Source of the DNA: Epithemia pelagica | Taxonomy: Eukaryota; Protista; Bacillariophyta | Assembly (NCBI GenBank): GCA_946965045.2 | Contig: OX337228.1 | Location: 6,758,001 to 6,822,000, forward strand | Direction of reading: 5' to 3' | Length of the DNA stretch: 64,000 nucleotides | Part shown: positions 1 to 64,000 of the stretch, piece after piece | Position numbering within the stretch: the stretch's first letter is position 1 | Layout: each line of letters starts with the position of its first letter | Program-made: the position numbers and the translations under genes | Notes under the pieces: model-generated | Databases searched by the model: none | Told to the model about the DNA's origin: nothing | Seen by the model: only the letters and a program-made list of their open reading frames with translations

Positions 1-759
1 GGTACGAACCATGTCAGTCTCGTTCTGGAGTTTGCCGAATACGGTGATTTGTTTGGATACATGGCTAGTATTCCCACCTCGTTGGAGCGCTTGACTGTAG
101 CACGGCGAGTCATGAAGCAGATTAGTACGGCCGTGGATTATCTCGGACGCGTCCGGTCCATTGCTCATCGTGATATCAAACCCGAGAACATTTTGGTCTT
201 TGCCGAAAACAACGTCGGCCATGGCGGTGAAACAACCCCTGCCGAAGCTTCCATGTTCAAGCTCTGTGACTTTGGATGGGCCGTGCGCTTTTCATCGTCG
301 ACCAGACAAACAACCTTGTGTGGTACTCCCGAGTACGTTCCCATTGAAATGCTTCAGCCACGATCGCAGCCCCCCGTGTCGACGACAACAAGTCCTGTCG
401 TCAACCATGTCAACCGTGGACATGTACCAGGATCCTACGATGCGAAATACGTGGATTTGTGGGCCTTGGGTGTCCTAATGTACGAGTTGCTGCATGGATT
501 TACTCCCTTTTACGTGGATTCCGAAACAGAAGAGGATACCACCAATGAAGTCGACCGACAAAACAAAAAGAACCGTCACACCCAACTGGTCTACAAAAAT
601 ATTCGAAACTTTCGAGGAACAAAGTACCTACCAATGGACGTTCTTAGTATCGAAGGGTTCAACTTGATGGACTCCTTGTTGCAGGTGGACCCTTCAAAAC
701 GTTGCTCGGCGCTTCATGTTGCAAATCATCGTTTTCTGAGCGATGACTATATGATGTAA
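1..759 (+). CDS. Ser/Thr protein kinase, Aurora-like (5' partial)
   Basis: Frame is open from base 1 (GTNHVSLVLEFAEYGDL). Kinase motifs present: HRDIKPEN, CDFGWAV, TLCGTPEY, DLWALGVLMYELLHGFTPF and the subdomain XI Arg. DFGW plus TxCGTPEY is Aurora-like. Confidence 0.85.
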   Translation, partial: GTNHVSLVLEFAEYGDLFGYMASIPTSLERLTVARRVMKQISTAVDYLGRVRSIAHRDIKPENILVFAENNVGHGGETTPAEASMFKLCDFGWAVRFSSSTRQTTLCGTPEYVPIEMLQPRSQPPVSTTTSPVVNHVNRGHVPGSYDAKYVDLWALGVLMYELLHGFTPFYVDSETEEDTTNEVDRQNKKNRHTQLVYKNIRNFRGTKYLPMDVLSIEGFNLMDSLLQVDPSKRCSALHVANHRFLSDDYMM

Positions 760-928
760 GGGAGATCCTTCTGGTTGCCTAACATTGCATAGAGACAAGT
801 AGAGACCCAATCATTATAAGATTTGATGACTAAGATTTGCTCTCGTGTCATTATTAGAGTTTGGCGTTCTTCTTTGGAGTACCGGCGCATAGCTGTGCCT
901 ACTAGAGGTAGGTATAGATTTGTGGATG

Positions 929-973
929 GGGTTGGAGGTTGGAGGTTGGAGTTGGAGATGGGAGATGGGAGGG
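929..973 (+). repeat. G-rich short tandem repeats (GTTGGAG x4, then GATGGGA x2)
   Basis: ggggttggaggttggaggttggagttggagatgggagatgggaggg read directly in the intergenic gap. Confidence 0.55.
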
Positions 974-1407
974 ACCATTCCCGAGTCCCGCGTGCAAAAG
1001 GATCTAAAATTTGTGGGGTCGACTTGCGTTTTCTAAACAAGACCCGTATTGCTTCAGGACCGGTGCACGCGCGGGACAAGGTCATTTAGCAATGGTTTCC
1101 TATGTCCTCAAGCGCGCCAGGCGGTTGAGACAAGGACGATAACAGCGAGAAGGGTCATCTCGTTGGTTGTTGGAATTGGAATCCTGCAAAAATTTAATCC
1201 CTTGCTGTCACCTGTCACGCATGCGCGAACGCGAGCTGGGGAGCAACAAACAACAGCAACGGGAAAGTGTCTCCTATTTGTTGCATTCAAGTCGATCGAG
1301 TAGAGCCGGTCGACAATAGATCAATTGTCCTTTGTCGTCCTACATCTGATTTGTGTTGCATTGTCACAAGTTAGATCTCTTCTGTTGATATCGCAACGAT
1401 ACGCAGT

Positions 1408-2883
1408 ATGGCTTCCTCATCATTCTCGATAAACCATAGAACCACTACACCAACGTCGGTGATCACGTCCTTGGAAGACACACTTACCCGTTTGGATGAG
1501 TATGAGCTTCCAGAAGACTTCAAGTTGGATAAACCACCGCATCACGGAGATGAAAAGAAAGAAGATAATGTTCCCGCTCTTCTGGAACGATACGAACGTT
1601 TGCGTGAAGGCTACCTCAAAAGCCAAATCACCCATGGTGCATTGGAGCACCTGAAGACTCATGGTTGGGATACTCTTCCCAGCGATGGCTCCGAGGACCT
1701 TCCCACTCTAGAGGAAAGTCATCGACAAATGACCCGATCTTTGGAAGAGACGGCCCAGCAAATGATATCAGTGCAACAGGAGTTACAGACGGACTACCGC
1801 TTGCTGCAGCATCGAAAGGAAGAATTGCGTGAACTGTTGCACGACTTTCAATGCAAAGGCACTATGGATGACAATGACTATTCTTTTTCTTCAGAGTTTC
1901 AAAATTCACTTCTCGCTCAAGACGACGAGGAGTTCGACGAAGAAACTATCCAACGTGGATTGGCCGAACAAGAGGAATTGATGTTTACTCTCCATAAACG
2001 AAAGGCGGAGTTGCAGTCAAACCTTGAAGCATTACAGAAGGAGGCGGTAGCCATTGGGAAAGAAAATATGAAACTGGATGCTAAGTTGGCGTCGAAAGAA
2101 GACACGGAAGTCCTTGAAAAAGAAAATGAACGACTTCAACAGCAATTGAACCAACTCTGTACTATCAAGTCAGAATATAGCCATCGTCGACTTCTTCTAG
2201 AAGAGCTATCCGGTATCAAAATCGAGTCAATTGAGGAAGAAAAGATAAAGGAGGACCATGTTCTTGTCCACGTGAAACTCCTTCTTCTCCAAAAATATAA
2301 ACTCCAGGCGACTCTCGAGTCTCATCATCGCCAGCGTATTCGTATTGTGAACGCGGAGTTTGTCAGTGATTCGAACGAAGAAAACCTGTACCTACCACCA
2401 CTGAATGACCTGATCCCCAGTGCTCAAGACTTTTGTCCCGGAATTCTTCAGCCTCACAATCAAAGTAACCAAAGCGCTGGATTTCGTTTCCTTGTTCATC
2501 AAGCCCTAGGTCGCCTTGAAACCTATAAAATGCGCCACGAAGAAGTTTTGCAACTTCGAGAATTTTGCCTAGCGGAGGTATGCCGAAATAAATCAGACCC
2601 GGAAGACCACTTGTTTCAAAAGGTTGTGTGTGTAATGCCTTGGAAAAACACTGAGGTAACGGCAGTGCTCAGAGTCACTCCAGATTGTCCTTGTGTACCT
2701 GGGAGTATCTTTGTTGAGAGTATTTCTTGTCCTCAAGAGACACTTTCTCATTTCCAGTCTCGACTGCAATCGGAGCAAGGAGAATATTCGTCAGCCCTGA
2801 AACTTGCCAAGTACATTCAAGAAGCTCTTGATTCCGGAGAATGGGCAAAACCTGTTGACGCACCCACTGGAATGATGTCGTAA
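1408..2883 (+). CDS. Coiled-coil protein with C-terminal RWD-like region (possible Zwint/Sos7-type kinetochore protein)
   Basis: 491-aa uninterrupted ORF with a long E/L/Q heptad region (about aa 100-265), followed by an alternating strand/helix C-terminus (LPPLNDLI...FRFLVHQALGRL). The family call is inference. Confidence 0.7.
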   Translation: MASSSFSINHRTTTPTSVITSLEDTLTRLDEYELPEDFKLDKPPHHGDEKKEDNVPALLERYERLREGYLKSQITHGALEHLKTHGWDTLPSDGSEDLPTLEESHRQMTRSLEETAQQMISVQQELQTDYRLLQHRKEELRELLHDFQCKGTMDDNDYSFSSEFQNSLLAQDDEEFDEETIQRGLAEQEELMFTLHKRKAELQSNLEALQKEAVAIGKENMKLDAKLASKEDTEVLEKENERLQQQLNQLCTIKSEYSHRRLLLEELSGIKIESIEEEKIKEDHVLVHVKLLLLQKYKLQATLESHHRQRIRIVNAEFVSDSNEENLYLPPLNDLIPSAQDFCPGILQPHNQSNQSAGFRFLVHQALGRLETYKMRHEEVLQLREFCLAEVCRNKSDPEDHLFQKVVCVMPWKNTEVTAVLRVTPDCPCVPGSIFVESISCPQETLSHFQSRLQSEQGEYSSALKLAKYIQEALDSGEWAKPVDAPTGMMS

Positions 2884-3167
2884 ACAAGAAAACCGTGGGA
2901 AAGGGATGTGAGATCCATTGGCATGAAACATCATTGTTGCTGCGGCTTAGGTTGGTCCATTGTAAATGCATTTTCCATGAGACAGAAGCAATTGGCTTGC
3001 TTGCTGTCCTCCTGTGCGACCATTTTCTCGATGGTAGTGTTGCATGTATGCGAAAGAGCTGCACCAGAGCAGTTTTCAGTACTCCTAGGAATTGCCGTTT
3101 ATTCTTCAAACGACTTGGATATCTTTCTGTTGTGCATTTGCTGCCAAAGATTCGTATAATAGTACTC

Positions 3168-5296
3168 CTAGTAACATCTTCGCTGCACAGAATTGTTGGG
3201 GATTTTTTTCCTTGGGAATTTTACTGCGATATGCACAACGATGCAGGTCTTACTCGCAGGCCTGGAGCTTTCTTCATCGGTTTGCTCTCCTTCACGACAT
3301 ACGACACATTTAGAGTTTTGATTCCTGAAAATTACCGTAGGGTTCATAGACAATCGAAGAAGATTTGTTCCAAACCGCCTCTTAGCGAGAACCACTTCGT
3401 CCATTGATACACATAAAGAAATTGATCCTCTCCACCCGTGTATCGTTGTAAACCTTTCGAAGCAATGGACTGCGTCAAAGATGCGTGCATACTTGCAAGG
3501 TGAGTCGCATCTTCTCCGATATCCGCCCCGACTTGGGCTGAAATCACCAACGAGAAGTAGGCATTGCTCAAGTTGCTTGCCAGAACACTGCTTATCAAGT
3601 TGGCCGGATGAAGGGTCTCTAAATCATTCAAGGCAATTTCCACAGTATCCGAAGCTCGGAACAAGGGCTCTTGATCTTCCGCCACCACGGAAGGTGTTTC
3701 CTTCCATGTTTTGGACCCAAACTCCCGTGTACGCTCCACTGCTAGACTCGATGCTGGTGGTGGTGATGGACATGGTTCAGGATTTGGAGCATCCATGGTG
3801 GACGACGACAAGGAGGATAAAAGTTCTTGAGCTTGCTGATCATCCGTCAAAGCGCTGCGTGGTTGACCGTACCAATCTATAAAGTCTTCCAAGTCGCATC
3901 CACGATTGGCCGCCTTGAAGTCACTCATGTCCGACAACAATTTATGATCGTTGCATCATGTTGGCCACTTCAACAAGTTCTAGAATATCCCTCTGAGACT
4001 ACATTGGTGAAAGCTTGGCGATGCCAAGATTTGAATGACCGTTCATTGCCGAACTCGAAGAGGTACTTTGTTGCCCCAACCATTGTCGTCGCTGAGCCAT
4101 CAAATCGTCTGTCAACGGCAAAGGGCGCTGCAGATAGGGTGCAAAGACTTGATGTCCGTTGCTTCGGATGCTTTGACCTTCGACGGGACAACGGGCCCCC
4201 ATGCGGGTGGTCATCCACGTCGGGACAGGCCCATTCGCCTCTGTTTGGCTGGGTTGGTCCGCGTCATAGTACTGTGTCATTTGCCCGGTATGAAAGGTCG
4301 CCACACTTGGGTCATCCGCAAACGTTCTGCGGGTTTTTCTCGTCGCCTGACTCGCCACGCTTCGAGATTCCCAATTCCCAATACCGAGATGCCTGGCTTG
4401 CAACACTTTGCGCGTCATGGTTGCTTCCGGGTGGAAATGCTTTGAATGTCTTTGTTCCTGCCCCCGGAGGCAAGCTCGTATCAAACCAATCTTCCGTCAA
4501 AGGGCTGTCCGGTTGCAAATGGTTTCGTATCGAAGGCCAATACAGATGAATCGTCCACTTCTGACTCAAACGGACCACCAGCATTCCCATCCCCGGCTTC
4601 CTCCGACGGTAAATTGTAGGTATCCTGAGGTGTGGGATGGTCACGGTACGAAGGAGAACATCGCCTCGCTTGGCTCCACTTTTGTTGTTGGAGGAATCGG
4701 CAGTGGGGACGGCCGGACAGTCCATTCGACCGGCCCCCGATCCACCGCGACAGGGCAACAGGAAGCGGGCAAAGTAGCCATCGCGATAGGCTGTCACTGC
4801 CATGACACAGACACACGAAGAGAGCCAAATTAAAACACACGACATGAGTTCCGCATCAATGTCCAAGAGGCTCTACCAATCCTTCAAGGAGAGTGTTGTC
4901 GATGATGACTGAAGTCCCGAGGCAACACCCACGAGAAACGGCAAGCCATCCTTGAACACCAAACACGACTCTGCCGCACCTGCCTCCAACACGACGGAAA
5001 TTGCAAAAAAAAAGGGCGATGCAGATTTGAAAACTCTGAAAGTAGATTTTCCCAGGAACGAGCGAGAATGAGAAACGAGCCTCCGGATTGTCGTTGTCGC
5101 AAGCCTGAAAGGGGTATTTTTTGGTAGCCGTGGGATCAAAACAGGGCAACATTTTGTGGCGCAATCGTTTGGGCAATCGTCGCAGCAAGGGTTTTTCGTG
5201 AGGATTAAAGTAGGGTTCGTGTTCTTCATCCTTATTGTCATAGTCTTCTTCTTCTTCTTCTTCGTTTTGTTGTTGTTGTTGTTGCGTCGTCGTCAT
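3168..5296 (-). pseudogene. Rab3 GTPase-activating protein catalytic subunit-like pseudogene
   Basis: Rab3GAP1 signatures APYLQRPLPLTDDL and LLSDMSDFKAANRGCDLEDFIDWY lie in different frames. They are separated by a TAG (3999-4001) and a TGA (3956-3958), with no AG acceptor between that TGA and the LLSDM codons. Further apparent frame changes occur near 4860, 4480 and 3400. The 5' limit is uncertain. Confidence 0.75.
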
Positions 5297-5575
5297 CGAC
5301 TTTCTCTTGTTCTTGTTCTTGTCGTCGTCGTCTTGGTTGTGGTTTCGTTGCAGAGGAGCCGTGTCCTCTTGGCTCCGCTGTCCTCGAGGTACGCCCGACG
5401 GTTGATTGTTGTGTAGTTGGGCTGTGCTGCTGCCCTCGACCCTCAACAATGCCCCGAATAAACCGACCCCGCTGCCTCGCACCTCTATGGTCAGATCGCC
5501 AAACAACACGAAACGCCAACAACACGCAACAATCCAACACGCACAAAAACAAATACGAACGAAATACGATTGACC

Positions 5576-6496
5576 ATGATGATGTGTGATTGTGATTACT
5601 GTTACGAAAAGATGATCAGCTCCGAATGGGCTCAGTTAGTTGCTCCTTTTGTGGTTCTCATACTGTGTTACGGTGCCGCTGATGTCCTCGATGAGGCGAA
5701 ACTAATAGTCCAACACCTGCTTCGGGTCATTTTCAACAAGAAAAGTCGTACTACAAGTAGCGAACACGCGGAGCTTCGACACGAACACGCGGAGCTTCGA
5801 CAGCTTCGACACGACAAAGCTCAGCTTCAACAACAGCTGGCCATTGCCGAAGCTAAGCAACAAAAAGAAATTGCAGCGAAGGATGGAGCCTACAAGAAGC
5901 TTCGTCGCGAGAATGCGGCGCTTCGAGTGAGGAAAGTGCGGTCTGGCCGAAAGCTTCGACGCGAAAATGCTCAGCTTCAACAACAGCTTGCTGTTGCCGA
6001 AGCAAAGCTTGCTGCGAAGCAACGCGAGACTCGTCGCCACAAGGATGGAGAGATCGAGATTCGCGATCGCGAGGAGGAGGTCGACGTCGACACTGTTGCT
6101 GTTCTGCCTTGCGAGTTCGACGCTGACTTGGACTTCCCTCCTCTCGCACTCGCAGACGATCTCGAGGACGACGAGGAGACCCCTCTAGTTCCAGTCGACC
6201 GTCCTGAGCCTGAACCCGCGCTCATCCCCGACAACGACGACGAGAACACTTTGGGGCACGACTCACCCCCTCGAAATTCCACCCCTCCTTCCCCCACCCC
6301 CACCCCCACTGAAAAAGATACCTCGCCTCAGATGGATGAGAATGCCCCCCAGAGCGTGATCGAGAGTTCCGCCGGCCCCGAGAACACCCCACATTTGGGC
6401 AGAATCCTTACTGTTGCCTACTCCAAAAAGGCACACGGAATGGTGCACGTTCGACGATCCGCTCGTCTTTTGTCAGCGGGTATGGGTAAAAAATAG
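5576..6496 (+). CDS. Orphan protein: N-terminal hydrophobic segment, coiled coil, acidic/Pro-rich linker, C-terminal RRSARL motif
   Basis: Intact ~306-codon ORF. WAQLVAPFVVLILCYGAA is hydrophobic. Internal DNA duplications are visible (gaacacgcggagcttcgac x2; gctcagcttcaacaacagct x2). It ends HVRRSARLLSAGMGKK and has an AC-rich leader at 5510-5570. Confidence 0.6.
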   Translation: MMMCDCDYCYEKMISSEWAQLVAPFVVLILCYGAADVLDEAKLIVQHLLRVIFNKKSRTTSSEHAELRHEHAELRQLRHDKAQLQQQLAIAEAKQQKEIAAKDGAYKKLRRENAALRVRKVRSGRKLRRENAQLQQQLAVAEAKLAAKQRETRRHKDGEIEIRDREEEVDVDTVAVLPCEFDADLDFPPLALADDLEDDEETPLVPVDRPEPEPALIPDNDDENTLGHDSPPRNSTPPSPTPTPTEKDTSPQMDENAPQSVIESSAGPENTPHLGRILTVAYSKKAHGMVHVRRSARLLSAGMGKK

Positions 6497-6536
6497 AAAA
6501 ACAGAAAAATAACATGTCGGTTGTCGGTTGCCAGTG

Positions 6537-6606
6537 GTACGTGCGCACGTTCGTGTCGGTTATGAATCTTTCCATACTCTCACTCTACCCCTTCTTCTGT
6601 TTCTAG
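6537..6606 (+). other. Putative 70-nt spliceosomal intron downstream of the 5576-6496 stop codon
   Basis: GTACGT donor (the same hexamer is used by several introns in this window), CTCAC branch-like site at ~6579, pyrimidine tract and TTCTAG acceptor. Confidence 0.5.
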
Positions 6607-6675
6607 CGATTGCAAAATTCTACTCCTACTCCTACATCAGCTGAGTCTAGCTCGAGTCCTTGTCGGAGATGTCCT

Positions 6676-6738
6676 TGTTGGTTTGTTGGTTTGTTGGTTT
6701 GTTGGTGTGTTGGTTGTCGGTGTGTTGGTTGTCGGTGT
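6676..6738 (+). repeat. GT-rich minisatellite (TTGTTGGT-type units grading into tgtgttggttgtcgg x2)
   Basis: Read directly; lies immediately 5' of the hairpin array. Confidence 0.75.
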
Positions 6739-6741
6739 TAT

Positions 6742-7085
6742 CACAAAACCCTGGTGGCACGAGGACTTTGTCCTTGTGTCATCAGGTATGGCATGGAGAC
6801 TTCGGTCTCTGTGCCATTTGGGAAGAGTGCCATAGTTGCCCCTGGAGAATCCATTGATTCCTCCAGGCTTCCCAAATTTCACAAAATCCTGGTGGCACGA
6901 GGACTTTGTCCTTGTGTCACCAGGTATGACATGGAGACTTCGGTCTCTGTGCCATCCCAAAATCCTGGTGGTACGAGGACTTTGTCCTTGTGTCACCAGG
7001 TATGGCATGGAGACTTCGGTCTCTGTGCCATTCGGGAAGAGTGCCATAGTTGCCCCTGGAGAATCCATTGATTCCTCCGCTTCCC
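6742..7085 (+). repeat. Modular hairpin array A-B-A-A-B' (candidate structured RNA or element terminus)
   Basis: Module A occurs at 6750-6817, 6888-6955 and 6964-7031. It is a 17-bp stem with a TTT loop plus a 13-bp stem with a c(TTCG)g loop. Module B occurs at 6818-6875 and 7032-7085. It is an outer gggaag/cttccc stem enclosing the hairpin cctggag-aatc-catt-gatt-c-ctccagg (3' arm shortened in the second copy). Confidence 0.9.
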
Positions 7086-7284
7086 TACCCGCTGTATTTA
7101 AGTGTTGGGTTGATCGATAACGAGTGGATTAGTGTTTCGGCTAAAATGTTTCTATATAACATGTAGTGGTAACAATAGCAAGTGGAACATTTGAACATGC
7201 ACGACAACATAGCTGACTAGTGATTCCTAGGAGTAGTCGACAATCAGAGAGGATAAATGGTAATTGCTGTTTAAGTGGCTGAAG

Positions 7285-7625
7285 CTACTTCATGTGCTTC
7301 TTTGTGAGCTTTCTTGCCTTCCCTACACCAGCGCGACCCTTCTTTTTCTCCTCTGCCTCTTCACTTTCGCTGGACTGTTCCGCAGCATGGTCCCCGCCGC
7401 CAAAAGATCCCGTGACGCGTCGTCGTCGTTGAGGTCGTGTTTTCCCAAGGTCGCATTCCTCAATGTCATCTTCTTCTTCGTTTGCTGGGTCCTCCTCATC
7501 CCGGGTGGTTGTCGTAGTCACTTGTTGTTGTTGCTGCTGCAGCAGACGCCGCCGTCGTTGGGGTGGACCGCTGCTTGTGCTTGTACTTGTTTGTGCGAGG
7601 CTTGCCGCTTCTTGCTCTTGGTTTG
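7285..7625 (-). pseudogene. C-terminal fragment of an unidentified low-complexity protein gene, lacking its 5' part
   Basis: The minus frame reads as typical diatom low-complexity protein (QQQQQQVTTTTTRDEEDPANEEEDD...KARKLTKKHMK*). It runs directly into the antisense of the PP4R1-like fragment, with no start or promoter space. Confidence 0.45.
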
Positions 7626-7626
7626 G

Positions 7627-9062
7627 GCTGCCGAAATGAGAGTCTATTGTGCCTACAGTTTTCCAGCCGTCGTGCTCTTGTTGGGGGCCGAAAATTGGAT
7701 GGGCGCCCTGTTGAATCCGAGTTATGCCGAAGAAGATGATGACGAGGAAGAAGTGGATGAAAATGGCAACCCCATTGAGGATGGTGGAGTCGTTCCCAAG
7801 ACAAGGACGGTCGCCTCGGATCCACCCCTTCCCGTCGAGCGGTGTTTGGCCAGTTCGCTCCATACCGTGGCTCACATTTTGGGACCCGAAATTGCCGTGG
7901 CGGATATCTTGCCCGTGTTTACGGATTATTTTTGCGAGATTCCGACGACACCGTTCGACTCAATATTATTGGAGGATTTCCCACCTTTTTGGGCATTTTG
8001 CCTACGACGCAGCATCGGACTGATTTGGTTTTGGCCTGGAGCCGTTTCATGCACGGCGAAGATTGTTTGGGAGCCAAGAAACGATCGGCCACCAATCCGT
8101 TGGTCTTGAATTGGCGCCAACGCGATTTCCTGGCCCGGAGTTTGCCGCTTGCCACCCGAATTGATTCATGCCATGTTTGGCCCATTTGTCAACAATTGAT
8201 CTTTGATTCTGTCAGTCTCATCCGAGATGATGATGTCCTGTGAACCATTCCCATTATGTTCAAAGTGGACACACCTGATACCATTGCGACCAAGTGGAAT
8301 GGGAGAGCCAACGCGGGCGGCAGCGCGAAGAAAAAGTCTTCTCTCATGTCCTCCTCCAACTTCTCTTCCAAGACAGCCGTTTTGGAAATTGTCACGTGGT
8401 TTTAGTACTGAAACTAGGGGCTCCAACAAACAACAATGGCAGCAACAACACCAGCAACACAAGCAATAGTAGCAGTGCTCAGGCACTTCGTAAATCCGTC
8501 TCATCAGTGAGTACGGGTGGTTCAAATGTGGCCATCAATTGTTTTGTCGCTACATTGGATTGTCCTTGCGGTTAAACGAAGAAATTCGAGCCAGTGGCAA
8601 AAAGGATCTAGCGGCAGCCTTGGGGGGGAACCCTTTGCCAGTGTCTTTTGCGGAAACTCCACATAATCGATTGGTGACCTCCACGATAGTACTCGTAGTA
8701 AGGGAAACTTGATGAGGGAGCATCTCTTCGATCAAGCGTGTTGGTCATCTGTTGGTTTGGTCACAGGAAAAGCTCGCCGACTCGTTTCTTCAGGAAACGT
8801 GGCCCAGCAAGAAGGCCTGTTTTTGACATTCCTCCCGTAGTCGTGACAACATAAGTGCTTTGATTTGGCCTCTCAGTCTCCGGAATTGATGATGAGCAAC
8901 GTTCCTCAGGTCCAGGATCTTCTGCTGATTCTACCACTAGATATCGAACATAATGATAAGGAAGTACATTGCTGGAACGTAAATGTTTCCTCTGCGGGGG
9001 AAAAGACCGTATACGCGAGCAGCGACATCGCCCTCATCATGTCGATTCGTCTCATCGTCTAA
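7627..9062 (+). pseudogene. PP4R1-like (protein phosphatase 4 regulatory subunit 1) HEAT-repeat pseudogene, 5'-truncated
   Basis: YCAYSFPAVVLLLGAENW, CLASSLHTVAHILG, LRDSDDTVRLNII and NWRQRDFLA match the C-terminal HEAT repeats of PP4R1. Lesions: frameshift at the T-run 7929-7933, TGA at 8241-8243 and TAG at 8403-8405. The 3' limit is uncertain. Confidence 0.8.
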
Positions 9063-9530
9063 GTACTTGGTTGGATCTTTTTGTTCGCTCAGGGTGTGTA
9101 TCTTGCATGCCGTCGAATTGCTCCGATGTACTTGATGAGTCACTGCTGGAGTATGTGTTGTCATCCCATTCATCGTAGATACTCTTGAACTTTATTGAAT
9201 ACATTTCTTGGGAGATGAGAGCGGGTACTTCAGCTACGTTCGGAATCATGTCTTGTTGGTTCCGCAACAGTCGTTCGATGTCTCTTCTAGATTATTTTTT
9301 GTGAGAACGGGTCCTCCTTTACGTTTATGAGTCTTGGGTCTTCCGTCTTGTGTAGCATGTTGATCCCGTGATCGGCAATAATATTTGACGTCCTTGCTCG
9401 CGAGTCATGTTGAGAATCGAGCGACTGCAAACTACGTCTACTACACGTATATGTATGTAGGGCTAGTGAATGTCCAATTTCAATTTGAGATGATATTTCT
9501 ATGGCGTCGTTCATCGAACTCATTGAACGT

Positions 9531-10750
9531 TCAAGTGCTCTTGAGCAACTTGGCCTCTCGATTCTTCCGTGCCGTTGCTTCTTCGTCTGTCTCCATTCGT
9601 CCACTACTGTATCCACCCTGAGTTCGGTCCAACAAATCCTCAGTATCGTAGGCTCTCGCCGCCTTTTCTTTTCGATTCAAGGCCCTCTTGGCTTCCATCT
9701 CCTTGCGCAACCAATATTCTGCAATGCTCAACATTTTTGCGGGATGCTGTTCAGCTTTCAATTTTTGATACACATCGAGGTCCTCCATTCGACCTTGCCA
9801 GCCACAACTTCCCTTATCGGTGAGGAAAAACAAATGAGAAGCCCAATCATCCAATCCATCTGATAAAGCATTATAAGCGACCAAGACAAGATTGAGTTTC
9901 GTTCGTAAAAGCCAATGATCATGACAGTGTGTGCTTACCAAAAATGTGAGTGGCATAAATGATTGTCGCACGGCGTACATCAGACTCTTTGACCAACCAG
10001 CGCAAGAGATCTTGTCGGACGCAAACGTCCAAGCTCGTAGTGATTTCATCCAAGAGCAGAATCTTGAATGGACGAATCAGACCCAGCAAGATCTGAACTC
10101 GCCGACGCTGACCATCCGAAAGTTGGTGCATCCGCCAGTCCAAATCAATTCCGAGCATATCCACTAATTCATCACGACGTTCGGGATACGACGCTTGCAA
10201 TCGTTCCATCATGTTCCGAACCGCAATGTCCGCCATAAGAGGAACCGCGTTGCCCACAAAGGACACATTGCGCATACCCCAGTCACAATCCAAGCAAGCT
10301 CTGTGAAAATTCAGTCGAGTGTCGTGAAAGGCATTCAAGCCAAGTACTCGGACCGACTGGTCCATTCCATTTTGTACATTGTTGCTGCTGGTCAAGTGAC
10401 GTCCCGCTAGAACTCGAAGCAAGGTGGATTTGCCTTATCAAAACAAAGCACAAACACCATTTCAAAACAGAATCACCAAAGTCAGAATGCCTGTCGATCG
10501 AGACGTCATAACAGCTGGTCAATATCCTCTGGTATCATTTACCTGATCCATTCGCACCAATCAGTAAGCATCGCGATCCTGTCGTCAGTTCCAGGTTCAG
10601 CTTTTGAAGCACCATATTGTTGTTGTACTCGCTGACAATGGATGTTCCACTGTCACTGCTCTTGTAACAAAAGGTCAGATTTTTCACCTCAATGGCCTTT
10701 TCGCCATACTCGGGAAGTGGTGGTAGGGGCTTGGGGGTAACTCCATTCAT
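9531..10750 (-). CDS. Soluble ABC ATPase, CAF16/ABCI-like (3 exons: 10750-10543, 10433-9939, 9859-9531)
   Basis: Walker A GANGSGKST is rebuilt across intron 10434-10542. Also present: signature LSDGQRRRV, Walker B ILLLDE, and YATHIFDGL rebuilt across intron 9860-9938. No TM domain. Confidence 0.9.
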
Positions 10751-11169
10751 GATTGTCTAGTGGATTCTTCTTCTCTCGTGCAGTTCTATTGGAATGGCTT
10801 GCGTCGCAAACTCGTCTGGTTTGTACAGCAAAAATTAATGATCATGGCATAATGACACACAAGAATCGGATGATGGAAAGCGAACAACACAAACAAGGTA
10901 GATGAGATGGATGTCTGCGTTTGTGGCTGCGTCTTTGCAAAATGACGTGTTCTCGTTGGTTCAAAGTTGGGCACTGCTGATGGGTTCTTGATTGCGTTGT
11001 CCCCCGTGCGCACATGCTCAGTCGCGGAGCGAACCAAACTGCCGTGGCACCCAGCATCGTTCCAGCTACGGCTCCATTCGTATGCGCGACCGCCCCATAA
11101 CTCCGGTTTTGACGCGCTCACAATGGTGGGAGACATTGCGCTGTCCATCCGAACGCAACGACGACGATT

Positions 11170-11988
11170 ATGATGATGATGATACAGAACCTCCGCACTC
11201 GACATGCCATTGTACGGTCAAGACTCTGCTTCGCTTCGCCATGTCCTGTTCTTCTTTTGTCGATAACTTTGATATGTCTATTGTTTCTTTCACCAGCTCT
11301 GGCGGATCCAAACTATGAGTATGTACGTGAGGTTTTAGAAGAAGAGGCCGAGTTTCACGATCAGGACAATTCGTACTACCATGAGGATGCCAAGCCTGCA
11401 CAAGACGAGACCAGTGAGTCTTCGAGGCGTGCTCAAGAACGCGATGCAGAGTTTGAAGCCAAGGTCCAACACTTGAGTCGTCAAGAGCAAAAGAAGGCCC
11501 GCCAAAAGAAAAAGCAAGACGCTCGGTTGGTGTCTTGTTTATTAAGAGCATCGGAAAATCGTGATTACTACGCAGTCTTGGGACTCAGTCGCAAACAAGC
11601 CTTGAGTCAGTCGATTCCCCAGTGGCTCAGACGACTTGTTCCCAGTGAAAAACTGCGGTTCTTTGACCTGAGCGCCGCGGATATTCGCAAGGCCTATCGC
11701 AGCATGGCCACCCGTGTACATCCAGATAAGAATCACGATGGTCGAGCGGACCGTGCATTCATGGCATTGGAGGACGCCTACAGTATTCTGTCGGATAAAA
11801 ATCAACGTGAAGAGTACGATGAAACCTGGAGCTTTCAGGCCTGGGATGGATGGAATGATCGACAAACGCGGGTGGTTCAAACCACACAAGCGACTCTCAT
11901 GACAGTCGTACGAGTTGTTACCATGGTCAAGAAAGTTGTAGGACCATTTGCCGTTCCTGTTGGAATTCTCGCGGCTGTTTTCCTTTGA
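11170..11988 (+). CDS. DnaJ/Hsp40 J-domain protein with N-terminal signal or anchor and C-terminal TM segment
   Basis: DYYAVLG...IRKAYRSMATRVHPDKN...AFMALEDAYSILSD...REEYD, with hydrophobic N- and C-termini. Confidence 0.85.
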   Translation: MMMMIQNLRTRHAIVRSRLCFASPCPVLLLSITLICLLFLSPALADPNYEYVREVLEEEAEFHDQDNSYYHEDAKPAQDETSESSRRAQERDAEFEAKVQHLSRQEQKKARQKKKQDARLVSCLLRASENRDYYAVLGLSRKQALSQSIPQWLRRLVPSEKLRFFDLSAADIRKAYRSMATRVHPDKNHDGRADRAFMALEDAYSILSDKNQREEYDETWSFQAWDGWNDRQTRVVQTTQATLMTVVRVVTMVKKVVGPFAVPVGILAAVFL

Positions 11989-12320
11989 AGTCGTCGGCGT
12001 TCCATACTGTTGGAGTCGGTTCAGAATGGTTCTGTATCCTTCAACGTCGGTGAAGCTGTATGCGACTCAAACATTCAAGTGAAGCCGTAGAAGTAGCCGC
12101 CTACCTAGTTTTATGTGCATCAGAGCACTGTGTATCGAAGCTAAAGGGCGGTTGAATTTCTTTCAAGACAACAGATGATGACAACAACGGCAACGTCGCT
12201 CATAGTACCTATTGTAAGCCATTTATTCATTCATGGCAAGAGAAACGTACGTAATATATCCATCAGGATGTTACTATTGAAAATCTTGACTATTCGTGAC
12301 ACAGACTCACGTATTTCTGC

Positions 12321-13967
12321 CTACACTTCTTCCACAGGCACGCCTTCCAGGGACGAAATGGTGCTGTCATCTACGACCATGATGCGGGAGCGCTTTGAAC
12401 AAGGAGGACCCGGTGAGCTTGTGTCCTCAGTGCTGGATGGGAAAACCACTCTTCCTTTTAATAGCATATCCATACTGACCCATCTCCAACCAAAAACTGT
12501 AATGTTTGGATTGTCAACGGAATGTTCAAACAAATAACCTGCCCGTTCCAAGACATTTGTGTGCTCACATTCGTAATTCAATTGGAGAAATAATTTCCAG
12601 GCCTTGCAAACCATTGCCGGTGAGGAAAAGACCTGTACCAAACGACGTGTCTCTGGATTCAGGACTCCGACTCGTCGAACGAGACACAGTTTGTTCGGCG
12701 ACAAGATCGTTCTCGTCCGACACCAAGACGGTGGGGATGGTTCCGACGTTTGTCTCTCGTACTGGTTGATCCGTTCCCACGATTGCCGAAAACTGGCAGT
12801 CTCATCCTTGACGCGTTTGGACAACAAGTGGTCAAAACTCTTGGTCCGAATCGCATCGGCGCGTCGCTGCTGGACTCGCGCCTTTCGAAAAATGACACTC
12901 TCTTCGTGGTTGAACAGAAAGCAGTTTTGCCAAACCAATTCAACATCGTTCAAGGCGCAAATGAGTATATTTTCCAAACGGCCGTCAGACCTATAATACC
13001 CATACCCAAGTTGTGTCAGCACGGTTCCCAGATCCATTGGTTTCTTGACGATATCGGTATATCCCTCCACTCCAGTGACTGGACTGGTAAATTCCATTCC
13101 AAAGTCGTACGATATCAATGTTTGAATCATTTCATACACCATGGCCAACAGTCGAACAGTCTCTTTCTCGGAAGCCTTGGGTTGAAAATGACGATTCATC
13201 AGATTCAAGGCGGATTCTCCGTCGACCAAATCACGTGGAAACCCAATTTGTTCTTGAAAACATTGGGGACACATCCATTTTTTTGTGGTGAGCGCCGATT
13301 GGGACGGTGAAAGGCAGGTTGGATGAAAAGTACGGGGACAATGGTCGCAGCATTGAAGCACTCCAGGTTTATTGCAGACATTGCAGTAACTGCTCCTCCC
13401 ATCTTCCACGCCAGATGTTCGGAACCGGGGGGACAAGGGGTCTTCTCTCAAGTCGGATTCGGCTCGTTTGTTTGAAAACACATAATTGTATTCTTTGGGA
13501 GTGCCCGCCTCAATGAATTGGCCTTCTGAAGAAACTTCGCGAGGAAAGTCGCTCACAGGTACCTGTGGGACCCGTTTTTGTCGCTGTTGTACTTTTGTAT
13601 GCTGTTGTACTTTAGCACGTTTCTGTTTTCGTCGTTGCTTTGTTTGTGGTTTACGTTGTTCTTTTGCCGGTGGTGGTGGCTCTGGTTGAGGATAGAGGGG
13701 TACAACGAAATGCGTCCTAGGATAATGGCTGCTGGTATTGGTTTTTGTCGCGATACCGGGGCGCGAAAGGTAATGCGTCCGTCCTACGGCATCTACATGG
13801 ACGAGAGGAGGATGACGATCGGATGACGGGGTTTTGAGTTCTTCCCTCTTGGCATCGTTTTGTTTGTCGTGTTCCTCTTCTGCTTCACTACTGTTGGAGG
13901 CGACAAACGTACTATCGCTATCATTGCTTTCAACTGAAACGTCCTCGGTGTTGTCTTCCACACCCAT
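12321..13967 (-). CDS. PHD-finger plus bromodomain chromatin protein
   Basis: PHD finger CNVC...CCDHCPRTFHPTC...WMCPQC; bromodomain YTDIVKKPMDLGTV...DVELVWQNCFLFN. The true start may lie further upstream (see findings). Confidence 0.85.
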   Translation of the reverse strand: MGVEDNTEDVSVESNDSDSTFVASNSSEAEEEHDKQNDAKREELKTPSSDRHPPLVHVDAVGRTHYLSRPGIATKTNTSSHYPRTHFVVPLYPQPEPPPPAKEQRKPQTKQRRKQKRAKVQQHTKVQQRQKRVPQVPVSDFPREVSSEGQFIEAGTPKEYNYVFSNKRAESDLREDPLSPRFRTSGVEDGRSSYCNVCNKPGVLQCCDHCPRTFHPTCLSPSQSALTTKKWMCPQCFQEQIGFPRDLVDGESALNLMNRHFQPKASEKETVRLLAMVYEMIQTLISYDFGMEFTSPVTGVEGYTDIVKKPMDLGTVLTQLGYGYYRSDGRLENILICALNDVELVWQNCFLFNHEESVIFRKARVQQRRADAIRTKSFDHLLSKRVKDETASFRQSWERINQYERQTSEPSPPSWCRTRTILSPNKLCLVRRVGVLNPETRRLVQVFSSPAMVCKAWKLFLQLNYECEHTNVLERAGYLFEHSVDNPNITVFGWRWVSMDMLLKGRVVFPSSTEDTSSPGPPCSKRSRIMVVDDSTISSLEGVPVEEV

Positions 13968-14261
13968 CCTCTCAGTCGTTGGGCTTTCTTGTGCTACTCT
14001 TGGATTGGATCTTTTAGGTTCCGCTCTTTGGGACTTTGTGCGGCCTGTGCGGGAAGGTGCATGACTGTCGTTCTAATGTGTTGTTCACGTCAAAATCTCT
14101 AGGGCAGGATGAGCCGCAAGCTATGTCCTTATTAGACACATATTAATTATTAATGTCTGCCATAGCCAATAGCTCTACATAACCCGGATATTGTGGTCGC
14201 GGATCCATTGTCCATGCGCGACCACAAAAATTTGAAGGGTCCCTTTTCCACCAAAAGAACC

Positions 14262-15557
14262 ATGGCGGTCCTGTTGGAAACATCGGTGGGTGATTTGGTG
14301 ATTGATTTGGATCTGGAAGGGTCTCCTGTCTTGTGTCGCAACTTTTTGAAGCTTTGCAAGGCGCGATATTACACCCAATCCTTGATTCATCATGTTCATC
14401 CCAATCGTTTTGTAGTATTGGGCGATCCCACTGGCACTGGAGATGGAGGCACAAGCTTTTATGGTTTGTTGACCGCCATGACGACAAACAAGAAGGATTC
14501 GTCATCATCAGTGTCTCGTAACGAATCATTGTTGGATAATAACGAAAAGAGGTTCTTAGCATCGTCGTCGGGTCGTCGATTGACCGAAGCAGAATGTCGC
14601 GAAAAGGGACGTGTGGTGGCTGTGGAACTCTATGGTCTCCAAAATACCGTGGGGAGTCAATTTTTAATCACCACCACCAGTGGACCCGACAAGGCATTGG
14701 ATGGCTATACGCACCCCAAAGTAGCCTCAGAAAAACAAGAGCAACAACAACAAACGAGTGGATTCTTGTCCTTGGGAAAAGTCGTGGAAGATGAATCGAA
14801 TTTATTGGATCGATGGGCCGATTGTTATTGCGACAAGGAGGGTCGCCCTTATGCCGATTGGAGGATTCGGCGAGCCTTGGTGGTTTATGATCCCTTTGAT
14901 GATCCACGAGCCATGAAAACCTTGTTGCATCAACGGGGCGTGGAGGTTGTTCCACCAGACGAAACGCAAAACGATAAAATGAACAAGGAACCACTGGTGG
15001 TTGCTCGATCTCCCTCACCTGTCCGTCCTCCAGAAGAGACGGTGTCCTCTCGCATTCCAATCGAGGAAGTAGATGTGAATCCAGACGAAGACATCAATCC
15101 ATTGCAAGAGCAACAATTTCGCCAAGAAATTCAACAAAAGGAAGATAAAAGTCGGGCGGTTGTCTTGGAAATTTTGGGCGATTTGCCCGACGCCGACATT
15201 CAGGCACCAGAAAATGTCCTCTTTATTTGTAAACTCAACTCCATTACGACCGATGAAGATTTACAGTTGATTTTGAGTCGCTTTGACGAAAAAGTGTCGG
15301 TAGAGATTGTCCGTGATCAGGAAACGGGGCAATCGCTCAATTATGCCTTTGCCGAATTCACCACACCTCAACAAGCCACACAAGCCTACTTGAAAATGAA
15401 TCAAGCTTTGGTCGACGATCGAAGGATTGTCGTAGACTTTTCACAATCCGTGGCCAAATTGTGGGATCGACATCGACAACGATATCGATCAAAACAACAA
15501 CAACATTCGAAACGAGCGCCATTGTCGGGTTCTCACAAACGACCTCGGCATGTATGA
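14262..15557 (+). CDS. PPIL4: Cyclophilin-RRM protein (PPIL4/CYP59 family)
   Basis: MAVLLETSVGDLVIDL, NFLKLCKARYY, GDPTGTG, and an RRM with PENVLFICKLN and SLNYAFAEF...VDDRRIVVDFSQSV. Confidence 0.9.
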   Translation: MAVLLETSVGDLVIDLDLEGSPVLCRNFLKLCKARYYTQSLIHHVHPNRFVVLGDPTGTGDGGTSFYGLLTAMTTNKKDSSSSVSRNESLLDNNEKRFLASSSGRRLTEAECREKGRVVAVELYGLQNTVGSQFLITTTSGPDKALDGYTHPKVASEKQEQQQQTSGFLSLGKVVEDESNLLDRWADCYCDKEGRPYADWRIRRALVVYDPFDDPRAMKTLLHQRGVEVVPPDETQNDKMNKEPLVVARSPSPVRPPEETVSSRIPIEEVDVNPDEDINPLQEQQFRQEIQQKEDKSRAVVLEILGDLPDADIQAPENVLFICKLNSITTDEDLQLILSRFDEKVSVEIVRDQETGQSLNYAFAEFTTPQQATQAYLKMNQALVDDRRIVVDFSQSVAKLWDRHRQRYRSKQQQHSKRAPLSGSHKRPRHV

Positions 15558-15920
15558 TACTGTTGCTCGACAACCTCGCATGTAGAGAGTGGACGCCCAC
15601 GAAACCACTGTAAAACACGAGATAGACGCCCAATAAACATGTGATTCTAGCGTTGCCAAATTTTTGTCACCCACAAGCCTCCAAGTGAAACCATGATGTT
15701 GTTGCTTTGTAGTTGACTGGGTAGTTGACGGTTCGCCGTTGGTGTCATGCTATTGTAGAACCTTTTCAATACAGCAAGCATGTATGATACGCTCACATTT
15801 CTGGTCAAACCCAAGAAGCAGGGTCCAAATTTGCCTCTCGAACTGATGTAGAGTTGCGAAAAAAGAAACTGTGAATCTAGTATGAATATCATTCAATACA
15901 AAAGCCGCATGGACTACAAG

Positions 15921-16845
15921 TTACGACGCAAATATCAACGGAACTTCTTCTGCCACAGTCTCTTCCATGATTTCAATGGATTGGTTAATGGGTGCAAAGA
16001 ACCAGGGTGTTTCCGATACGACAGCCATTTTGGTAACCCATTCTTCCCAACTATACGAGACAACGGCCAACATGGCCAGTCGTCCATTGCGGATTTCGGC
16101 TTCCTCAAAGGCCTTTTGTTTTTTCGGGTCGGCTGGATACAAACCCAAGGGATCAAAGCCCAACTTGCCGGGTTGGTAGGCTGGATCACCCCGTCGGGCC
16201 TTGGCAATGCCGTACAAATCAATGGCGGCCGTCAACCCAATGCAAAAGCCCCACCAGATGGGACTCACTCGTTCCAAACCGCCATTCAACAAGGAGGGGA
16301 CACGTCCCGTCGAGTCCAAGACTGGATCCAACTCCATTTGACTGGCAATCGCTCGATCCCACAATTCCGACGCGGGCCAACCAACGGCAGCCTATTCACA
16401 TTATGAAATAAGACATGACATTCATGAGACCAAGTTTTCATTGTACGTGAGTCACAGACAAGGAACATGAAACGACACAACAACAACAACGCAAACATAC
16501 CAGCATTGCCAGACGGGCATGTTTGATTTCGGCTTCTCGATATTCCCACAATTGTTCTCGGTTCTTGGCCAATCCTAGCGGATCAAAACCCACATTACCG
16601 GCAAATTGACAATCCACCAAGGGAGCTGGGCATTGCAAAAAGGGAATGGCCTTGGACATGACCACTCGAGGTTGTTGAGTCGGTCGAGGAGGGTCGACCG
16701 AAGAATTTTCGCTCTTGTCGCTTTCTTCCGACAAGGATGACGTCATACTCAAGGGCGAAGACGGGGAAAATGAAGCGGATGAACTGGCGGTGAATACCAG
16801 AGCATTCGAAGTGCACAACATCAATACCGAAGCTGCCTTCATCAT
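15921..16845 (-). CDS. Light-harvesting complex (LHC/FCP superfamily) protein, plastid-targeted (exons 16845-16501, 16391-15921)
   Basis: GFDPLG x2, REAEIKHARLAML and EAEIRNGRLAML chlorophyll-binding helices; intron 16392-16500 is GT-AG; signal peptide followed by a Ser-rich transit peptide. Confidence 0.93.
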
Positions 16846-17018
16846 GGTGGTGGTTCTTGACACTATGCGACAAGTGTGATGCTTGGTCGAATTCTTGTGT
16901 CTCGCAAAAAAAGGGAATGGTCTGAGGAGAGAACAACAGGCCAAATGACTTGGATTGCCCTCCCGATGGTTGTTAGGTGCACCATATGGGGGCACTACTA
17001 TTGTATATGTCTGCTTTC

Positions 17019-17030
17019 TGACGCGCGTCA
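17019..17030. promoter_or_regulatory. Perfect 12-bp palindrome TGACGCGCGTCA upstream of the LHC gene
   Basis: Read directly, ~175 bp 5' of the LHC ATG; two inverted TGACG half-sites. Function is inferred. Confidence 0.35.
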
Positions 17031-17451
17031 TCCAAAGCCACTAGGAGATTCGGAACGACAGTACCGCATGTCCCCCAAGGTGCGACTGCGGGAACGTGCG
17101 GTGCTACACGTACTACCCGTACCACGCCCATGGCCCGCCAGCTCAAGCAATAGAGAGCGTACGCATACGCGAGGACCCGACCTAGCTACCTCTCGAGAGA
17201 AAGGAGAAGGTGAAGCCACAAGCCATGTCGTTATTGCCATCGAGTCAAACCTTATGATGGAAGAAACTGTGCTTGGCGCATTGAAAACGCAAACGAGCAC
17301 TCTCTAGCTACTATAGGTCTCTACTATAGGTCGGAGAAGGGCTTCTCTGTTTGCCCTGAAAAAGAAAGGGTACCTTGGATCCGAACGACATGCTGCAAGA
17401 ACACACATTCCTTCACAGATCTAAACTCAAGTAGTAGTCGTCTTTGAGTTC

Positions 17452-18885
17452 TTAGTCCAAGGAACGCCGCAGTCGTTGAAGGGCCAAAGCCACGGCCCAC
17501 GACAAGACTCCCGACAAGACGTAACCAATCACTTCGGTACCAAGGGCCTGGACTCGTTTCCAATACAAGTCTCGTTCCACACGTTGACGTTTCTCCTTCC
17601 ATGCCTCTTGCGCGTGTCGTGCCGCCTCCAAATCCTCTGCCGTGGACCGCCACGAAATGTATTCAAAATGAGATTCCACCACCTTGTCCAAAATCATTTC
17701 TTCCAGACTGTCTTGGTGTTGTGAGGATGATGATGATGATTGGGGCGGTCTCGACAGCTTTTGCATGGTCCATTGTTGTGCACTTGTAGGTACAGCTTCT
17801 CGTTGTGTGTCGGGTCCCAAGATCCATACGGTATCGTATCGAGTTTCTAGAATATTACCCACCACCAAATGAACTCCATAGGCTTGGACGGCTCGTTCGG
17901 CCTTTTCCCGTAATATGGCCGCGTCGGTTTCCAACTTGAAACTTACACAAAAGGCGGACGGTGCCCATTCGGACCGCAATCGTCCAATTGTTTTGGGAAC
18001 AGGTTTCAAATGCAGTGTCAAACCACCAGCATTGGAAGATTCGTTCTGGTTCTGATTCTTGTTGTTGTTGTGGATTGTTTCAGATGACGATGAGGAGGAT
18101 TGAATCTTGTGTTCGGCCCGTTCGGCTCGAGGAATGTAAAAATCGGACACGGCGGCCGCCAAATAGGTGAGGGCCAAGGAATGACAGGGCTGGAGGGCAG
18201 TGGCACACATTTGTAGTTTGGTCAGATACTCTTCCACTGTTCGAAACGAAATGGTCAAGAGTCGACGCTCCTGTTGAACTGTCGAGAATTCACGCATGGC
18301 CTTTTGGAGTCGAGCTGAATGTTGCAGAGCTCGTGACAAGTGATGACCATGCCCCGTGGGAGTGTCGGCAAACAATATGGATGCGTGCGCATTTGCCATG
18401 GACGACGATTGATACGTGCCACCATCAATATCGTTCTTGGTCAACCAAGGATCTTCTTTTCGCAGCACTTCACGTAGAGATTCCTCTTCTCCTTCTTCAT
18501 TGTCCATGTCATTCATCGCTTCACCCGCGTTTGTGGTACGTGTGGATGGAAAGAGTTTGGACAGCGCTTCTGTATCAAGCCCAAAATGAGGTGGATGGCC
18601 CAGTTCTTGTGCCAAGACTCGTGCATATGGCGATGCCGATCCTTGTCTCCACAAATGAATGACGGCATATCCTCGTCGTAAGAACCCCTCGACTGCCGTG
18701 GCACCTCGGACGCCGGTGCTAAAATTCTCCAAACATCGGACACTGTGCAATTCGAGATCGGCCGCTGTTCCACCTGAAGAAACCAAGGCGATGGGTCGAT
18801 TCCGGTCACCATGCAAGACCACAAAGGCGTCCAAATCTTGAGAGAGTGCCCTCTCTTCGGCTTTTGTCAAGGCGTTCAATACCAT
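17452..18885 (-). CDS. PPCS: Phosphopantothenate-cysteine ligase (CoaB/PPCS)
   Basis: IALVSSGGT, VRCLENFSTGVRGA, YLAAAVSDFYIP, VSFKLETD, VVGNILETR. Confidence 0.92.
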   Translation of the reverse strand: MVLNALTKAEERALSQDLDAFVVLHGDRNRPIALVSSGGTAADLELHSVRCLENFSTGVRGATAVEGFLRRGYAVIHLWRQGSASPYARVLAQELGHPPHFGLDTEALSKLFPSTRTTNAGEAMNDMDNEEGEEESLREVLRKEDPWLTKNDIDGGTYQSSSMANAHASILFADTPTGHGHHLSRALQHSARLQKAMREFSTVQQERRLLTISFRTVEEYLTKLQMCATALQPCHSLALTYLAAAVSDFYIPRAERAEHKIQSSSSSSETIHNNNKNQNQNESSNAGGLTLHLKPVPKTIGRLRSEWAPSAFCVSFKLETDAAILREKAERAVQAYGVHLVVGNILETRYDTVWILGPDTQREAVPTSAQQWTMQKLSRPPQSSSSSSQHQDSLEEMILDKVVESHFEYISWRSTAEDLEAARHAQEAWKEKRQRVERDLYWKRVQALGTEVIGYVLSGVLSWAVALALQRLRRSLD

Positions 18886-19522
18886 GTCATTCGTCGTTTT
18901 CGGAAAAGATTTTCAGAACAAGTTTGACCTGAAAGGATCTGGCATGTAATTTTACTGCGACTAATACTGATGAGAGCTACCCGCTCTACCACATTAATGA
19001 AACCCCATCACAATTTCTCCTACTCTAGCACATTTCATGGGACATGGGACACTTCTAGAACTTGGCCAATTCTGGTGCGAATATCAAGAGCAATGGACAG
19101 CCATTCTTTCTTAGAGAAAAGAGTCTACGCTCGGCCCTGAGAGTATATCATGAAGCCACTCCTACTACAGGAGTACCGTGTTGACAGCTCATGAAGGTCA
19201 AGAGTCCAGCACGTTGTGCAGTGGGAAACCGTTTCTCTCGCGAGATCTAAATTAGGCACAGGAACAATTACAGGGACAGAGTACATCATGCAAGTACCTT
19301 TCCTACGATGTTAACAGCTTCTGACGACCAAGTGTAATGGACAACAGTTTCTCTCTCGATCAACAAAAGATAGATGGAGTAGACATGGAACATGCAACCA
19401 CTTCTATGGAAAGTTGACTGCTGATGATGATCAAGCGCAATGTAAGGTCTGCTGACTGGTACTCGGAAGAACGGCGGGAAATATGAATACTAAAGAGGCG
19501 AAACATCATGTCTATGTTGGTA

Positions 19523-21308
19523 TTACTTGAGAGTTTTGAGGAAAGCTCGCACGTCGTCGCTGACTTCCTCTTTCGGTAACACTTTACCACCTGATTCACC
19601 ACCAGTGACGACACCAACGCCAGAACGCTTTGGTGTTGGAGCTGGAGCAATTGGGGCGGGTGCCGGTGCAGCAGGTTCTGCCTTCTTTTCTTCCTTTGCG
19701 GCCTTTTTCGCGGCTTCAGCGGCGGCCTTCTCAGCAGCAGTCTCTTCAGCGGCCTTTTTGGCAGCGGCTTCATCCGCAGCCTTCTTGGCGGCTGCTTCTT
19801 CAGCGGCTTTCTTGCTAGCAGCTTCCTCGGCGGCCTTCTTGGCAGCTGCTTCTTCAGCAGCCTTCTTGGCGGCAGCTGCCTCCTTCTCTGCGGCTGCGGC
19901 CTGTTTCGTATTAAATCAAGTTAGTCGCTGAAATGCATGAGATTGTATGCGTGTTTTCGACAAGTCTTACCTTCGCCTCAGCCTTTTGGGCCGCGGCTTC
20001 CGCCTCAACGGTTTCTTCGGCAAGCTTGGCTTCTTTGGCGGCGTCATCCTTAGCAGCCTTCTTCAATGCCGAGACTTCTTCAATCTTTCCAACCTCTTTC
20101 TCTGTTAGCTTTTTCTCCAACGCAATATTTCCCTTTTTCAAGGCTGCCAACTCTTCCTTTTCAAGGCCTTCCTTAACTCCAGCAAGCTTGGATTCAGCGG
20201 CGGCAGCAGCCTTTGCTTCTGCCTGGGCCTTCTTTTCAGCCTTTTCTGTTTCGGCTTCCTTCTTGGCCGCTTCCTTCTCTAGCTGTTCGGCTTCCGAACG
20301 CGCAGCAGACGCCTTCTTCAAAAGGCTATCGTAGGAATCATCCGTGGCCTCAGCCTTTTTGACAGTCTGCGCTCTTACAGGGGTGGCCTTATTGGACGAA
20401 GCGGCTTGCTTGGCTTCAATCGCAGCTCTCTTGGCCGCAAGACGCTCTTTTTGGGCAGCCAAGATCTTGGCTCGTGCTTCATCCGAGGCACTGGGAGCCT
20501 TGGTCTCGGACACCTTGGCACTGCCGGAAGATCCTGGAACAGAAATAGAAGGAGCAGAAAGAGGGAATTCGCCTCCACCAAAGGGGTTGGTAAGGATCGC
20601 TCCTGCTGAGACGGCGGCAGCTCCCAAGAATCCCTGGAGAATCCGACGTGTGAGGATCAACTCGCCTATAGATCGACAAACAGACAAGAGGGTAATTCAT
20701 TATAGACTCACCAACGCAGTGGCCACGCCGCCACCATCGACTTCGACAGTCTTGGACGCCTTTTGGGCAGCTTCACGTGCCGCAATTTCCTGTTGGATCT
20801 GTTCACGACGAGCAGCAGTGTTGGCGAGGAAGGAGCGACCAGCACTCAAGGCAAGCAAAGGAGCCACCACCAAAGGCGCGGCACCAAGAGCAATTCCTGG
20901 TCCAACTGCACCAGTATCAGGAACCGATGGAAGATCGACCTTGGGAAGGTCAACCTTGGGAAGACTGGGAGGAGGTGGAGGAACCGGGGGCTTCACAACC
21001 ACAGTTGGTGCAGGCTTAGGAGCCGGAGCCGGCTTGGGGGCAGGCGCAGGCTTGGGAGCCGGATCTGGCTTAGGAGCTGGTGCTGGTTTGGGTGCCGGTG
21101 CGGGCTTGGGCTTTGGGGCAGGTTTGGGTGCCTTCTTTGGCTTCTCGGCCACTTGCGCTGGTGCCGGTGCTCCAAGAAGCTTGGCCTCCAGATCTTCCAC
21201 AGCATTCAGGCTCACAGTGGGTCGGCCAAATCGAGTTTGAGGGAAAACAAACCCGTAGACCGAATTAAGGCCAATCGCAGCCAAAACCGTACTTCTGCTG
21301 AACTTCAT
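19523..21308 (-). CDS. Plastid-targeted membrane protein with PAPK repeats and TolA-like AAEEAAAKK repeats (exons 21308-20712, 20633-19971, 19900-19523)
   Basis: Three ORF segments join in frame through GT-AG introns 20634-20711 and 19901-19970. The signal peptide ends YG-FVFP. Two hydrophobic segments flank a short charged helix. Confidence 0.8.
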
Positions 21309-21400
21309 GGTTGATTCTATTGGATTGTCAAACCAATGAGTCTCAGGATTTCCGACGTGTGGCAATTGCAGTTTGAACTTACGTATCTTTTCTACGGGAC

Positions 21401-21408
21401 TGACGTCA
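21401..21408. promoter_or_regulatory. CRE-type palindrome TGACGTCA
   Basis: 93 bp upstream of the ATG at 21308; matches a bZIP recognition core. Function is inferred. Confidence 0.35.
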
Positions 21409-21520
21409 TTCACGAAGCGGACATCGCCTTTTGTCCGTAACAATGGCCAAGTCTGATGGACTAAAGTCACGCCAACAACAATATAGGTGCGATACGACAC
21501 CATCAATCAAAACACAAAAC

Positions 21521-21559
21521 CAAAACCACACAATTGCAAAACCACACAATTGCAAAACC
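21521..21559 (+). repeat. 16-bp tandem repeat caaaaccacacaattg x2.4
   Basis: Read directly; lies in the upstream region of the 21308 gene. Confidence 0.7.
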
Positions 21560-22128
21560 TTGCAACACCATGTTTTGCACCAGTCACCCCAATATACTCC
21601 CCCGCCCCAATGGCAGAATTCATCCCAAACATGGACGCAGCCCCACTCCTCTGCGAACTAGCCGCTTAGGAGTCACACTCTCGTATAGACAGTAAATTAG
21701 TTTTCAAAAAAGTTAGTCCACCTGTCCTCTATCTATGAGATATCGACAAAGCAAAGCTCACCAAGTTGCGTTATTCTATAGCTATTTGTTGCTTTCATTG
21801 AACATTAAACTTAAAACAAGGAGGAAAGTCTTGCATAAGATCTCGTGACATGCAGCAGGGCTCTGATTCTATAGGATGAGGCACTGTTCGAGATAGACCG
21901 ACTTTCCCGTCCATTCTTCCAACTGGAATCATAGAAAAACGATCTCAACAGTTGGTTTCTTTCATTGATGTTACGCAACTGGTCGATCAGCACCTTCCAA
22001 CAAAGAGGGCACGTCTTGTTTGATTCGCCAAACTCTGTTCCCTGTTCGGTTGCGCAGAGTGTGCCATTGGTTTCACGCGTGTCCAGGAGAAAAGACTATG
22101 TGGCAGCGCCCAGTACAGACTTTAAATA

Positions 22129-23898
22129 TCAAAAATCCTCTAGACCGTAGGGATCAAAAGTGTCCAGATTGTCGTCTTCCAGCTCAAAAACAGCAGCCAG
22201 TTTGCTGTTGACTTGAACATTTTCTTCACCGTAGAGCAACTCGTAGAGATCACGTCGTTCCTCCCGTAGCCGAGAGACGGAACCATTCTCATCTCCCTTT
22301 TTCCGTTTGGGGCTTGATTCCTCTTCTTCTTCTTTTTCCTGTGTTGGTGGAGCGGTCGTTGTTGTTGCTACAATTGGTTCCTTTTCAGACTGTGTAGTTT
22401 CTTGGTTGTTCATTGTAGTGGTCGATACCGATGGAGCACTTCGTTGTTTCGGTTGAAGTGGGACCACTTCCACAGCTTTGCTTTTCTCGGTTACCTGGGT
22501 TCCTGATGTTGAAGTTTTTCTCTTGGTCGTTGGCTTGGACTGTTTCTGTTTCCGAGGGCCAGACAGGGGTTGAATGACGCGGATCGTGGATTCCAGATCG
22601 TCGTCACTGCTGGCTGATAATGTCGAAAGGGAACTTTGTTCGGCAGATACAGAGACCGTCTTGGATGACGGTTTTTTCCTCGTGCTTGGTGATTTTGTCG
22701 ACGGTGGTCTTCTCTTGCGCGGTTTGGGTTGTACCATGTCGGCTTCTGTCCTCCTGGCCAATGAATCGGTGATTTTTTTCCGGTATTCACTATCTTGCCA
22801 TCTTAATTTCATGGCCTCACTAATCTTTTCCCGATGAGCAGGATCCAGCTGCTGCTTCGAGTAGCTTCGTTTGGTCATTTTCGCCATCATGGATTGTCGG
22901 AATTCCGGATCCTGCCACTTCTTTTTCAGGGTTTCGCTGATTTTTTGACGAATCTCCTCTCGTGAATTGAGGACAGAGGTTTTGTTCTGCATGTTGGAAC
23001 GATAATCAGCATCGTTCGCCCATCTCTTTTTGAGCGATTCCGATATTTTCCGTCGCGTTTCTTCACTATGTACAAATCCACGACGAACCTTGTCGGGGTC
23101 CACCTTTTTGCGACGAATCTCTCCTCGGGCATGTTTTTCTTTGAGAATTTTGGAAATCTTTTGGCGCGTTTCCATGGTTGGTGTGTAGCCTCCGTTGGCG
23201 GTCTTTCTCGCTCGTCGTTCGGCGTCTCGTTTCCGGCGTTCCGCCTTTTTTTGTTCTTGGTATTCTTGTTCCGTCAACCCCAAATCCTGGAGCTTTTGTA
23301 AGAAACGCTCCCGGTTTTTGGCTCGGACACCGGCCGCTATTTTCGCCTTTTCTTCCTCGGATCGTTGCTTTCCCTTATTCCAGGGAGTCTTTCCCTTGTT
23401 GGCCGCCGAAATTTTGGCCTTGGAGGCCACGGTATGACTGTATCCACCCTTTTCGGTCGGCATGCGGACATCGGCGGCCATGACGGACGAAAAGGAAGTT
23501 CCAGCAACTCCATGGAACAGTTCATGTTCCTCCAGAATCGGAAGGCCATTCTTATCATTCACTGTAACATTGGGGGCGTAATAGACGTCCATGTGATGAC
23601 CATGATGAGCGTCGACATCCTGCAGAGCCAAGCCCCAAGCAGTCCTTGGGGAAAACGACGACTTGGGCGCCAGTGGTACAGACTTTGGTACATTGGACAG
23701 GCATCTCATGGAAAACACTCGTTGACTCCCCACACAATCAAACCCATGTGTGCCTCGAGCGGTCCACAAAAGGGAGATGAGGGTCGCAGGAAGGAACATT
23801 AGTAGGACACCTGGTTGTTCCATGGTTCTGTACCACGCCCTACCGGGTTGGCTTTGCATTTTCCTCCTCGTTCGTCGTTTGTGTGGTCGATCTAGCAT
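22129..23898 (-). CDS. NUMOD3-repeat nucleic-acid-binding protein, probably organelle-targeted
   Basis: About six motifs of the H/xSEETRxKISxxxK type, plus TPWNKGK; N-terminal hydrophobic signal ending THG-F. The start could be a later ATG. Confidence 0.8.
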   Translation of the reverse strand: MLDRPHKRRTRRKMQSQPGRAWYRTMEQPGVLLMFLPATLISLLWTARGTHGFDCVGSQRVFSMRCLSNVPKSVPLAPKSSFSPRTAWGLALQDVDAHHGHHMDVYYAPNVTVNDKNGLPILEEHELFHGVAGTSFSSVMAADVRMPTEKGGYSHTVASKAKISAANKGKTPWNKGKQRSEEEKAKIAAGVRAKNRERFLQKLQDLGLTEQEYQEQKKAERRKRDAERRARKTANGGYTPTMETRQKISKILKEKHARGEIRRKKVDPDKVRRGFVHSEETRRKISESLKKRWANDADYRSNMQNKTSVLNSREEIRQKISETLKKKWQDPEFRQSMMAKMTKRSYSKQQLDPAHREKISEAMKLRWQDSEYRKKITDSLARRTEADMVQPKPRKRRPPSTKSPSTRKKPSSKTVSVSAEQSSLSTLSASSDDDLESTIRVIQPLSGPRKQKQSKPTTKRKTSTSGTQVTEKSKAVEVVPLQPKQRSAPSVSTTTMNNQETTQSEKEPIVATTTTAPPTQEKEEEEESSPKRKKGDENGSVSRLREERRDLYELLYGEENVQVNSKLAAVFELEDDNLDTFDPYGLEDF

Positions 23899-24162
23899 GG
23901 GTTCCGGTCCACCTATCGAAGTACTGCAATATCCTTGGGGATGGCAACCACAAAGCCGACCAGAGAGACAAGCGAGACCGGAACGAACTCGTCAACGTCA
24001 ATGGAAGGCAAAGGTTGCATCAGTGATGGATTTTGGATGGACCGGGACAGCGCGACTGATACGCGATAATGAAAACGCCGGCGCGCATGTCGCGCACGCA
24101 CCTCCACGGAGCAGATTCTGCCCCCAAATATTTTTCAAGATTGCAAAAATTGTTCTTTGACC

Positions 24163-25431
24163 ATGGCAGCAACCACAACCGATTCTCCGTCGCGGAAAAA
24201 GACTGGCAAGCCAGCGAGTGGAGGTGGCAAAGATGACAAAAAGAGGAAACTGAAAGAATACAACAAACATTGGAAAGGTTATGTGTTTATTTTTCTGAGC
24301 TCTCTCATTAGTAAGTCCGAACCAATACATTCCATTGGACAATCCCAAGATACGTTGGATCTCATCTCTCACCAACTGCTGTGCCTGCCTTTGTGGAAAG
24401 ACTTGTCGGCGGCCAGCAACGCTGCCAACTCCTTGACTGATGCGGGGAGTTGGCAAATGGCCGTAACGTTTGGCAGTGTCACGTTTGCCCTTTCCTGCTT
24501 GATTCTTCTCTTGGACCGCACCAAATGGCTCAACGAAAAATGTGGCGATTATACCAAAGCCTATGACGGTAAGCTTGAGGGGACTGTCCTTGTCTTGTTC
24601 ATTGTATGGTGGATCATCGGCGTCGGCTACCAAACTCAAGTGGATGGCATCGCCTACTTGGCCAACAATGTGTACTTTAGCGCCTGGTTGTGCCTGGCCT
24701 CGTGCATCTACACCTTGAACAAATGGTCCACCGAGAAGGATATCTTATCGATCGAAGAAATCACAAGTATTAGCATTACACTTCCCAGTTGGTATTTGCT
24801 TTTATTTGGAAGCATGATCGTGACGGGAACTTCCATGCATTTGTGGTTTGAAGTGTCGGACGATTTGCGGTCCGAAGCCGCCCTGGGCATGGCCTTGGGA
24901 GCTGGATCCTTGGCGGTGAGCTCGATTTGGATCATGGCGCATTACAATTTTATTGAAGTGATTAATGAAGGTGGTTGGTTGGAACTTTGCTCGAGCTTTT
25001 TGGCCATTTTACTCTGGATTGTCGGTTGTGCCGTCCTGACCCAAGAGGGTGGCATTGCCGCCACCTTGGTCGGCGATGGCTGTCGCAACTCATTGTCCAT
25101 GGGAACGTCACCCGAGAACTGTACCGTTTCTTATTTGAACGAACGCAATCAGATCCAACAAGAACAGTGTACGGATATTCGACGACGACTCATTCCGGGG
25201 TCCAACCTCTATGCCAGTCTCTGGCTGTGTTTGGGGTCCGCCATTAGTGTCGCCTTCAAGTGGAAAAAACAACAGGCTCAGAATTTTGCCCATGCCGCAC
25301 AACAAAAGGCGGGAACGGGCAAGGCAGCATCATCCCAAGGCAATGACGATGACCATGACGACGACGATGATGATGATGATGATGATGATGATGAAAGTCT
25401 CAATGACTTTCACGATGTCGATGTCTTTTGA
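24163..25431 (+). CDS. Multi-pass membrane protein of unknown function (probable intron 24311-24400)
   Basis: About eight hydrophobic segments in two similar halves (NVYFSAWLC / NLYASLWLC), with a poly-D tail. Confidence 0.8.
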   Translation: MAATTTDSPSRKKTGKPASGGGKDDKKRKLKEYNKHWKGYVFIFLSSLISKSEPIHSIGQSQDTLDLISHQLLCLPLWKDLSAASNAANSLTDAGSWQMAVTFGSVTFALSCLILLLDRTKWLNEKCGDYTKAYDGKLEGTVLVLFIVWWIIGVGYQTQVDGIAYLANNVYFSAWLCLASCIYTLNKWSTEKDILSIEEITSISITLPSWYLLLFGSMIVTGTSMHLWFEVSDDLRSEAALGMALGAGSLAVSSIWIMAHYNFIEVINEGGWLELCSSFLAILLWIVGCAVLTQEGGIAATLVGDGCRNSLSMGTSPENCTVSYLNERNQIQQEQCTDIRRRLIPGSNLYASLWLCLGSAISVAFKWKKQQAQNFAHAAQQKAGTGKAASSQGNDDDHDDDDDDDDDDDDESLNDFHDVDVF

Positions 25432-25640
25432 GTGGTACCTACACCACACACAAAAACGATTGACCAAAGGACAAGGCTACAGAGGATAGGTTGGGTCATG
25501 TGGTGTATGATTCTTCCCTACAATTCTTATGGTTGCTCCGCCGAGCATCCTGGGGGCGCGTGCGCTATCGTTTGTGAGCTGTACGTGTTGTGTGGGTTGG
25601 GCCCCATTTATTCGGGTCTTATGGCAGGCATTCTTCCTCT

Positions 25641-27059
25641 CTACTTGGCCCGTGGCTTTTTCTCGTCTTCGAGTTTTTGGTACTGTTGCTTGGCTAACGA
25701 ATAGACTAGTACCCCAGCCAGTCCAATCGCCGATCCAATGGCTGCTTGTAGGGTGATTTCGTTCCGAAAGACCATGACCGAGGCCACGAGGATAAAGACT
25801 CGTTTCATGGTATTGCCCACGGCCAAGGTGACGGGATGGACCGAGCCCAAGGCCAAGTACATGACTTCATTGTTCAAATAGTGAAAGAGACCGGACAAGA
25901 GGACACTAAGAATGAGTTGGTCCGGTGCTTGTTGTTCCAGAGCCTCGGACCACGTCGATCGAATCGACGACCCTTCCCCCATAATCGTCAAGGGAATGGA
26001 AATGATAAAGGCGGCAATCGTGACGAGGGCAAAGACATTGGGGGGTGTCAGGTTGGTTCCAATCGGTGGTTGACCTTCTGGCGTGGTCATGGCGACTTTG
26101 GACAAGACGGCCCGGAGGGCAAAGGCGAGGTTACTGCCCATGGCCATGCCAAAGGCAAGCCAGGAAAAACTCCGTTCCTTCAAGCAGGCATATCCGACGC
26201 CGCCCACGACGGGCAACAAACTGGCATAGACCGGGGCCGGCATCCATTTGCCAAAACACAGGGCGGACACGACGGCACTAAAAAAGGGTTCCATGGCCTT
26301 GACAATGTGGGTAAAGGAGACCGGGCCGGCATTCAAACTCAGGACGGTACACAATTGACCCGTCGCATGCCACACACCCACGTTGCGGACGGCGGTTTTG
26401 CCACTGGCTTCCAAGGTTGGCACCGACCGTAACCCGAGTGTCCACAAGGCCATGGCGTACAAGGCGCCAATCCCCAATTGGAGGGAACCAACTGTCATGG
26501 GGGCATCCCAGACATTGAGCACGCGCTTGTTGACGACTAAAAAAAGAATCGAGCAGGACGAAAACAACAACAGAACCAAAGGAAAATAATAAAGAAGAAG
26601 AGTGTTTTGAGTGAGTCTGTAATTAAAACAATCCATAATCCACCAACTTGCAATGTTCCTTTCCCTCGTGCAGTACGTACTGTTGTAGACAATGTTGAGG
26701 GCATACCACAGGGCAAAATAAAAGCCAATCAAAGCTCGACGCAACAGATCCTCCACCAGGGGGCTACGGACCGCACCTCCCCGTGGTGGAAGCGAATCAG
26801 GAGTCGTATTCTTCATTGCAGAGGAGGACGAGGAGTTGGGTCCATCCTCCTCCTGGTTGTGAGGCGGCGGTCGCCGCCGAAGACCCGTGGTGGATGGAGT
26901 CGAAATGGTGACGGGGCGTTTCCGGAATTCGGCTGCCTCCGCCGAATCGGTATTAGTGCTGATAACAAGAAGGAAGAAGAACCACAAGGATACGATTTGC
27001 CACCAAGACCACCGTTTGTTTGTCTTTGTTCCAACCACACGGTGGGTGGACGGGTCCAT
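25641..27059 (-). CDS. Triose-phosphate/phosphate translocator family (exons 27059-26681, 26536-25641)
   Basis: WYALNIVYN/IVNK, VSFTHIVKAMEPFFSA, VGNTMKRVFILVAS, with an N-terminal signal-like segment. Confidence 0.92.
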   Translation of the reverse strand: MDPSTHRVVGTKTNKRWSWWQIVSLWFFFLLVISTNTDSAEAAEFRKRPVTISTPSTTGLRRRPPPHNQEEDGPNSSSSSAMKNTTPDSLPPRGGAVRSPLVEDLLRRALIGFYFALWYALNIVYNSTYCTRERNIASWWIMDCFNYRLTQNTLLLYYFPLVLLLFSSCSILFLVVNKRVLNVWDAPMTVGSLQLGIGALYAMALWTLGLRSVPTLEASGKTAVRNVGVWHATGQLCTVLSLNAGPVSFTHIVKAMEPFFSAVVSALCFGKWMPAPVYASLLPVVGGVGYACLKERSFSWLAFGMAMGSNLAFALRAVLSKVAMTTPEGQPPIGTNLTPPNVFALVTIAAFIISIPLTIMGEGSSIRSTWSEALEQQAPDQLILSVLLSGLFHYLNNEVMYLALGSVHPVTLAVGNTMKRVFILVASVMVFRNEITLQAAIGSAIGLAGVLVYSLAKQQYQKLEDEKKPRAK

Positions 27060-27492
27060 GGTCGGGTGTCGTTTGACAAAAAGAACAAATCTTGATGGGA
27101 GGACGAGACATGAAGATGACACACGTCACACAGACAGACGGACGGACGAACTGGAGCTGACAGGAGTCCCGGATACTTTTGTAACGGGACTCCATTTATA
27201 CTACTTTTGGTCGCCCATAAAATGAATGCCAGGGCTGCATTTGCGTCCTCGGTATCTTCTTCGCACCTCCCTCGTTTCATCTTCTCTCGACAGCTTGTCA
27301 AGACGCGTACGAGAAACTTGTCAACTGTCAACATCTCCTTATCATCTCTCTCGTCGTCGGTAATCGCTTCGCTTCTCTTTCTCGCTTCGATTGCTTCGTT
27401 GCTTGTTCTTTGGTCGTTCCCCTCGCCATCGCGTGATTGTTGCTGGCTTGACTTGTTTCATTCATTCATTCTACAAACGAGAGTGTCATACC

Positions 27493-29227
27493 ATGTTTTA
27501 TCGATCCACCTCCGTCGCCACCCGTTCCTGGCAAAGACTGTCGCACGCGTCCAGCGCAACAACCCGAATCCATCTTCCCAGCGCTGCTGCGATTCGATCC
27601 TATTCCTTGTCGGCCCCCCTTTGTTCGGATGACAGCAACAACAACAAGGGCAACAGCAACACTGTCGTGACGACCAAAAAGACTTTGGTGACTCGCGAAG
27701 AAGGCGTCCATCAAACCATGAAGGTATCGAAATCATGGCGGAACAAACCCTTGTTTCGTCGTCAAGGCGATGTCCGCTTCAAAACCGGAGCCGAAGCGGC
27801 CCAATTGTTGGTGGATGAAGCCACACGACGAGATGCCCCCCTGACGCAATTTATTGATTCCGTCTCGAGTGCCATGCATTGCTTGTCGCCCGTCTTTGAT
27901 CGGAATCCCAAATATGCCTTTATTGCCAAAACACTCATGGAACCGGAACGCTATTTGCAATTTCGAGTCGCCTGGATTGACGATATGGGTGTCGTCCGTA
28001 TGAATCGAGGCTTTCGGGTCCAATACAGTTCCTCCTTGGGATGCTTCGAAGGGGGCTTGCATTTTGGATCCCACGTGAGTAATGCCGTCATCAAGTCTCT
28101 GGCCTTTGATCAAGTCTTTTCCAATGCCTTGACCGGCTTTGACATGGGAGCCGCCGTGGGTGGGTCCGACTTTAATCCCCTCGACAAGAGCGAGGGCGAA
28201 TTGCAACGATTTTGTCAATCCTTCATGACCGAATTGGCCAAGTACATTGGTCCCGATATTGACAATCCCTGGATGGGCATGGGTGTCGGACAAGAAGAAA
28301 TGGGATACCTCTTTGGACAATTCAAACGCATCAACTCCAAAAATAGTATCCCCGGACGATACTTTCTCAGTGGCAATGTCGAAGTAAGTGCAACCGAATC
28401 CAAAATGATGTTGGAATGTCACGAAACCAAGCACTACGGAACATGTCTCACATACACCCTGTCCATTGTTGCGCGCGCACTCCAATTCTGCGATACAACT
28501 ACTACAACACCAAACAAATATTAATAAATAATGATAGAGTCCTGGATATGGAGTGGTTCATTTTGCCCATGAAATGTTGAAAGACAAGGGAGATTCCTTG
28601 GAAGGAAAGCGGTGTTTGATTGTCGGCAGTGGCAAGGTGGCTCGTTCCGTGGCTGACAAACTCTTGTCCTATGGAGCTTTACCCTTGACCTTTTCCGATG
28701 CTTCGGGTCATGTCTACGAACCGGATGGGATTAAAGAAGGACAATTGCGAACCATTAACAAAATCAAGGAAGAACGTGGGGCCCTGCTGGGACGGTACAT
28801 TATTTCTTCCACCACGGCGCAATTCAATGATCCCGACAATCTCTTTGACATTCCCTGCGATCTCGTTTTCCCCTGTGGTGCCATGTCGGCCATTGATACC
28901 GCCCAAGTCGAACAATTGGCCAACAATGGCTGTACGGGCATAATAGAAGGCGCCCAAAAGACGGTCACGGCGCCCGCCCGCAAGACACTCAAGAAACGAG
29001 GCATGTTGTACGGACCGCACAATGTCACCTTGACCGGAACGGCCATTGCGCATCACATTGGAGCCGGCATGACAGATGAACTCTTGGTGGACCATGTCGC
29101 CCGGATTTATCGAGAAGTCAAGGGAACGGCGTCGGAATTCAATGTCCGAGGAGACTTGTATGCCGGAGGCAACATTCAAGGCTTTTTGCGGGTCGCCAAC
29201 AAAATGGTGGGGCATGGAGCCGTGTAA
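27493..29227 (+). CDS. Glutamate dehydrogenase-like protein with degenerate active site, mitochondrial-type presequence (exons 27493-28383, 28538-29227)
   Basis: Colinear with NADP-GDH: EPERYLQFRVAWIDD...NRGFRVQYSS, GGSDFNP, KSEGELQRFCQSFMTEL, GSGKVA, CDLVFPC, IIEGA, GGNIQGF. The intron is 28384-28537. Confidence 0.9.
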
Positions 29228-29463
29228 TAGTAGTTCCGAACAAGAGAACGAGAGAGAGAGACGGCTGTCTTGTGCTAGAGGAGAGACTTGTTCTAGACTC
29301 TTTAGTTGGATTGGCATTGCATCGTCCGAACTCATGTCTATAGCAGTATTGTGTGCAACTATCTATAATACTTGAGAATGACACAAAATCGTAAGGAATC
29401 CACAAACAGCGCACTGTAGAGGGCCCATTTCTTGCTTCAAACACGTTTTATAATATCCTTTGT

Positions 29464-29477
29464 TACTCCTAGGAGTA
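29464..29477. promoter_or_regulatory. Perfect palindrome TACTCCTAGGAGTA in a convergent 3'-3' gap (member of a recurrent TACTCCTA motif)
   Basis: Read directly; the same 8-mer recurs in several other intergenic positions. Confidence 0.4.
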
Positions 29478-29933
29478 GGAGTGTAAATATGCAATCGTAA
29501 TTCGTAATGAAGAGCCATGGTCGACAATCTTCCTACCTAGTAATGTTAAGATGAACAACAGCTTTCATTAGTGCCACGCATAAACTCTTTCTCTCCTAGT
29601 AGTTGTTTGCATCAAATCCATGAGTTGTTCCAGGTTTGGTTTCGCGCTGCTTGCGTGGATAAGAAATAACATGCGACGGTATCGATTGTCAATATTGGTA
29701 TCTTCGTCGGACAGTAAATTCCATCTTCAGGTCCTCCCTCCTCCGTCTCGTTTATGTATTAGAACAACTAGGAAGCAAGTACAGGACCACTGAACCTGTA
29801 CTTCCAGTGCATCCCGGGGTAACCCAACAAAAGTATCGAGCGTAACTCTATGCGTATTGTGGCAATGATCTGGGAAAGGAGTACCAAGTGCACTTTGGCG
29901 AGAATGTGGACAATTGTCTCCATCAGCTATTTA

Positions 29934-32900
29934 TCAATTCGAAGGATACTTGATATCTTCTTCCGTCAGACTTTCGGCGTATTTCATCCAGGGATGCTCG
30001 AGGGCCTCCGAAGCGGAAGGTCTCTTGTCTGGATCGATCGTCAGAAGCTTTTGAATGAAATCTGTAAAAACTGCTTGTTGCTTCTCATCTTTCGAGAGTT
30101 TGGCATTGGAATTGTACCTTCTCATTAAGGACGACGAAAACCCTAACCTGGACGATAGACAGGTCACCTTTGGTTGGAAAAGATCCATGTATTTCTTCCT
30201 TCGGTCACTGGAGGTGTCATCGTCATCGTCGCTTGTCTCACTCTGCGAATCTTCATGTTCGTGCTCATCGGAAGCTAGTTTTTCGAATAACAAGCCGCAT
30301 TTCGTGAAAAACCGACCACTCTGTCTTCCTTGAGCAATCATATGAGACGGGAATGTGCCACAAATGGCTTCAATGCGGCTCAACATGGAAACAATGGAAT
30401 CGTTCTGGAATGTGACTTCACCTGTGTACATCTCGGCTACAACACAGCCCAAGGACCACACGTCGATTCGTCCGTCGTAGGGCAAACCCAGAATAACTTC
30501 GGGTGCCCGATATGATCTGGACTGAATGTAGGATGATTGACGGTCCGTCAAAAAGCAAGAACTTCCAAAGTCAATCACTTTTACTTGTGCTCGACTGTAA
30601 CTGCTCAAGAGAATATTCTCTGGCTTGACATCCGAATGCACCAGACCCAACTTATGTACAAAGTCAAGAGCAATCAGAATCTGTCTGGTCAAATAGCACA
30701 AACGGGGTATTGTAAAGTAAGGTTCTTCGTTGCTGTCAATAATGAACTTTCCGAATTCGAAAAGATTCTGTCGAAGCAGTTCCGTCACAATGATCAGGTG
30801 CTCCCTGTGATAAAAGAATGTCTTCATCTCGACAATGTTCATCTCCTGGCACATGCCTGTCTGACGCAAAAGCTCCAATATCTTGATTTCATCCAGCGAT
30901 TGGTCGAAAAAGTCTTTGGTATTCTTGATCACTTTCAGACAAACTTCATCATGACCATCTGGTCCATCTCCATCCGAGCTCAAATCCACGCATCGATAGG
31001 CTGTACTAAACGCAGCACTACCTAGTTCTCCTTCCACTAAGTATTGTCCGGCAACAACGTTTCCTGCCTCCAATACCAGATCTTTGGTCGGCTCAAAGCC
31101 CGTCACGTGCGACTTGTATATAATGGGCAGGTGAAAGTATTCCAAGTCGCCCATCTCGCCACGGCCGGTGGATTTGACACCCGGGAAACAAGCCAGTGGT
31201 TGTTCTTTGGGGTAAATACGTGCTCGTGTCGCAATTTCATCTTCCAGCCGGCTTTTCTTGGCGGCTTCTTTACTAGCCAATTCTTGCTTATCCAGCAGAT
31301 CTTCGGCTTCTTTCAAATCTCGTTCAAAGGCTTCATCGTTCTCATCGTCATCGTGTGCGCGCTTTTTCGCAGTGGCGATCATGCGCTCAAAGGCATATTC
31401 CACGGCGGCTAGCTGTAAGGTCGTTAATCGGATAATACGATAGCCCGCTTCATCGGGATTGCTCTCATCCCAGTCTGGTCGTTTGTCCACAAGCTTGAGA
31501 GATTGCACCATGTTCGAGTCCAACAAATGGGCGCACAAGGTTTTCATGAGTTCGTCCGTCTCCTCGTCGACTTCATGGGAGGAGTATTTGTCCCCCGTTT
31601 CGTCGGCCAACGCTCCCGTTACCATGGAAACAGCGGCCGACAAGGAATCCAACAGGGACGGGGAGGTATAGGAATCTCGTTGTTGTTCCATATCGCCTTC
31701 GAGCACAACTCCCGTCGTGCCCCCGGCGTTTTTACTGAGGGGGCCCAGAACTCCATCGAGTTCCGAGTGGTTGTTTTGATTTTCATCGTCATTTTCAATA
31801 TCACAAAATGCGTCGTCATCCTCGTCGTCGTCGTCGTCAATATCGGCATCCTCGTCTTCATCTTCTGCTTCTTCTTCTACTACGTCGTCTTGCACGTCTG
31901 ACCCTCGGATATCCGCCGAGCCACTTTCCTTGTCATCATAGTCGTCGTCGTCGTCCTGGTCCTCGTTTCGTTGTTTATCGGGGTCGGGGCTGAGAACACT
32001 TCGCACGCGTCGATCAATGACATCGTCTTTTTTGGACCGTACGGCCCGTTCTTCTTGCAAACGCACCATTTTGTCCAAGTCGTCTTCGGGTGGCGTTTCG
32101 TCCCGAGGCGGCGGCTGAGCCGCCCCCACGAGGGAGGTGTCAATGGTCAAGTTGGTTTTGGGGCGCGTAGTACTACTGGTGGTGCCTACAGCCGGTACGG
32201 CGGCTTCGGTGGGGGGTTGGAGCAGGCGGGCATTGTGATTGGGCGACGACGACCCCAAGGTGGACGTGGAAGGGGCACCGAGCAAATCGGTCATGGCACG
32301 GACCAAGGCATTTTCGCCATTCGTCGTACTGTCCAATACTTCAACGACGGCCTGTGGTCGAGTCTCCTCGGGACTGGCCGTCTTTTTTTCTTCTCCTCGA
32401 CTGGTCGTAGTAGTCGTCGTAGTAGGAGGAGGAGGATGCGTGGTGGGCCAGTGCGGAGCCGTGGTGGGTGGTGGTGATTGGGAGTCGTCGTGTGGGGTCC
32501 GCGTGGGTTCGGCCAAGGCGTGCAAGGATGCTGGTTCTCCTCCTCCTCCTCCCCGCGATCCTCTCCCTTGACTGTGGGCCCGTTCCAAAATGGCCAACAA
32601 GACTCGTTCGACCCCGCGATGCACCTCTTGCTCGGTGGTATTCGTAGTCGTATTATGACTACTCAGTGTCGTGGAAGGATTCATGGACGAGACTTGGGAG
32701 GGTGCCGCGGAGGTGGACAACAAGGTGGGCAGTCGATCGTCGTCGTCGGGTTCCGGTTCCTTGGTTCGAAAGGTGGTGGAGGAGGGGACCGATCGTGACG
32801 TGAGGGCTCCTCCTCCTTCCGCGTGGTCGTCGTCCAGGGTCGTGGTTGTGGTGGTGGGGTGCCCCAAGGACGCCAGGGCCGCCTCGGGTTGTGAGGCGTG

Positions 32901-33854
32901 GTGCAGCCATGGTTGTGGTCCCACGACAACATCGCTGTGGCTACTGCTGCTAGGGACGGCTGGTGCTTCGAGCGGCGTACTATACTTGTCTTCTTGTTTG
33001 AGTTCGGCCAGTCGGCTGGCATAGCGGGCCATGCGTTCTTGCCGTTGTTTGCGGCGGGCTTCAATTTCCGCTTGATAGGCTTCGCCCAAGGCCACGGCCG
33101 ACGGAGTCGTGGCAGTTGCCAAAGCCTCCTCGCTGGAGGATGGATCCATGGCGGATTCCGCCGCCAACAGGACCGTGGCCTTAGCAGTGTCTTCCTGTGA
33201 TGGTTCGTCCCGCAATTGCAAAATCCGATCGGCTTCGGGCGGTGTGCGAGACCGAGGATTCATTCTCGTCCACGACGACGACGAGGATGCTGCTGCTGCT
33301 TTGGACGAGGACTGGGGCGAACTGGGAGGATGGAGCAACATGCCATTGGGAGACGAAAAGGCGGCAGTCGTCGTCGTGTCACCGGCAGCCCGCGGCGTAC
33401 GATGTTTGCGCAAGAGATCGAGGGCTTCTTTAATGGCATCTTCGTAGGGATTGGAGACTTCGGAAGAAGCCGTGGAATGGTGGTGGTGATTGTGGGTAGT
33501 AGTAGTAGAATTGTGAGCATGATGCGTATAGTGCGTGGGAGTGGTCCCATCTCTCCGCGATTCGGCTTCCACGGCGGCTGGATGGCTGTTGCTGCCTCCG
33601 AGAATTTCGAGGCGTTGTTGTTCGTGTTCTTGCAAACTTTTTAAAATCTCGACCGAATCTCGATTCGTCGTGTCGTGTTGGGGTGGTGGTTGCTGCTGCT
33701 GTGGTTGGGGAGACAGAGTCGCTGTCGGTGGTGGTTGCACAAAGTCTTGGGCATTGTAAAAGCTAAAGCGCGTTTGGGTGTGATGCGAGCTCACCGAGGC
33801 ACTGTCCTTGTTGGTGGCGACACCATCACTGGCCGCCGATGCCGTGTCGTTCAT
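29934..33854 (-). CDS. DYRK-family kinase, DYRKP-like, with ~900-aa disordered N-terminus
   Basis: TGFEPTKD, LGSAAFSTA, KVIKNTKDFFDQSLDEIK, HSDVKPEN, YIQSRSYRAPEVILGLPY; single 1306-aa ORF. Confidence 0.92.
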   Translation of the reverse strand: MNDTASAASDGVATNKDSASVSSHHTQTRFSFYNAQDFVQPPPTATLSPQPQQQQPPPQHDTTNRDSVEILKSLQEHEQQRLEILGGSNSHPAAVEAESRRDGTTPTHYTHHAHNSTTTTHNHHHHSTASSEVSNPYEDAIKEALDLLRKHRTPRAAGDTTTTAAFSSPNGMLLHPPSSPQSSSKAAAASSSSSWTRMNPRSRTPPEADRILQLRDEPSQEDTAKATVLLAAESAMDPSSSEEALATATTPSAVALGEAYQAEIEARRKQRQERMARYASRLAELKQEDKYSTPLEAPAVPSSSSHSDVVVGPQPWLHHASQPEAALASLGHPTTTTTTLDDDHAEGGGALTSRSVPSSTTFRTKEPEPDDDDRLPTLLSTSAAPSQVSSMNPSTTLSSHNTTTNTTEQEVHRGVERVLLAILERAHSQGRGSRGGGGGEPASLHALAEPTRTPHDDSQSPPPTTAPHWPTTHPPPPTTTTTTTSRGEEKKTASPEETRPQAVVEVLDSTTNGENALVRAMTDLLGAPSTSTLGSSSPNHNARLLQPPTEAAVPAVGTTSSTTRPKTNLTIDTSLVGAAQPPPRDETPPEDDLDKMVRLQEERAVRSKKDDVIDRRVRSVLSPDPDKQRNEDQDDDDDYDDKESGSADIRGSDVQDDVVEEEAEDEDEDADIDDDDDEDDDAFCDIENDDENQNNHSELDGVLGPLSKNAGGTTGVVLEGDMEQQRDSYTSPSLLDSLSAAVSMVTGALADETGDKYSSHEVDEETDELMKTLCAHLLDSNMVQSLKLVDKRPDWDESNPDEAGYRIIRLTTLQLAAVEYAFERMIATAKKRAHDDDENDEAFERDLKEAEDLLDKQELASKEAAKKSRLEDEIATRARIYPKEQPLACFPGVKSTGRGEMGDLEYFHLPIIYKSHVTGFEPTKDLVLEAGNVVAGQYLVEGELGSAAFSTAYRCVDLSSDGDGPDGHDEVCLKVIKNTKDFFDQSLDEIKILELLRQTGMCQEMNIVEMKTFFYHREHLIIVTELLRQNLFEFGKFIIDSNEEPYFTIPRLCYLTRQILIALDFVHKLGLVHSDVKPENILLSSYSRAQVKVIDFGSSCFLTDRQSSYIQSRSYRAPEVILGLPYDGRIDVWSLGCVVAEMYTGEVTFQNDSIVSMLSRIEAICGTFPSHMIAQGRQSGRFFTKCGLLFEKLASDEHEHEDSQSETSDDDDDTSSDRRKKYMDLFQPKVTCLSSRLGFSSSLMRRYNSNAKLSKDEKQQAVFTDFIQKLLTIDPDKRPSASEALEHPWMKYAESLTEEDIKYPSN

Positions 33855-34662
33855 GTTGATTCAATCAAGGAAACTGGGACCTTTTAAACGTATTGGACGG
33901 ACCGACTTGTGCCCTCTTGTTGTCCAACGAGAGAAGGGATCGATCGAGCCGTAGAGTAGATTGCACCAACCAACGGGGTCTCCCACCAAACACCAAATCA
34001 AACAACGGATCCAATTCCTCTCACTGAAACACGAACGGGGCCTTTCCTTCGATGATCACAACACTCCACCAATCCAGAGACAAATGAATCCACAGAGAAC
34101 ACACACAAGAGAGAGAGAGCGAGAACAGGGTCCACAACAAAGGTGGCAATGAGATTGCTATGTTGTAATAATTGATTCTGGGAGAGGAGAGACGATGAAG
34201 AGAGAGAAATTGGTGCAGTGTGGTGGTGTGTGCGTTTTGGTACCGTCGCGCGCCGGTCCTGTGCCCGGCAGTCCTCGTACGTTAGAAATACATAGAAGAA
34301 CGCCGGCGCATGGATCCGATGGGATACTCTGGCACAGTCAGTACAGGCCGATTTTTGGATCGATTCAAAAGAAAAGAAATCAATGACGACACATGCTTTG
34401 GCGCCGCGGGCGCTCGAGTCTTGGATGAAACCGAGAAAATAGAAAAAATCCAACTCTTGAAAAATGAAAAAAAGGCAAACTGGAAAATGACCACAGACAC
34501 AGAAAGCGGCAATGGCATTCGCTCTCCCATCGAAACTCATCATCATCATCTTTTTCGTTGGTCGTTGGATGCATCTCCTCCTCCAAAAGAGTCACAAACA
34601 AACCAAAACAAGAGAGAGACTCGATCGGATTCCGGAACCACAACAACAACATCAACAACAGA

Positions 34663-36435
34663 ATGAAGCGACGAAAGGCCGTCGTCCCCCGATCGTTGGC
34701 CCATGGCATTTTGATTCGCATCGTCACTTGTGTGTTGCAACGACACGTGGCTTGCTTAGTGGGGTTGGGCTTTGCCACCATCGCCTGGACCGTGATTGCC
34801 TTGGTCCATGGCCATGCCCATGTATCGCACGAACCGCATCCGCACGAACAAACACGTCAAAAACTCTTGCTCCCCTTTATGAAGCACAAGGACTGGATTG
34901 CCCAAGACGAACAGGAATTGCAACGACCGCCCGACCACGATGTCGGGGCCGACTGGAAACTGCCCGAAGCTTTTTCGGCCGTCTTGTCACGGGCCTCGCA
35001 AATGCGGGATCATTGTACCAATTTGCAATCGGAACATGATTTTGTGGAGTTTGAAGCCTCCTTTCAAGTGCCCTTGGCAGGTACCAATGAAACCGTGGCC
35101 AGTTTGCCCTCGTTTGGGATTGTCGAACAATTGGAACACTTCAAGTACGATCCCTTGGGAGCCTTGGGAGGACGACAGTCGTCGTCGGATGGTGGCGGTT
35201 TGAATCCGGCCGATTGGAACTGTGTCCTTCCTCCCGAAACCGAATGTGACGAACAGACCTTGACGGTCATTTTCCTGGCACACAATCCGGATCGACTCGA
35301 AAAGGCCTTTTCACAAATCAAACTCTTGTTGACCGATACCAACTGGAAACGGCTCGTGCAGGAAGTCGTCTTGGTCTGGAATGGCGCTCGATCGGTGGAC
35401 GAATCCCCCGTGGGACAAAATCTCTTGTACTTTTCGGCCACGGCCGCTCTGCGCGTCGTGTATCCCCTGCGCATGGGCTTGGCCAATGATTTACTCAATC
35501 GCTATCACCCCAAGGTGGTCCAAGTCCAAACCAAGGCCCTTTTGTATTACGATGACGATGGTCCTTTTTATTCCTTTGCAGCCGTCCAAGCGGGCTTTGA
35601 ACTCTGGAAACGACATAGTTTAAGTCAAGTCGGGGCCATGGCGCGGCAACTCACCTACAGTCCTCGTCAACAACGCGAACACGACCTCTTGGTGGCCGAC
35701 CATCCCGAGGCGGCCGATCGGCAATTTGTTTCGCAGTGTACCAATGTCCAGGATGAGCTCGAGTACAATTATCGCTATTTTGCCAATTACAATGCCAACA
35801 TGGTCTTGCCCAGTGGCTCTTTCTTGCATGCCAATTACTTGTGTTTTCTGTTTCATCCCGCCCTCGAACCCATTCGACACTTTGTCCGACAACATCCCGT
35901 CCGACCCGACGATGTCACGGTCAGCATGATTGTCTCCCAATTGGCCGGACGAGCCCCGCGCGTCTACAGTCGACGTCTCAATCCTGACACAGGCCCAGAT
36001 GAAACGAACAAAAAGAAAAGGCCACGTAAACGACGCCAACGACAAGCGCGACGACGACTATTCGATCAAGAAGAAGAAGAAGAAGAAGATGATGATGATG
36101 ATGATGATGGAACAACGGTTGCTACTGATGATGGTATGGACTACTCGAATGCCACGGCCACGCAGCATCATCGTCGACTCATGTTTGACATTAATTGGGA
36201 TGCCAAGGGCGGTATGAATCGTCAAAAACAAGTGTGGGCCAACTTGCGAACCCAAGCCGTCAATGCCTTGGTTCAATATTTTGGCAGTCTCAATTCGGGA
36301 TCCATCGGATGGTGTCACGGCTCGACCTTGTACCATGACACGTCCGTCGCTGGACACTGTAAACCCGACATGGCCAAAATTGGATGGCTCTCCTGGATGA
36401 ATCCCGATGGAACACCCAAAGAAACCTGTCCCTAA
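34663..36435 (+). CDS. Glycosyltransferase family 64 (EXTL2-like) type II membrane protein
   Basis: N-terminal TM; EVVLVWNG, NDLLNRYHP, ALLYYDDD (DxD), SFLHANYL, DDVTVS. Confidence 0.8.
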   Translation: MKRRKAVVPRSLAHGILIRIVTCVLQRHVACLVGLGFATIAWTVIALVHGHAHVSHEPHPHEQTRQKLLLPFMKHKDWIAQDEQELQRPPDHDVGADWKLPEAFSAVLSRASQMRDHCTNLQSEHDFVEFEASFQVPLAGTNETVASLPSFGIVEQLEHFKYDPLGALGGRQSSSDGGGLNPADWNCVLPPETECDEQTLTVIFLAHNPDRLEKAFSQIKLLLTDTNWKRLVQEVVLVWNGARSVDESPVGQNLLYFSATAALRVVYPLRMGLANDLLNRYHPKVVQVQTKALLYYDDDGPFYSFAAVQAGFELWKRHSLSQVGAMARQLTYSPRQQREHDLLVADHPEAADRQFVSQCTNVQDELEYNYRYFANYNANMVLPSGSFLHANYLCFLFHPALEPIRHFVRQHPVRPDDVTVSMIVSQLAGRAPRVYSRRLNPDTGPDETNKKKRPRKRRQRQARRRLFDQEEEEEEDDDDDDDGTTVATDDGMDYSNATATQHHRRLMFDINWDAKGGMNRQKQVWANLRTQAVNALVQYFGSLNSGSIGWCHGSTLYHDTSVAGHCKPDMAKIGWLSWMNPDGTPKETCP

Positions 36436-37224
36436 TAGCAGCTCGTAGTAGAGTGACTGCGAGAACAACAACACACACAGACACACACAAGTTTGTGTGT
36501 CTGTGATTCACGACACCTTGCCCAACCTTTCCATGAACAAGAGTGCCAAGTGATGGACTCGTTCCAAAGAGATGGTGATGGCTTCCATATCTCTCTCTCA
36601 TCCTGTCCATGCTACGGCATGTCATGAAAGATGGAGCCAAGGAAAGAAACTACCCATTAAAAAACGATTGAATGTGGGGAACCATGAACATTCGGTCCCA
36701 AGGATCAAGTGTGGATCGACACAAGTCTTGTTTTGGGAACCGCCTGGTTTCATTGTTCCACACAGTCTCTCGAGTAGTGTACCAGCAGCGCTGGTGTCGT
36801 ATGGGTGGGAGCCACCGACGACTGTCGGCAGTGCTCTTGTTCCATAGTTAACCGACCTACCGTCGTCGTAGAGGATGTCGCAAGACGAGCCATGTGCTCG
36901 TCCTGCTCTATATCGATATATAGGTAGATATGCTGCTCAACGAGAGTACAGGATTGGTTGTCTCTCCTCCTTGGATCCTTAGGATTGTTTGGCAAGAGGT
37001 AGTTGAGGCACACAAAAGAGCTCCACAACTCAAATCGCTAGAGGGATTTTGGTAAGGTTAGAGGAGGTAGATCGGGAGGAAGAAGTGTGGGAGGAAGCGT
37101 CGCACATCAGTCGGATAAACTGGGTCGCGAGAATTTCAAGATTTTGAATCTCCATGTTCTATGTCGACCAACCATGTCGATTCCACATTTCATTTTCCAA
37201 AGACTGGAACTGTGTTTAGCAACC

Positions 37225-39201
37225 ATGGCGACTCTGTTTGGAAAGCGTAAACGACGTAGGACGGAGGCTGATTCGGATACTGTTGCACAAACCGCGCTGG
37301 AACCTGAACAAGCATCGACTGAGAGCGATTGCCACGTTGCTGCTTGGAAGGAGACGGAACCCTTGCCCCCATGGTGTTCGTTGGAGGACTTGGGGTACGT
37401 CCAATGCATATCCGTGTGTTGACAAGACTCTGTGGAGTCAACGTTGTCCATATGCTACAGGAATTGGATGAGTGGGGATTTGTCTCATATTTTCATTTTT
37501 ATATTTACTCTTGTTGCTATTGTGTTTTTCTTGTAGACTTGCCGAGCCCTTGGTATCGACGTGCCGTCAATTGGGATTCAAGAAACCAACCCCTGTACAA
37601 AGGACCGTGATTCCGTTCCTCTTGAAGAACGCTCAAGCCCATGTACTTGCCCTGGCTCAGACAGGTAAGTATTGTCGAGTTGGATCAAGCTTTGAGCCAC
37701 TCATGAGTCAACTCATTGTGTTGTTTTCCGTTTTCTGTCTCGTTTCTTGGGTGTGCTTATTCTTGCATCGAATATCATGAATTCCGACCAATAACCATGA
37801 CGCTCAGGCTCGGGAAAGACTGCGGCTTTTGTTTTACCCATTTTGCATAGGTTATCGCAGGATCCCTACGGTATTTATGCTGTCATTCTCACACCTACTC
37901 GAGAATTGGCCAAACAAATCCACCAACAGGTTCTTGCCTTGGGATCTGCCTACAATGTACAATCTGCGTTGGTGGTGGGAGGTCTTGATTCTGTCAAACA
38001 GTCGTGTGCGCTGGACCAACGACCTCATTTTTGTGTGGCAACGCCAGGACGGTTGGCTCAACTCTTGCAGGGGCCCAAACCTCCGAATCTGAGCCACGTA
38101 CGTTTCATGGTCTTGGATGAGGCCGATCGGTTGCTGGCTGCTGGAAGTGGCTTTGAACGACACGTAGCTGAACTGTTGATTCATTGCAGGGCTGGAAACG
38201 CTTGTACAAAACCTTTCACTAGTGAGGTTTCACCACCAATGGAACAGCAACAAAAGGGACATCGGAACGAGTGCCAGACGTTGTTGTTCAGTGCCACCAT
38301 GACCAAGAGTTTGCAGGGTATTGAAGGGATTGGCTTGGGAAAGCTCAAGAAATTTGTGGTTCAGGAAACCCACCATCAAACGGACGTTGCATCGATCAAT
38401 AACAAAGACGAAACGAAAGACTCAGGTCAAGACGAAAATCCAGATGATGATGATGGTCTTTGTACCCCAAAGCTTCCATCTGGACTCAAACAGGAATATG
38501 TCTTTATGCCAGCACGAGTCCGTGATGCCTATGTTATCGCAGCAGTTCGCCATTTGCTCATCAATGGAGGAAAAGCCGAGTCAAAGCAAGGAGGATCTGG
38601 TCTCAATGAAGACACGGATAGCAAAGCCCGTTCCGCAATTGTTTTCGTTTCGACATGCGAACGAGCAGCGTTGGTCTCGGGTATTCTCTCACAGTTGGGG
38701 GTAGAGAATGTCGCATTACATTCTCTGCTGTCTCAAAATCGCCGTTTGGCATCGTTGGGGAAATTCAAATCCCAACAAGTACGCATTCTGGTCGCGACGG
38801 ACGTGGCAAGTCGAGGTCTGGACATTCCCACGGTCGACCTTGTGCTGAATAGTGAACTACCTCGAAACCCTTTGTCGTATATTCACCGAGTGGGACGTAC
38901 CGCACGAGCGGGTCGTCGGGGACGGGCAATCTCCTTTGTGTCCGAGTCGGAGATTGGTCTCGTTCATGCGGTGGAACGAAGTTCCGAAAGAACCTTGGAA
39001 AAGTGCGTGGATGTGACAGACGAAAAGGCGGTTGCCTTGTTAGGACCTGTGACCAAGGCCACTCGACTGACGAAAATGAAACTAAGTGAGATTGGATTTG
39101 ACGAGCTGGTTCAGAAATTTAAGCAAAGGAAAGAAGCAGATCGAAAAGAACGCGATAGGATTCATCGTGGCCTCAAGAAGATTAAGAAATCGCGGAACTA
39201 A
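37225..39201 (+). CDS. DDX49: DEAD-box RNA helicase DDX49/Dbp8 (exons 37225-37394, 37537-37664, 37808-39201)
   Basis: Q motif, AQTGSGKT rebuilt across an intron, PTRELA, TPGRL, DEAD, SAT, SRGLD, YIHRVGRTARAGR, QDPYGIYA. Confidence 0.9.
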
Positions 39202-39497
39202 GAGAGATATCTTCATTCTAATGGTCCTGGATTACTGGTACTCCTAACTATGAGACGTTGGATTGTTTTTGTGTCTACTCCTAAGAGCGAAGTTCATTTA
39301 TTGATACGCTTTTAGGTCGCGTTTATTGGCAAAGCCATGTATATACAATAGAGTTCGGGTTTAATGCTTCGACTGTCTGTTGCTCTCTCACTGCTGCCCA
39401 ACACCACAACCATCCCATCAATTGTCTTGGAGCCGTTGTCATCCAGGTATCTCACAGTCATCCGCTTTTAGTTTCTCGTAATCAACAAGAATCAATC

Positions 39498-39897
39498 ATG
39501 ATTGGAGCTGCTTCAAAGATTGTGGTCAAATCTCGATCAACGATGATGGTTCAGCAACGCCGAACCTTTTTGGACTGGATGACCAACTATCCTGACCGAG
39601 TACGTTTGAACTGTTGCGATTTGGATGTTGTCAATGTCAATCTTTACTTTCTCTCACGTTTCATTCATTAATTGTCTTGGTTCTGTGGTCACTACGCTGT
39701 GGGGACTGGAAATTAATGTACAGATTGTCGAACTCAAAAAACAGCATCAAGCGGGTGGCCGTAAAGTCTATACATGGATGAAGCAACCACAAGACAAGTA
39801 CACACACGCAATTGGCCTTGGCCTCGTCGGACTAGCTGTTGTCCAGTTGATTCCTGGGCTTTACCGACTTGCCACTGGAAAAGGCAAAAAGGAGTAG
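39498..39897 (+). CDS. Small mitochondrial protein, cytochrome c oxidase subunit VIIa-like (exons 39498-39599, 39724-39897)
   Basis: Arg/Ser-rich presequence ending QRRTF; phase-0 GT-AG intron; YTWMKQPQDK, one TM and C-terminal GKGKKE, resembling plant-type COX7a. Confidence 0.7.
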
Positions 39898-40341
39898 ACG
39901 AAAGGACCATCCTTTCTTCGTTGTGTTTGCCATTGACATGGAGTAGTTGAAGAACGGTTTATTATAATGACCAATTTATATCTGCTTGTCGTGTTAAGAA
40001 TTGTTAGTATGTCTTATGTTTGTATCTAGAGGTGATACCAGACTCTGACATGATTTATGTCGCACATGGGTAGGCAGATTATCAAACAACATACTGTGTT
40101 GCAACGAAAAGGAACTCACACTGTGCAAGAAACCCAACAATCGTAAGAAAGACATGTAACCAAATCACGATAAGATTGAAATCGCCCACTTAGGCATGTG
40201 CGTCAAACCTTGACCGAAGCCTTTTGCATCCATGAAACGGAAGATGATTTTTTCAGGGTCACAGCCGATCATGACAAGGTTAATTTACATGTGTAACAAA
40301 TACTGGCCTGAAAGGTTCTATACTTGAGTATATTATTATTA

Positions 40342-42264
40342 TTAAGAACCAAACGATGCGAAAAAGTCATTCGAGTTGAGTCCTCCCGACGCTGTAGCGG
40401 GCGCTGGCTGCTGGGACAACCAGGAGGGAGCGGCATTGCCCGAAGACGGTGCACTCCGAGGAGCACTGGACGACCCAGCACTGGACAACCCAGCACCACC
40501 CGCCGTTCCAAATTTGGCTGCCATGCGAGCTCGAGCTTCTTCTCGCAATCGTGTTTGCCGTACGACGTATTGTTCGTCGGTTTCACCCGTCAATCGCGCA
40601 ATACCGTTGCGGTCTTCTCCGGGCAAACCGGGGGCTGGAGCGGGCGCTGGCTGCTGGGACAACCAGGAGGGAGCGGCATTGCCCGAAGACGGTGCACTCC
40701 GAGGAGCACTGGACGACCCAGCACTGGACAACCCAGCACCACCCGCCGTTCCAAATTTGGCTGCCATGCGAGCTCGAGCTTCTTCTCGCAATCGTGTTTG
40801 CCGTACGACGTATTGTTCGTCGGTTTCACCCGTCAATCGGGCAATACCGTTGCGGTCTTCTCCGGGCAAGCCGGGGGCTTCCGAAACCACAGTCGGTGGA
40901 GCCGCACTGGGCCTGATGTTGGAAGCACTGCCCATGCTGCTACTGGAGACTCCACTGGAAGCCGACGACGACGACATGCCTTGTCCTCCAAACTTGGCCG
41001 CCATGCGAGCACGAGCTTCATCTCGAAGACGCGTTTGACGCAAGACGTACTGTTCGTCTGTTTCACCCGTCAAACGAACAATTCCATTGCGATCTTCGCC
41101 AGGCAATCCTTGTGCTTCTTTCAAGGACGATGATGGCGCCGCGGCAGAAGTAGGAACCGTTGGTAGGGACGCCGGATTCACAGACGACTTTCGAAAAGAA
41201 TCGGAGCCGACTCCAGAGTAGACACTTTGAGATGGTTTCTGCGAGGCAATTTCACGCTGCAAATCGGCCAAGCCATCCGGTTGGTCAACACCCGAGGAAG
41301 AAACACTACTAGCAACTGTGGAAACTCCAGCCGTGAGACTGCCCCAAAAGCTAGAAGAGGTGGATCGGACGGCATTCATATTGTATTCGGACAGGACGGA
41401 ATTTTTGACACTGTTGGCCACGGATCCGGCCGATGTAATGGCCGAACCCAGTCCAGACACGAGGGAATCCACACCAAAGACCCCAGACGATGACGCAGAA
41501 GCACCATGCGGATTGTAGTTGGGGTCACTCCCTATTCCTTGCATGGACGATCGACTACCAGCACCTACACCACCCATGCCGGATCCTCCAAATTTGGCTG
41601 CCATTCGTGCTCGTGCTTCGTCCCGCAATCTAGTTTGTCGGGCAATGTACTGTTGATCCGATTCACCTGGCAACCGTTCCATCCCATTGGCATCCCCTCC
41701 ACCTCCACTACTACTACTGGGTCGTGCCTTGGGGGTCGTTTTGGGCAACTCGGTCGGTTCTGGTTTGCCTTCGACGCGCGCCTTTAATCTGAGTTTGTAA
41801 AGTTGCGCCACATCGGCTTCGTATTTTTGCTTAATGGGAGTTCGTTTGTTAATGCCATTTTGCTCCAAGTAGCTATTGAGCTTGTCATTTCCACCATTTT
41901 TCATCATGGCCAACTGCTGATCGGTCCACGAGTCCATGGCAATCGATCGAACAAACGAAATGTGAACTCCCAATGATCTAGAGAATAGTACCAACATTGT
42001 GAAGTGTAATAGACACACATAAGACAAGCATTTCTCGTTTGTGAGTTTTGATCGCCCACTGCCAAAGGACAATGACATGCAGAACAAAAGAGACACCACA
42101 CATGACGTTTTGTCTTACCGATGAACACCACTGCATTCCAAACAAAAAACATTGCCAAAAGGGACTGAGGCCCATTGAGGATTCTTCACTCCACAGTCGC
42201 AACACATCGCATTGCCTGGCAAGGCCTTGACAATCGCCTGGTCGGCGGGGGACATTTGCACCAT
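40342..42264 (-). CDS. ArfGAP (ArfGAP1/Gcs1-like) with four copies of a ~31-aa helical motif (exons 42264-42119, 41977-40342)
   Basis: CCDCGVKNPQWASVPFGNVFCLECSGVHR/SLGVHISFVRSIAMDSW zinc finger rebuilt across intron 41978-42118. Confidence 0.92.
40396..40879 (-). repeat. 243-bp near-perfect tandem duplication inside the ArfGAP CDS
   Basis: Copies start at 40396 and 40639; I see only two substitutions between them. Confidence 0.9.
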
Positions 42265-42575
42265 GATGACACCACAAACGTTGGTCGTGCTGCTCAGGCA
42301 CACAACAATCCAACAAAACGTCCACCAGGCTGGTCAAGTCCTCCACAAAAACAAGAGTATTTGCAAGGAACGGGTGCAATGGGATTGGCACCAACCTCTC
42401 CTCACCACGCTTGCTGTTCCTTCCAACCTTCCAGAGTTTGGCGAGGGCGTGTTAATTGAAGAAAAGATGACCACAAAAATGTGATGATTTGGAAAAATGA
42501 CCGACGGAAATTCGAGCGCGTAAGAAAGAAACCAAGGATACTACTCGGACTAAACTCAGCGCAGGGCGTCTCCGA

Positions 42576-42662
42576 CTCGTGATAGCTCAGTTGGTAGAGC
42601 GGTGGACTGTAGAGACATCAGCAACCATCCATCGGTCACTGGTTCGATTCCGGTTCGCGAGA
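42576..42662 (+). tRNA. tRNA-Tyr(GTA) with 14-nt intron (42613-42626)
   Basis: Acceptor stem CTCGTGA/TCGCGAG, D arm GCTCAGTTGGTAGAGC, anticodon arm GTGGA-CTGTAG...A-TCCAT, T arm GGTTCGATTCC. Confidence 0.95.
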
Positions 42663-42748
42663 CGTTTTGTCCAATTATCATTTTGCGTGGAATGACGTGT
42701 ACTTTTTTCTCACTGTAAATCTAGATTTGCCACCGAAGTCAAAAGACA

Positions 42749-43987
42749 ATGAGCGTCATGTCAACCCAATTGCTGGTGCCGCTGCTACTATTATTGCAGA
42801 TTACAGCTGCACTGTCCTTGCTTTCCTTTGGAGCGGACTGGAAGCAAGCCACCAGTAGTAAGAATCTAGTGGTTGGCCGTGTTCCCTTGTTGAATGGAGG
42901 CAATCTTTCCAGTATTAGTGAATTAGGATGTGGTACATGGAGTTGGGGCAATCGGCTCTTGTTTGATTACAGCCCCGATCAAGATGAGGAGATTTACCAA
43001 GGTTATGTCACATTGCGTCGAGGTGGAGTCACCATTTTCGATACAGCCGATAGTTATGGAACTTTGGATCTTAATGGTCGCGCCGAATTACTGTTGGGAC
43101 GCTTTGAACGACGCTATCAACAAGAACTTGAGCTCGAAGCAATGGACAACAACGACCAAGGCAAAGCCCCATCGTGGTTACCAACGGGATTCCCTCAATT
43201 CTTGGGACAGCAGCAATCATCGACAACGCTCACGTCAACGGAGCAACAACAACAAGTCGCTACCAAGTTTGCCCCGTACCCTTGGCGAATTACACGACAA
43301 AGCATTGTTCAGGCCGCGAAGGCATCCTTACAGCGTCTGGAACAACCGCAATTGGCGATTGCTCAAGCCCATTGGTCGACATCCAACTATCAACCACTCC
43401 AAGAGGGAGCAGTTTGGGACGGCCTGGCCGATTGTTACGACTTGGGTCTGGCCCAAGCCGTGGGAGTCAGCAACTACGGTCCTCAACAATTGCTCAAGGT
43501 ATCGAAACGAATGCAAGAACGAAAGGTTCCTCTTGCCACTGCGCAAATTCAATATAGCCTCATGACCTATCAAGTGGCCACTCAAATGAATACAGCCTGT
43601 GACGAAAGCGATTGTCGATTGATTGCCTATTCTCCCCTTTGTTTGGGGTTGTTGACGGGAAAGTACAATGTCGACTGTTTGCCCAAATCAGGACCCCGCC
43701 GGACGCTGTTTCGAGAACTCTTGGCACCTTCCAGTGGCACACAAACGCTGTTGAATACTCTAGAGGCTGTGGCGTTGGACTATGACAAGACCATGCCTCA
43801 AGTCGCCATTAATTGGGCCCTGTGCAAGGGAACAGTCCCCATTCCAGGCTGTCGTACCATTCAACAAGCCACCGAAAACTTGGGTGCCACGGGGTGGAGA
43901 CTCCGACCTGACGCGGTCGAGGAACTGGACCGAGTGGCCGCGGCCGTCAAGAAACCCATGATTCAAAATGTCTTTCAAACAAGATAG
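42749..43987 (+). CDS. Aldo/keto reductase (pyridoxal reductase-like), N-terminal signal peptide
   Basis: LGCGTWSWG, FDTADSYG, VATKF, AVGVSNYG, QIQYSL, IAYSPLCLGLLTGKY, PIPG. Confidence 0.9.
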   Translation: MSVMSTQLLVPLLLLLQITAALSLLSFGADWKQATSSKNLVVGRVPLLNGGNLSSISELGCGTWSWGNRLLFDYSPDQDEEIYQGYVTLRRGGVTIFDTADSYGTLDLNGRAELLLGRFERRYQQELELEAMDNNDQGKAPSWLPTGFPQFLGQQQSSTTLTSTEQQQQVATKFAPYPWRITRQSIVQAAKASLQRLEQPQLAIAQAHWSTSNYQPLQEGAVWDGLADCYDLGLAQAVGVSNYGPQQLLKVSKRMQERKVPLATAQIQYSLMTYQVATQMNTACDESDCRLIAYSPLCLGLLTGKYNVDCLPKSGPRRTLFRELLAPSSGTQTLLNTLEAVALDYDKTMPQVAINWALCKGTVPIPGCRTIQQATENLGATGWRLRPDAVEELDRVAAAVKKPMIQNVFQTR

Positions 43988-44166
43988 TATTGTAGTTCTC
44001 GTACTTGGATTCAAGACGTCTTTCATCCTCGTCCTAACAAGCAGTAGCTACCGTACCAAACCAAGTTTCTCTATCCATGCTTTATTTGTCGAGGAGTAGC
44101 TAGTTGCTTGTAATAATATGGTCAGTCGTCGTATCTTGCAAGTGTATTGGAACGACAAAGATATAT

Positions 44167-45412
44167 CTACTTTTGCTTACGGTCCAGAGCCATCATGGCC
44201 ATCAAACGTTCCACCAAGGGAGGATGAGAGTAATGGTAGGCCGAATACCATGGATCAGGACACATGGCACCCAAGTTTTCCAAATGAATTTTGCACAAAC
44301 CAGATTGCAACATTTGGGAGTATCCCAGCTCGACCGAAAACTTGTCTGCGGCAAATTCATTGTATCGGGAAAAGACGGTCAACACAAAGGACAAGATTTT
44401 ATCCACGGGGGCCCAAAGTGTTTGAAAAAAGAGCAAGAGACAAATAATGGTGGGAGTAAACTTGGTAAAGCCAAAGGCTGCGTACAAATCATCTGCACCA
44501 AAGGTGAGGGAGAAGAAGTAAAAGGCGGCACCCGAGTAGACTTGCGTTACCCAAAAATTGGAAATGGTGTGGCCCAACTTCCAGTGTCCCAGTTCATGAC
44601 CCAGAATGGCGAGAATTTCGTCTTCCTTGACTTGCGTTAGGAGAGTATCAAACAAGACAATCCGACGGTTGTTACCAAAGCCAAACATAAAGGCATTGGA
44701 ATGCGACGATCGCTTGGATCCGTCCATGACAAACAACTTGGTCAATGGGTACTTGAGCTTGCCTGCCAATTCAAAGATTCGCGTTTTCAATTGACCTTCC
44801 GGCAATGGTTCATACTTGTTAAAGAGGGGCATGATAAAGACAGGAACAATCGTCATCATGAACAAGGAGAAGCAAAACATAAAGGCCCAGACATAAAGAT
44901 AAAAGTACTCTCCGCCCGCTTTGATAATGTAGAGAAGCAAGGCCGTGAATGGACCACCAATCACAAACGTGAGAGCTAGCGACTTGATCTTGTCCGAAAT
45001 GAATAAGCCAATGGTCTGTTTGTTGAATCCATGTTTTCGCTCAATTTGAAAGGTGGAGAAGAGTTCAAAGGGGAGCGATGTAACGGTGGACACGAGTGTC
45101 GCAATGGCCAAAAAGATGAGTGAAATCTTGATTTCGTGTTCTTCTTGTGGCGCCCAACCAAAGTATTGATCTCCCCACGATGCCGCTAGATCCCATGTGT
45201 AGGGCATGAATCCCAGAAACAAAAAGGTCACAGACTCGAGGGTATCGTACGTACTGGCAATCATGCCAAAATTGATCTTGTCCAGACCGTAGGCTTGAGA
45301 ATGAGTAAATTTTTCCTCCAACTGAGGCAACAGGGGCTTGGTCGAATCGATTTCTTCCTTCGTTTCGCCATTGTCCTTGGTTTTGGATTCTGTCGTTTCT
45401 TTTTCTTGTTGC

Positions 45413-45446
<34 letters not shown>

Positions 45447-45720
45447 GCTTCTTTTGTTGATTGGCCCGTTGTGCCAATTCTTGATCAATCGCCCCGACGG
45501 TCGAGGCCAATTCTTTGGGAAAGTTGGTTTTCTTGTAGGCTCCCTTTTGCCGATCGTCCAAAATCCCTTCCAAACTGTACACGGCCACGGTAAAGAGGAC
45601 GGTCAAGGCAAAGGACCATACATAAAAGGGGCTGCTTCGTTCCAATTCCGTCTCCTCTTGTTGACTGTACAAGGGCTTCCACGGCAAGTTCAGCATTTCG
45701 GCCAATTCCGTACTTTCCAT
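44167..45720 (-). CDS. STE24: CAAX prenyl protease 1 (Ste24/ZMPSTE24, peptidase M48)
   Basis: DGSKRSSHSNA, RIVLFDTL, HELGH (HExxH), EFAAD, YSHPPLVERL; multiple TM segments. Confidence 0.95.
45406..45447 (-). repeat. (CAA)n microsatellite encoding a 14-residue poly-Q tract in STE24
   Basis: Read directly. Confidence 0.85.
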
Positions 45721-46292
45721 CTTGAATGGATCAGTAATCTCCCTCTACGATGAATATGAATGGCTTGGTGGTGAGATCGTGTAGTGACTATAAAATCCTC
45801 TCGACGAAAAGTGCAATCGTATCGTTGGGTTGCTCTCAAAGAAAATAGGATGGCGACGGAAACTAACAGGCCATATCTTGCGGGCAAGGCCTTGACAGAT
45901 GTGTAGCTTCCACGTGGTATCTTTTGAGAGGAGCATCAGTCCCCCAAGACTGAGCGCAGGTCTTCCCGTGGGTGCATGCGTGATAAGGTCATTAAATGAA
46001 ATTGGCATGCGCGAAGCGCCTGTCGTCCTTCCATATGCAGTAATCATCGCTCACGAATTTCGGATCTTCTGGCGATGGTCCTGTCCTTGCCGGCGAATAT
46101 GGAGAGGATCGAAATGTCTTGCGGCTGGAGGGAGAATCTCCAACCTATATTTGAGAAGTCTCGCTGGTCCAGACTGAGGACAAAATACCTACAATAATTC
46201 CAGGAACCAACGATCGCTCCCCACAAAAAAAGAGCGAGATTCTCGTTTGCAAGGTCGGTCCATAGTTTGTCTTGGTCTCTTTCCGGTCTACC

Positions 46293-47948
46293 ATGAAATC
46301 TTCCAGATCAGGACGGTTCGAACACTATAACAACGATGACGACGACGATAATATTTGGGCAAACAACGCCCAATGTGGCATGACGGAGGGTCAGGCCCGT
46401 TTGCTTGCGAACATGACGGAGGGTCAGGCCAGTTTGATTGCTCGATGGAACGAAATCGCCACTGTGGCGATTGGCAATCGTCCCGATGACGACAATCGAG
46501 ATGCCCAAGAACAACCTTTATCTAATGTGATTGGAGAAGGATGCGTCGGTCCTGCTCCCTATCCTCATCATCATCATCATCGACAACGACGTGGCAGTGA
46601 AAGTGGTTCTCCCCGGTCCCAACAACAACAACAACAACCACAAGGCCGAGACCAGCAACAACAGCTGGCCTCGGGTCGGACAGCCGCCGAAGCCATGAAA
46701 GCACTCCAGGCCATGGCACAAAAACATGAAGAATACAAGGGACAAATATCCCATTTAAAACAGCAACTCTCCCTGGTACTGGGAAAATCCAGAACCAACG
46801 AACGATCGGTCAATCACGACGAGCTGGTCAAGAAACAGAAAGAAGCACAAGACTTGATCCACTCCCTCAAGGAAGAAGTGACCGCCGCACAGAATAAGGC
46901 CCAAATGACGGAAGAAAAGTTCTCGGCCATGCATGAAAAAATGAAGGTCATTTCCACGAAACATAAAGAGTATGTGGAGGAAATAGCCACACTCAAACAA
47001 AAGCTCACGTCTGCCCAAGACGAAAAGGACAAGTCAAAAGAAGAAAGCCTGGACATGGTCAACAACTTTGACTTTATCGCCAAAAAGAATGAAAAGTACC
47101 GGGATCAAATAATCACTCTCAAAAAGCAACTATCCCAAGCGCAAGAAGAAGCCAGCAGCGCCAAGGAAAACGCCACTGCCATGCAAGAACGATTGCAGGA
47201 AGTTCACCAAACCATGGCTTCGGAACGGACTCAGACGGAGCAAATTTCGCAAAACCAAGAGGAGGCCCAAGAACAAGTGTCGGGTCTTCAAGATCAGTTG
47301 GCTGCCGCGCATGCCAAGGCGAAAAAGGATGAAGACAAAATCTTGAAACTGTACAAAAAGCTCCAGGAAGTCAAAAAGTCCCAACATCACGAAAAGGAAC
47401 GTGTGGAGAAACACAAGGACACAATCAACTCGTTGCGTCGTCAGTTGGAGACAATCCATGAAGAATACAAGGTCGAGATTGACAAACTCCGGGTCAAGGA
47501 AAAGGTACGTGGAAGCCACTACTTTCGCACACTCTGTTTGAATGCCCTTTTGTTGGGCTTTGTCTTTTGCATGTGCACGGTCCTTCCGGCATGGTTGGGC
47601 ATGACCCTGTATGGACCAGAACAGTCCATGTATTTGGCTGCCATGGGTGCAACCAACATTGTCGTGGCAAGTCTCATGTCCATCAAGCTCAAGCGACAAG
47701 TCAAATTCAAGAGACAGCCACAAACTCAAATCCTGTCGACATCGACGATGACGACCACGGCATCCCCCCACCAATCAATGACGCAACAACATGCTCATCA
47801 TCATCACCATTCGTCCCACACAATCACTGATACTACTACAGAAAAGATACAGCTCCAACAACGTCCAACCACGGACATGAAGAATATCCAGTTTGCTCCT
47901 CCAGTTTTCACTAATACAACTGGAGATTCGAACATGGTGGATCATTAA
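46293..47948 (+). CDS. Long coiled-coil protein with two C-terminal hydrophobic segments, function unknown
   Basis: Single ORF; heptad E/K/Q region ~aa 130-400; hydrophobic LCLNALLLGFVFCMCTVL and LAAMGATNIVVASLMSI; 33-bp direct repeat near 46380. Confidence 0.75.
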   Translation: MKSSRSGRFEHYNNDDDDDNIWANNAQCGMTEGQARLLANMTEGQASLIARWNEIATVAIGNRPDDDNRDAQEQPLSNVIGEGCVGPAPYPHHHHHRQRRGSESGSPRSQQQQQQPQGRDQQQQLASGRTAAEAMKALQAMAQKHEEYKGQISHLKQQLSLVLGKSRTNERSVNHDELVKKQKEAQDLIHSLKEEVTAAQNKAQMTEEKFSAMHEKMKVISTKHKEYVEEIATLKQKLTSAQDEKDKSKEESLDMVNNFDFIAKKNEKYRDQIITLKKQLSQAQEEASSAKENATAMQERLQEVHQTMASERTQTEQISQNQEEAQEQVSGLQDQLAAAHAKAKKDEDKILKLYKKLQEVKKSQHHEKERVEKHKDTINSLRRQLETIHEEYKVEIDKLRVKEKVRGSHYFRTLCLNALLLGFVFCMCTVLPAWLGMTLYGPEQSMYLAAMGATNIVVASLMSIKLKRQVKFKRQPQTQILSTSTMTTTASPHQSMTQQHAHHHHHSSHTITDTTTEKIQLQQRPTTDMKNIQFAPPVFTNTTGDSNMVDH

Positions 47949-48382
47949 AAATCCGAATGACGGGCAAACGTGTTGATATCACACGGACATGATGAATCAT
48001 CCGGTGTGACGATACGATAAAGTCGATTCTTTTGTAGTTTCTGGAACACAATTCTTCCCATGTATGCCCTCCTCTTCTCTCTTTTCAATGATCCCGTGAT
48101 TCTAGTACTATCGATACTCAATGGACCTCAAGAACAAATACAATGATATAGAAGCTCATGAAAAGAAGAGCACTAATTTTTGTAAGGTTCCAAACAAACA
48201 TATGAGTGATCACACCGTCGCGTAGTTCCAATGATGATGATTAGTTTATCCGTTTGACAACGGCATGGTCTAGATGAAACCTCGTTTTTAACCTTTTGTG
48301 TCTGCGTTTCGTTGTTCTCCGAGCGTCCGTCTCTATAAAAAGGAGTAATTTCCTTTCCTCTCCACATCTCTCTTGTTTTTTT

Positions 48383-50745
48383 TTACTTTTGATGCAACTT
48401 ATCAAACTTGGCAATGAGAACGTCCACAATGGAGGGATCCGCCAATGTGCTGGTATCCCCCAAGGATTCGACTTCGTGATTGACAATTTTGCGCAAGATG
48501 CGTCGCATGATTTTGCCCGATCGCGTCATGGGGAGCGAGGGTGCGACAACAATCATGTCGGGCGCGGCAAAGCCTCCAATTTCTTGTCGAACAATGGATT
48601 TTAAATCCTTGAGCAATTCGGGCGATTCTTCGTGGCCATCCACCAACATGCAAAAGGCGGCAATGGCTTGTCCTTTAATTTCATGGGCATAGCCCACCAC
48701 GGCGGCTTGGGCGACGGCGGAATGGGCCACCAAGGCACTCTCGACTTCGGCGGTCCCAATGCGATGTCCCGAAACCTGTATCACCCACCAGAATGGCGCG
48801 TGCAAGACAGAGACACAGATACACAAAAGGTGAGAACTCGAACAATAGACCCAAATACACACACACAACCACTGTTCCCCATCCTTCTCGCGGGAGACAC
48901 GACACGACACGTACATTGACGACATCGTCGACGCGCCCAATGATCCAATAGTATCCGTCCTTATCCTGCACGACGGAATCACCGGTAAAGTAGTGTCCCT
49001 TGTAGACGGTCAAGTAGGTTTTCATGTACCGCCCATGATCGCCCAAACAGGTGCGGGCCATGCCCGGCCAGGGTTGTTTCATGGCCAAGACACCAGACAA
49101 TTTGCCATGTTCATCGCGTTCCGTCACGGGTTCGCCCGTCAGGGAATCCAACACGACGGGATCAATGCCATAACTGGGCAACGTACAGGATCCCGGTTTC
49201 ATGGGCGTAATGGCCGGCAGGTTGGTAATGACATGACCGCCCGTTTCGGTTTGCCAATACGTGTCCACGACGGTACATTTTTCCTTGCCCACGACCTCGT
49301 AGTAAAATCGCCAGGCCTCGGGATTAATGGGTTCTCCCACGGTTCCCAAGACACGGACGGTCTGGGACACGTCGTATTGTTTCGGAATCTCTTCGCCAAA
49401 TCGCATGAGCAATCGAATGGCGGTGGGAGCCGTATAGAATTGGGTAATCTTGTGACGTTGAATCATATCCCAATAGCGACCGGCATTGGGATAGACCGGT
49501 GTGGATTCAAACATGAAGGTCGTGGTCCCATTCAAGAGCGGACCGTACACAACGTAGGAATGTCCGGTAATCCATCCACAATCGGCCACACAGGCAAACA
49601 AATCGCCATCTTGCAAGGCAAAAGAATTTTGGGTCGTAAAGGCCGCATAGAGAGCATAGCCACCCGTTGTATGCACCAGGCCCTTGGGTTTGCCCGTACT
49701 GCCGCTGGTATACAGAATAAAGAGATTGTCTGTAAGGTACCAGCAATTTCATTCCAGCAACCATGTTGGTGTCAGAATAGCGTCCCAGAGAGCAAAGGAC
49801 AAGCATTGAAAAAACACAACCACAACACACGTGAGATACATACATATATATACAGACAGACATGTGGATTCCATCTCCACTCTCGCGCTCGCTCACAAAA
49901 GTCCGCACACACGTACCTTCCGCATCCATCCATTCCGGTACACAATAGGGCCGTTGTTTGGCAATGGCGACATCCATGCGCACATCTTTGGGTTTCAGTT
50001 CGTACGTGGCCGATTCGGAATCGGCTTGATAAAAGCGTTCCCAGCAAAAGACTGTCTTCAAACTGTCTTCCACATCGAGTTTGGTCCGGGCCGAATCGAC
50101 AATTTCCTTGAGCGGAATCGTTTTGCCGCCTCGTTTGCCGACATCGGCCGTGACCAAAAAGGCCGATCGGGCCGCCGACATGCGTTGGGCCAAGGCTTCG
50201 GCACTAAAGCCGGCAAAGACGACGGAATGGACGGCCCCAATGCGCGCACAGGCCAACATGGTCATGGCCAATTCGGGGACCATGGGCATGTAAATCGTGA
50301 CCACGTCACCGCGTTTCACACCTTGTTCGATCAGAGCATTGGCAATCTGACAGGTGCGACGCAAGGTTTCTTGATAGGAAAGCTTGCGAATATCGTCGGG
50401 TTCGTCGCCTTCAAAGACAATGGCACACTTGTCGGGATGCACGGCAGCCATGCGATCCAAACAATTGTACGAGACATTGAGTTTGCCCCCGGCAAACCAT
50501 CGAACGTCGCCCGCCTGAAAATCGCCCTGCAAACCAACCGTGGGAGGAACAAACCATTCCAACCGTTTCGTGGCTTGATCCAACCAAAAGGCCGAAGGAT
50601 TCGCAATGCTTTCCGCGTGCAATTCCCGATAGTCCTCCAACGAAGTCGGACCGGTGCCGATGGGGACAAATTCCTTGGCAATTTCGTGCGCCGCCAAGGC
50701 ATGGTCGCTGCTGGGATGACTGTTGTTGTTGGTGTTGGTTGACAT
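48383..50745 (-). CDS. ACS: Acetyl-CoA synthetase (exons 50745-49917, 49729-48915, 48775-48383)
   Basis: [74 protein letters not shown]. Confidence 0.96.
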
Positions 50746-51927
50746 TTTCGTGTCGACCAGTTCGGGTCCGTCGGCTTTGGCAACTTTGCTGCGAGAAGAA
50801 GAGAGAGTGTCAGGAGCTTATCGTTTCGTAGCAACGCTAGAAGACAAATCCGCCATGCGAAACACAAGAGTATCCAGGAGCGTTCTTTGGCTACAAGAGA
50901 AAAGAGTATCTCATGGGGGAGATCTTGTGCGAAACAAGCACGTGTGGTGCAGCAGGTGGCAGTGTGTTGTGGTTGGATCTTTCTCCAGCTGGACAATGCT
51001 TCTTTGCATGCGGACTATCTACTTCCAAGCGGCTTTATCATTCATGAATTGAAGCGACGCTGTCTGTTTCTTTATTTATGCGATCTAAAAGCTATTGATT
51101 AAACCTCTGGAGAGTACTTGGTAGAAGTACTTTCGTGCGCAGATGGTCGATTCCGTGTCCTTTTTTCCGCGCGGATTCGTGATCCAAAAATGATCTGGGA
51201 GTGATTTTGGGGACAGTCCGTCAGTCGCATCCACGATCCACGCTTCTCAAGTAAGTCCCGTGTCTCGGATCTCTCCTATGCCATGCGTGGGGATCCGTTC
51301 CGTTCGGGTAGGCCAGCGCGATAGCCCAAAATTAGTTAGACGTTGAAGAGTTACTTAGAGCGGTTCGAGTTGGCTGGAACGCCTGGCTGTGTCAGTCGCC
51401 AAAATTGAACTCCAACCAACTTCGCCAAATAGTAAAGGGGCGCACGAGCCCAATTTTGTGTGTGTGCCAGCCGAGAGAGCCTGTCGTGTCGGAGGAAAGG
51501 CGCAACCGAACCACAGCCCGGAGCCGGCCACACAATCCCATTCATCTCTCGCTCTCGAGGGTGCGCCGCATTCCGCCTTTGGTTTTGTGTTGTCAAGAGA
51601 GACAACGTCCACACCATTGAGACCTTTCTTCGTGAGAGACACATCCAAGCAATAACAACAATCGCAACCGCCAAAAGAGACGAGACGTATACGGCCTCAC
51701 GAATCTGCTGCTTCCGCAGCCCACCAGGATCGTTCTGGTTGTTCGGAGTGTGGGAGGGAGAGTTGTTTTGTGAGTAGGCCCAATCACAAGAGAGGTGCTG
51801 CTTGGTACGTTCCGCACCTTTGTGGTTGGGGGCGGAAGCAACGCGGGTCCAGTGAGTGAGAACCAGTCGGCAAAGCCCAAAAAAAGAGACTCTTTCCACC
51901 AGTCACATCATTCGTGTCATCCCCATC

Positions 51928-54900
51928 ATGCCGCTCAAGAACAATCATCATCATCATCATCACAATGACAAGAGTCATCAGTCCATTTCCTTTTTCGAAA
52001 CGTCCTTTGCCGATGAAGGAGGGGCATTTTTGAGTGCCCCAGAGGAACGTGTCGATGACAGCATGGCCTGGGAACCCTGGCCGACCGAACAACAACAACC
52101 CAAAAAGACACACAAGGCAACCAAGAAACAACAACCACAACCACAACAAGAACAGCAGTCGTTCGGCAATTCCTCCTTTGGTGGTGGTCCCCCACGTGCG
52201 CGAAGCAGTCCCAGTCGGAATAGCAGCAGTACCAACCACCACCATCAGCACCAGGTTGTTGCTCCCGATGACTCCCTGTGGGGCAATGCGTCCGGGTTTG
52301 ATTCCATGCTCTTGCCACCCCCGTCTACGGCATCGACCACACCCATTAAGCAGAGGAACATGGACTTTGATTCGTCCGCCCATGATTGGTTTGCCGTTCC
52401 AAGTGGTACGGCCGGCACCAAACAACCACAACCACCACCAAGTAGTAGTAGTAGTAGTAGCAAGGGCCCTGCGCCATCTGCCTTTTTGCAAGAACAACAA
52501 CGCTTGGCCGATTCCAAATCGCAGGATTGGGGCATTCGTCCCGGAGTTTCGGGAGACGAAGAATTTGGCACTGCGGATGCGCAGTGGCATACCAATCCCA
52601 ATTTGAGTCTTTCGCAATCGTCCGATCACAATCTAGAGGACAGTCACGAACCATCCCCGCAGCAACAACAACCACAAGGACGAGACGCCACCAGCAGCAG
52701 CAATGTCTGGGATCCGCATCAGGCCCCCGATTTTTCCTTGGCCACCACCACCAACAACAGCAAGAACAACAATAGTAATAGTAGTGGTCGTCGAGGATCC
52801 TTGGGTCGCAAGCAGGGCCGGAGCAAGAGGGATATGGATTCCGTCGTCATGGTGGTGGAAACGTCGTCGTCCTCCCCTCGACGCTTGTCGGCTTCTCCCA
52901 GTAAAAGCAGCAAGAACAGCAACCACAACAGCAAGGGAGTCTCTCCATCGTCGGCTTCGGCCACGACGCCCACAAGTCAATCGTCCTCCTCCAAGGGAAA
53001 GGGATTTATGGGACGTTTTTTTGGGGTACGTCTTGTTGGTTCGAGTCTTTCTGTTATGTGTGTTTCCTGTACTAGTACGGATCCAAGTGTAAACTCACGG
53101 TACTTTTGGTTGGTTCTTTCTTCTTCTCTCTTCCTTTAGTCTGGTCGCAAACGCAACAGCCACTCCAAAAAGAATACCAAAAAGTCCAGCCCCAGTCATG
53201 GCAAACAGCAGCAACAACCACAACCACCCGATGCCCCGGTATTGTCCCAATCCCGGTCGTGGGATGACCCAGCAGCAGAAGCACCGCCACCACCATCCTT
53301 GTCGACCACCACCACCACCATGCATGCCGCCGTTCCCTTGGGACGATCCCGGTCCACGCCACATCAGGGAGGAGGAGCCTCCCTCCTGGGAGGAGGAGGA
53401 CAACAATGGTCGACTCGGTCCTCGGGCGGCAAACGGGATCCAACTTCTTCCTCTGTGGGTTCGACGCGGCCACAACGCTCCCAGCCAATGGTCGAAATTC
53501 CCACCTTGAATCCGCCACCCCATCCGTCTTCGTCTTCGTTTTCTTCACCATCATCCACCTCCCGACCCAGCAGCAGCAGCAATCGACGCCTTTCGGCCAC
53601 GGCCACTTTGGTAGTAGATCCCGTGGATGAGAATGGGGGTGGTGGTGATGATGCTCGACCCGAACCACCGCTTTTCAAACAACAAGTCGACGCTGCAGGA
53701 CCCGGAGCAACTTCTGCCACTGGAATCTCGGCTCCTTCTTCTTCTTCTTCTTCTTCGTTGGCGGCATCCCCATCTTCCTCACCTCGTCGGAGATCTCCCT
53801 TGCGGAGACGTAGTCAGTTTTCCCCCAATCGACAACGACGACCCTCGGAAACGGCCAGTAGTAGTGGTACCCTGTCGGAACCACCCGTCGTCGTTGCGGC
53901 GGCGGCTCCTCCCCCACCGCCTCCGCCGCCTCCACCCGTCTCCTCACAGGCGGTAGCAGCACCAGGAGGAGGAGGAACCAACAGCCACACCCATTCCACT
54001 ACCAACAAGAAGAACCATATCCAATCCGTACCACCACAAGAGGTGGCACCCCCAACGGCTCAAGGAACGGAGGAGGAGGAGGCTGTAAAGAAGACAACAA
54101 CTACTACTACCAATCGAATGCAGCATTCTCCGCTTCGAGGGTCGGCACAGTTGCGTCTGGGACACAGTCCTGTCCGAGCCAGGATGGACGCTGTGCCAGC
54201 GGCATTGCCCAACTCCGTCAACAACAGTAACAATCCCACGGCTTCTCACCATTCCTTGACCCAACCCGCCTTGAATCATCCATCGTCTCCTTCGCGGACC
54301 ATTGATGGACCACTCAAGTTGACCTCACGACTGTCCAATTCCCCGGTTCCTCCAGGTGCAGCCTCTCAGGCTCTGGCCCATCGCATCAACAGTTCCGATG
54401 ATGATTCGGCCTCGAGAGGGTCCTTTTCGTCCCGTCGACAACAGCAATCGGAATTACTGTCGAGGTACCAAAGTCGCAGTAGGACTCCCCCGCCGCATCG
54501 AAAACCCCAACACGCACCACAACAACCGGGGGATGAACATCAAGATCCAGATTTGGATCATGTGAGCATGATGACCGATGACGAGTCCTCGGATGATGAA
54601 AACAACAATCCCAGTGTGCCGAAAATGGCGGGCCCTTCCCATAAGATAAAACCTCGTTCCGAACTAGACGAAGAGAAAAAGTCGGACGATGGTGCATCGG
54701 ATGATGGGATTAGTGAACTTTCCTTCAATCCCACCTTGTCTCCCCCGCATAATTTGCCCAGTCACAAGCTTTTGGGAGGCAATGCGCGATCCCGAATGCG
54801 AACGCCCCCACCTATTCCGTCGTCTCCATCGTCGGGTGTAGGAGCAAGAGGAAAGGCCTCTCCACAACCATCATCACGGCTTCGCAGTCGTCTTTTGGAT

Positions 54901-57900
54901 CGGAGCAGATCCCCTGCTCCCAAACAACCAACCGACACTGTGACGGGAACAGCCAAGACACCTCCCCGTTCCCGAGGAGCTTCCACCCCTCCTCCTCTGT
55001 CTCCTTCTCGTCCAGAATCCAACGGGGTTTCGGTTTCACCCACACCGTCGACACGACGCATGTCCGAGCGGATCCGTGCTCGAAAAGACCGGAAAGCCAT
55101 TGCCAGTGGTGAATCGGTTCAAAGTCAAGAAGCTCCTTCGGTTTCTTCTTCCACCAAGGGCTCCTCCCGAGTGAAAGCGTCTCGTCCCAACAACTCGGGG
55201 TCCAAGACTCCACCGCGACCCGTCAAGAATCCTGTCAATCGCGAGAGTTCCCTGTCACCCGTCCCACGAGGGGACTACTATGCCAAAGCGATCAACCGAC
55301 GACGTCAAGGATCATCTCCCGCTTCTACAACTACGACTTCTCAAACAAATTCCAAAATGCCCGTAGCCTCCACAAATATGACCAAGACGGCAATGCCAGA
55401 ACCTGCTACAGACAGTCGAGGTCGATATCTAGTTCGAGGAAGTAGCCCAGCACGTCCACAAGTACCTGAAGCCAGCGACCAGGAAACAACTCTTCGTCGC
55501 TATCGTTCTCCCGGCAATCCTCCCAAGGCAGAGAATTCTTCCGTATCTGGTGGATATGCAGTAGAGGATCATTCTGCCGTGCTGGAGCGAAGAAGACAAC
55601 AAAGGCTCAATCAGCGTGCTGTACCACCATCGTCATCTTTCAACAAACCCTTGCCTCCACCTAGTCGAGAAGCATCCCCTGTGGTGTTCAATGCTGTACA
55701 TTCACAGGAACTCGTGAACCATAATGACAATCCCCCCAACAAAAGGTCCATCTTGTACCGATCTGCCCGTCACGCTCCAAGTCCTACACCGTCCCGAACT
55801 GCCAGGAGTGCCTCGGAAGAGCTAAATACCACGTTTTCCTCGTATGATGAAAATAACGTTACAGATCCAATGCAACTTGCAGGACTCCGCCTCCTTTCAG
55901 CGGCGGTTATACCGATCCAATCGGCCGCACGACGATATCTTGCCTTGCGAGTCGCATTGACTCGAATGTGGGCGATTGTTTTGATTCAGACGTTTACACG
56001 CAGATGGATGGCCTACTCGTCATTTCACGGACAAAAACATGCAGCCATTAATATCCAACGTGTCTTTCGAGGTGGACGAGACCGGGATCAACTTTTATTG
56101 GATCATTGCTGCGCAATCGAGATTCAACGTCGTGTTCGTGGTTTACTTGCCACACTTCATGTGTACGAGGAGATCTACAAAATTACATTGGTACAGAGCA
56201 TTGTGAGACGGTCTCAAGCCATTAACTACGCCACGGATCGTATGGTTATGATTATACAAGTGCAGTCAATTGTGCGGGGCTTCTTGACTCGTCGAAGAAT
56301 CAGCTGGTTGCGCTGTGCGGCCACTGTGATACAAGCCAGCTGGCGTGGTGCCTATAATCGCCTCAACTACCAGCTTGATCTACTTGATATTATTATATCG
56401 CAGAGCGTTGTTCGACGCAGATTAGCTTTGAATGAGGCCCACGAAAGAAGAATTGTCCGTGACAACAAGGCAGCATTAGTCATTCAAACCCACTGGAGAG
56501 GAGCATACGCCCGGCTGTCGTATCAGCTGTACCTTCTGGTTGTTATTGATGTCCAAGCCTTTGTTCGGGGTGTCTTCTGCAAACGTAAGGTCAGGTCGAT
56601 GCTTGCGGAACGACGCCGAGTGGCTGCCACCAAGATCCAAGCGTGTTGGAGATGTTATGATTGTTCTATGATCTATCGGCAGTACATTGCTGCGCGAACC
56701 ATCGCTAACGCATGGCGTCAATTCTCCGCCATGCGTTTGGTTGGTTCTATGCTTGATGAACGACGTCGTTTGGCTGCGACAGCTATCCAATGCTCGTGGC
56801 GTCGCTACGACGCTTTCTGTCGATATATCTTGTACAAGGCTGCCCGGAAAATTCAAGCAAGTTTTAGGCGGTTCGACGCCAGGACCGCTTTTCTACAGTA
56901 TAAAGCCGCACAAACAATCCAAGCGGCTTGGCGTTGTGCATACAGTCGTCTCAACTACCAGCTCGATTTACTTGACATCATTTTAGTGCAAAGTCGTGTC
57001 CGGCAAAAGCTGGCTTTGAAAGAGACCAGCCAAAGAAGAGTTATCCGTGATAACATGGCAGCGCTAGTCATACAAACCCAATGGAGAGGGGCATACGCCA
57101 GCCGCTTGGTGAGTTCAATGCTTGAAGAACGACGCCAAATAGCTGCGACGAAGATTCAGTCGATCTGGCGGTCATACGATTTAACAACGATTTATCGACA
57201 ATACATGGCAGCACGAACTATTGCCAATACGTGGCGCCGGTTTTCTGCCGAACGTCTGGTCAGGTCCATGGTTGATGAGCGACGTCAGTTGGCTGCAACA
57301 ACAATCCAGTCCGTATGGCGTCGATTTGATGCTTTCAGCCAATATGTTTTGTTCTTGAACAGCGTGATTGTTCTGCAGAGTTACTGGCGCAAGATTCAAA
57401 TGCGCCGATACTATTTGAAAAATATGGAGGAGATACGGTTTGAAGCGGCCTCACTCATTCAGTCGATGTGGCGTTGTTCGACGGAATGCCTACGATACCA
57501 GATGTCGCTCTACAGTATAACGGTCGTTCAATCTCTCTGGAGACAGAAAACGGCAACGAGATATGTTGTCATGCTTAAAGAGAGTCGTCGCCATGTTGCT
57601 GCCACTATGATCCAAGGACTTTGGAGGGGTCACGCTCAGTATGAACGCTATGTTGAATTGCTTTGTGCTATTGCGATGCAAAAATATGCACGACGTTGCC
57701 TTTCTTTGTTGCAGTACAAACGATACAAGGCAGCAAGGACAATCCAATCCGTCTTCCGAGGGCGCGCTGATTATGTGGCTTACAAGAATTACAAGGCGGC
57801 TTCCAAAATCCAGGCACTGTGGCGATCTTATGATGCCAGGATGAACTTTCTGCATTACGTTTCGGACGTCATATTGGTGCAAAGCGTGGTGAGGGCATGG

Positions 57901-60900
57901 CTGAAGCGACGTTATGCCGCGAGAATGATCGAAAAGGTTACACTCGACTTCCTCGGGACTAAACGGAAGAAAGAAACAGATGCAGCAACGTCGATCCAAT
58001 GTTTCTGGCGAAAAATCACGGCTTGTAAGGATGTGGTTCAAATGAAAGCCGCTTACACAATTCAACTTTATTGGCGATTGTCCGTTATTCGTCACAAAGA
58101 AAGGCGACACATTTCTTCCATTACAATACAAAGGTACTGGAGAGGCTTTGCCTGCTACTCAAGTTATTTGTTCACTGTTTCAGATATCATTCTTGCTCAG
58201 GCTTTGGTGCGACGGTACATTCAACTGCGTCGCTATGCCATAATGGCTGAAGACAATCGAACCAGAGCGGCCTCTGTCATCCAACGGGCTGCACGAAACC
58301 ACAGGGCAAGGAAGGAACATGCAGCCATAGAGATCCAAAGAATGTTCAGGGGATTCCTCGCCGAAACGGAATATTTCATCACTGTGGTGGAACACAGGGC
58401 CGCAACAAAGATCCAGAGCGCATTTCGGCGATTCTGGCATTTCTCGAATTTCATCATAGCCTTGGATAGCGCAATTCGGATCCAAGCAGCGGCACGAGGC
58501 CACATTGAACACACAAATTACGAGCTGAAGGTTGGTGCAGCAATCATCATCCAGAACGTCATGAGGATATGTCTTGCTCAACTCGATAAAACGAACTTAT
58601 CAGCTTTGCGGCATGTCACCAGGGCCTCCGAGGTCAAATCAAACATGGAGTTTTCAGCAGCCGGCGATATACAGCGCTACTTCCGTGGCTATAAAGCTCG
58701 ACAAGCAACGTCCCTATTTTTATCAGCACGCCACATTCAAACACAATGGCGTGGTTTTTTCATACGTCGAGCCTATGTTTTCTTCAAAGCAGCTCAAACA
58801 ATCCAAGCTGGTTGGAGGGGAAGACAGGCCCGAGTACCGTTTATGTCCTACATGGCTGCTCGGCATATTCAAGCAACGTGGCGTAAATACATTGTTCGCG
58901 ATGCCTACGTACGTTACGGTGCCGCCCGACGTATTCAATCCATGTGGCGTAAATACATTGTTCGGGATGCCTACGTACGTTACGGTGCTGCCCGACGTAT
59001 TCAATCCATGTGGCGTAAATACATTGTTCGCGATGCCTACGTACGTTACGGTGCTGCCCGACAACTTCAAGCTTTTTGGAGAGGTTGGAGTGTCAGAGAT
59101 GCTTGTTCAAGATACTTTGCGGCGAGAAAGATTCAATGTTTCTGGCGATGCATCGGGGCAATTCGAGAGTTTGTCGACCTTGCTTCCGCTCGCCTTATCC
59201 AATCACAGTTTCGAAAGTTTTCTGCACGACAGAAATTTGTGATGTACCTATCAGCCCGATCGATTCAGGCACAATGGAGATCGTTTTTCTTGCAACGTGC
59301 TTACAAAGGATTTGTGGCTGCTAGGACTATCCAATCGGGTTGGCGTGCCTTTAGTATTCGGAGAGCCTTTATTGGATACCTTGCGGTGCGAAAGATTCAA
59401 GCTCGATGGCGTTCCTACACGGTTGGAAAAGCAATCTGTAGCTTTCGATCAGCTAGATGCATTCAGTCCTGTTGGCGGTGCTACAGTGTACGCGGTGCCT
59501 ATCTCGGATACCTTGCGGCAAGAAAGATCCAAGCTGTCTGGAGAACACATACAGTTGGACAGGCTGTCAATTCTTTCTGCTCCGCACGGGCGATTCAATC
59601 GGCCTGGCGCTGTTATTCAGTGCGACGAGCATTCAGATGCTTCAAGGCCGCAGTAAAAATCGAAAGCGTATGGAGGATGTATGTTGTCAGAGATTACTAT
59701 AAGATGTGCAAAGCTGCCATGGTGATTCAACGAACATGGCGTGGTCATGAGGGACGGAATCGATCACGCCCTCTGTTTGCCGCCAGGAAGATCCAAGCCA
59801 GTTTCCGTGGTCATTTGGTCCGGCTCATGTTCAGACAGAACGATGCGGCTTGCCAAATTCAGACGAGATGGAGAGCTTATTGGCTCAGAAGCGCCTTTAT
59901 TTTCTACAAGGCATCGAGTGTCATCCAGTCTCACTGGAGACGTTATACGGTGCGCACGGCCTTTGTTCTCTACCTCGCGGCTCGTTGCATTCAAACGAAA
60001 TTCCGAGGATATTCGTCTCGTAGTAAGTACATTGAACTTCGGCAGCAATTGAAGGAGTACTGTGCTGCCATTGCCATCCAATCGGCGATACGAATGAAGC
60101 TTTCGCGAATACACTTTGTGAAACTTCGTTCCGTCCTCATGAAGCGAGAGATTGAGGCGGCGAAAGATATCCAACGACTTTGGCGTGGAGTAGCCATTCG
60201 TGCCATTGGGCTCAAGTTTGTCCGGTGGATCTTTATCCGTGACGTTCGGAATCTGGCGTCGTGCATTGTCCAGAAGCAGGTTCGTGGAATGATTGCAAGG
60301 CACAACCTGACCAAGTACAAAGCCGCCAGGAACATTCAAAGGATTTGGAGGGGCCATTCATCCCTCGAAACGTACTGGCATACTCTTGGATCCGTCATTC
60401 AAATCCAAGCCGTTGTCCGGGGTTGGCAATGTGCTTCAGCTTTTAGTCTTCAAAGAGAATCCGCTCCCCCGATTCAACGTGCGATTCGTTGTTTCCTCGC
60501 CAAACAAGAACTTTCCCGACGTAAGTTTATCCTCAAGGTTGTGAGTTCGGTGAACAATAGAAAGTCACCCAAAGCCAAGCAACAGCAGCAGCAGGTGGTG
60601 ACAAAACAGCCGAAACAACACAAAATGACGGAAAGGGAACGTCAAGAACGAGTGGATCGTGCCGCTCGAACACTTCAACGATTCTTTCGCATGGTCAAGC
60701 TGGAAGTCGATCGGGCCATCCAAGAAGAGCGACGACGAAGAAGAAGACATAAAAAGCAAAAAGAGAAACGAAGAAAGTCGAAACCAGCGGAAATTGAAGA
60801 AGAGGATTTACTCGAAAACGTGTGGCAAACGACTCTCCATGGTGGTGACTCGGCCGCTTCAGCCACCAAGAAAGGAAAACCTGCCAGTGCTGCTGTTGTG

Positions 60901-61269
60901 GCTTCTCGGTCACGCAAACAAAAGAGTGATCATCCATGCAAAGGATTTTCCTTCGAGGCGACGCCTGCCTACCAAAAGAATAGGTCTCGGTCTCGAAAGG
61001 AGGATACTGTGATTATGACATCACGCCAAAAGTGGGACGACGACAACGTTAGTGTGGCCTCGTACTGGTCGACAGCTTCCTCGTTTGTTCGAGCACCCAA
61101 AGCACGAGTGGCCTTGTCCGAAAAGGAGATTGGCGAAGACCTTGCTCTGGAGAATGCATGGATGGATACCGAGATGCAACATCGTGCCAAGGGTGGTGGT
61201 GGTGGAGGAAAGAAGAGAACGAAACCAAGAAAAGTATACCAAGACGACACGATCCATACATCCATTTAA
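51928..61269 (+). CDS. Giant IQ-repeat protein (~3,075 aa; exons 51928-53025, 53140-61269)
   Basis: Two ORFs join through a phase-0 GT-AG intron (53026-53139). About 1,250 aa of Ser/Pro-rich disorder is followed by about 65 IQxxxR(G)-type motifs counted by eye. Confidence 0.85.
58879..59062 (+). repeat. 66-bp (22-aa) tandem repeat, nearly 3 copies, within the IQ array
   Basis: tggcgtaaatacattgttcg starts at 58879, 58945 and 59011; protein WRKYIVRDAYVRYGAARRIQSM. Confidence 0.9.
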
Positions 61270-61869
61270 TTATAGTTCAAATATATGTTAAAGTAATCAT
61301 TCACCAATGTTTCTTTTGTTTCCGCATCAAAGCAGGATTTAGAATTCATCCATAGAAGGAGACTAGCTTTTGGATTGGTCACAAAAAACGACATCAAGAC
61401 GATTCGTGAATATGAAACGTCTCTTGCCTTTCTTGTGAGGGGTGCAAGTACTCGTCAGGTCATGGTAATATCACTGATTGTATTTTTGTCCTTCCCCGAG
61501 ACGTACACATGGTACTTGGCACGAACTCTTCAGAAAAAACAAAAAATGAGGAGCGCGAATCAGGTTGTGGCCAGGAAAGGCCCACCCGGTGTGTAGGACG
61601 GCAGACTCAAAAATGCGACATGCCGTCGTGCGTGTGTTGGAACACGAACCAGACCCGTCTGTATGTGCACGTTCGACGGACGGGCCGACAACCATGACCA
61701 TCGTCACCGCGGGTTTGGAGAGTTTTGGGATGCAGGATCTCCACCATCCGATGATCCCAAAGATCGCGCAATAGACACTCACGTCTTTTGACAAAGCTAG
61801 AATCAACCAGGAGCGTCACCTTGACTTCTCCTACACCCATTTTATCAACATATATATCCATAGTGTATC

Positions 61870-63360
61870 ATGCCGATTGACGTGAACGAGTTGCGCGACT
61901 ACAAGGGCGGCGATCCAGCCCGTTGGAAAAAGTACATGGAACAACGGTTCAAGGATCCAACCGTGATTGATCAAGTATTGGAATTGGATGCCCAATGGCG
62001 TCAAGTGTTGGCAAAAGTCGAAGATTTGCGAAAACAAGTGAATGACTTGCAAAAAAATGAAATTGCTCCCCGCAAAAAGAAAAAGGAAAATTGCGATGAA
62101 CTCGTGGCGCAGATGAAGTCCATGCAACAGAACATTAAGGACACGGAAGCGAGTATTCCAGAGATTGTGGACAAACGAGACAAGTTGTTGGGTCGGATTG
62201 GCAACCTCGTGGATCCAGAAGTGCCCATTTCCAAAGACGAAGATGCTGACAATTTGGTAGTGGCCGTGTCTCCCGAACCACCCCAACTCAAGGACAATCC
62301 CGACTTGTTGCCCTGTCCTCTCGGTACCTTGGAGTATACCTTACCGCCCACGGCGCCCTTGACGCACGACGATTTGTTGTGGCGCATTCAGGGCTACGAG
62401 CCGGTGCGGGGTCAAAATGTGGGCGGCCATCGAGCCTACTTTTTGCGCGATGCCGGTGTCCTCTTGAATCAAGCCATTATTAATTATGGCATTTCCTTCT
62501 TGTCGGCACGGGGGTACAACATTTTGCAACCACCCTTTATGATGAACAAGGAGGTCATGGCCTCTATCGCGCAATTGGAAGACTTTGATGAACAATTGTA
62601 CAAGGTCTCGGGAAAGACGGATGATCCGAACGGATCTTCCGAAAAGTATTTGATTGCCACGTCGGAACAACCCATTTGTGCCTATCACAAGAACGATTGG
62701 ATTGATCCCAAGGAATTGCCCTTGCGTTATGCGGGAATTTCCACGTGTTTCCGGAAAGAAGCGGGCAGTTCGGGACGAGATATTCGAGGCATTTTTCGAG
62801 TTCATCAATTTGAAAAGATTGAACAATTCTGTTTGACCACCGATGACTTTGCCGTCAGTCAAGAAGAACAAAAACGCATGTTGCAAGTCGCCAAGGACTT
62901 TTATACCAGTTTGGGCATTGGATATCGTGTGGTTTGTATCGTGTCCGGTGAACTGAATGATGCTGCTGTCAAAAAATACGATTTGGAGGGATGGTTTCCC
63001 GGACAAAAAACCTATCGCGAATTGGTCTCGTGTTCCAATTGTACCGATTATCAAGCTCGAGGTGTTGGTGTCCGATGTGGTCATGCCACAACACAAGAAT
63101 CCAAGAATGACCGCAAGTCGTACTGTCACATGCTCAATTCGACCCTGTGTGCCACGGGAAGAGGCATTTGTTGTATCTTGGAAACCTACCAAACGCCAGA
63201 CGGTGTCATTGTCCCCGAAGTCTTGCGTCCCTTTATGGGAGGCAAGGAATTCTTACCCTTTATCCGAGGTCCACCGGAAGCCACCAAGGGAGAGAAAAAA
63301 GAAAAACCAGCCAAAGGTGGAGGAGACAAGAAGAAGAAGAACGATGCCAAACAGAAATAA
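61870..63360 (+). CDS. SARS: Seryl-tRNA synthetase, cytosolic
   Basis: N-terminal coiled arm, LIATSEQP, CFRKEAGS, FRVHQFEKIEQF, ELVSCSNCTDYQAR, HMLNSTLCATGR. Confidence 0.96.
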   Translation: MPIDVNELRDYKGGDPARWKKYMEQRFKDPTVIDQVLELDAQWRQVLAKVEDLRKQVNDLQKNEIAPRKKKKENCDELVAQMKSMQQNIKDTEASIPEIVDKRDKLLGRIGNLVDPEVPISKDEDADNLVVAVSPEPPQLKDNPDLLPCPLGTLEYTLPPTAPLTHDDLLWRIQGYEPVRGQNVGGHRAYFLRDAGVLLNQAIINYGISFLSARGYNILQPPFMMNKEVMASIAQLEDFDEQLYKVSGKTDDPNGSSEKYLIATSEQPICAYHKNDWIDPKELPLRYAGISTCFRKEAGSSGRDIRGIFRVHQFEKIEQFCLTTDDFAVSQEEQKRMLQVAKDFYTSLGIGYRVVCIVSGELNDAAVKKYDLEGWFPGQKTYRELVSCSNCTDYQARGVGVRCGHATTQESKNDRKSYCHMLNSTLCATGRGICCILETYQTPDGVIVPEVLRPFMGGKEFLPFIRGPPEATKGEKKEKPAKGGGDKKKKNDAKQK

Positions 63361-63614
63361 TAATTAAGACAACGTCCAATCGGTTTGGGGAATCGTTGAC
63401 AGAATATAGTAAAGCCCTTCTATCGTATAAAGATACTCTCCATGTTGTACTTAACCGGATATATATAGCTACATCTAGCATAGTGTCCACCGCGAGGAAC
63501 CGGATTGCGGTTTAGCTTGGTCCATTGTGTCTCTCTCTTTCTCTCTCTCGTTTGTCCACTGCAATAACCATCATCCAACGACCCTATATTATTACCATTC
63601 TCTTGTTCTTTTCG

Positions 63615-64000
63615 TTAAATACCATCTTCATCGTCATCTCCCACATCTCCATACCGCCACATGCCGGACCGCGATTTACGTGCCACTTGTTCCATCTCTT
63701 GCAATTGTCCGGCCAATTGAGATATGACGGAACCATCCACCATGCGGGCTGCCAAAGCCTCCACAGCAGGTGATTTGGCCACACGTGCGAGACCGGCGCC
63801 AATCAGTTCGGCATTGACCAGTGTCCCCGTGGTTTCTTCCAAGGTGGCGGCCATTTTCCCGGTATCAGGATCGGGTCCCAAGAGACGAATCGTGACATCC
63901 TTGCCCCAACAGGAACCTTGCAACCATCGTGCGGCATCGACCCCTTCATCGGTATTCAAGGATCGACAGACGGTCAAGGCCAAGACGGCTTCCTTGGCCA
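63615..64000 (-). CDS. SND1: Tudor staphylococcal nuclease (Tudor-SN), 3' end only
   Basis: VNAELIGAGLARV...ARKSRSGMWRYGDVGDDDE is the SN5 C-terminus; the frame runs off the window end. Confidence 0.8.
   Translation of the reverse strand, partial: AKEAVLALTVCRSLNTDEGVDAARWLQGSCWGKDVTIRLLGPDPDTGKMAATLEETTGTLVNAELIGAGLARVAKSPAVEALAARMVDGSVISQLAGQLQEMEQVARKSRSGMWRYGDVGDDDEDGI

What the first reader, a model, noticed from the sequence alone, without database searches (positions are those of the whole stretch)
3168..9062. A ~6-kb island of decayed housekeeping genes wrapped around an intact orphan ORF and hairpin cassette
Seen: two normally conserved genes (Rab3GAP1-like, PP4R1-like) carry many stops and frameshifts. 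Elsewhere in the window very long ORFs (1,306 and 2,675 codons) are clean, which argues against general assembly error. Between them sits an undamaged cassette: ORF 5576-6496, a putative intron, a GT minisatellite and the hairpin array. Inference: the cassette is a previously undescribed non-autonomous element or chromatin-tethering module whose insertion accompanied or caused local silencing and decay, or the region is a degenerating homeolog or duplicate. I found no TSD, TIR, transposase or RT.
Basis: partly seen in the sequence, partly recalled or inferred. Interest (0 to 1): 0.75.

Follow-up and report, generated by a model that had tools for sequence, protein, structure and literature searches.

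The report
Multicopy ORF-hairpin cassette between pseudogene fragments
The "orphan" gene is one of about 50 copies of a repeated gene-plus-RNA-hairpin unit in an uncharacterised microbial eukaryote, and here it lies between old, truncated leftovers of two ordinary genes; the leftovers are unremarkable, while the repeated unit, whose protein carries a nucleosome-binding-like motif, is new and undescribed.

Summary
The sequence features are real, but both halves of the reading need correction.

**Flanking genes.** They are truncated fragments, not whole genes in decay.
- Rab3GAP1 homology covers only 4370-3470 on the minus strand. That is positions 851-1128 of a 1309-position profile.
- PP4R1 homology starts abruptly at 7630, and at least 415 N-terminal residues are missing.
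- Each fragment carries true nonsense and frameshift lesions that no intron explains.
- The Rab3GAP1 piece has the same ORF length and stop on a second, 97-98% identical contig. The PP4R1 frameshift recurs on a third contig. The lesions are therefore old and are not consensus errors.

**The ORF (5576-6496).** It is not an orphan.
- There are 22 clusters and about 50 sequences at 64-96% identity, on at least 16 contigs of the same assembly.
- At least one other copy is followed by the same GT minisatellite and hairpins.
- At least 744 bp upstream of the ORF is also repeated.
- The protein has a hydrophobic N-terminal helix, a long coiled coil and a disordered acidic tail. RRSARLLSA, close to the HMGN/Dsup nucleosome motif, is invariant in 22 of 23 representatives.
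- The hairpins pair perfectly only on the ORF strand.

No transposon hallmark was found.

The parts
3470..4370 (-). Rab3GAP1-like pseudogene fragment (catalytic-subunit domain region). In-frame TAG at 4001-3999 and one extra base near 3944, which puts TAA 3944-3942 in the old frame.
   Evidence: Pfam PF13890 on two pieces. tblastn of 1676-2018-aa relatives matches only their residues about 1105-1405 and 1469-1771. A profile of 17 full-length relatives matches only positions 851-1128 of 1309. The same ORF piece (194 aa, same stop, 98% identical) is on the 673,095-bp contig.
3168..3404 (-). Possible degenerate C-terminal tail of the Rab3GAP1-like fragment, in another frame. Not significant.
   Evidence: Only a resemblance by eye to the C-terminus of P0042. 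No hit in the profile search at E<10.
4371..4832 (.). Unassigned stretch between the Rab3GAP1 fragment and the demonstrated left part of the repeat.
   Evidence: No significant match to Rab3GAP1 relatives and no Pfam hit.
4833..5575 (.). Upstream part of the repeated unit (5' flank and promoter side of the ORF). Not conserved as a reading frame.
   Evidence: Antisense ORFs from other copies (P0211 on contig 624,503; P0212 on contig 673,095) align to 5577-4833 at about 80% identity, with indels that change frame. P0213 on contig 1,186,851 shares only 5380-5240.
5576..6496 (+). ORF-A, 306 aa. Hydrophobic helix (residues 20-38), coiled coil (to residue 156), disordered acidic and Pro-rich tail. 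Member of a family of about 50 sequences.
   Evidence: family; AlphaFold: helix 17-156, remainder pLDDT<50; Kyte-Doolittle 1.94 over a 19-residue window; region conservation.
6452..6478 (+). RRSARLLSA motif (residues 293-301), HMGN/Dsup-like.
   Evidence: RRSARL is present in 22 of 23 family representatives; the exception is frameshifted upstream. Motif definition from PMC12487698. By itself it is expected about 1.4 times per 5-Maa proteome.
6537..6606 (+). Putative 70-nt GT-AG intron. It lies in the 3' UTR of this copy and inside the ORF of full-length family members.
   Evidence: Splice-site consensus read. Family members read ...KITCRLSVAS up to the donor, and P0023 reads through to ...IAKF.SYSYIS. 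No transcript evidence; the joined model was not built or searched.
6675..6738 (+). GT-rich minisatellite (8/15-nt period).
   Evidence: TRF. It is translated within the read-through ORF of another copy, P0025.
6750..7088 (+). Hairpin array. Three A hairpins (17 bp, UUU loop), three B hairpins (13 bp, or 12 in B2; UUCG loop), two C units.
   Evidence: All six distinct G:U sites pair only on the + strand. No Rfam family. The same A-B units are read through in P0025.
7288..7625 (-). Charged, low-complexity reading frame of unknown origin, forming the tail of a called ORF that continues antisense into the PP4R1 fragment.
   Evidence: P0031 (7288-7863) and its 97% identical, gap-free partner P0032 on the 673,095-bp contig. 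No Pfam hit.
7630..8683 (+). PP4R1-like pseudogene fragment, 5'-truncated. Frameshift at about 7929, TGA at 8241-8243, further frame changes and stops after 8400.
   Evidence: tblastn of P0034, P0036, P0037 and P0038 and of the C-terminal part of P0037. Residues 1-415 of P0038 (HEAT repeats) have no match in the window. P0033 on contig 936,940 shares the 7929 frameshift.
8684..9062 (+). Possible further remnant of the PP4R1-like C-terminus. Not verified.
   Evidence: No alignment at E<1. The intact, spliced ABC ATPase gene begins beyond about 9290.

Best explanation
The island is a relic locus, not two genes silenced by an insertion. It holds one copy of a lineage-specific, dispersed repeat unit. 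That unit comprises at least 0.74 kb of upstream sequence, ORF-A, a putative small intron, a GT minisatellite and an array of RNA hairpins in the 3' UTR; it spans at least 4833-7088. The unit sits between 5'-truncated, already dead fragments of a Rab3GAP1-type and a PP4R1-type gene.

**Shown**
- The fragments are truncated and carry true lesions.
- The Rab3GAP1 piece has the same boundaries on a second, 97-98% identical contig (haplotype or homeolog). The PP4R1 frameshift recurs on a third contig.
- The ORF has about 50 relatives. Where it can be seen, they carry the same downstream repeats and upstream sequence.

**Inferred**
- A deletion, or a partial duplication, removed the cassette-facing 5' parts of both genes. 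Working copies lie elsewhere, and the remnants drifted.
- ORF-A is kept open by selection. It encodes a membrane-anchored coiled-coil protein whose disordered tail contacts the nucleosome acidic patch through the RRSAR arginines.
- The perfectly paired hairpins act in the ORF-A transcript, in 3'-end formation, stability or processing.
- I cannot decide whether the unit spreads by transposition or by segmental duplication with gene conversion. I put these at roughly even odds.
For: **Truncation**
- The profile of 17 full-length Rab3GAP1 relatives matches only positions 851-1128 of 1309. tblastn agrees.
- PP4R1 homology begins at 7630, which is residue 416 of P0038.

**Lesions are real and old**
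- Aligned residues are contiguous across the frameshifts at about 3944 and about 7929, so no intron fits.
- P0187 on the 673,095-bp contig has the same 194-aa piece and the same stop. P0032 pairs with P0031.
- P0033 on contig 936,940 runs from the wrong PP4R1 frame into the true one, gap-free against the window across about 7929, exactly as the window does.

**Repeat family**
- 22 clusters and about 50 sequences. At least 8 copies on the window's own 624,503-bp contig, at least 10 on the 673,095-bp contig, and at least 16 contig sizes in all.
- P0025 reads through into the minisatellite and the A-B hairpins.
- P0211 and P0212 share 5577-4833.

**Constraint on the ORF**
- 20 of 23 representatives are open over about 300 codons at up to about 30% divergence. 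The shared upstream DNA, by contrast, has frame-changing indels.
- RRSARL is present in 22 of 23.

**Protein architecture:**

**Hairpin strandedness:** + strand -189.5 against - strand -156.1 kcal/mol, and 6 of 6 G:U sites favour the + strand.

**Motif:** PMC12487698.
Against: - No DNA of any other copy could be fetched, so the unit's ends, target-site duplications and flanks are unknown.
- No intact Rab3GAP1 or PP4R1 gene of this organism was found. The best full-length Rab3GAP1 relatives are only 57-59% identical and are probably from other species.
- P0001 has no partner of 97% or more on the 673,095-bp contig, although other copies pair at about 99% between the two contigs. It also has four private substitutions, two of them at otherwise invariant positions. 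This particular copy may therefore be drifting too, and its open frame could be luck: P is about 0.04 at the flanks' lesion density of roughly 3.6 per kb.
- RRSARL alone is expected about 1.4 times per proteome by chance, and no binding was tested.
- The sample of family members is biased toward open frames, because the collection holds called ORFs only.
Confidence: 0.6

Rival explanations
1. Gene-fragment capture. The whole island, or most of it, is a single mobile or transduced unit, and the Rab3GAP1 and PP4R1 pieces are host fragments it picked up. Possible routes are Pack-MULE or Helitron-like transduplication, or 3' transduction by read-through of a retroelement transcribed left to right.
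For: - The PP4R1 fragment exists in at least three places with a shared frameshift.
- The left extent of the repeat differs between copies: to 4833 or beyond in P0211/P0212, but only to about 5240 in P0213. This resembles variable 5' truncation.
- Fragments of unrelated genes in opposite orientations around a repeat are typical of capture. MULEs acquire host gene fragments and occur in diatoms (PMC6446971).
Against: - No inverted repeat longer than 33 nt was found within 2400-10200, and the longest are low-complexity runs. No transposase, RT or helicase domain was found.
- The Rab3GAP1 fragment is known only from the window and its partner contig.
- No cassette ORF was seen on the 936,940-bp contig that carries the third PP4R1 fragment.
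- Both fragments point their 3' ends outward toward intact neighbour genes, as expected for local remnants.
- A retained intron, if real, argues against retrotransposition.
Confidence: 0.2
2. The cassette inserted into the shared upstream region of two intact, divergently transcribed genes and silenced them, and they then decayed in place by point mutations.
For: - Both gene remnants face the cassette with their 5' sides, in head-to-head geometry.
- The ORF is open while its flanks are not.
- Neither cassette ORF (P0001, P0030) has a close partner on the other contig, whereas both flanks do. The cassette could therefore be a later or haplotype-specific arrival.
Against: - About 65-80% of Rab3GAP1 and at least 415 residues of PP4R1 are simply absent. 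Point decay cannot remove them while the remaining parts stay 44-59% identical to relatives.
- The lesions are shared with a contig on which the cassette's presence is not shown, and with a third contig. If the cassette is haplotype-specific, it came after the decay.
Confidence: 0.07
3. Artefact. The stops and frameshifts are consensus or assembly errors in a locally poor region, such as collapsed haplotypes or homopolymer errors.
For: The frameshift at about 7929 lies beside a T5 run, and the extra base near 3944 beside an A-run.
Against: - An independently assembled contig has the same ORF piece with the same length and stop.
- A third contig shares the PP4R1 frameshift.
- Errors cannot explain the missing N-terminal halves.
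- Surrounding ORFs of up to 2,675 codons are clean.
Confidence: 0.03
4. The cassette is an ordinary host multigene family expanded by segmental duplication and homogenised by gene conversion. Its position next to pseudogene fragments is coincidental.
For: - Close copies cluster on the same contig pair. Four of the seven nearest relatives, counting P0001 itself, are on contig 624,503 and three on 673,095.
- Copies pair at about 99% between the two contigs, like alleles.
- The coiled coil of P0001 is a chimera of two family variants, which implies recombination between copies.
- There are no transposon hallmarks.
Against: - Copies lie on at least 16 contigs, several per contig but tens of kb apart; only one falls in this 64-kb window.
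- The non-coding hairpins and the upstream DNA travel with the ORF.
- This rival overlaps the best explanation, which leaves the mode of spread open.
Confidence: 0.1

Closest known systems
HMGN proteins and tardigrade Dsup (nucleosome acidic-patch binders with the RRSARLSA-type motif)
   Same: ORF-A carries RRSARLLSA in a disordered region, invariant across the family. The RRSAR core, which includes both arginines that contact the acidic patch in HMGN2 and Dsup, is identical (PMC12487698). Acidic and lysine-rich disordered segments are nearby, as in HMGNs.
   Different: There is no sequence similarity outside the motif, and one extra Leu lies within it. ORF-A has an N-terminal hydrophobic helix and a 140-residue coiled coil. 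It is multicopy and comes from a protist. HMGNs are vertebrate-only, and the paper names Dsup as the only non-vertebrate protein known to bind nucleosomes this way. Binding was not tested, and the PDB sequence search with the tail found nothing.
Truncated duplicated pseudogenes, or gene remnants left by fractionation in a genome with homeologous or divergent haplotype contigs
   Same: The fragments have nonsense and frameshift lesions, lack large parts of the gene, share their lesions between copies, and sit among intact neighbour genes.
   Different: Parent genes were not found. Two unrelated fragments abut the same repeat with their truncated ends.
Gene-fragment-carrying transposons (Pack-MULEs, Helitrons) and LINE 3' transduction
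   Same: A repeat is associated with fragments of unrelated host genes. One fragment is present at another locus with the same lesion. The 5' extent varies between copies (PMC6446971).
   Different: No TIRs, no TSD, no transposase, RT or helicase, no poly(A) or CTRR end, and the boundaries are unknown.
LINE ORF1p-type proteins (coiled-coil, nucleic-acid-binding, about 300 aa) followed by a 3' UTR with stem-loops or microsatellites. This comparison rests on my own knowledge.
   Same: Similar size, a long coiled coil, a basic lysine-rich tail in most family members, and 3' repeats plus stem-loops on the transcript strand.
   Different: No RRM, CTD or zinc knuckle, no ORF2 in the window, a hydrophobic N-terminal helix, and a candidate intron.

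Membership tests
Rab3GAP1 (Rab3 GTPase-activating protein catalytic subunit) as an intact gene | Pfam Rab3-GTPase_cat domain present | tested here: met
   PF13890, split over two pieces. Profile positions 4-57 (E = 3e-5, 24.2 bits, just below the 26.1-bit cut-off) and 69-158 (E = 2.8e-15).
Rab3GAP1 (Rab3 GTPase-activating protein catalytic subunit) as an intact gene | Full-length architecture, including the conserved N-terminal region, in one uninterrupted or splice-able frame | tested here: not met
   Only profile positions 851-1128 of 1309 are matched. A TAG and a 1-nt frameshift lie inside contiguous homology.
PP4R1 (protein phosphatase 4 regulatory subunit 1) as an intact gene | Similarity to PP4R1-type proteins | tested here: met
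   44-51% identity to P0034 and P0036-P0038; P0037 is named PP4R1 by its source. The window pieces themselves have no Pfam hit.
PP4R1 (protein phosphatase 4 regulatory subunit 1) as an intact gene | N-terminal HEAT-repeat half present and frame intact | tested here: not met
   Residues 1-415 of P0038 (HEAT) have no match in the window. Frameshift at about 7929, TGA 8241-8243, and later frame changes.
HMGN-type nucleosome-binding proteins | RRSARLSA core motif | tested here: inconclusive
   RRSARLLSA: the RRSAR core is identical and there is one inserted Leu. Invariant in 22 of 23 members. The hexamer alone is expected about 1.4 times per proteome.
HMGN-type nucleosome-binding proteins | Sequence homology to HMGN outside the motif; small (about 100 aa) fully disordered protein | tested here: not met
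   No Pfam or PDB hit. 306 aa with a 140-residue helix.
HMGN-type nucleosome-binding proteins | Binds the nucleosome acidic patch | not testable with these tools
   Needs a nucleosome gel shift or cryo-EM with RRSAR mutants.
DNA transposon / Pack-MULE | Terminal inverted repeats (about 120 bp in diatom MULEs, PMC6446971) and a target-site duplication | tested here: not met
   The longest inverted repeats in 2400-10200 are 33 nt or less and are low-complexity. A TSD cannot be assessed without knowing the ends.
Autonomous transposon or retrotransposon | Transposase, integrase, RT, endonuclease or helicase domain | tested here: not met
   No such Pfam hit in any island ORF, nor in the flanking ORFs I scanned.
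Dispersed repeat family (operational definition) | Many copies at different loci that share coding and non-coding parts | tested here: met
   About 50 ORF sequences on at least 16 contigs. Downstream repeats are shared with P0025. The upstream 744 bp is shared with P0211/P0212.
Known structured RNA family (Rfam) | Match at or above the gathering score | tested here: not met
   The only hit is Proteo-phage-1 at 21 bits against a 42-bit threshold, E = 0.97. No tRNA in the array.

The most novel reading that the evidence does not exclude
ORF-A defines a new, protist-specific family of membrane-anchored coiled-coil proteins that tether chromatin through an HMGN/Dsup-type arginine-anchor motif. It is carried, with a transcript-strand hairpin array, on a new kind of mobile or self-duplicating cassette that lacks every known transposition enzyme and leaves truncated host genes at its borders.
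Probability: 0.15. Interest if true: 0.8.

Novelty: new variant of a known kind. Interest (0 to 1): 0.45.

Why it matters
The pseudogene fragments are routine genome debris.

The cassette is worth a second look for two reasons.

1. **The motif.** A recent structural paper (PMC12487698) states that Dsup is the only non-vertebrate protein known to use the HMGN motif, and it predicts 'an untapped realm' of such proteins. A family of about 50 members in a microbial eukaryote, with the motif invariant, gives a directly testable candidate far outside animals.
2. **The repeat unit.** A repeat with an open conserved ORF, a strand-specific array of perfect hairpins and no recognisable transposition machinery is either a new non-autonomous element or a rapidly expanding host gene family. 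Either would inform how such genomes generate and disperse new genes.

Tried and rejected
**Introns as the cause of the frame breaks: rejected.**
- Aligned residues are contiguous across about 3944 and about 7929.
- A candidate 68-nt intron around the TAG (4066-3999) would run into a stop.
- Real introns in this genome look different. The neighbouring ABC ATPase gene has clean GTAAG/GTAAAT...AG introns of about 80-105 nt.

**Codon-usage frame tracing:** too weak to map lesions.

**N-terminal Rab3GAP1 homology in 4371-5509:** I thought I saw it by eye. Profile and low-stringency BLAST searches do not support it.

**Searches that found nothing**
- Rfam, tRNA scan within the array, PHROGs (only non-significant coiled-coil noise).
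- PDB sequence searches.
- JGI metagenome contigs, with the family alignment and with a hairpin pattern.
- Viral contigs, with both.
- Full-text search for RRSARLL.

**Other steps**
- Fold search was not run. The model is one long helix plus disorder, so matches would be meaningless.
- One literature search was mis-set and uninformative.
I substituted exact cluster look-ups and word searches with ORFs that overlap the flanks.
ORF-A's putative second exon and the ABC gene's exons were only read in place.
- The contig is not human. It is gene-dense, has 70-105-nt introns, and its proteins are known only from an ENA assembly. 'Diatom-like' is my impression from the sequence style and was not tested.

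Full report
**Setting**

The window is gene-dense eukaryotic DNA of about 49% GC. It has long clean ORFs and ordinary eukaryotic neighbours: DnaJ, PHD-bromodomain, cyclophilin-RRM, triose-phosphate translocator and glutamate dehydrogenase. It is not human. Exact look-ups show that its ORFs are known only from an ENA assembly, on a 624,503-bp contig. Neighbour genes have 97-98% identical partners on a 673,095-bp contig, which is a second haplotype or homeolog. The gene calls in that collection are plain ORFs.

**Flank 1: Rab3GAP1-like, minus strand**

- Two pieces hit Pfam Rab3-GTPase_cat. Piece 3999-4484 matches profile positions 4-57, and piece 3344-3940 matches positions 69-158.
- The best full-length relatives found by the exhaustive search are 1676-2018 aa long and only 57-59% identical.
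- They align to the window only over their residues about 1105-1405 and 1469-1771, which is window 4370-3470.
- A profile of 17 full-length relatives matches only positions 851-1128 of 1309. Low-stringency searches found no N-terminal homology in 4371-5509.
- Inside the homology there is an in-frame TAG (4001-3999) and one extra base near 3944. That base lies between two blocks that are contiguous in all relatives (...MQR-P/S-KL-V/L-SDMS...), so it is a true frameshift and not an intron.
- The 673,095-bp contig has a called ORF of exactly the same 194 residues and the same stop, 98% identical. The break is therefore shared and is not a consensus error.

**Flank 2: PP4R1-like, plus strand**

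- Relatives include one that its source names protein phosphatase 4 regulatory subunit 1, and one with HEAT-repeat Pfam hits.
- They align from 7630 onward, which corresponds to residue 416 of P0038. The preceding 415 or more residues have no counterpart anywhere in the window.
- The frame changes at about 7929 with no intervening sequence. A TGA lies at 8241-8243 in the position of a conserved Trp. After about 8400 the trace continues weakly through further frame changes to about 8683.
- An ORF on a third contig (P0033, 936,940 bp) is collinear and gap-free with the window across 7929. It passes from the wrong frame into the true PP4R1 frame exactly as the window does, then shows one further 1-nt difference near 7965.
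- The frameshifted fragment therefore exists in at least two places, plus the partner contig, where P0032 covers 7288-7863 at 97% identity without gaps.

**What the flanks are**

They are truncated pseudogene fragments with their missing 5' sides toward the cassette. They are not whole housekeeping genes in decay. The island ends before about 9290. There an ABC ATPase gene on the minus strand is intact once two canonical introns are read.

**The cassette**

- *The family.* ORF 5576-6493 (P0001) has 22 related clusters, about 50 sequences, at 64-96% identity. All come from ENA contigs. At least 8 are on the window's own contig and at least 10 on its partner, and at least 16 contig sizes are represented in all. 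There is a sharp gap between the weakest relative (E = 7e-71) and nothing.
- *Where it was not found.* There are no relatives in JGI metagenome contigs or in viral contigs.
- *Conservation (A1).* The alignment shows a conserved Cys-rich, hydrophobic N-terminus with a second N-terminal variant. The coiled coil varies in repeat number. The acidic segment is highly conserved, and MVHVRRSARLLSAG is nearly invariant. Most members also have a lysine-rich tail.
- *This copy's subfamily.* The window copy belongs to a subfamily that ends early at a shared stop.
- *Recombination.* P0001's coiled coil is a chimera of the two variants, which implies recombination among copies.
- *Downstream.* One member (P0025, same contig) reads through into the translated GT minisatellite and the A-B hairpins. 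The downstream non-coding features therefore belong to the repeat.
- *Upstream.* Antisense ORFs from other copies (P0211, P0212) align to 5577-4833 at about 80% identity with frame-changing indels. The unit therefore reaches at least 744 bp upstream, and that part is not under coding constraint. A further copy (P0213) shares only 5380-5240.
- *Within this window.* The cassette is single-copy here.

**The protein**

AlphaFold with the family alignment gives one long helix (residues 17-156; pLDDT above 90 for about residues 71-150) and disorder from residue 157 onward. Residues 20-38 have a Kyte-Doolittle mean of 1.94, which is membrane-helix-like. The C-terminal half has 34 acidic residues and 20 Pro.

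RRSARL occurs in 22 of 23 representatives. RRSARLSA is the HMGN nucleosome-binding motif. Its arginines, and those of Dsup, anchor in the H2A-H2B acidic patch (PMC12487698). The hexamer alone would occur about 1.4 times per proteome by chance. The argument therefore rests on its invariance and context, and binding is untested. There are no Pfam, PHROG or PDB matches.

**The hairpins**

- The array is A-B-C-A-B-A-B-C.
- A is a 17-bp stem with a UUU loop. B is a 13-bp stem (12 in B2) with a UUCG loop.
- On the + strand, all three A stems and two of the three B stems pair fully, using 2-3 G:U pairs each; B2 has one mismatch. On the - strand the G:U pairs become mismatches. All six distinct G:U sites favour the + strand.
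- The whole array folds at -189.5 kcal/mol on the + strand and -156.1 on the - strand.
- This points to function, or at least selection, in the ORF-A transcript. No Rfam family matches.

**The intron**

Positions 6537-6606 have good donor, acceptor and pyrimidine-tract signals. In full-length members the frame runs up to the donor. There is no transcript evidence, and I did not build or search the joined product.

**Interpretation**

The best-supported account is a relic locus. A copy of a dispersed, lineage-specific repeat unit lies between two old gene remnants, both truncated on the side facing the unit.

- *Silencing by insertion followed by point decay.* This cannot explain the missing halves.
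- *Assembly error.* Excluded by the shared lesions.
- *Capture of host fragments by the element.* Still possible, given the third PP4R1 copy and the variable left extent. It lacks TIRs, TSDs and enzymes, and no cassette ORF was seen on the third contig.

**Open points**

- P0001 and the upstream ORF P0030 have no partner of 97% or more on the 673-kb contig. The flanks do have partners, and other copies pair at about 99% between the two contigs.
- P0001 has four private substitutions, two of them at otherwise invariant sites.
- The cassette may therefore be absent or broken in the partner island, and this copy may be drifting. At the flanks' lesion density of about 3.6 per kb, an open 918-nt frame has P of about 0.04 by chance.

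**Verdict**

The pseudogene fragments are ordinary. The cassette is a previously undescribed repeat and gene family with a testable chromatin-binding hypothesis.

Noticed in passing
window 9290-10750 (minus strand): An ABC-type ATPase gene (Pfam ABC_tran/AAA_21). It looks fragmented in ORF lists but is intact once two canonical introns are removed: GTAAAT...AAG at about 10541-10434, and GTAAGC...CAG at about 9938-9860. This shows the genome has short GT-AG introns and that ORF-based gene calls break such genes.
   Followed up: partly
family alignment A1 (P0001 residues 92-141; window 5849-5998): The 50-residue insert in P0001-type copies is the coiled coil of the other N-terminal variant (P0025, P0026, P0028). 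The window ORF is therefore a chimera, which indicates recombination or gene conversion among cassette copies.
   Followed up: partly
window 22132-23898 (minus strand): A 589-aa ORF with a NUMOD3 motif (E = 5.5e-18), a DNA-binding motif usually associated with homing endonucleases. This is unusual in a eukaryotic nuclear ORF.
   Followed up: no
window 42576-42663: The tRNA-Tyr (GTA) is 88 nt long and probably contains an intron.
   Followed up: no
window 7288-7625 (minus strand): A charged, low-complexity reading frame ends at 7288 and converges on the cassette's 3' end across an AT-rich spacer of about 200 bp. It looks like the 3' end of some gene, fused to antisense PP4R1 sequence. It is conserved at 97% on the partner contig.
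   Followed up: partly
protein P0213 (contig 1,186,851; not in the window): Next to another cassette copy, the divergent ORF is an open 301-aa protein with a C-terminal hydrophobic segment. It shares only its first 47 or so residues with window 5380-5240. Cassette copies may supply a 5' end or promoter to different neighbouring genes.
   Followed up: no
window 32001-34000 and 52001-56000: GC-rich stretches (0.54-0.58) with strong GC skew (+0.16, and -0.15 to -0.17). They lie at least partly within long ORFs (the 1,306- and 2,675-codon ORFs among them), probably in low-complexity coding regions.
   Followed up: no

Follow-up and report, generated by a model that had tools for sequence, protein, structure and literature searches.

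The diatom genus Epithemia hosts nitrogen-fixing endosymbionts. In a 64,000-nt stretch of the Epithemia pelagica genome (the window, to which positions refer unless another locus is named), the 3′ flank of a 306-aa orphan gene, just downstream of its stop codon, carries a row of very stable hairpins. The row lies between two convergent ORFs—5576 to 6496 (+, 306 aa) and 7285 to 7875 (−)—and raises the question of whether it is kept as an RNA structure on the sense strand of the gene or is a palindromic DNA repeat that travels with it. A sequence-only reading had taken it for a candidate novel structured RNA, either a functional RNA domain or the terminus of an ssDNA element.

The array occupies positions 6742 to 7094 and consists of three 76-nt double-hairpin A modules and two B modules, as read directly from positions 6400 to 7500. 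Each A module starts with a linker of 8 nt, which is followed by hairpin H1 and, after a single base, by hairpin H2. H1 has 17 bp with two G–U pairs and a 3-nt loop; H2 has 13 bp with a tandem U–G/G–U and a UUCG loop. In module A1 (6742–6817, +), the linker is followed by H1 at 6750 to 6786 and H2 at 6788 to 6817, and the module folds at −49.4 kcal/mol (z −9.5). Module A2 (6880–6955, +; H1 6888–6924, H2 6926–6955) has lost one pair to a private G-to-A change at 6929, which does not occur in the other haplotype (L005). Module A3 (6956–7031, +; H1 6964–7000, H2 7002–7031) bears a C-to-T change at 6972 that gives a U–G pair and is also found in one L009 module. The sequence-only reading had described this modular array element by element: every element is present, and single A modules fold exactly as drawn. 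Its three copy-specific changes (6782, 6972, and 6929) are correctly placed, but the T at 6782 is found in half of the family's distinct A variants.

Module B1 (6818–6878, +) features an 8-bp outer stem, 15 unpaired nt with GUGCCAUAG, and a hairpin of 11 bp that is capped by a CAUU loop and has a bulge of one nt on its 3′ side. It folds at −23.4 kcal/mol (z −2.9) and scores 84 bits with the B covariance model (R1). Module B2 (approximately 7031–7094, +), at 59.7 bits with the same model, is a terminal variant without the lowest 3 bp of the B hairpin; a variant of this type closes every type I array (see below). Both B modules that had been reported are, hence, there, but B2 is truncated and on its own folds no better than shuffles (z −0.7).

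The H1 and H2 patterns match exactly three times each in the 64 kb against 0 expected (pattern scan). The repeat periods are 76 and 138 nt (TRF and a repeat finder), with 2.0 copies at 97% matches for the period of 76 (TRF). As a whole, the array folds at −184.5 kcal/mol on the + strand, compared with −112.4 ± 5.1 kcal/mol for shuffles (z −14), and at −152.8 kcal/mol on the − strand (z −8.2); single A modules reach −44 to −49 kcal/mol on the + strand and −32 to −36 kcal/mol on the − strand. The array is far more stable than chance allows, and the + strand is favored, as had been claimed, under RNA and also under DNA parameters. In the minimum-energy fold of the whole array, arms of different A copies pair with one another, which is regarded as a by-product of the repeated palindromes and not as a specific long-range structure. 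A switch or pseudoknot in which GUGCCAU of B pairs with the A hairpins had also been proposed. The complementarity exists, with motif conservation as the one point in its favor, but the idea was dropped because its pairing partners would first have to be freed from hairpins with folding energies of about −20 kcal/mol or lower. Positions 6474 to 6485, the last codons of the gene, and 7083 to 7094, the last bases of the array, form a 12-nt inverted repeat (92% complementary) that brackets the 3′ region; a 6 to 7 bp version is seemingly present in other copies as judged by eye. It could be a closing helix or chance.

The array is the last part of a larger repeated unit. Homology between dispersed copies spans 5394 to approximately 7099 and, hence, comprises an upstream block, the gene, the spacer, and the array (1.7 kb). 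The unit begins with CCCGACGG after unrelated flanks: the 5′ homology limit lies at 5394 against L003, L004, and L007 (blastn), and the flanks beyond it are unrelated by alignment. The upstream block (5394–5575, +), which starts at this shared limit, presumably holds the promoter and the 5′ UTR. The coding part (5576–6496, +) specifies a protein with an N-terminal hydrophobic segment, coiled-coil repeats of varying number, an acidic Pro/Ser/Thr-rich middle, and a conserved basic C terminus. Identities between family genes are 92 to 95% at codon positions 1 and 2 and 88 to 91% at position 3; the gene is therefore real but weakly constrained coding sequence. The family protein has no Pfam match even at E 1, the family profile has no PDB relative, and a full HMMER pass over 1.84 billion representatives gave no relative outside the assembly ERZ21939226. 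Within this assembly, the family forms at least 22 clusters at 90% identity—approximately 50 gene calls on many contigs—with members 64 to 96% identical to the window protein; the genes adjoining arrays encode approximately 260 to 320 aa. The family is fast-evolving.

Between stop codon and array, the spacer (6497–6741, +) has an A-rich tail, two conserved blocks, one rich in GT and one with short palindromes at approximately 6612 to 6670, and a TTGTTGGT/TGTCGGT microsatellite at 6675 to 6738; compared with paralogues, it shows 83 to 89% ungapped identity and many indels. L005 is the second haplotype of the window region (97–99% identical), and the L006 copy lies approximately 50 to 60 kb from the window copy on the same contig. 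Some copies sit inside larger duplications, of 7 kb in tandem at L004 and of approximately 3 kb at 98% identity at L006. At L004, the duplicates 5956 to 12926 and 13227 to 20249 are 95.7% identical, and each holds a whole unit with its array.

The array lies 3′ of the stop codon and on the sense strand of the gene in all 11 full family copies that were fetched (the window, L005, L006, L003, two at L004, L007, L008, L009, and two at L011). These copies cover roughly one third of the 22 or more clusters, and all come from one genome. With the B covariance model, 22 of 22 matches fall on the sense strand of a family gene and none elsewhere in 249,631 bp, and no H1, H2, or B was found away from family genes in approximately 250 kb (BLAST for all three, the covariance model for B). 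The array is the invariable 3′ flank of one orphan family and was found nowhere else. The proposal of a novel structured RNA survives in the sense that the variation described below looks like selection on a single-stranded fold; as an autonomous RNA gene or a ribozyme, the array is no candidate. At L010, a degenerate family gene fragment (P0034) is without array. The region that holds it also contains a reverse transcriptase of the copia type (RVT_2) and part of a MULE transposase, at 3134 to 4804 and 18192 to 18548.

Two types of arrays can be distinguished. In type I arrays (window, L003–L007, and L009), which are built of A and B modules, the order varies: the window, L005, and L006 have A-B-A-A-B; L003 has A-B-..-A-B; L007 and the two L004 copies have B-A-B; and L009 has A-A-B-..-A-B. 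Partial or fused modules are present in L003 and L009. Type II arrays (L008 and two L011 copies) feature one A module, three C modules, and two B-like modules (B′) in the composition A-C-B-C-C-B, and both arms of their H2 are lengthened symmetrically to 16 bp. This lengthening had seemed to go along with an inserted TA in a type II B copy, but the other B copies lack the insertion. The cUUCGg loop, which had been put forward as a defining feature, does not hold up as one: the H2 loop is UUCG in all three window copies and UUUG in L008, in both L011 copies, and in one type I module (L009_A3). H1 loops are UUU, UCU, or CUUG among copies. Module C, of approximately 110 nt, occurs three times in L008 (11193–11304, 11385–11493, and 11530–11593) and also in both L011 copies. 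It has its own hairpin, with G–U pairs on the + strand and a CUCG loop, and in one C copy an extra C-to-T change adds a further G–U pair.

With head-to-tail units whose number differs between copies, the array is a minisatellite by definition. It is also new to the databases searched and known only from ERZ21939226: pattern scans find both hairpin patterns absent from JGI metagenomes, IMG/VR, and GTDB genomes. A full-text literature search gave no match for the accession ERZ21939226. Among public sequences, no transcriptome-derived contig with any family member was found, the matches coming from the ENA assembly only.

What distinguishes the modules from their surroundings is how they vary. 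Seven A modules from independent type I paralogues show 5 (closest window module) to 12 (mean over three) differences in 476 nt, whereas 107 of 798 nt differ in the adjoining spacer (Fisher p 2e-17 to 3e-12). Type I A modules, hence, differ at 1 to 3% of positions as compared with 13% in the spacer and approximately 9% in coding DNA. Within A, 24 of 30 pairs never vary and none has changed on both sides; four vary one-sidedly and still pair via G–U or A–U. Of 350 cells, three are unpaired, one copy each (L006_A3, L003_A1, and window A2). Over A and B together, G–U states occur at 12 pair positions, at least nine of which are fixed or shared by several copies. These departures from the palindrome—four fixed and at least five otherwise shared—are all G–U on the + strand, and there are only three A–C states, each private to one copy. 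Taken as nine of nine shared states, this bias has p 0.004; with tandem CA-to-TG changes counted once, it is seven of seven with p 0.016. The flanks carry no strand bias, with 39 versus 32 singleton transitions over 983 ungapped columns (p 0.48). A neutral palindromic satellite had been expected to show equal disruption of stems in both directions, and this is not seen in the homologous copies. Decay of CpG to TpG, once suspected behind three of the wobbles, accounts for at most 2 of approximately 10 wobbles, of which only approximately 2 are at CpG sites.

The B module varies in a different manner. Between type I and type II, which represent a single split of two lineages, 7 of the 11 pairs of the B hairpin are changed on both sides and 100% of cells pair; in slid controls, no more than three pairs are changed on both sides and no more than 50% of cells pair. 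Four further double changes lie in the outer stem. Both types have the loop sequence CAUU, the same two apical pairs, a bulge of one nt on the 3′ side four pairs below the loop, and the unpaired GUGCCAUAG. The covariation for which genomic copies were to be tested is, hence, present in B—as that single split—but absent from A. In the 3′ arm of B′, 12 of 13 nt agree with the type II minisatellite unit next to it (a match reached by 5 of 2000 shuffles), so the stem was swapped wholesale and not pair by pair, and the apparent covariation is one replacement event, not many independent compensations. The 3′ arm of H1 opens with the 8-nt core of the neighboring minisatellite, a match reached by approximately 3% of shuffles. 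The hairpins were probably born at the DNA level by palindromisation of the neighboring 15-nt minisatellite unit and later kept. Purifying selection on the single-stranded fold of the sense strand would be the simplest account of the strand bias of the wobbles, the contrast in conservation, and the kept geometry of B; these signs are suggestive, short of decisive.

We therefore favor, with a probability of approximately 0.45, a reading of the array as a candidate structured RNA that acts in cis within the sense transcript of the family gene. Position, orientation, conservation, strand-biased wobbles, and retained B geometry are observed; from them we infer transcription and a role. The row of H1, H2, and B hairpins, duplicated along with the gene, would belong to a long 3′ UTR or to the transcribed stretch immediately beyond the cleavage site, where it may act as a structural block of the 3′ end and as a multivalent protein-binding platform, the stems hindering 3′-to-5′ decay or read-through into the convergent neighbor, and the single-stranded GUGCCAUAG together with the CAUU loop of B providing the sequence-specific contact. 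The A-rich stretch and the GT-rich block after the stop codon could, as judged from their composition, be a poly(A) site; if it is used directly after the stop codon, the array is outside the mature mRNA. Variable number and order of modules, the lack of double-sided covariation in A, unconserved loops, and a B′ stem that copies the minisatellite all count against a cis-acting RNA. A bolder version, which we consider improbable, makes the array, and not the weakly constrained protein, the main selected product of the locus: a modular RNA scaffold of the diatom lineage whose B specificity was altered by replacement of a whole stem, which was amplified to dozens with its carrier gene, and which would be read by a dedicated putative RNA-binding protein, for example to localize or silence the gene family.

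If it folds and acts as RNA, the array would be a nuclear eukaryotic counterpart of the bacterial REP-type 3′ palindromes and among the very few structured cis-RNA elements described in diatoms, here attached to a recently expanded gene family. It would also be a clean natural example of hairpins that are born from a minisatellite and then apparently kept via strand-specific selection. If it is a palindromic minisatellite only, it is ordinary and serves mainly as a warning of prokaryote-style gene callers that make spurious database ‘proteins’.

The latter is the main rival, which we judge rather unlikely: a local 15-nt minisatellite palindromised repeatedly by template switching, with units that expand, contract, and homogenize by slippage and gene conversion and that hitch-hike with a duplicating gene, no RNA function being involved. 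Much of the anatomy is as it predicts. Module number and order vary, with partial and fused modules in L003 and L009; the start of the H1 3′ arm and the type II B stem resemble the neighboring minisatellite; A shows no double-sided covariation; loops vary between copies; and the family protein is an orphan under weak constraint. High A identity among type I copies could stem from gene conversion, but gene conversion alone fails to explain islands of 97 to 100% identity inside a spacer of 83 to 89% identity rich in indels. Neutral decay of a palindrome predicts G–U and A–C in equal measure, against which stand the shared departures, all G–U on the + strand, the A–C states, all private, and the unbiased flanks. 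Template switching, moreover, yields perfect palindromes and leaves unexplained why a one-nt bulge is kept in the same place in two unrelated stems.

Two further rivals have little positive support, and both are very unlikely. The hairpins may serve as a signal in DNA or ssDNA, the 1.7-kb unit of gene and array being a non-autonomous mobile or recombination-prone cassette with the hairpins as its terminal recognition structures. This would suit the dispersal of at least 22 clusters (approximately 50 gene calls) over many contigs, the 5′ limit at 5394 shared by several copies, and the placement of the hairpins at the 3′ end of the unit; DNA hairpins also tolerate G–T mismatches, and the + strand is the better folder with DNA parameters as well. 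It is hard to reconcile with a unit that holds no transposase, Rep/helicase, reverse transcriptase, or integrase, whose limits carry no terminal inverted repeats or target-site duplications, whose ends are unlike those of Helitrons, and whose 3′ limit is ragged (in L007-equivalent positions 11406, 11515, 11630, and 11739). Several copies also lie inside the larger duplications at L004 (7 kb) and L006 (approximately 3 kb), and modules are never found alone; the ssDNA-element terminus suggested at the outset finds support neither in element ends nor in enzymes. Alternatively, each 76-nt module or hairpin could be released as its own RNA from a small non-coding RNA gene cluster or a small-RNA precursor. 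The modules are indeed tRNA-sized, in tandem, and highly conserved, with a constant ACA-containing linker between them, but ARAGORN finds nothing in the array, no T run follows the modules, stems of 13 to 17 bp are shorter than those of Dicer-type precursors, and no module occurs away from a family gene. Stems that are perfect and without internal pocket, with a gap of 1 nt between H1 and H2, are also unlike those of H/ACA RNAs. A search of Rfam 15 with positions 5500 to 8500 gave at best 16 to 21 bits against gathering scores of 37 to 80, and the type II array of L008 reached 18.7 bits against 42; the earlier statement that no hammerhead, HDV, twister, pistol, SECIS, IRE, snRNA, or CRISPR pattern is matched by eye agrees with Rfam, in which nothing comes near threshold.

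Individual classes were considered and rejected on anatomy. H/ACA snoRNAs have two hairpins joined by an H box (ANANNA) hinge, an ACA located 3 nt before the end, and pseudouridylation pockets inside the stems; the stems of the array are continuous, without internal loop, only 1 nt separates H1 from H2, and Rfam gives no match. Pre-miRNAs are likewise ruled out on anatomy, and tRNA or tRNA-like genes by the lack of a cloverleaf in the array (ARAGORN). Hairpins of the UNCG tetraloop class share the C(UUCG)G closure with H2 of the window, but C(UNCG)G is not conserved among homologues of the array, several of which have UUUG. A MITE or foldback transposon is not compatible with H1, H2, and B that occur only 3′ of family genes (approximately 250 kb) and with the lack of inverted repeats and target-site duplications. 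Helitrons begin with 5′ TC, end with 3′ CTRR behind a single short hairpin, insert between A and T, and, when autonomous, encode Rep/helicase; the unit opens with CCCGACGG, has a variable 3′ limit, and contains no Rep/helicase domain. As in Helitrons and IS200/IS605 elements, imperfect hairpins lie near one end of the unit and strand matters; the array differs from both in having no Rep or Y1 enzyme, no Helitron-type termini, a ragged 3′ limit, and three hairpin types instead of one terminal hairpin.

A protein-coding repeat is rejected since periods of 76 and 138 nt place successive modules in different frames. Both strands of the array are open by chance (ORFs 6610–7071, +, and 6637–7068, −), and this has given rise to public ‘proteins’ (P0001–P0010). 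A prokaryote-style gene caller made a 143-aa ‘protein’ (P0001) of the array, and searching with that ORF found further arrays in ERZ21939226; in a family member of 436 aa (P0028), the reading frame continues from the gene into the array.

In its putative function, the array comes closest to REP/BIME elements, organellar 3′ inverted repeats, and multi-hairpin elements of 3′ UTRs; in structure, it comes closest to a palindromic minisatellite. In plastid and organellar mRNAs, inverted repeats downstream of coding regions form stable stem-loops that define and protect the 3′ end. These are single hairpins, whereas the array is nuclear and multi-module and has a conserved single-stranded motif. Multi-hairpin elements of 3′ UTRs, such as the yeast ASH1 zipcodes and the histone mRNA stem-loop, bind proteins, and their structure outweighs the sequence of the stem; the array has no sequence or Rfam match with them, and its stems are much longer and nearly perfect. 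With template-switch minisatellites and quasipalindromes, it shares head-to-tail units of variable number and arms related to a neighboring direct repeat. Symmetric decay of both strands is expected of such repeats, whereas all shared departures here are G–U and the modules are better conserved than the flanks. REP/BIME elements resemble the array in being short stable palindromic units in variable arrays, after stop codons and between convergent genes, and they are considered to influence the 3′ ends of mRNAs; a recent preprint describes them as local 3′ UTR regulators. The array differs from REP/BIME in being nuclear and eukaryotic, in being tied to one gene family, in the lack of a RAYT-type transposase, in its longer stems, and in showing no sequence similarity. 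A literature search for comparable elements in eukaryotes yielded palindromes from organelles and bacteria only.

The genes of the window are eukaryotic; among their products are DnaJ, a cyclophilin-RRM protein, chlorophyll a/c-type antenna proteins, and bromodomain/PHD (a 548-aa bromodomain ORF). Among the named matches of the cyclophilin-RRM protein, Epithemia clementina ranks first (69% identity), followed by Nitzschia and other Bacillariaceae at approximately 53 to 55%, which points to a raphid pennate diatom near Epithemia. The convergent ORF 7285 to 7875 (−) has a C-terminal stretch that is approximately 66% identical over 44 aa to a 568-aa ORF of L007 (11734–13437, −), pieces of which also lie beside the L003, L006, and L009 copies; the motif RRSARLL occurs in both the protein of the convergent ORF and the family protein.

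The window contains further repeats. At 40391 to 41118, a 243-nt unit occurs approximately three times at 97 to 99% identity, with weaker copies up to 41718, inside overlapping long ORFs (40324–41133, +, and 40342–42099, −). Tandem repeats of 66 nt (22 codons) lie at 58789 to 59118 inside the ORF 53242 to 61269 (+, 2675 aa), and a GC-rich tandem repeat of 27 nt (9 codons) with approximately seven units at 19710 to 19898. The sole tRNA of the window according to ARAGORN, a tRNA-Tyr (GTA) of 88 nt, is located at 42576 to 42663 (+), and its length suggests an intron. A 589-aa ORF at 22129 to 23898 (−) has a NUMOD3 motif (DNA-binding, homing-endonuclease-type), which is unusual for a nuclear contig of a diatom. 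A chlorophyll a/c-type antenna gene is contained in two ORFs, 15921 to 16364 and 16438 to 17031 (−), and is presumably split by an intron; the N terminus of its product features a signal peptide and, after it, an ASF motif, an arrangement found in proteins destined for complex red-type plastids.

Follow-up and report, generated by a model that had tools for sequence, protein, structure and literature searches.

A Glutamate Dehydrogenase-Fold Protein Conserved in Diatoms and Devoid of Catalytic Residues: A Probable Pseudoenzyme

Introduction

The diatom Epithemia pelagica carries a gene whose product resembles the NADP-dependent glutamate dehydrogenases (GDHs) but appears to lack the residues on which their reaction depends, which raises the question of what such a protein can still do and whether it is maintained. 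The gene lies in a window of 64,000 nucleotides (contig OX337228.1, positions 6,758,001 to 6,822,000 of the forward strand), to which all coordinates given here refer. A preliminary description, made from the sequence alone, had proposed a GDH pseudoenzyme or regulatory subunit. By combining profile searches, structure prediction, public sequencing runs, clade-wide alignments and phylogenetic trees, we asked whether the protein belongs to the NADP-GDH family, what has become of its active site, how it is constrained and which function would best account for these features.

Gene Structure and Transcript Evidence

The gene is composed of two exons separated by a single short intron (table 1). 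In the public run X3, a 692-nt contig joins positions 28383 and 28538 exactly, with GT..AG borders and 0 mismatches, and read depth within the intron is zero; the unspliced form is present in run X4, which comes from the same organism and study. Spliced and highly covered, the X3 contig is most simply a cDNA (the library type is unrecorded), and we conclude that the gene is transcribed and spliced. Both X3 and X4 also contain a second form, about 5% divergent, which lacks 9 nt of the presequence near 27642 and is probably the other haplotype. Two RNA runs, X1 and X2, yielded just short pieces from relatives (90–97% identical), and a deep pile of X1 reads at 27632–27662 sits on an AAC-repeat coding stretch and is uninformative. 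The intron position is common to the genes of E. pelagica, Epithemia clementina and Fistulifera solaris, and synteny is kept with the Epithemia ortholog, the GDH-like gene being flanked by a TPT transporter gene and a protein kinase gene, both on the minus strand.

Table 1. Coordinates of the GDH-like gene and of its main features in the window
Feature	Position	Strand	Basis or remark
Two-exon GDH-like gene	27493-29227	+	ORF and splice-site reading; product of 526 aa
Exon 1: presequence, N-terminal motif, GDH domain I	27493..28383	+	ATG at 27493, 297 codons
N-terminal extension of ~60 residues, presequence-like	27493..27672	+	composition, disorder, fast evolution
N-terminal motif WRNKPLFRRQGDVRFK (residues 82-97)	27736..27783	+	near-zero entropy in the diatom-clade set
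E186, equivalent of C. symbiosum K89	28048..28050	+	alignment to solved GDHs
S210, equivalent of K113	28120..28122	+	alignment to solved GDHs
V222, equivalent of catalytic K125 (GGGKGG to GAAVGG)	28156..28158	+	alignment to solved GDHs
W260-M261-G262-M263 in place of A163-G164-D165-I166	28270..28281	+	alignment; catalytic Asp replaced by Gly
Phase-0 GT..AG intron (GTAAGT...ATAG), 154 nt	28384..28537	+	skipped exactly by the X3 contig
Exon 2: GDH domain II (NAD(P)-binding fold) and C-terminal helices	28538..29227	+	229 codons and TAA
Glycine-rich loop GSGKVA (canonical GSGNVA)	28625..28642	+	sequence reading

Family Membership and Predicted Fold

Both halves of the protein are recognized by the GDH profiles of Pfam: residues 151–278, encoded by exon 1, match ELFV_dehydrog_N (PF02812; E-value 2.7e-36, 124.6 bits for a cutoff of 25.3), and exon 2 matches ELFV_dehydrog (PF00208; 6.3e-38, 131.3 bits for a cutoff of 23.4). 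Full-length searches used either the Epithemia ortholog P0002 as query or the two exons of the window gene separately. Among solved structures, the NADP-GDHs of Plasmodium and Babesia are nearest in sequence; exon 1 matches them with an E-value near 1e-52, exon 2 with one of 4e-37. With 357 bits for P0002 and 214 and 142 bits for the two exons, the proteins fall below the cutoff of the NCBIfam equivalog model NF006929 (536 bits), which the canonical GDH of Triparma, P0444, clears with 630 bits.

A structure model was built by AlphaFold 2 (AF2) for P0002, not for the window protein itself, on an alignment of 148 sequences (mean pLDDT 87.7, pTM 0.84); it supersedes an unusable run on only 20 close homologs (pLDDT 44). 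Residues 1–66 are disordered in this model, and along the N-terminal motif the block means of confidence climb from 74 to 88 and then to 97. Foldseek aligned the model to the NADP-GDH of Corynebacterium glutamicum (5gud_A) with a TM-score of 0.91 and an rmsd of 2.1 Å, and further hexameric GDHs, including the Thermus heterohexamer (3aoe), were matched as well. The profiles and the predicted model show a member of the NADP-GDH family with a two-domain GDH fold. With the hexameric NADP-GDHs (5gud, 3r3j and 2bma of P. falciparum, 9yis of Babesia microti, 1bgv), the diatom protein has in common this fold, the order of the domains and many structural motifs, at an identity of 30–35% to the solved enzymes in structural alignments and about 35–38% to canonical homologs over the full length.

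Loss of the Active Site

Functional motifs were read from HMMER alignments to the solved Plasmodium and Babesia NADP-GDHs, which are gap-free at the motifs concerned. Positions are given in the numbering of Clostridium symbiosum GDH, which agrees with the 1bgv_A alignment range and one 2-residue gap in a consensus comparison of 15 diatom-clade members with 88 canonical sequences. In the C. symbiosum and bovine enzymes, K89 and K113 bind the γ- and α-carboxylates of glutamate, respectively, K125 is the catalytic lysine (general base) and D165 the catalytic aspartate (acid); a PDB entry entitled "1k89, K89L mutant" among the matches is consistent with the role of K89. In the diatom protein, GPYKGGLRF has become GCFEGGLHF, FKNS has become FSNA, MGGGKGGSDF has become MGAAVGGSDF and VPAGDIGVG has become NPWMGMGVG. 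These alignments confirm the substitutions and the codon positions (28048, 28120, 28156 and 28276) given in the preliminary description. Its change of PAGDIG to PWMGMG likewise stands, with the precision that D165 is replaced by a glycine, the methionines instead taking the places of G164 and I166.

The consensus comparison reveals additional losses. The substrate loop LTGK..GGSLxRPEATGYG is five residues shorter than in the canonical consensus, in line with the shortening noticed beforehand, and has no arginine; the PGKAANAGGVAxSGLEMxQN segment that bears S380 is rewritten and carries an 11-residue deletion. CATQNE reads CGAMSA in the E. pelagica protein (CGAMxx in the clade consensus) and EGANMP reads EGAQKT (EGGxSx in the clade consensus), while SDASG is present alongside GSGKVA. 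Measured against EC 1.4.1.4, the protein has neither catalytic residue, K125 or D165, and no lysine or aspartate occupies these respective columns in the 121 sequences described below; the glutamate-binding K89 and K113, the loop arginine (GGSxxR), the asparagine of EGANMP and S380 are all replaced or deleted. Unlike the hexameric NADP-GDHs, which have these elements, the diatom protein has in addition an invariant N-terminal motif and a presequence. Because the known residues for glutamate/2-oxoglutarate binding and for catalysis are gone, the GDH reaction would be impossible by the known mechanism, and the former substrate pocket is, as read from the alignment, filled by bulky tryptophan and methionine residues.

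A Conserved Diatom Clade

To the window protein we aligned the 120 top matches of a word-indexed homology search, which are 71–100% identical to it over domain I. K113, K125 and D165 are absent from all 121 sequences. The K113 column holds serine in 114 of them and lysine in none, the K125 column valine (108), alanine (11), serine (1) or threonine (1) and again no lysine, and the D165 column (G262) glycine throughout; histidine replaces R93 in 121/121. The K89 column is variable (E in 74, K in 9, C in 9, Q in 8, H in 7, others in the remainder). Near-invariance marks several features of the former pocket, namely GAAVGG, M261, G262 and H190. In the second domain, GxGxxA and the strand end SDxSG are retained by most members; the Rossmann loop reads GSDKV in 7 of the 44 clade sequences that include this domain, and the residue at the EGAN position varies (Q, H, Y, V or S).

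The named members are E. clementina (95% identity over domain I, about 88% overall), two homeologs of F. solaris, Entomoneis sp. CCMP2396 and Chaetoceros affinis, and thus span raphid pennate and centric diatoms; many of the others are metagenomic sequences. A CxxCxxC motif (CDLCFPC), seen in many members, was considered as a candidate metal site and rejected, the middle cysteine being a valine in the window protein and an alanine in the Epithemia ortholog.

N-Terminal Presequence and Motif

The N-terminal extension has many R, S, T and A residues, only two acidic ones and no hydrophobic core (maximal 12-residue Kyte-Doolittle mean 0.70). The same composition, R/S/T/A-rich and D/E-poor, is found in the first 26–60 residues of all 18 full-length diatom-clade sequences examined, this one included, and none of the 18 has a hydrophobic core (maximal 12-residue mean below 1.5). 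In diatoms, the plastid import route is led by a signal peptide. The composition and the missing hydrophobic core therefore point to a mitochondrial presequence rather than to this route, and the protein is probably mitochondrial.

Between the presequence and the usual start of GDHs lies the motif WRNKPLFRRQGDVRFK. The corresponding positions 77–91 of the ortholog are invariant in alignment A1, the invariant diatom form being WRNKPLFRRQGDVRF, and the wider noncanonical clade shares the form [RK]x[KR]PLFxRxGxxxF. One canonical eukaryotic GDH, P0542, has a recognizable version of the motif together with a presequence-like, mitochondrial-type N-terminus, so the motif seems to be older than the loss of catalysis.

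Purifying Selection and Relocated Constraint

Between the E. pelagica gene and its Epithemia ortholog, dN is 0.079 in the core and 0.33 in the presequence; with a pS of 0.77, the synonymous sites of this pair are too saturated for a numeric dN/dS. The two Fistulifera homeologs are not saturated (dS 0.254, dN 0.0102) and yield an omega of 0.040, with 0.025 in the mature part and 0.21 in the presequence. The clade is under strong purifying selection.

This selection is distributed otherwise than in canonical GDHs. Per-site entropies were rank-normalized separately for the diatom clade and for the 88 canonical sequences and compared in 9-residue windows; the two sets of site entropies correlate at just 0.19. 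The ten windows with the strongest relative loss of conservation coincide with or adjoin functional elements: the substrate loop, PAGDIGVG, the S380 segment, GPYKGG, FEQxFKN, CATQNE, the GSGNVA loop and GGSDF. The largest gains, mostly within the NAD domain, are found at positions 349–392, 441–449, 488–496, 96–104 and 130–138 of P0002, the first of which reads SGHVYEPDG ... GALLGRYIISSTTAQFN. Across the 121 sequences, the otherwise very conserved protein varies at K89, Q110 and A163 of the old pocket, which rank with the most variable positions of domain I (82nd to 92nd percentile). These patterns argue that the old glutamate and nicotinamide sites would no longer be selected features. Moreover, since the Fistulifera homeologs carry the GSDKV loop and still evolve at an omega of 0.04, canonical dinucleotide binding would appear dispensable in at least one lineage.

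With an enzyme fold, essential catalytic residues missing and purifying selection, the protein is what is defined as a pseudoenzyme, presumably inactive as judged from its residues.

Origin within a Wider GDH-Like Family

An exhaustive HMMER search with the Epithemia protein against 1.84 billion representatives returned 4341 matches with E-values below 1e-3. The best 150 of these and further homologs were sorted by motif and placed in LG+gamma FastTree trees, which are unrooted except at the midpoint and in which most tips are without taxon labels. The diatom clade (support 0.98–0.99) is nested in a group that has lost K125 and D165 throughout (support 1.0) and that includes P0150, a protein of an intron-poor picoeukaryote whose scaffolds come from Tara Oceans. 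The sister group is of oomycete type, for example P0338 of Peronosclerospora; it shows K89M, K113R, K125H and D165G and keeps CAIQND and EGANxP. Farther out is a group with P0326 of the labyrinthulomycete Hondaea, in which K113 is kept, K125 is R, H or K and D165 is often kept; three of its members (P0329, P0331 and P0332) have K113, K125 and D165 intact and K89R as their sole change. Together with one further small group, these remodeled groups form a clade of 35 tips (support 0.998), whose midpoint neighbor consists of canonical eukaryotic NADP-GDHs, including that of Triparma strigata. The named members of the wider remodeled clade are stramenopiles (a labyrinthulomycete and an oomycete).

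P0326, P0338 and P0150 have their ancestry and the N-terminal motif in common with the diatom clade, and all are without K89, but these relatives keep differing subsets of the catalytic and cofactor residues, of which the diatom clade has the fewest left. This distribution suggests that glutamate specificity was lost early and all catalytic residues then in the diatom branch, an order of events that we infer from the tree.

Possible Functions

With moderate confidence, we regard the protein as a dead pseudoenzyme of the NADP-GDH fold, probably mitochondrial, that would act by binding, as an oligomeric scaffold or a regulatory subunit. Transcribed and spliced, the GDH-like gene would yield a protein that is probably imported into the mitochondrion, and selection now bears on domain I, on the invariant basic N-terminal motif and on the stretches that have gained constraint, most of which lie in the NAD domain. 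Domain I is the oligomer core in canonical GDHs, and the diatom protein probably oligomerizes; it would most likely work through protein binding, as a scaffold or a regulatory subunit for a partner, be it a catalytic GDH or another protein. As most members keep GxGxxA and SDxSG, adenine nucleotides may be bound, and the conserved positions of the former pocket (GAAVGG, M261, G262 and H190) could form a new ligand site rather than serve in packing only.

Several known systems bear on this explanation. In Thermus thermophilus, GdhA is the inactive regulatory subunit of a GdhA4-GdhB2 heterohexamer (PDB 3aoe) in which GdhB is catalytic, so that the precedent invoked in the preliminary description is a real one. 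GdhA is a noncatalytic GDH paralog retained by selection, as the diatom protein probably is, and offers a plausible model for a dead subunit, but it is bacterial and comes from another GDH subfamily (identity about 20%, TM-score 0.78). Hetero-oligomerization and a leucine site have been demonstrated for the Thermus complex. The trypanosomatid AdoMetDC prozyme and the deoxyhypusine synthase (DHS) paralog are also dead paralogs under purifying selection, kept as partners of an enzyme; their folds and pathways are unrelated to those of the diatom protein, and the analogy is conceptual only.

A tentative variant, less probable than the general binding explanation, is that a widespread eukaryotic family, with stramenopiles as its named members, arose from a mitochondrial NADP-GDH and soon lost its specificity for glutamate, and that its diatom branch later gave up all catalysis and became purely structural or regulatory with a partner other than GDH. 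The former NAD domain would then offer a new conserved interaction surface, together with the invariant basic N-terminal motif, and the protein could be, for example, a subunit or a sensor of another mitochondrial complex. Rather unlikely, in our estimate, is the more specific proposal that it is a noncatalytic regulatory subunit forming hetero-hexamers with a catalytic NADP-GDH and tuning mitochondrial glutamate/2-oxoglutarate metabolism, which is a special case of the binding pseudoenzyme. The documented Thermus heterohexamer with its inactive GdhA, whose structure is among the matches of the model, speaks for it, as does the fact that domain I, the oligomerization domain, is the best-conserved part (71–95% identity across diatoms); diatom relatives have canonical NADP-GDHs of the neighboring eukaryotic lineage (Triparma P0444 and Heterosigma), and the canonical P0542 shares the N-terminal motif and a mitochondrial-presequence-like N-terminus. 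However, the Triparma enzyme has an N-terminus that is signal-peptide-like, not mitochondrial, identity to canonical GDHs is just about 35–38%, and the strongest new constraints fall mostly in the NAD domain, outside the canonical oligomer core. A homology search with P0335 found no canonical GDH from a named diatom and returned those of Triparma and Heterosigma.

We consider it improbable that the protein has been neofunctionalized into an NAD(P)H oxidoreductase or ligand sensor, whose remodeled, more hydrophobic pocket (W260, M261, M263, V222, A220, A221 and H190) would accept a substrate other than glutamate. The near-invariance of GAAVGG, M261, G262 and H190 and the retention of GxGxxA and SDxSG in most members are compatible with such a role, and the relatives changed at K89 alone (P0329, P0331 and P0332), like the oomycete proteins with CAIQND and EGANxP, suggest that enzymes of altered specificity have existed in the lineage. 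A new oxidoreductase activity is nevertheless unlikely because K125 as the general base and D165 as the acid, both generally conserved across Glu, Leu, Phe and Val dehydrogenases, have been lost along with the nicotinamide-side motifs. The EGAN position is variable, the K89, Q110 and A163 positions are among the more variable ones, and the second glycine of the Rossmann loop is an aspartate in 7 of 44 sequences, still at an omega of 0.04. The same evidence weakens two functions put forward beforehand: nucleotide sensing, given that CATQNE and EGANMP are lost and variable and that the Rossmann loop is less conserved (GSDKV in 7/44), and a dehydrogenase with a new substrate, given the lost nicotinamide-side motifs and the variable pocket positions. 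Finally, nothing but the missing catalytic residues would suggest that the gene is degenerating into a pseudogene or is an artefact of annotation, and the chance of either is negligible in view of the intact frame, the correct splicing, more than 100 orthologs with identical substitutions, omega values of 0.025–0.04 and the synteny within Epithemia. The other expectations of the preliminary description agree with our data: the gene, with its GSGKVA loop, is intact, spliced and maintained (reading frame, X3 junction and purifying selection), its N-terminus resembles a mitochondrial presequence, as do 18/18 full-length N-termini examined, and the substitution set, far from being private to this genome, defines a conserved clade under purifying selection (121/121 sequences, omega 0.04).

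Annotation and Significance

In public records, the named clade members appear either under the name of glutamate dehydrogenase, in most cases as "glutamate dehydrogenase (NADP+)", or as a hypothetical protein; for the diatom clade, the label of NADP-glutamate dehydrogenase is almost certainly wrong. Two EC 1.4.1.4 isoforms have been reported in model diatoms (review PMC3901274), and in Phaeodactylum tricornutum J13951 is an NADP-GDH and J45239 an NAD-GDH2. Diatom metabolism papers that count GDH isoforms do not mention a dead one, the literature that names J13951 and J45239 does not identify a P. tricornutum ortholog of the clade, and a full-text search of the openly accessible literature turned up no account of a dead GDH from diatoms or stramenopiles.

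Diatoms have a major share in marine primary production, and models of their nitrogen metabolism draw heavily on gene annotation and transcriptomics. Should the protein prove catalytically dead, the counting of GDH isoforms, flux models and the interpretation of "GDH" expression under nitrogen stress would need correction. The family would also provide a cleanly defined, ancient and strongly constrained pseudoenzyme. Its labyrinthulomycete, oomycete and metagenomic relatives form a graded series that appears to record a stepwise loss of catalysis, so that the path from an enzyme of central metabolism to a pseudoenzyme can be tested directly.

Genomic Context and a Second Form of the Gene

The GDH-like gene lies between two genes whose position and orientation are matched around its orthologue in Epithemia clementina (locus L001), and in both Fistulifera homeologous loci a kinase gene is likewise found downstream.

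Features flanking the Epithemia pelagica GDH-like gene, their E. clementina counterparts, and segments of the second form
Feature	Location	Strand	Remarks
Putative TPT/EamA-type transporter	window 25641-27122	-	upstream of GDH-like gene
1306-aa ORF	window 29934-33854	-	downstream of GDH-like gene
TPT gene, E. clementina	L001 4225-5672		position and orientation match window transporter
Protein kinase gene, E. clementina	L001 8192-12046		position and orientation match window 1306-aa ORF
Second-form segments of GDH-like gene	window 27474-27693, 28282-28333, 29207-29218		sequencing runs X3, X4

The public sequencing runs X3 and X4 contain a second version of the gene that diverges by about 5%. Among its differences, 9 nt are deleted at 27642 and small insertions occur at 27582/27584, all within the presequence. 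In a diploid, this form would probably represent the second haplotype, the alternative being a very recent paralogue. The presequence also contains an AAC-rich coding stretch (27626-27665, encoding DDSNNNKGNSN), which draws many short, unrelated metatranscriptome contigs from run X1; we rejected these as evidence of expression, as they are a low-complexity artefact.

GDH Homologs outside Diatoms

Land plants encode a group of GDH-like proteins of approximately 637 aa (P0160 cluster; 209 members, including P0308-P0321), annotated as "NADP-specific glutamate dehydrogenase(-like)" in Malus, Cucumis, Glycine, Prunus, Quercus, and others. In this cluster, GGGKGG becomes GGAAGG, with the catalytic lysine replaced by alanine, K89 is substituted by arginine and D165 by glutamate (Clostridium symbiosum numbering), while K113, CATQNE, and EG(S/A)NMP are retained. 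The diatom and land-plant proteins form distinct clades. The fourth, uncharacterised Arabidopsis GDH-like gene may belong to this land-plant cluster.

In Triparma, a bolidophyte, the canonical NADP-GDH (P0444 from Triparma strigata, and P0445) opens on a hydrophobic segment resembling a signal peptide, after which comes "SSGF" or "AHAF". Because this N-terminus resembles the heterokont plastid-targeting signature, the Triparma enzyme may reside in the plastid and not in the mitochondrion.

Intermediate active-site states were found in labyrinthulomycete and oomycete relatives, namely P0326 (Hondaea fermentalgiana), P0329/P0331/P0332, P0333, and P0338 (Peronosclerospora sorghi). Among them, for example, K89 is replaced by histidine or arginine with K113 and D165 retained, and the K125 column holds arginine, histidine, or lysine; in the oomycete type, K125 is substituted by histidine and D165 by glycine, the cofactor motifs being unbroken. 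These relatives form a graded series of active-site change, which may include enzymes of altered specificity.
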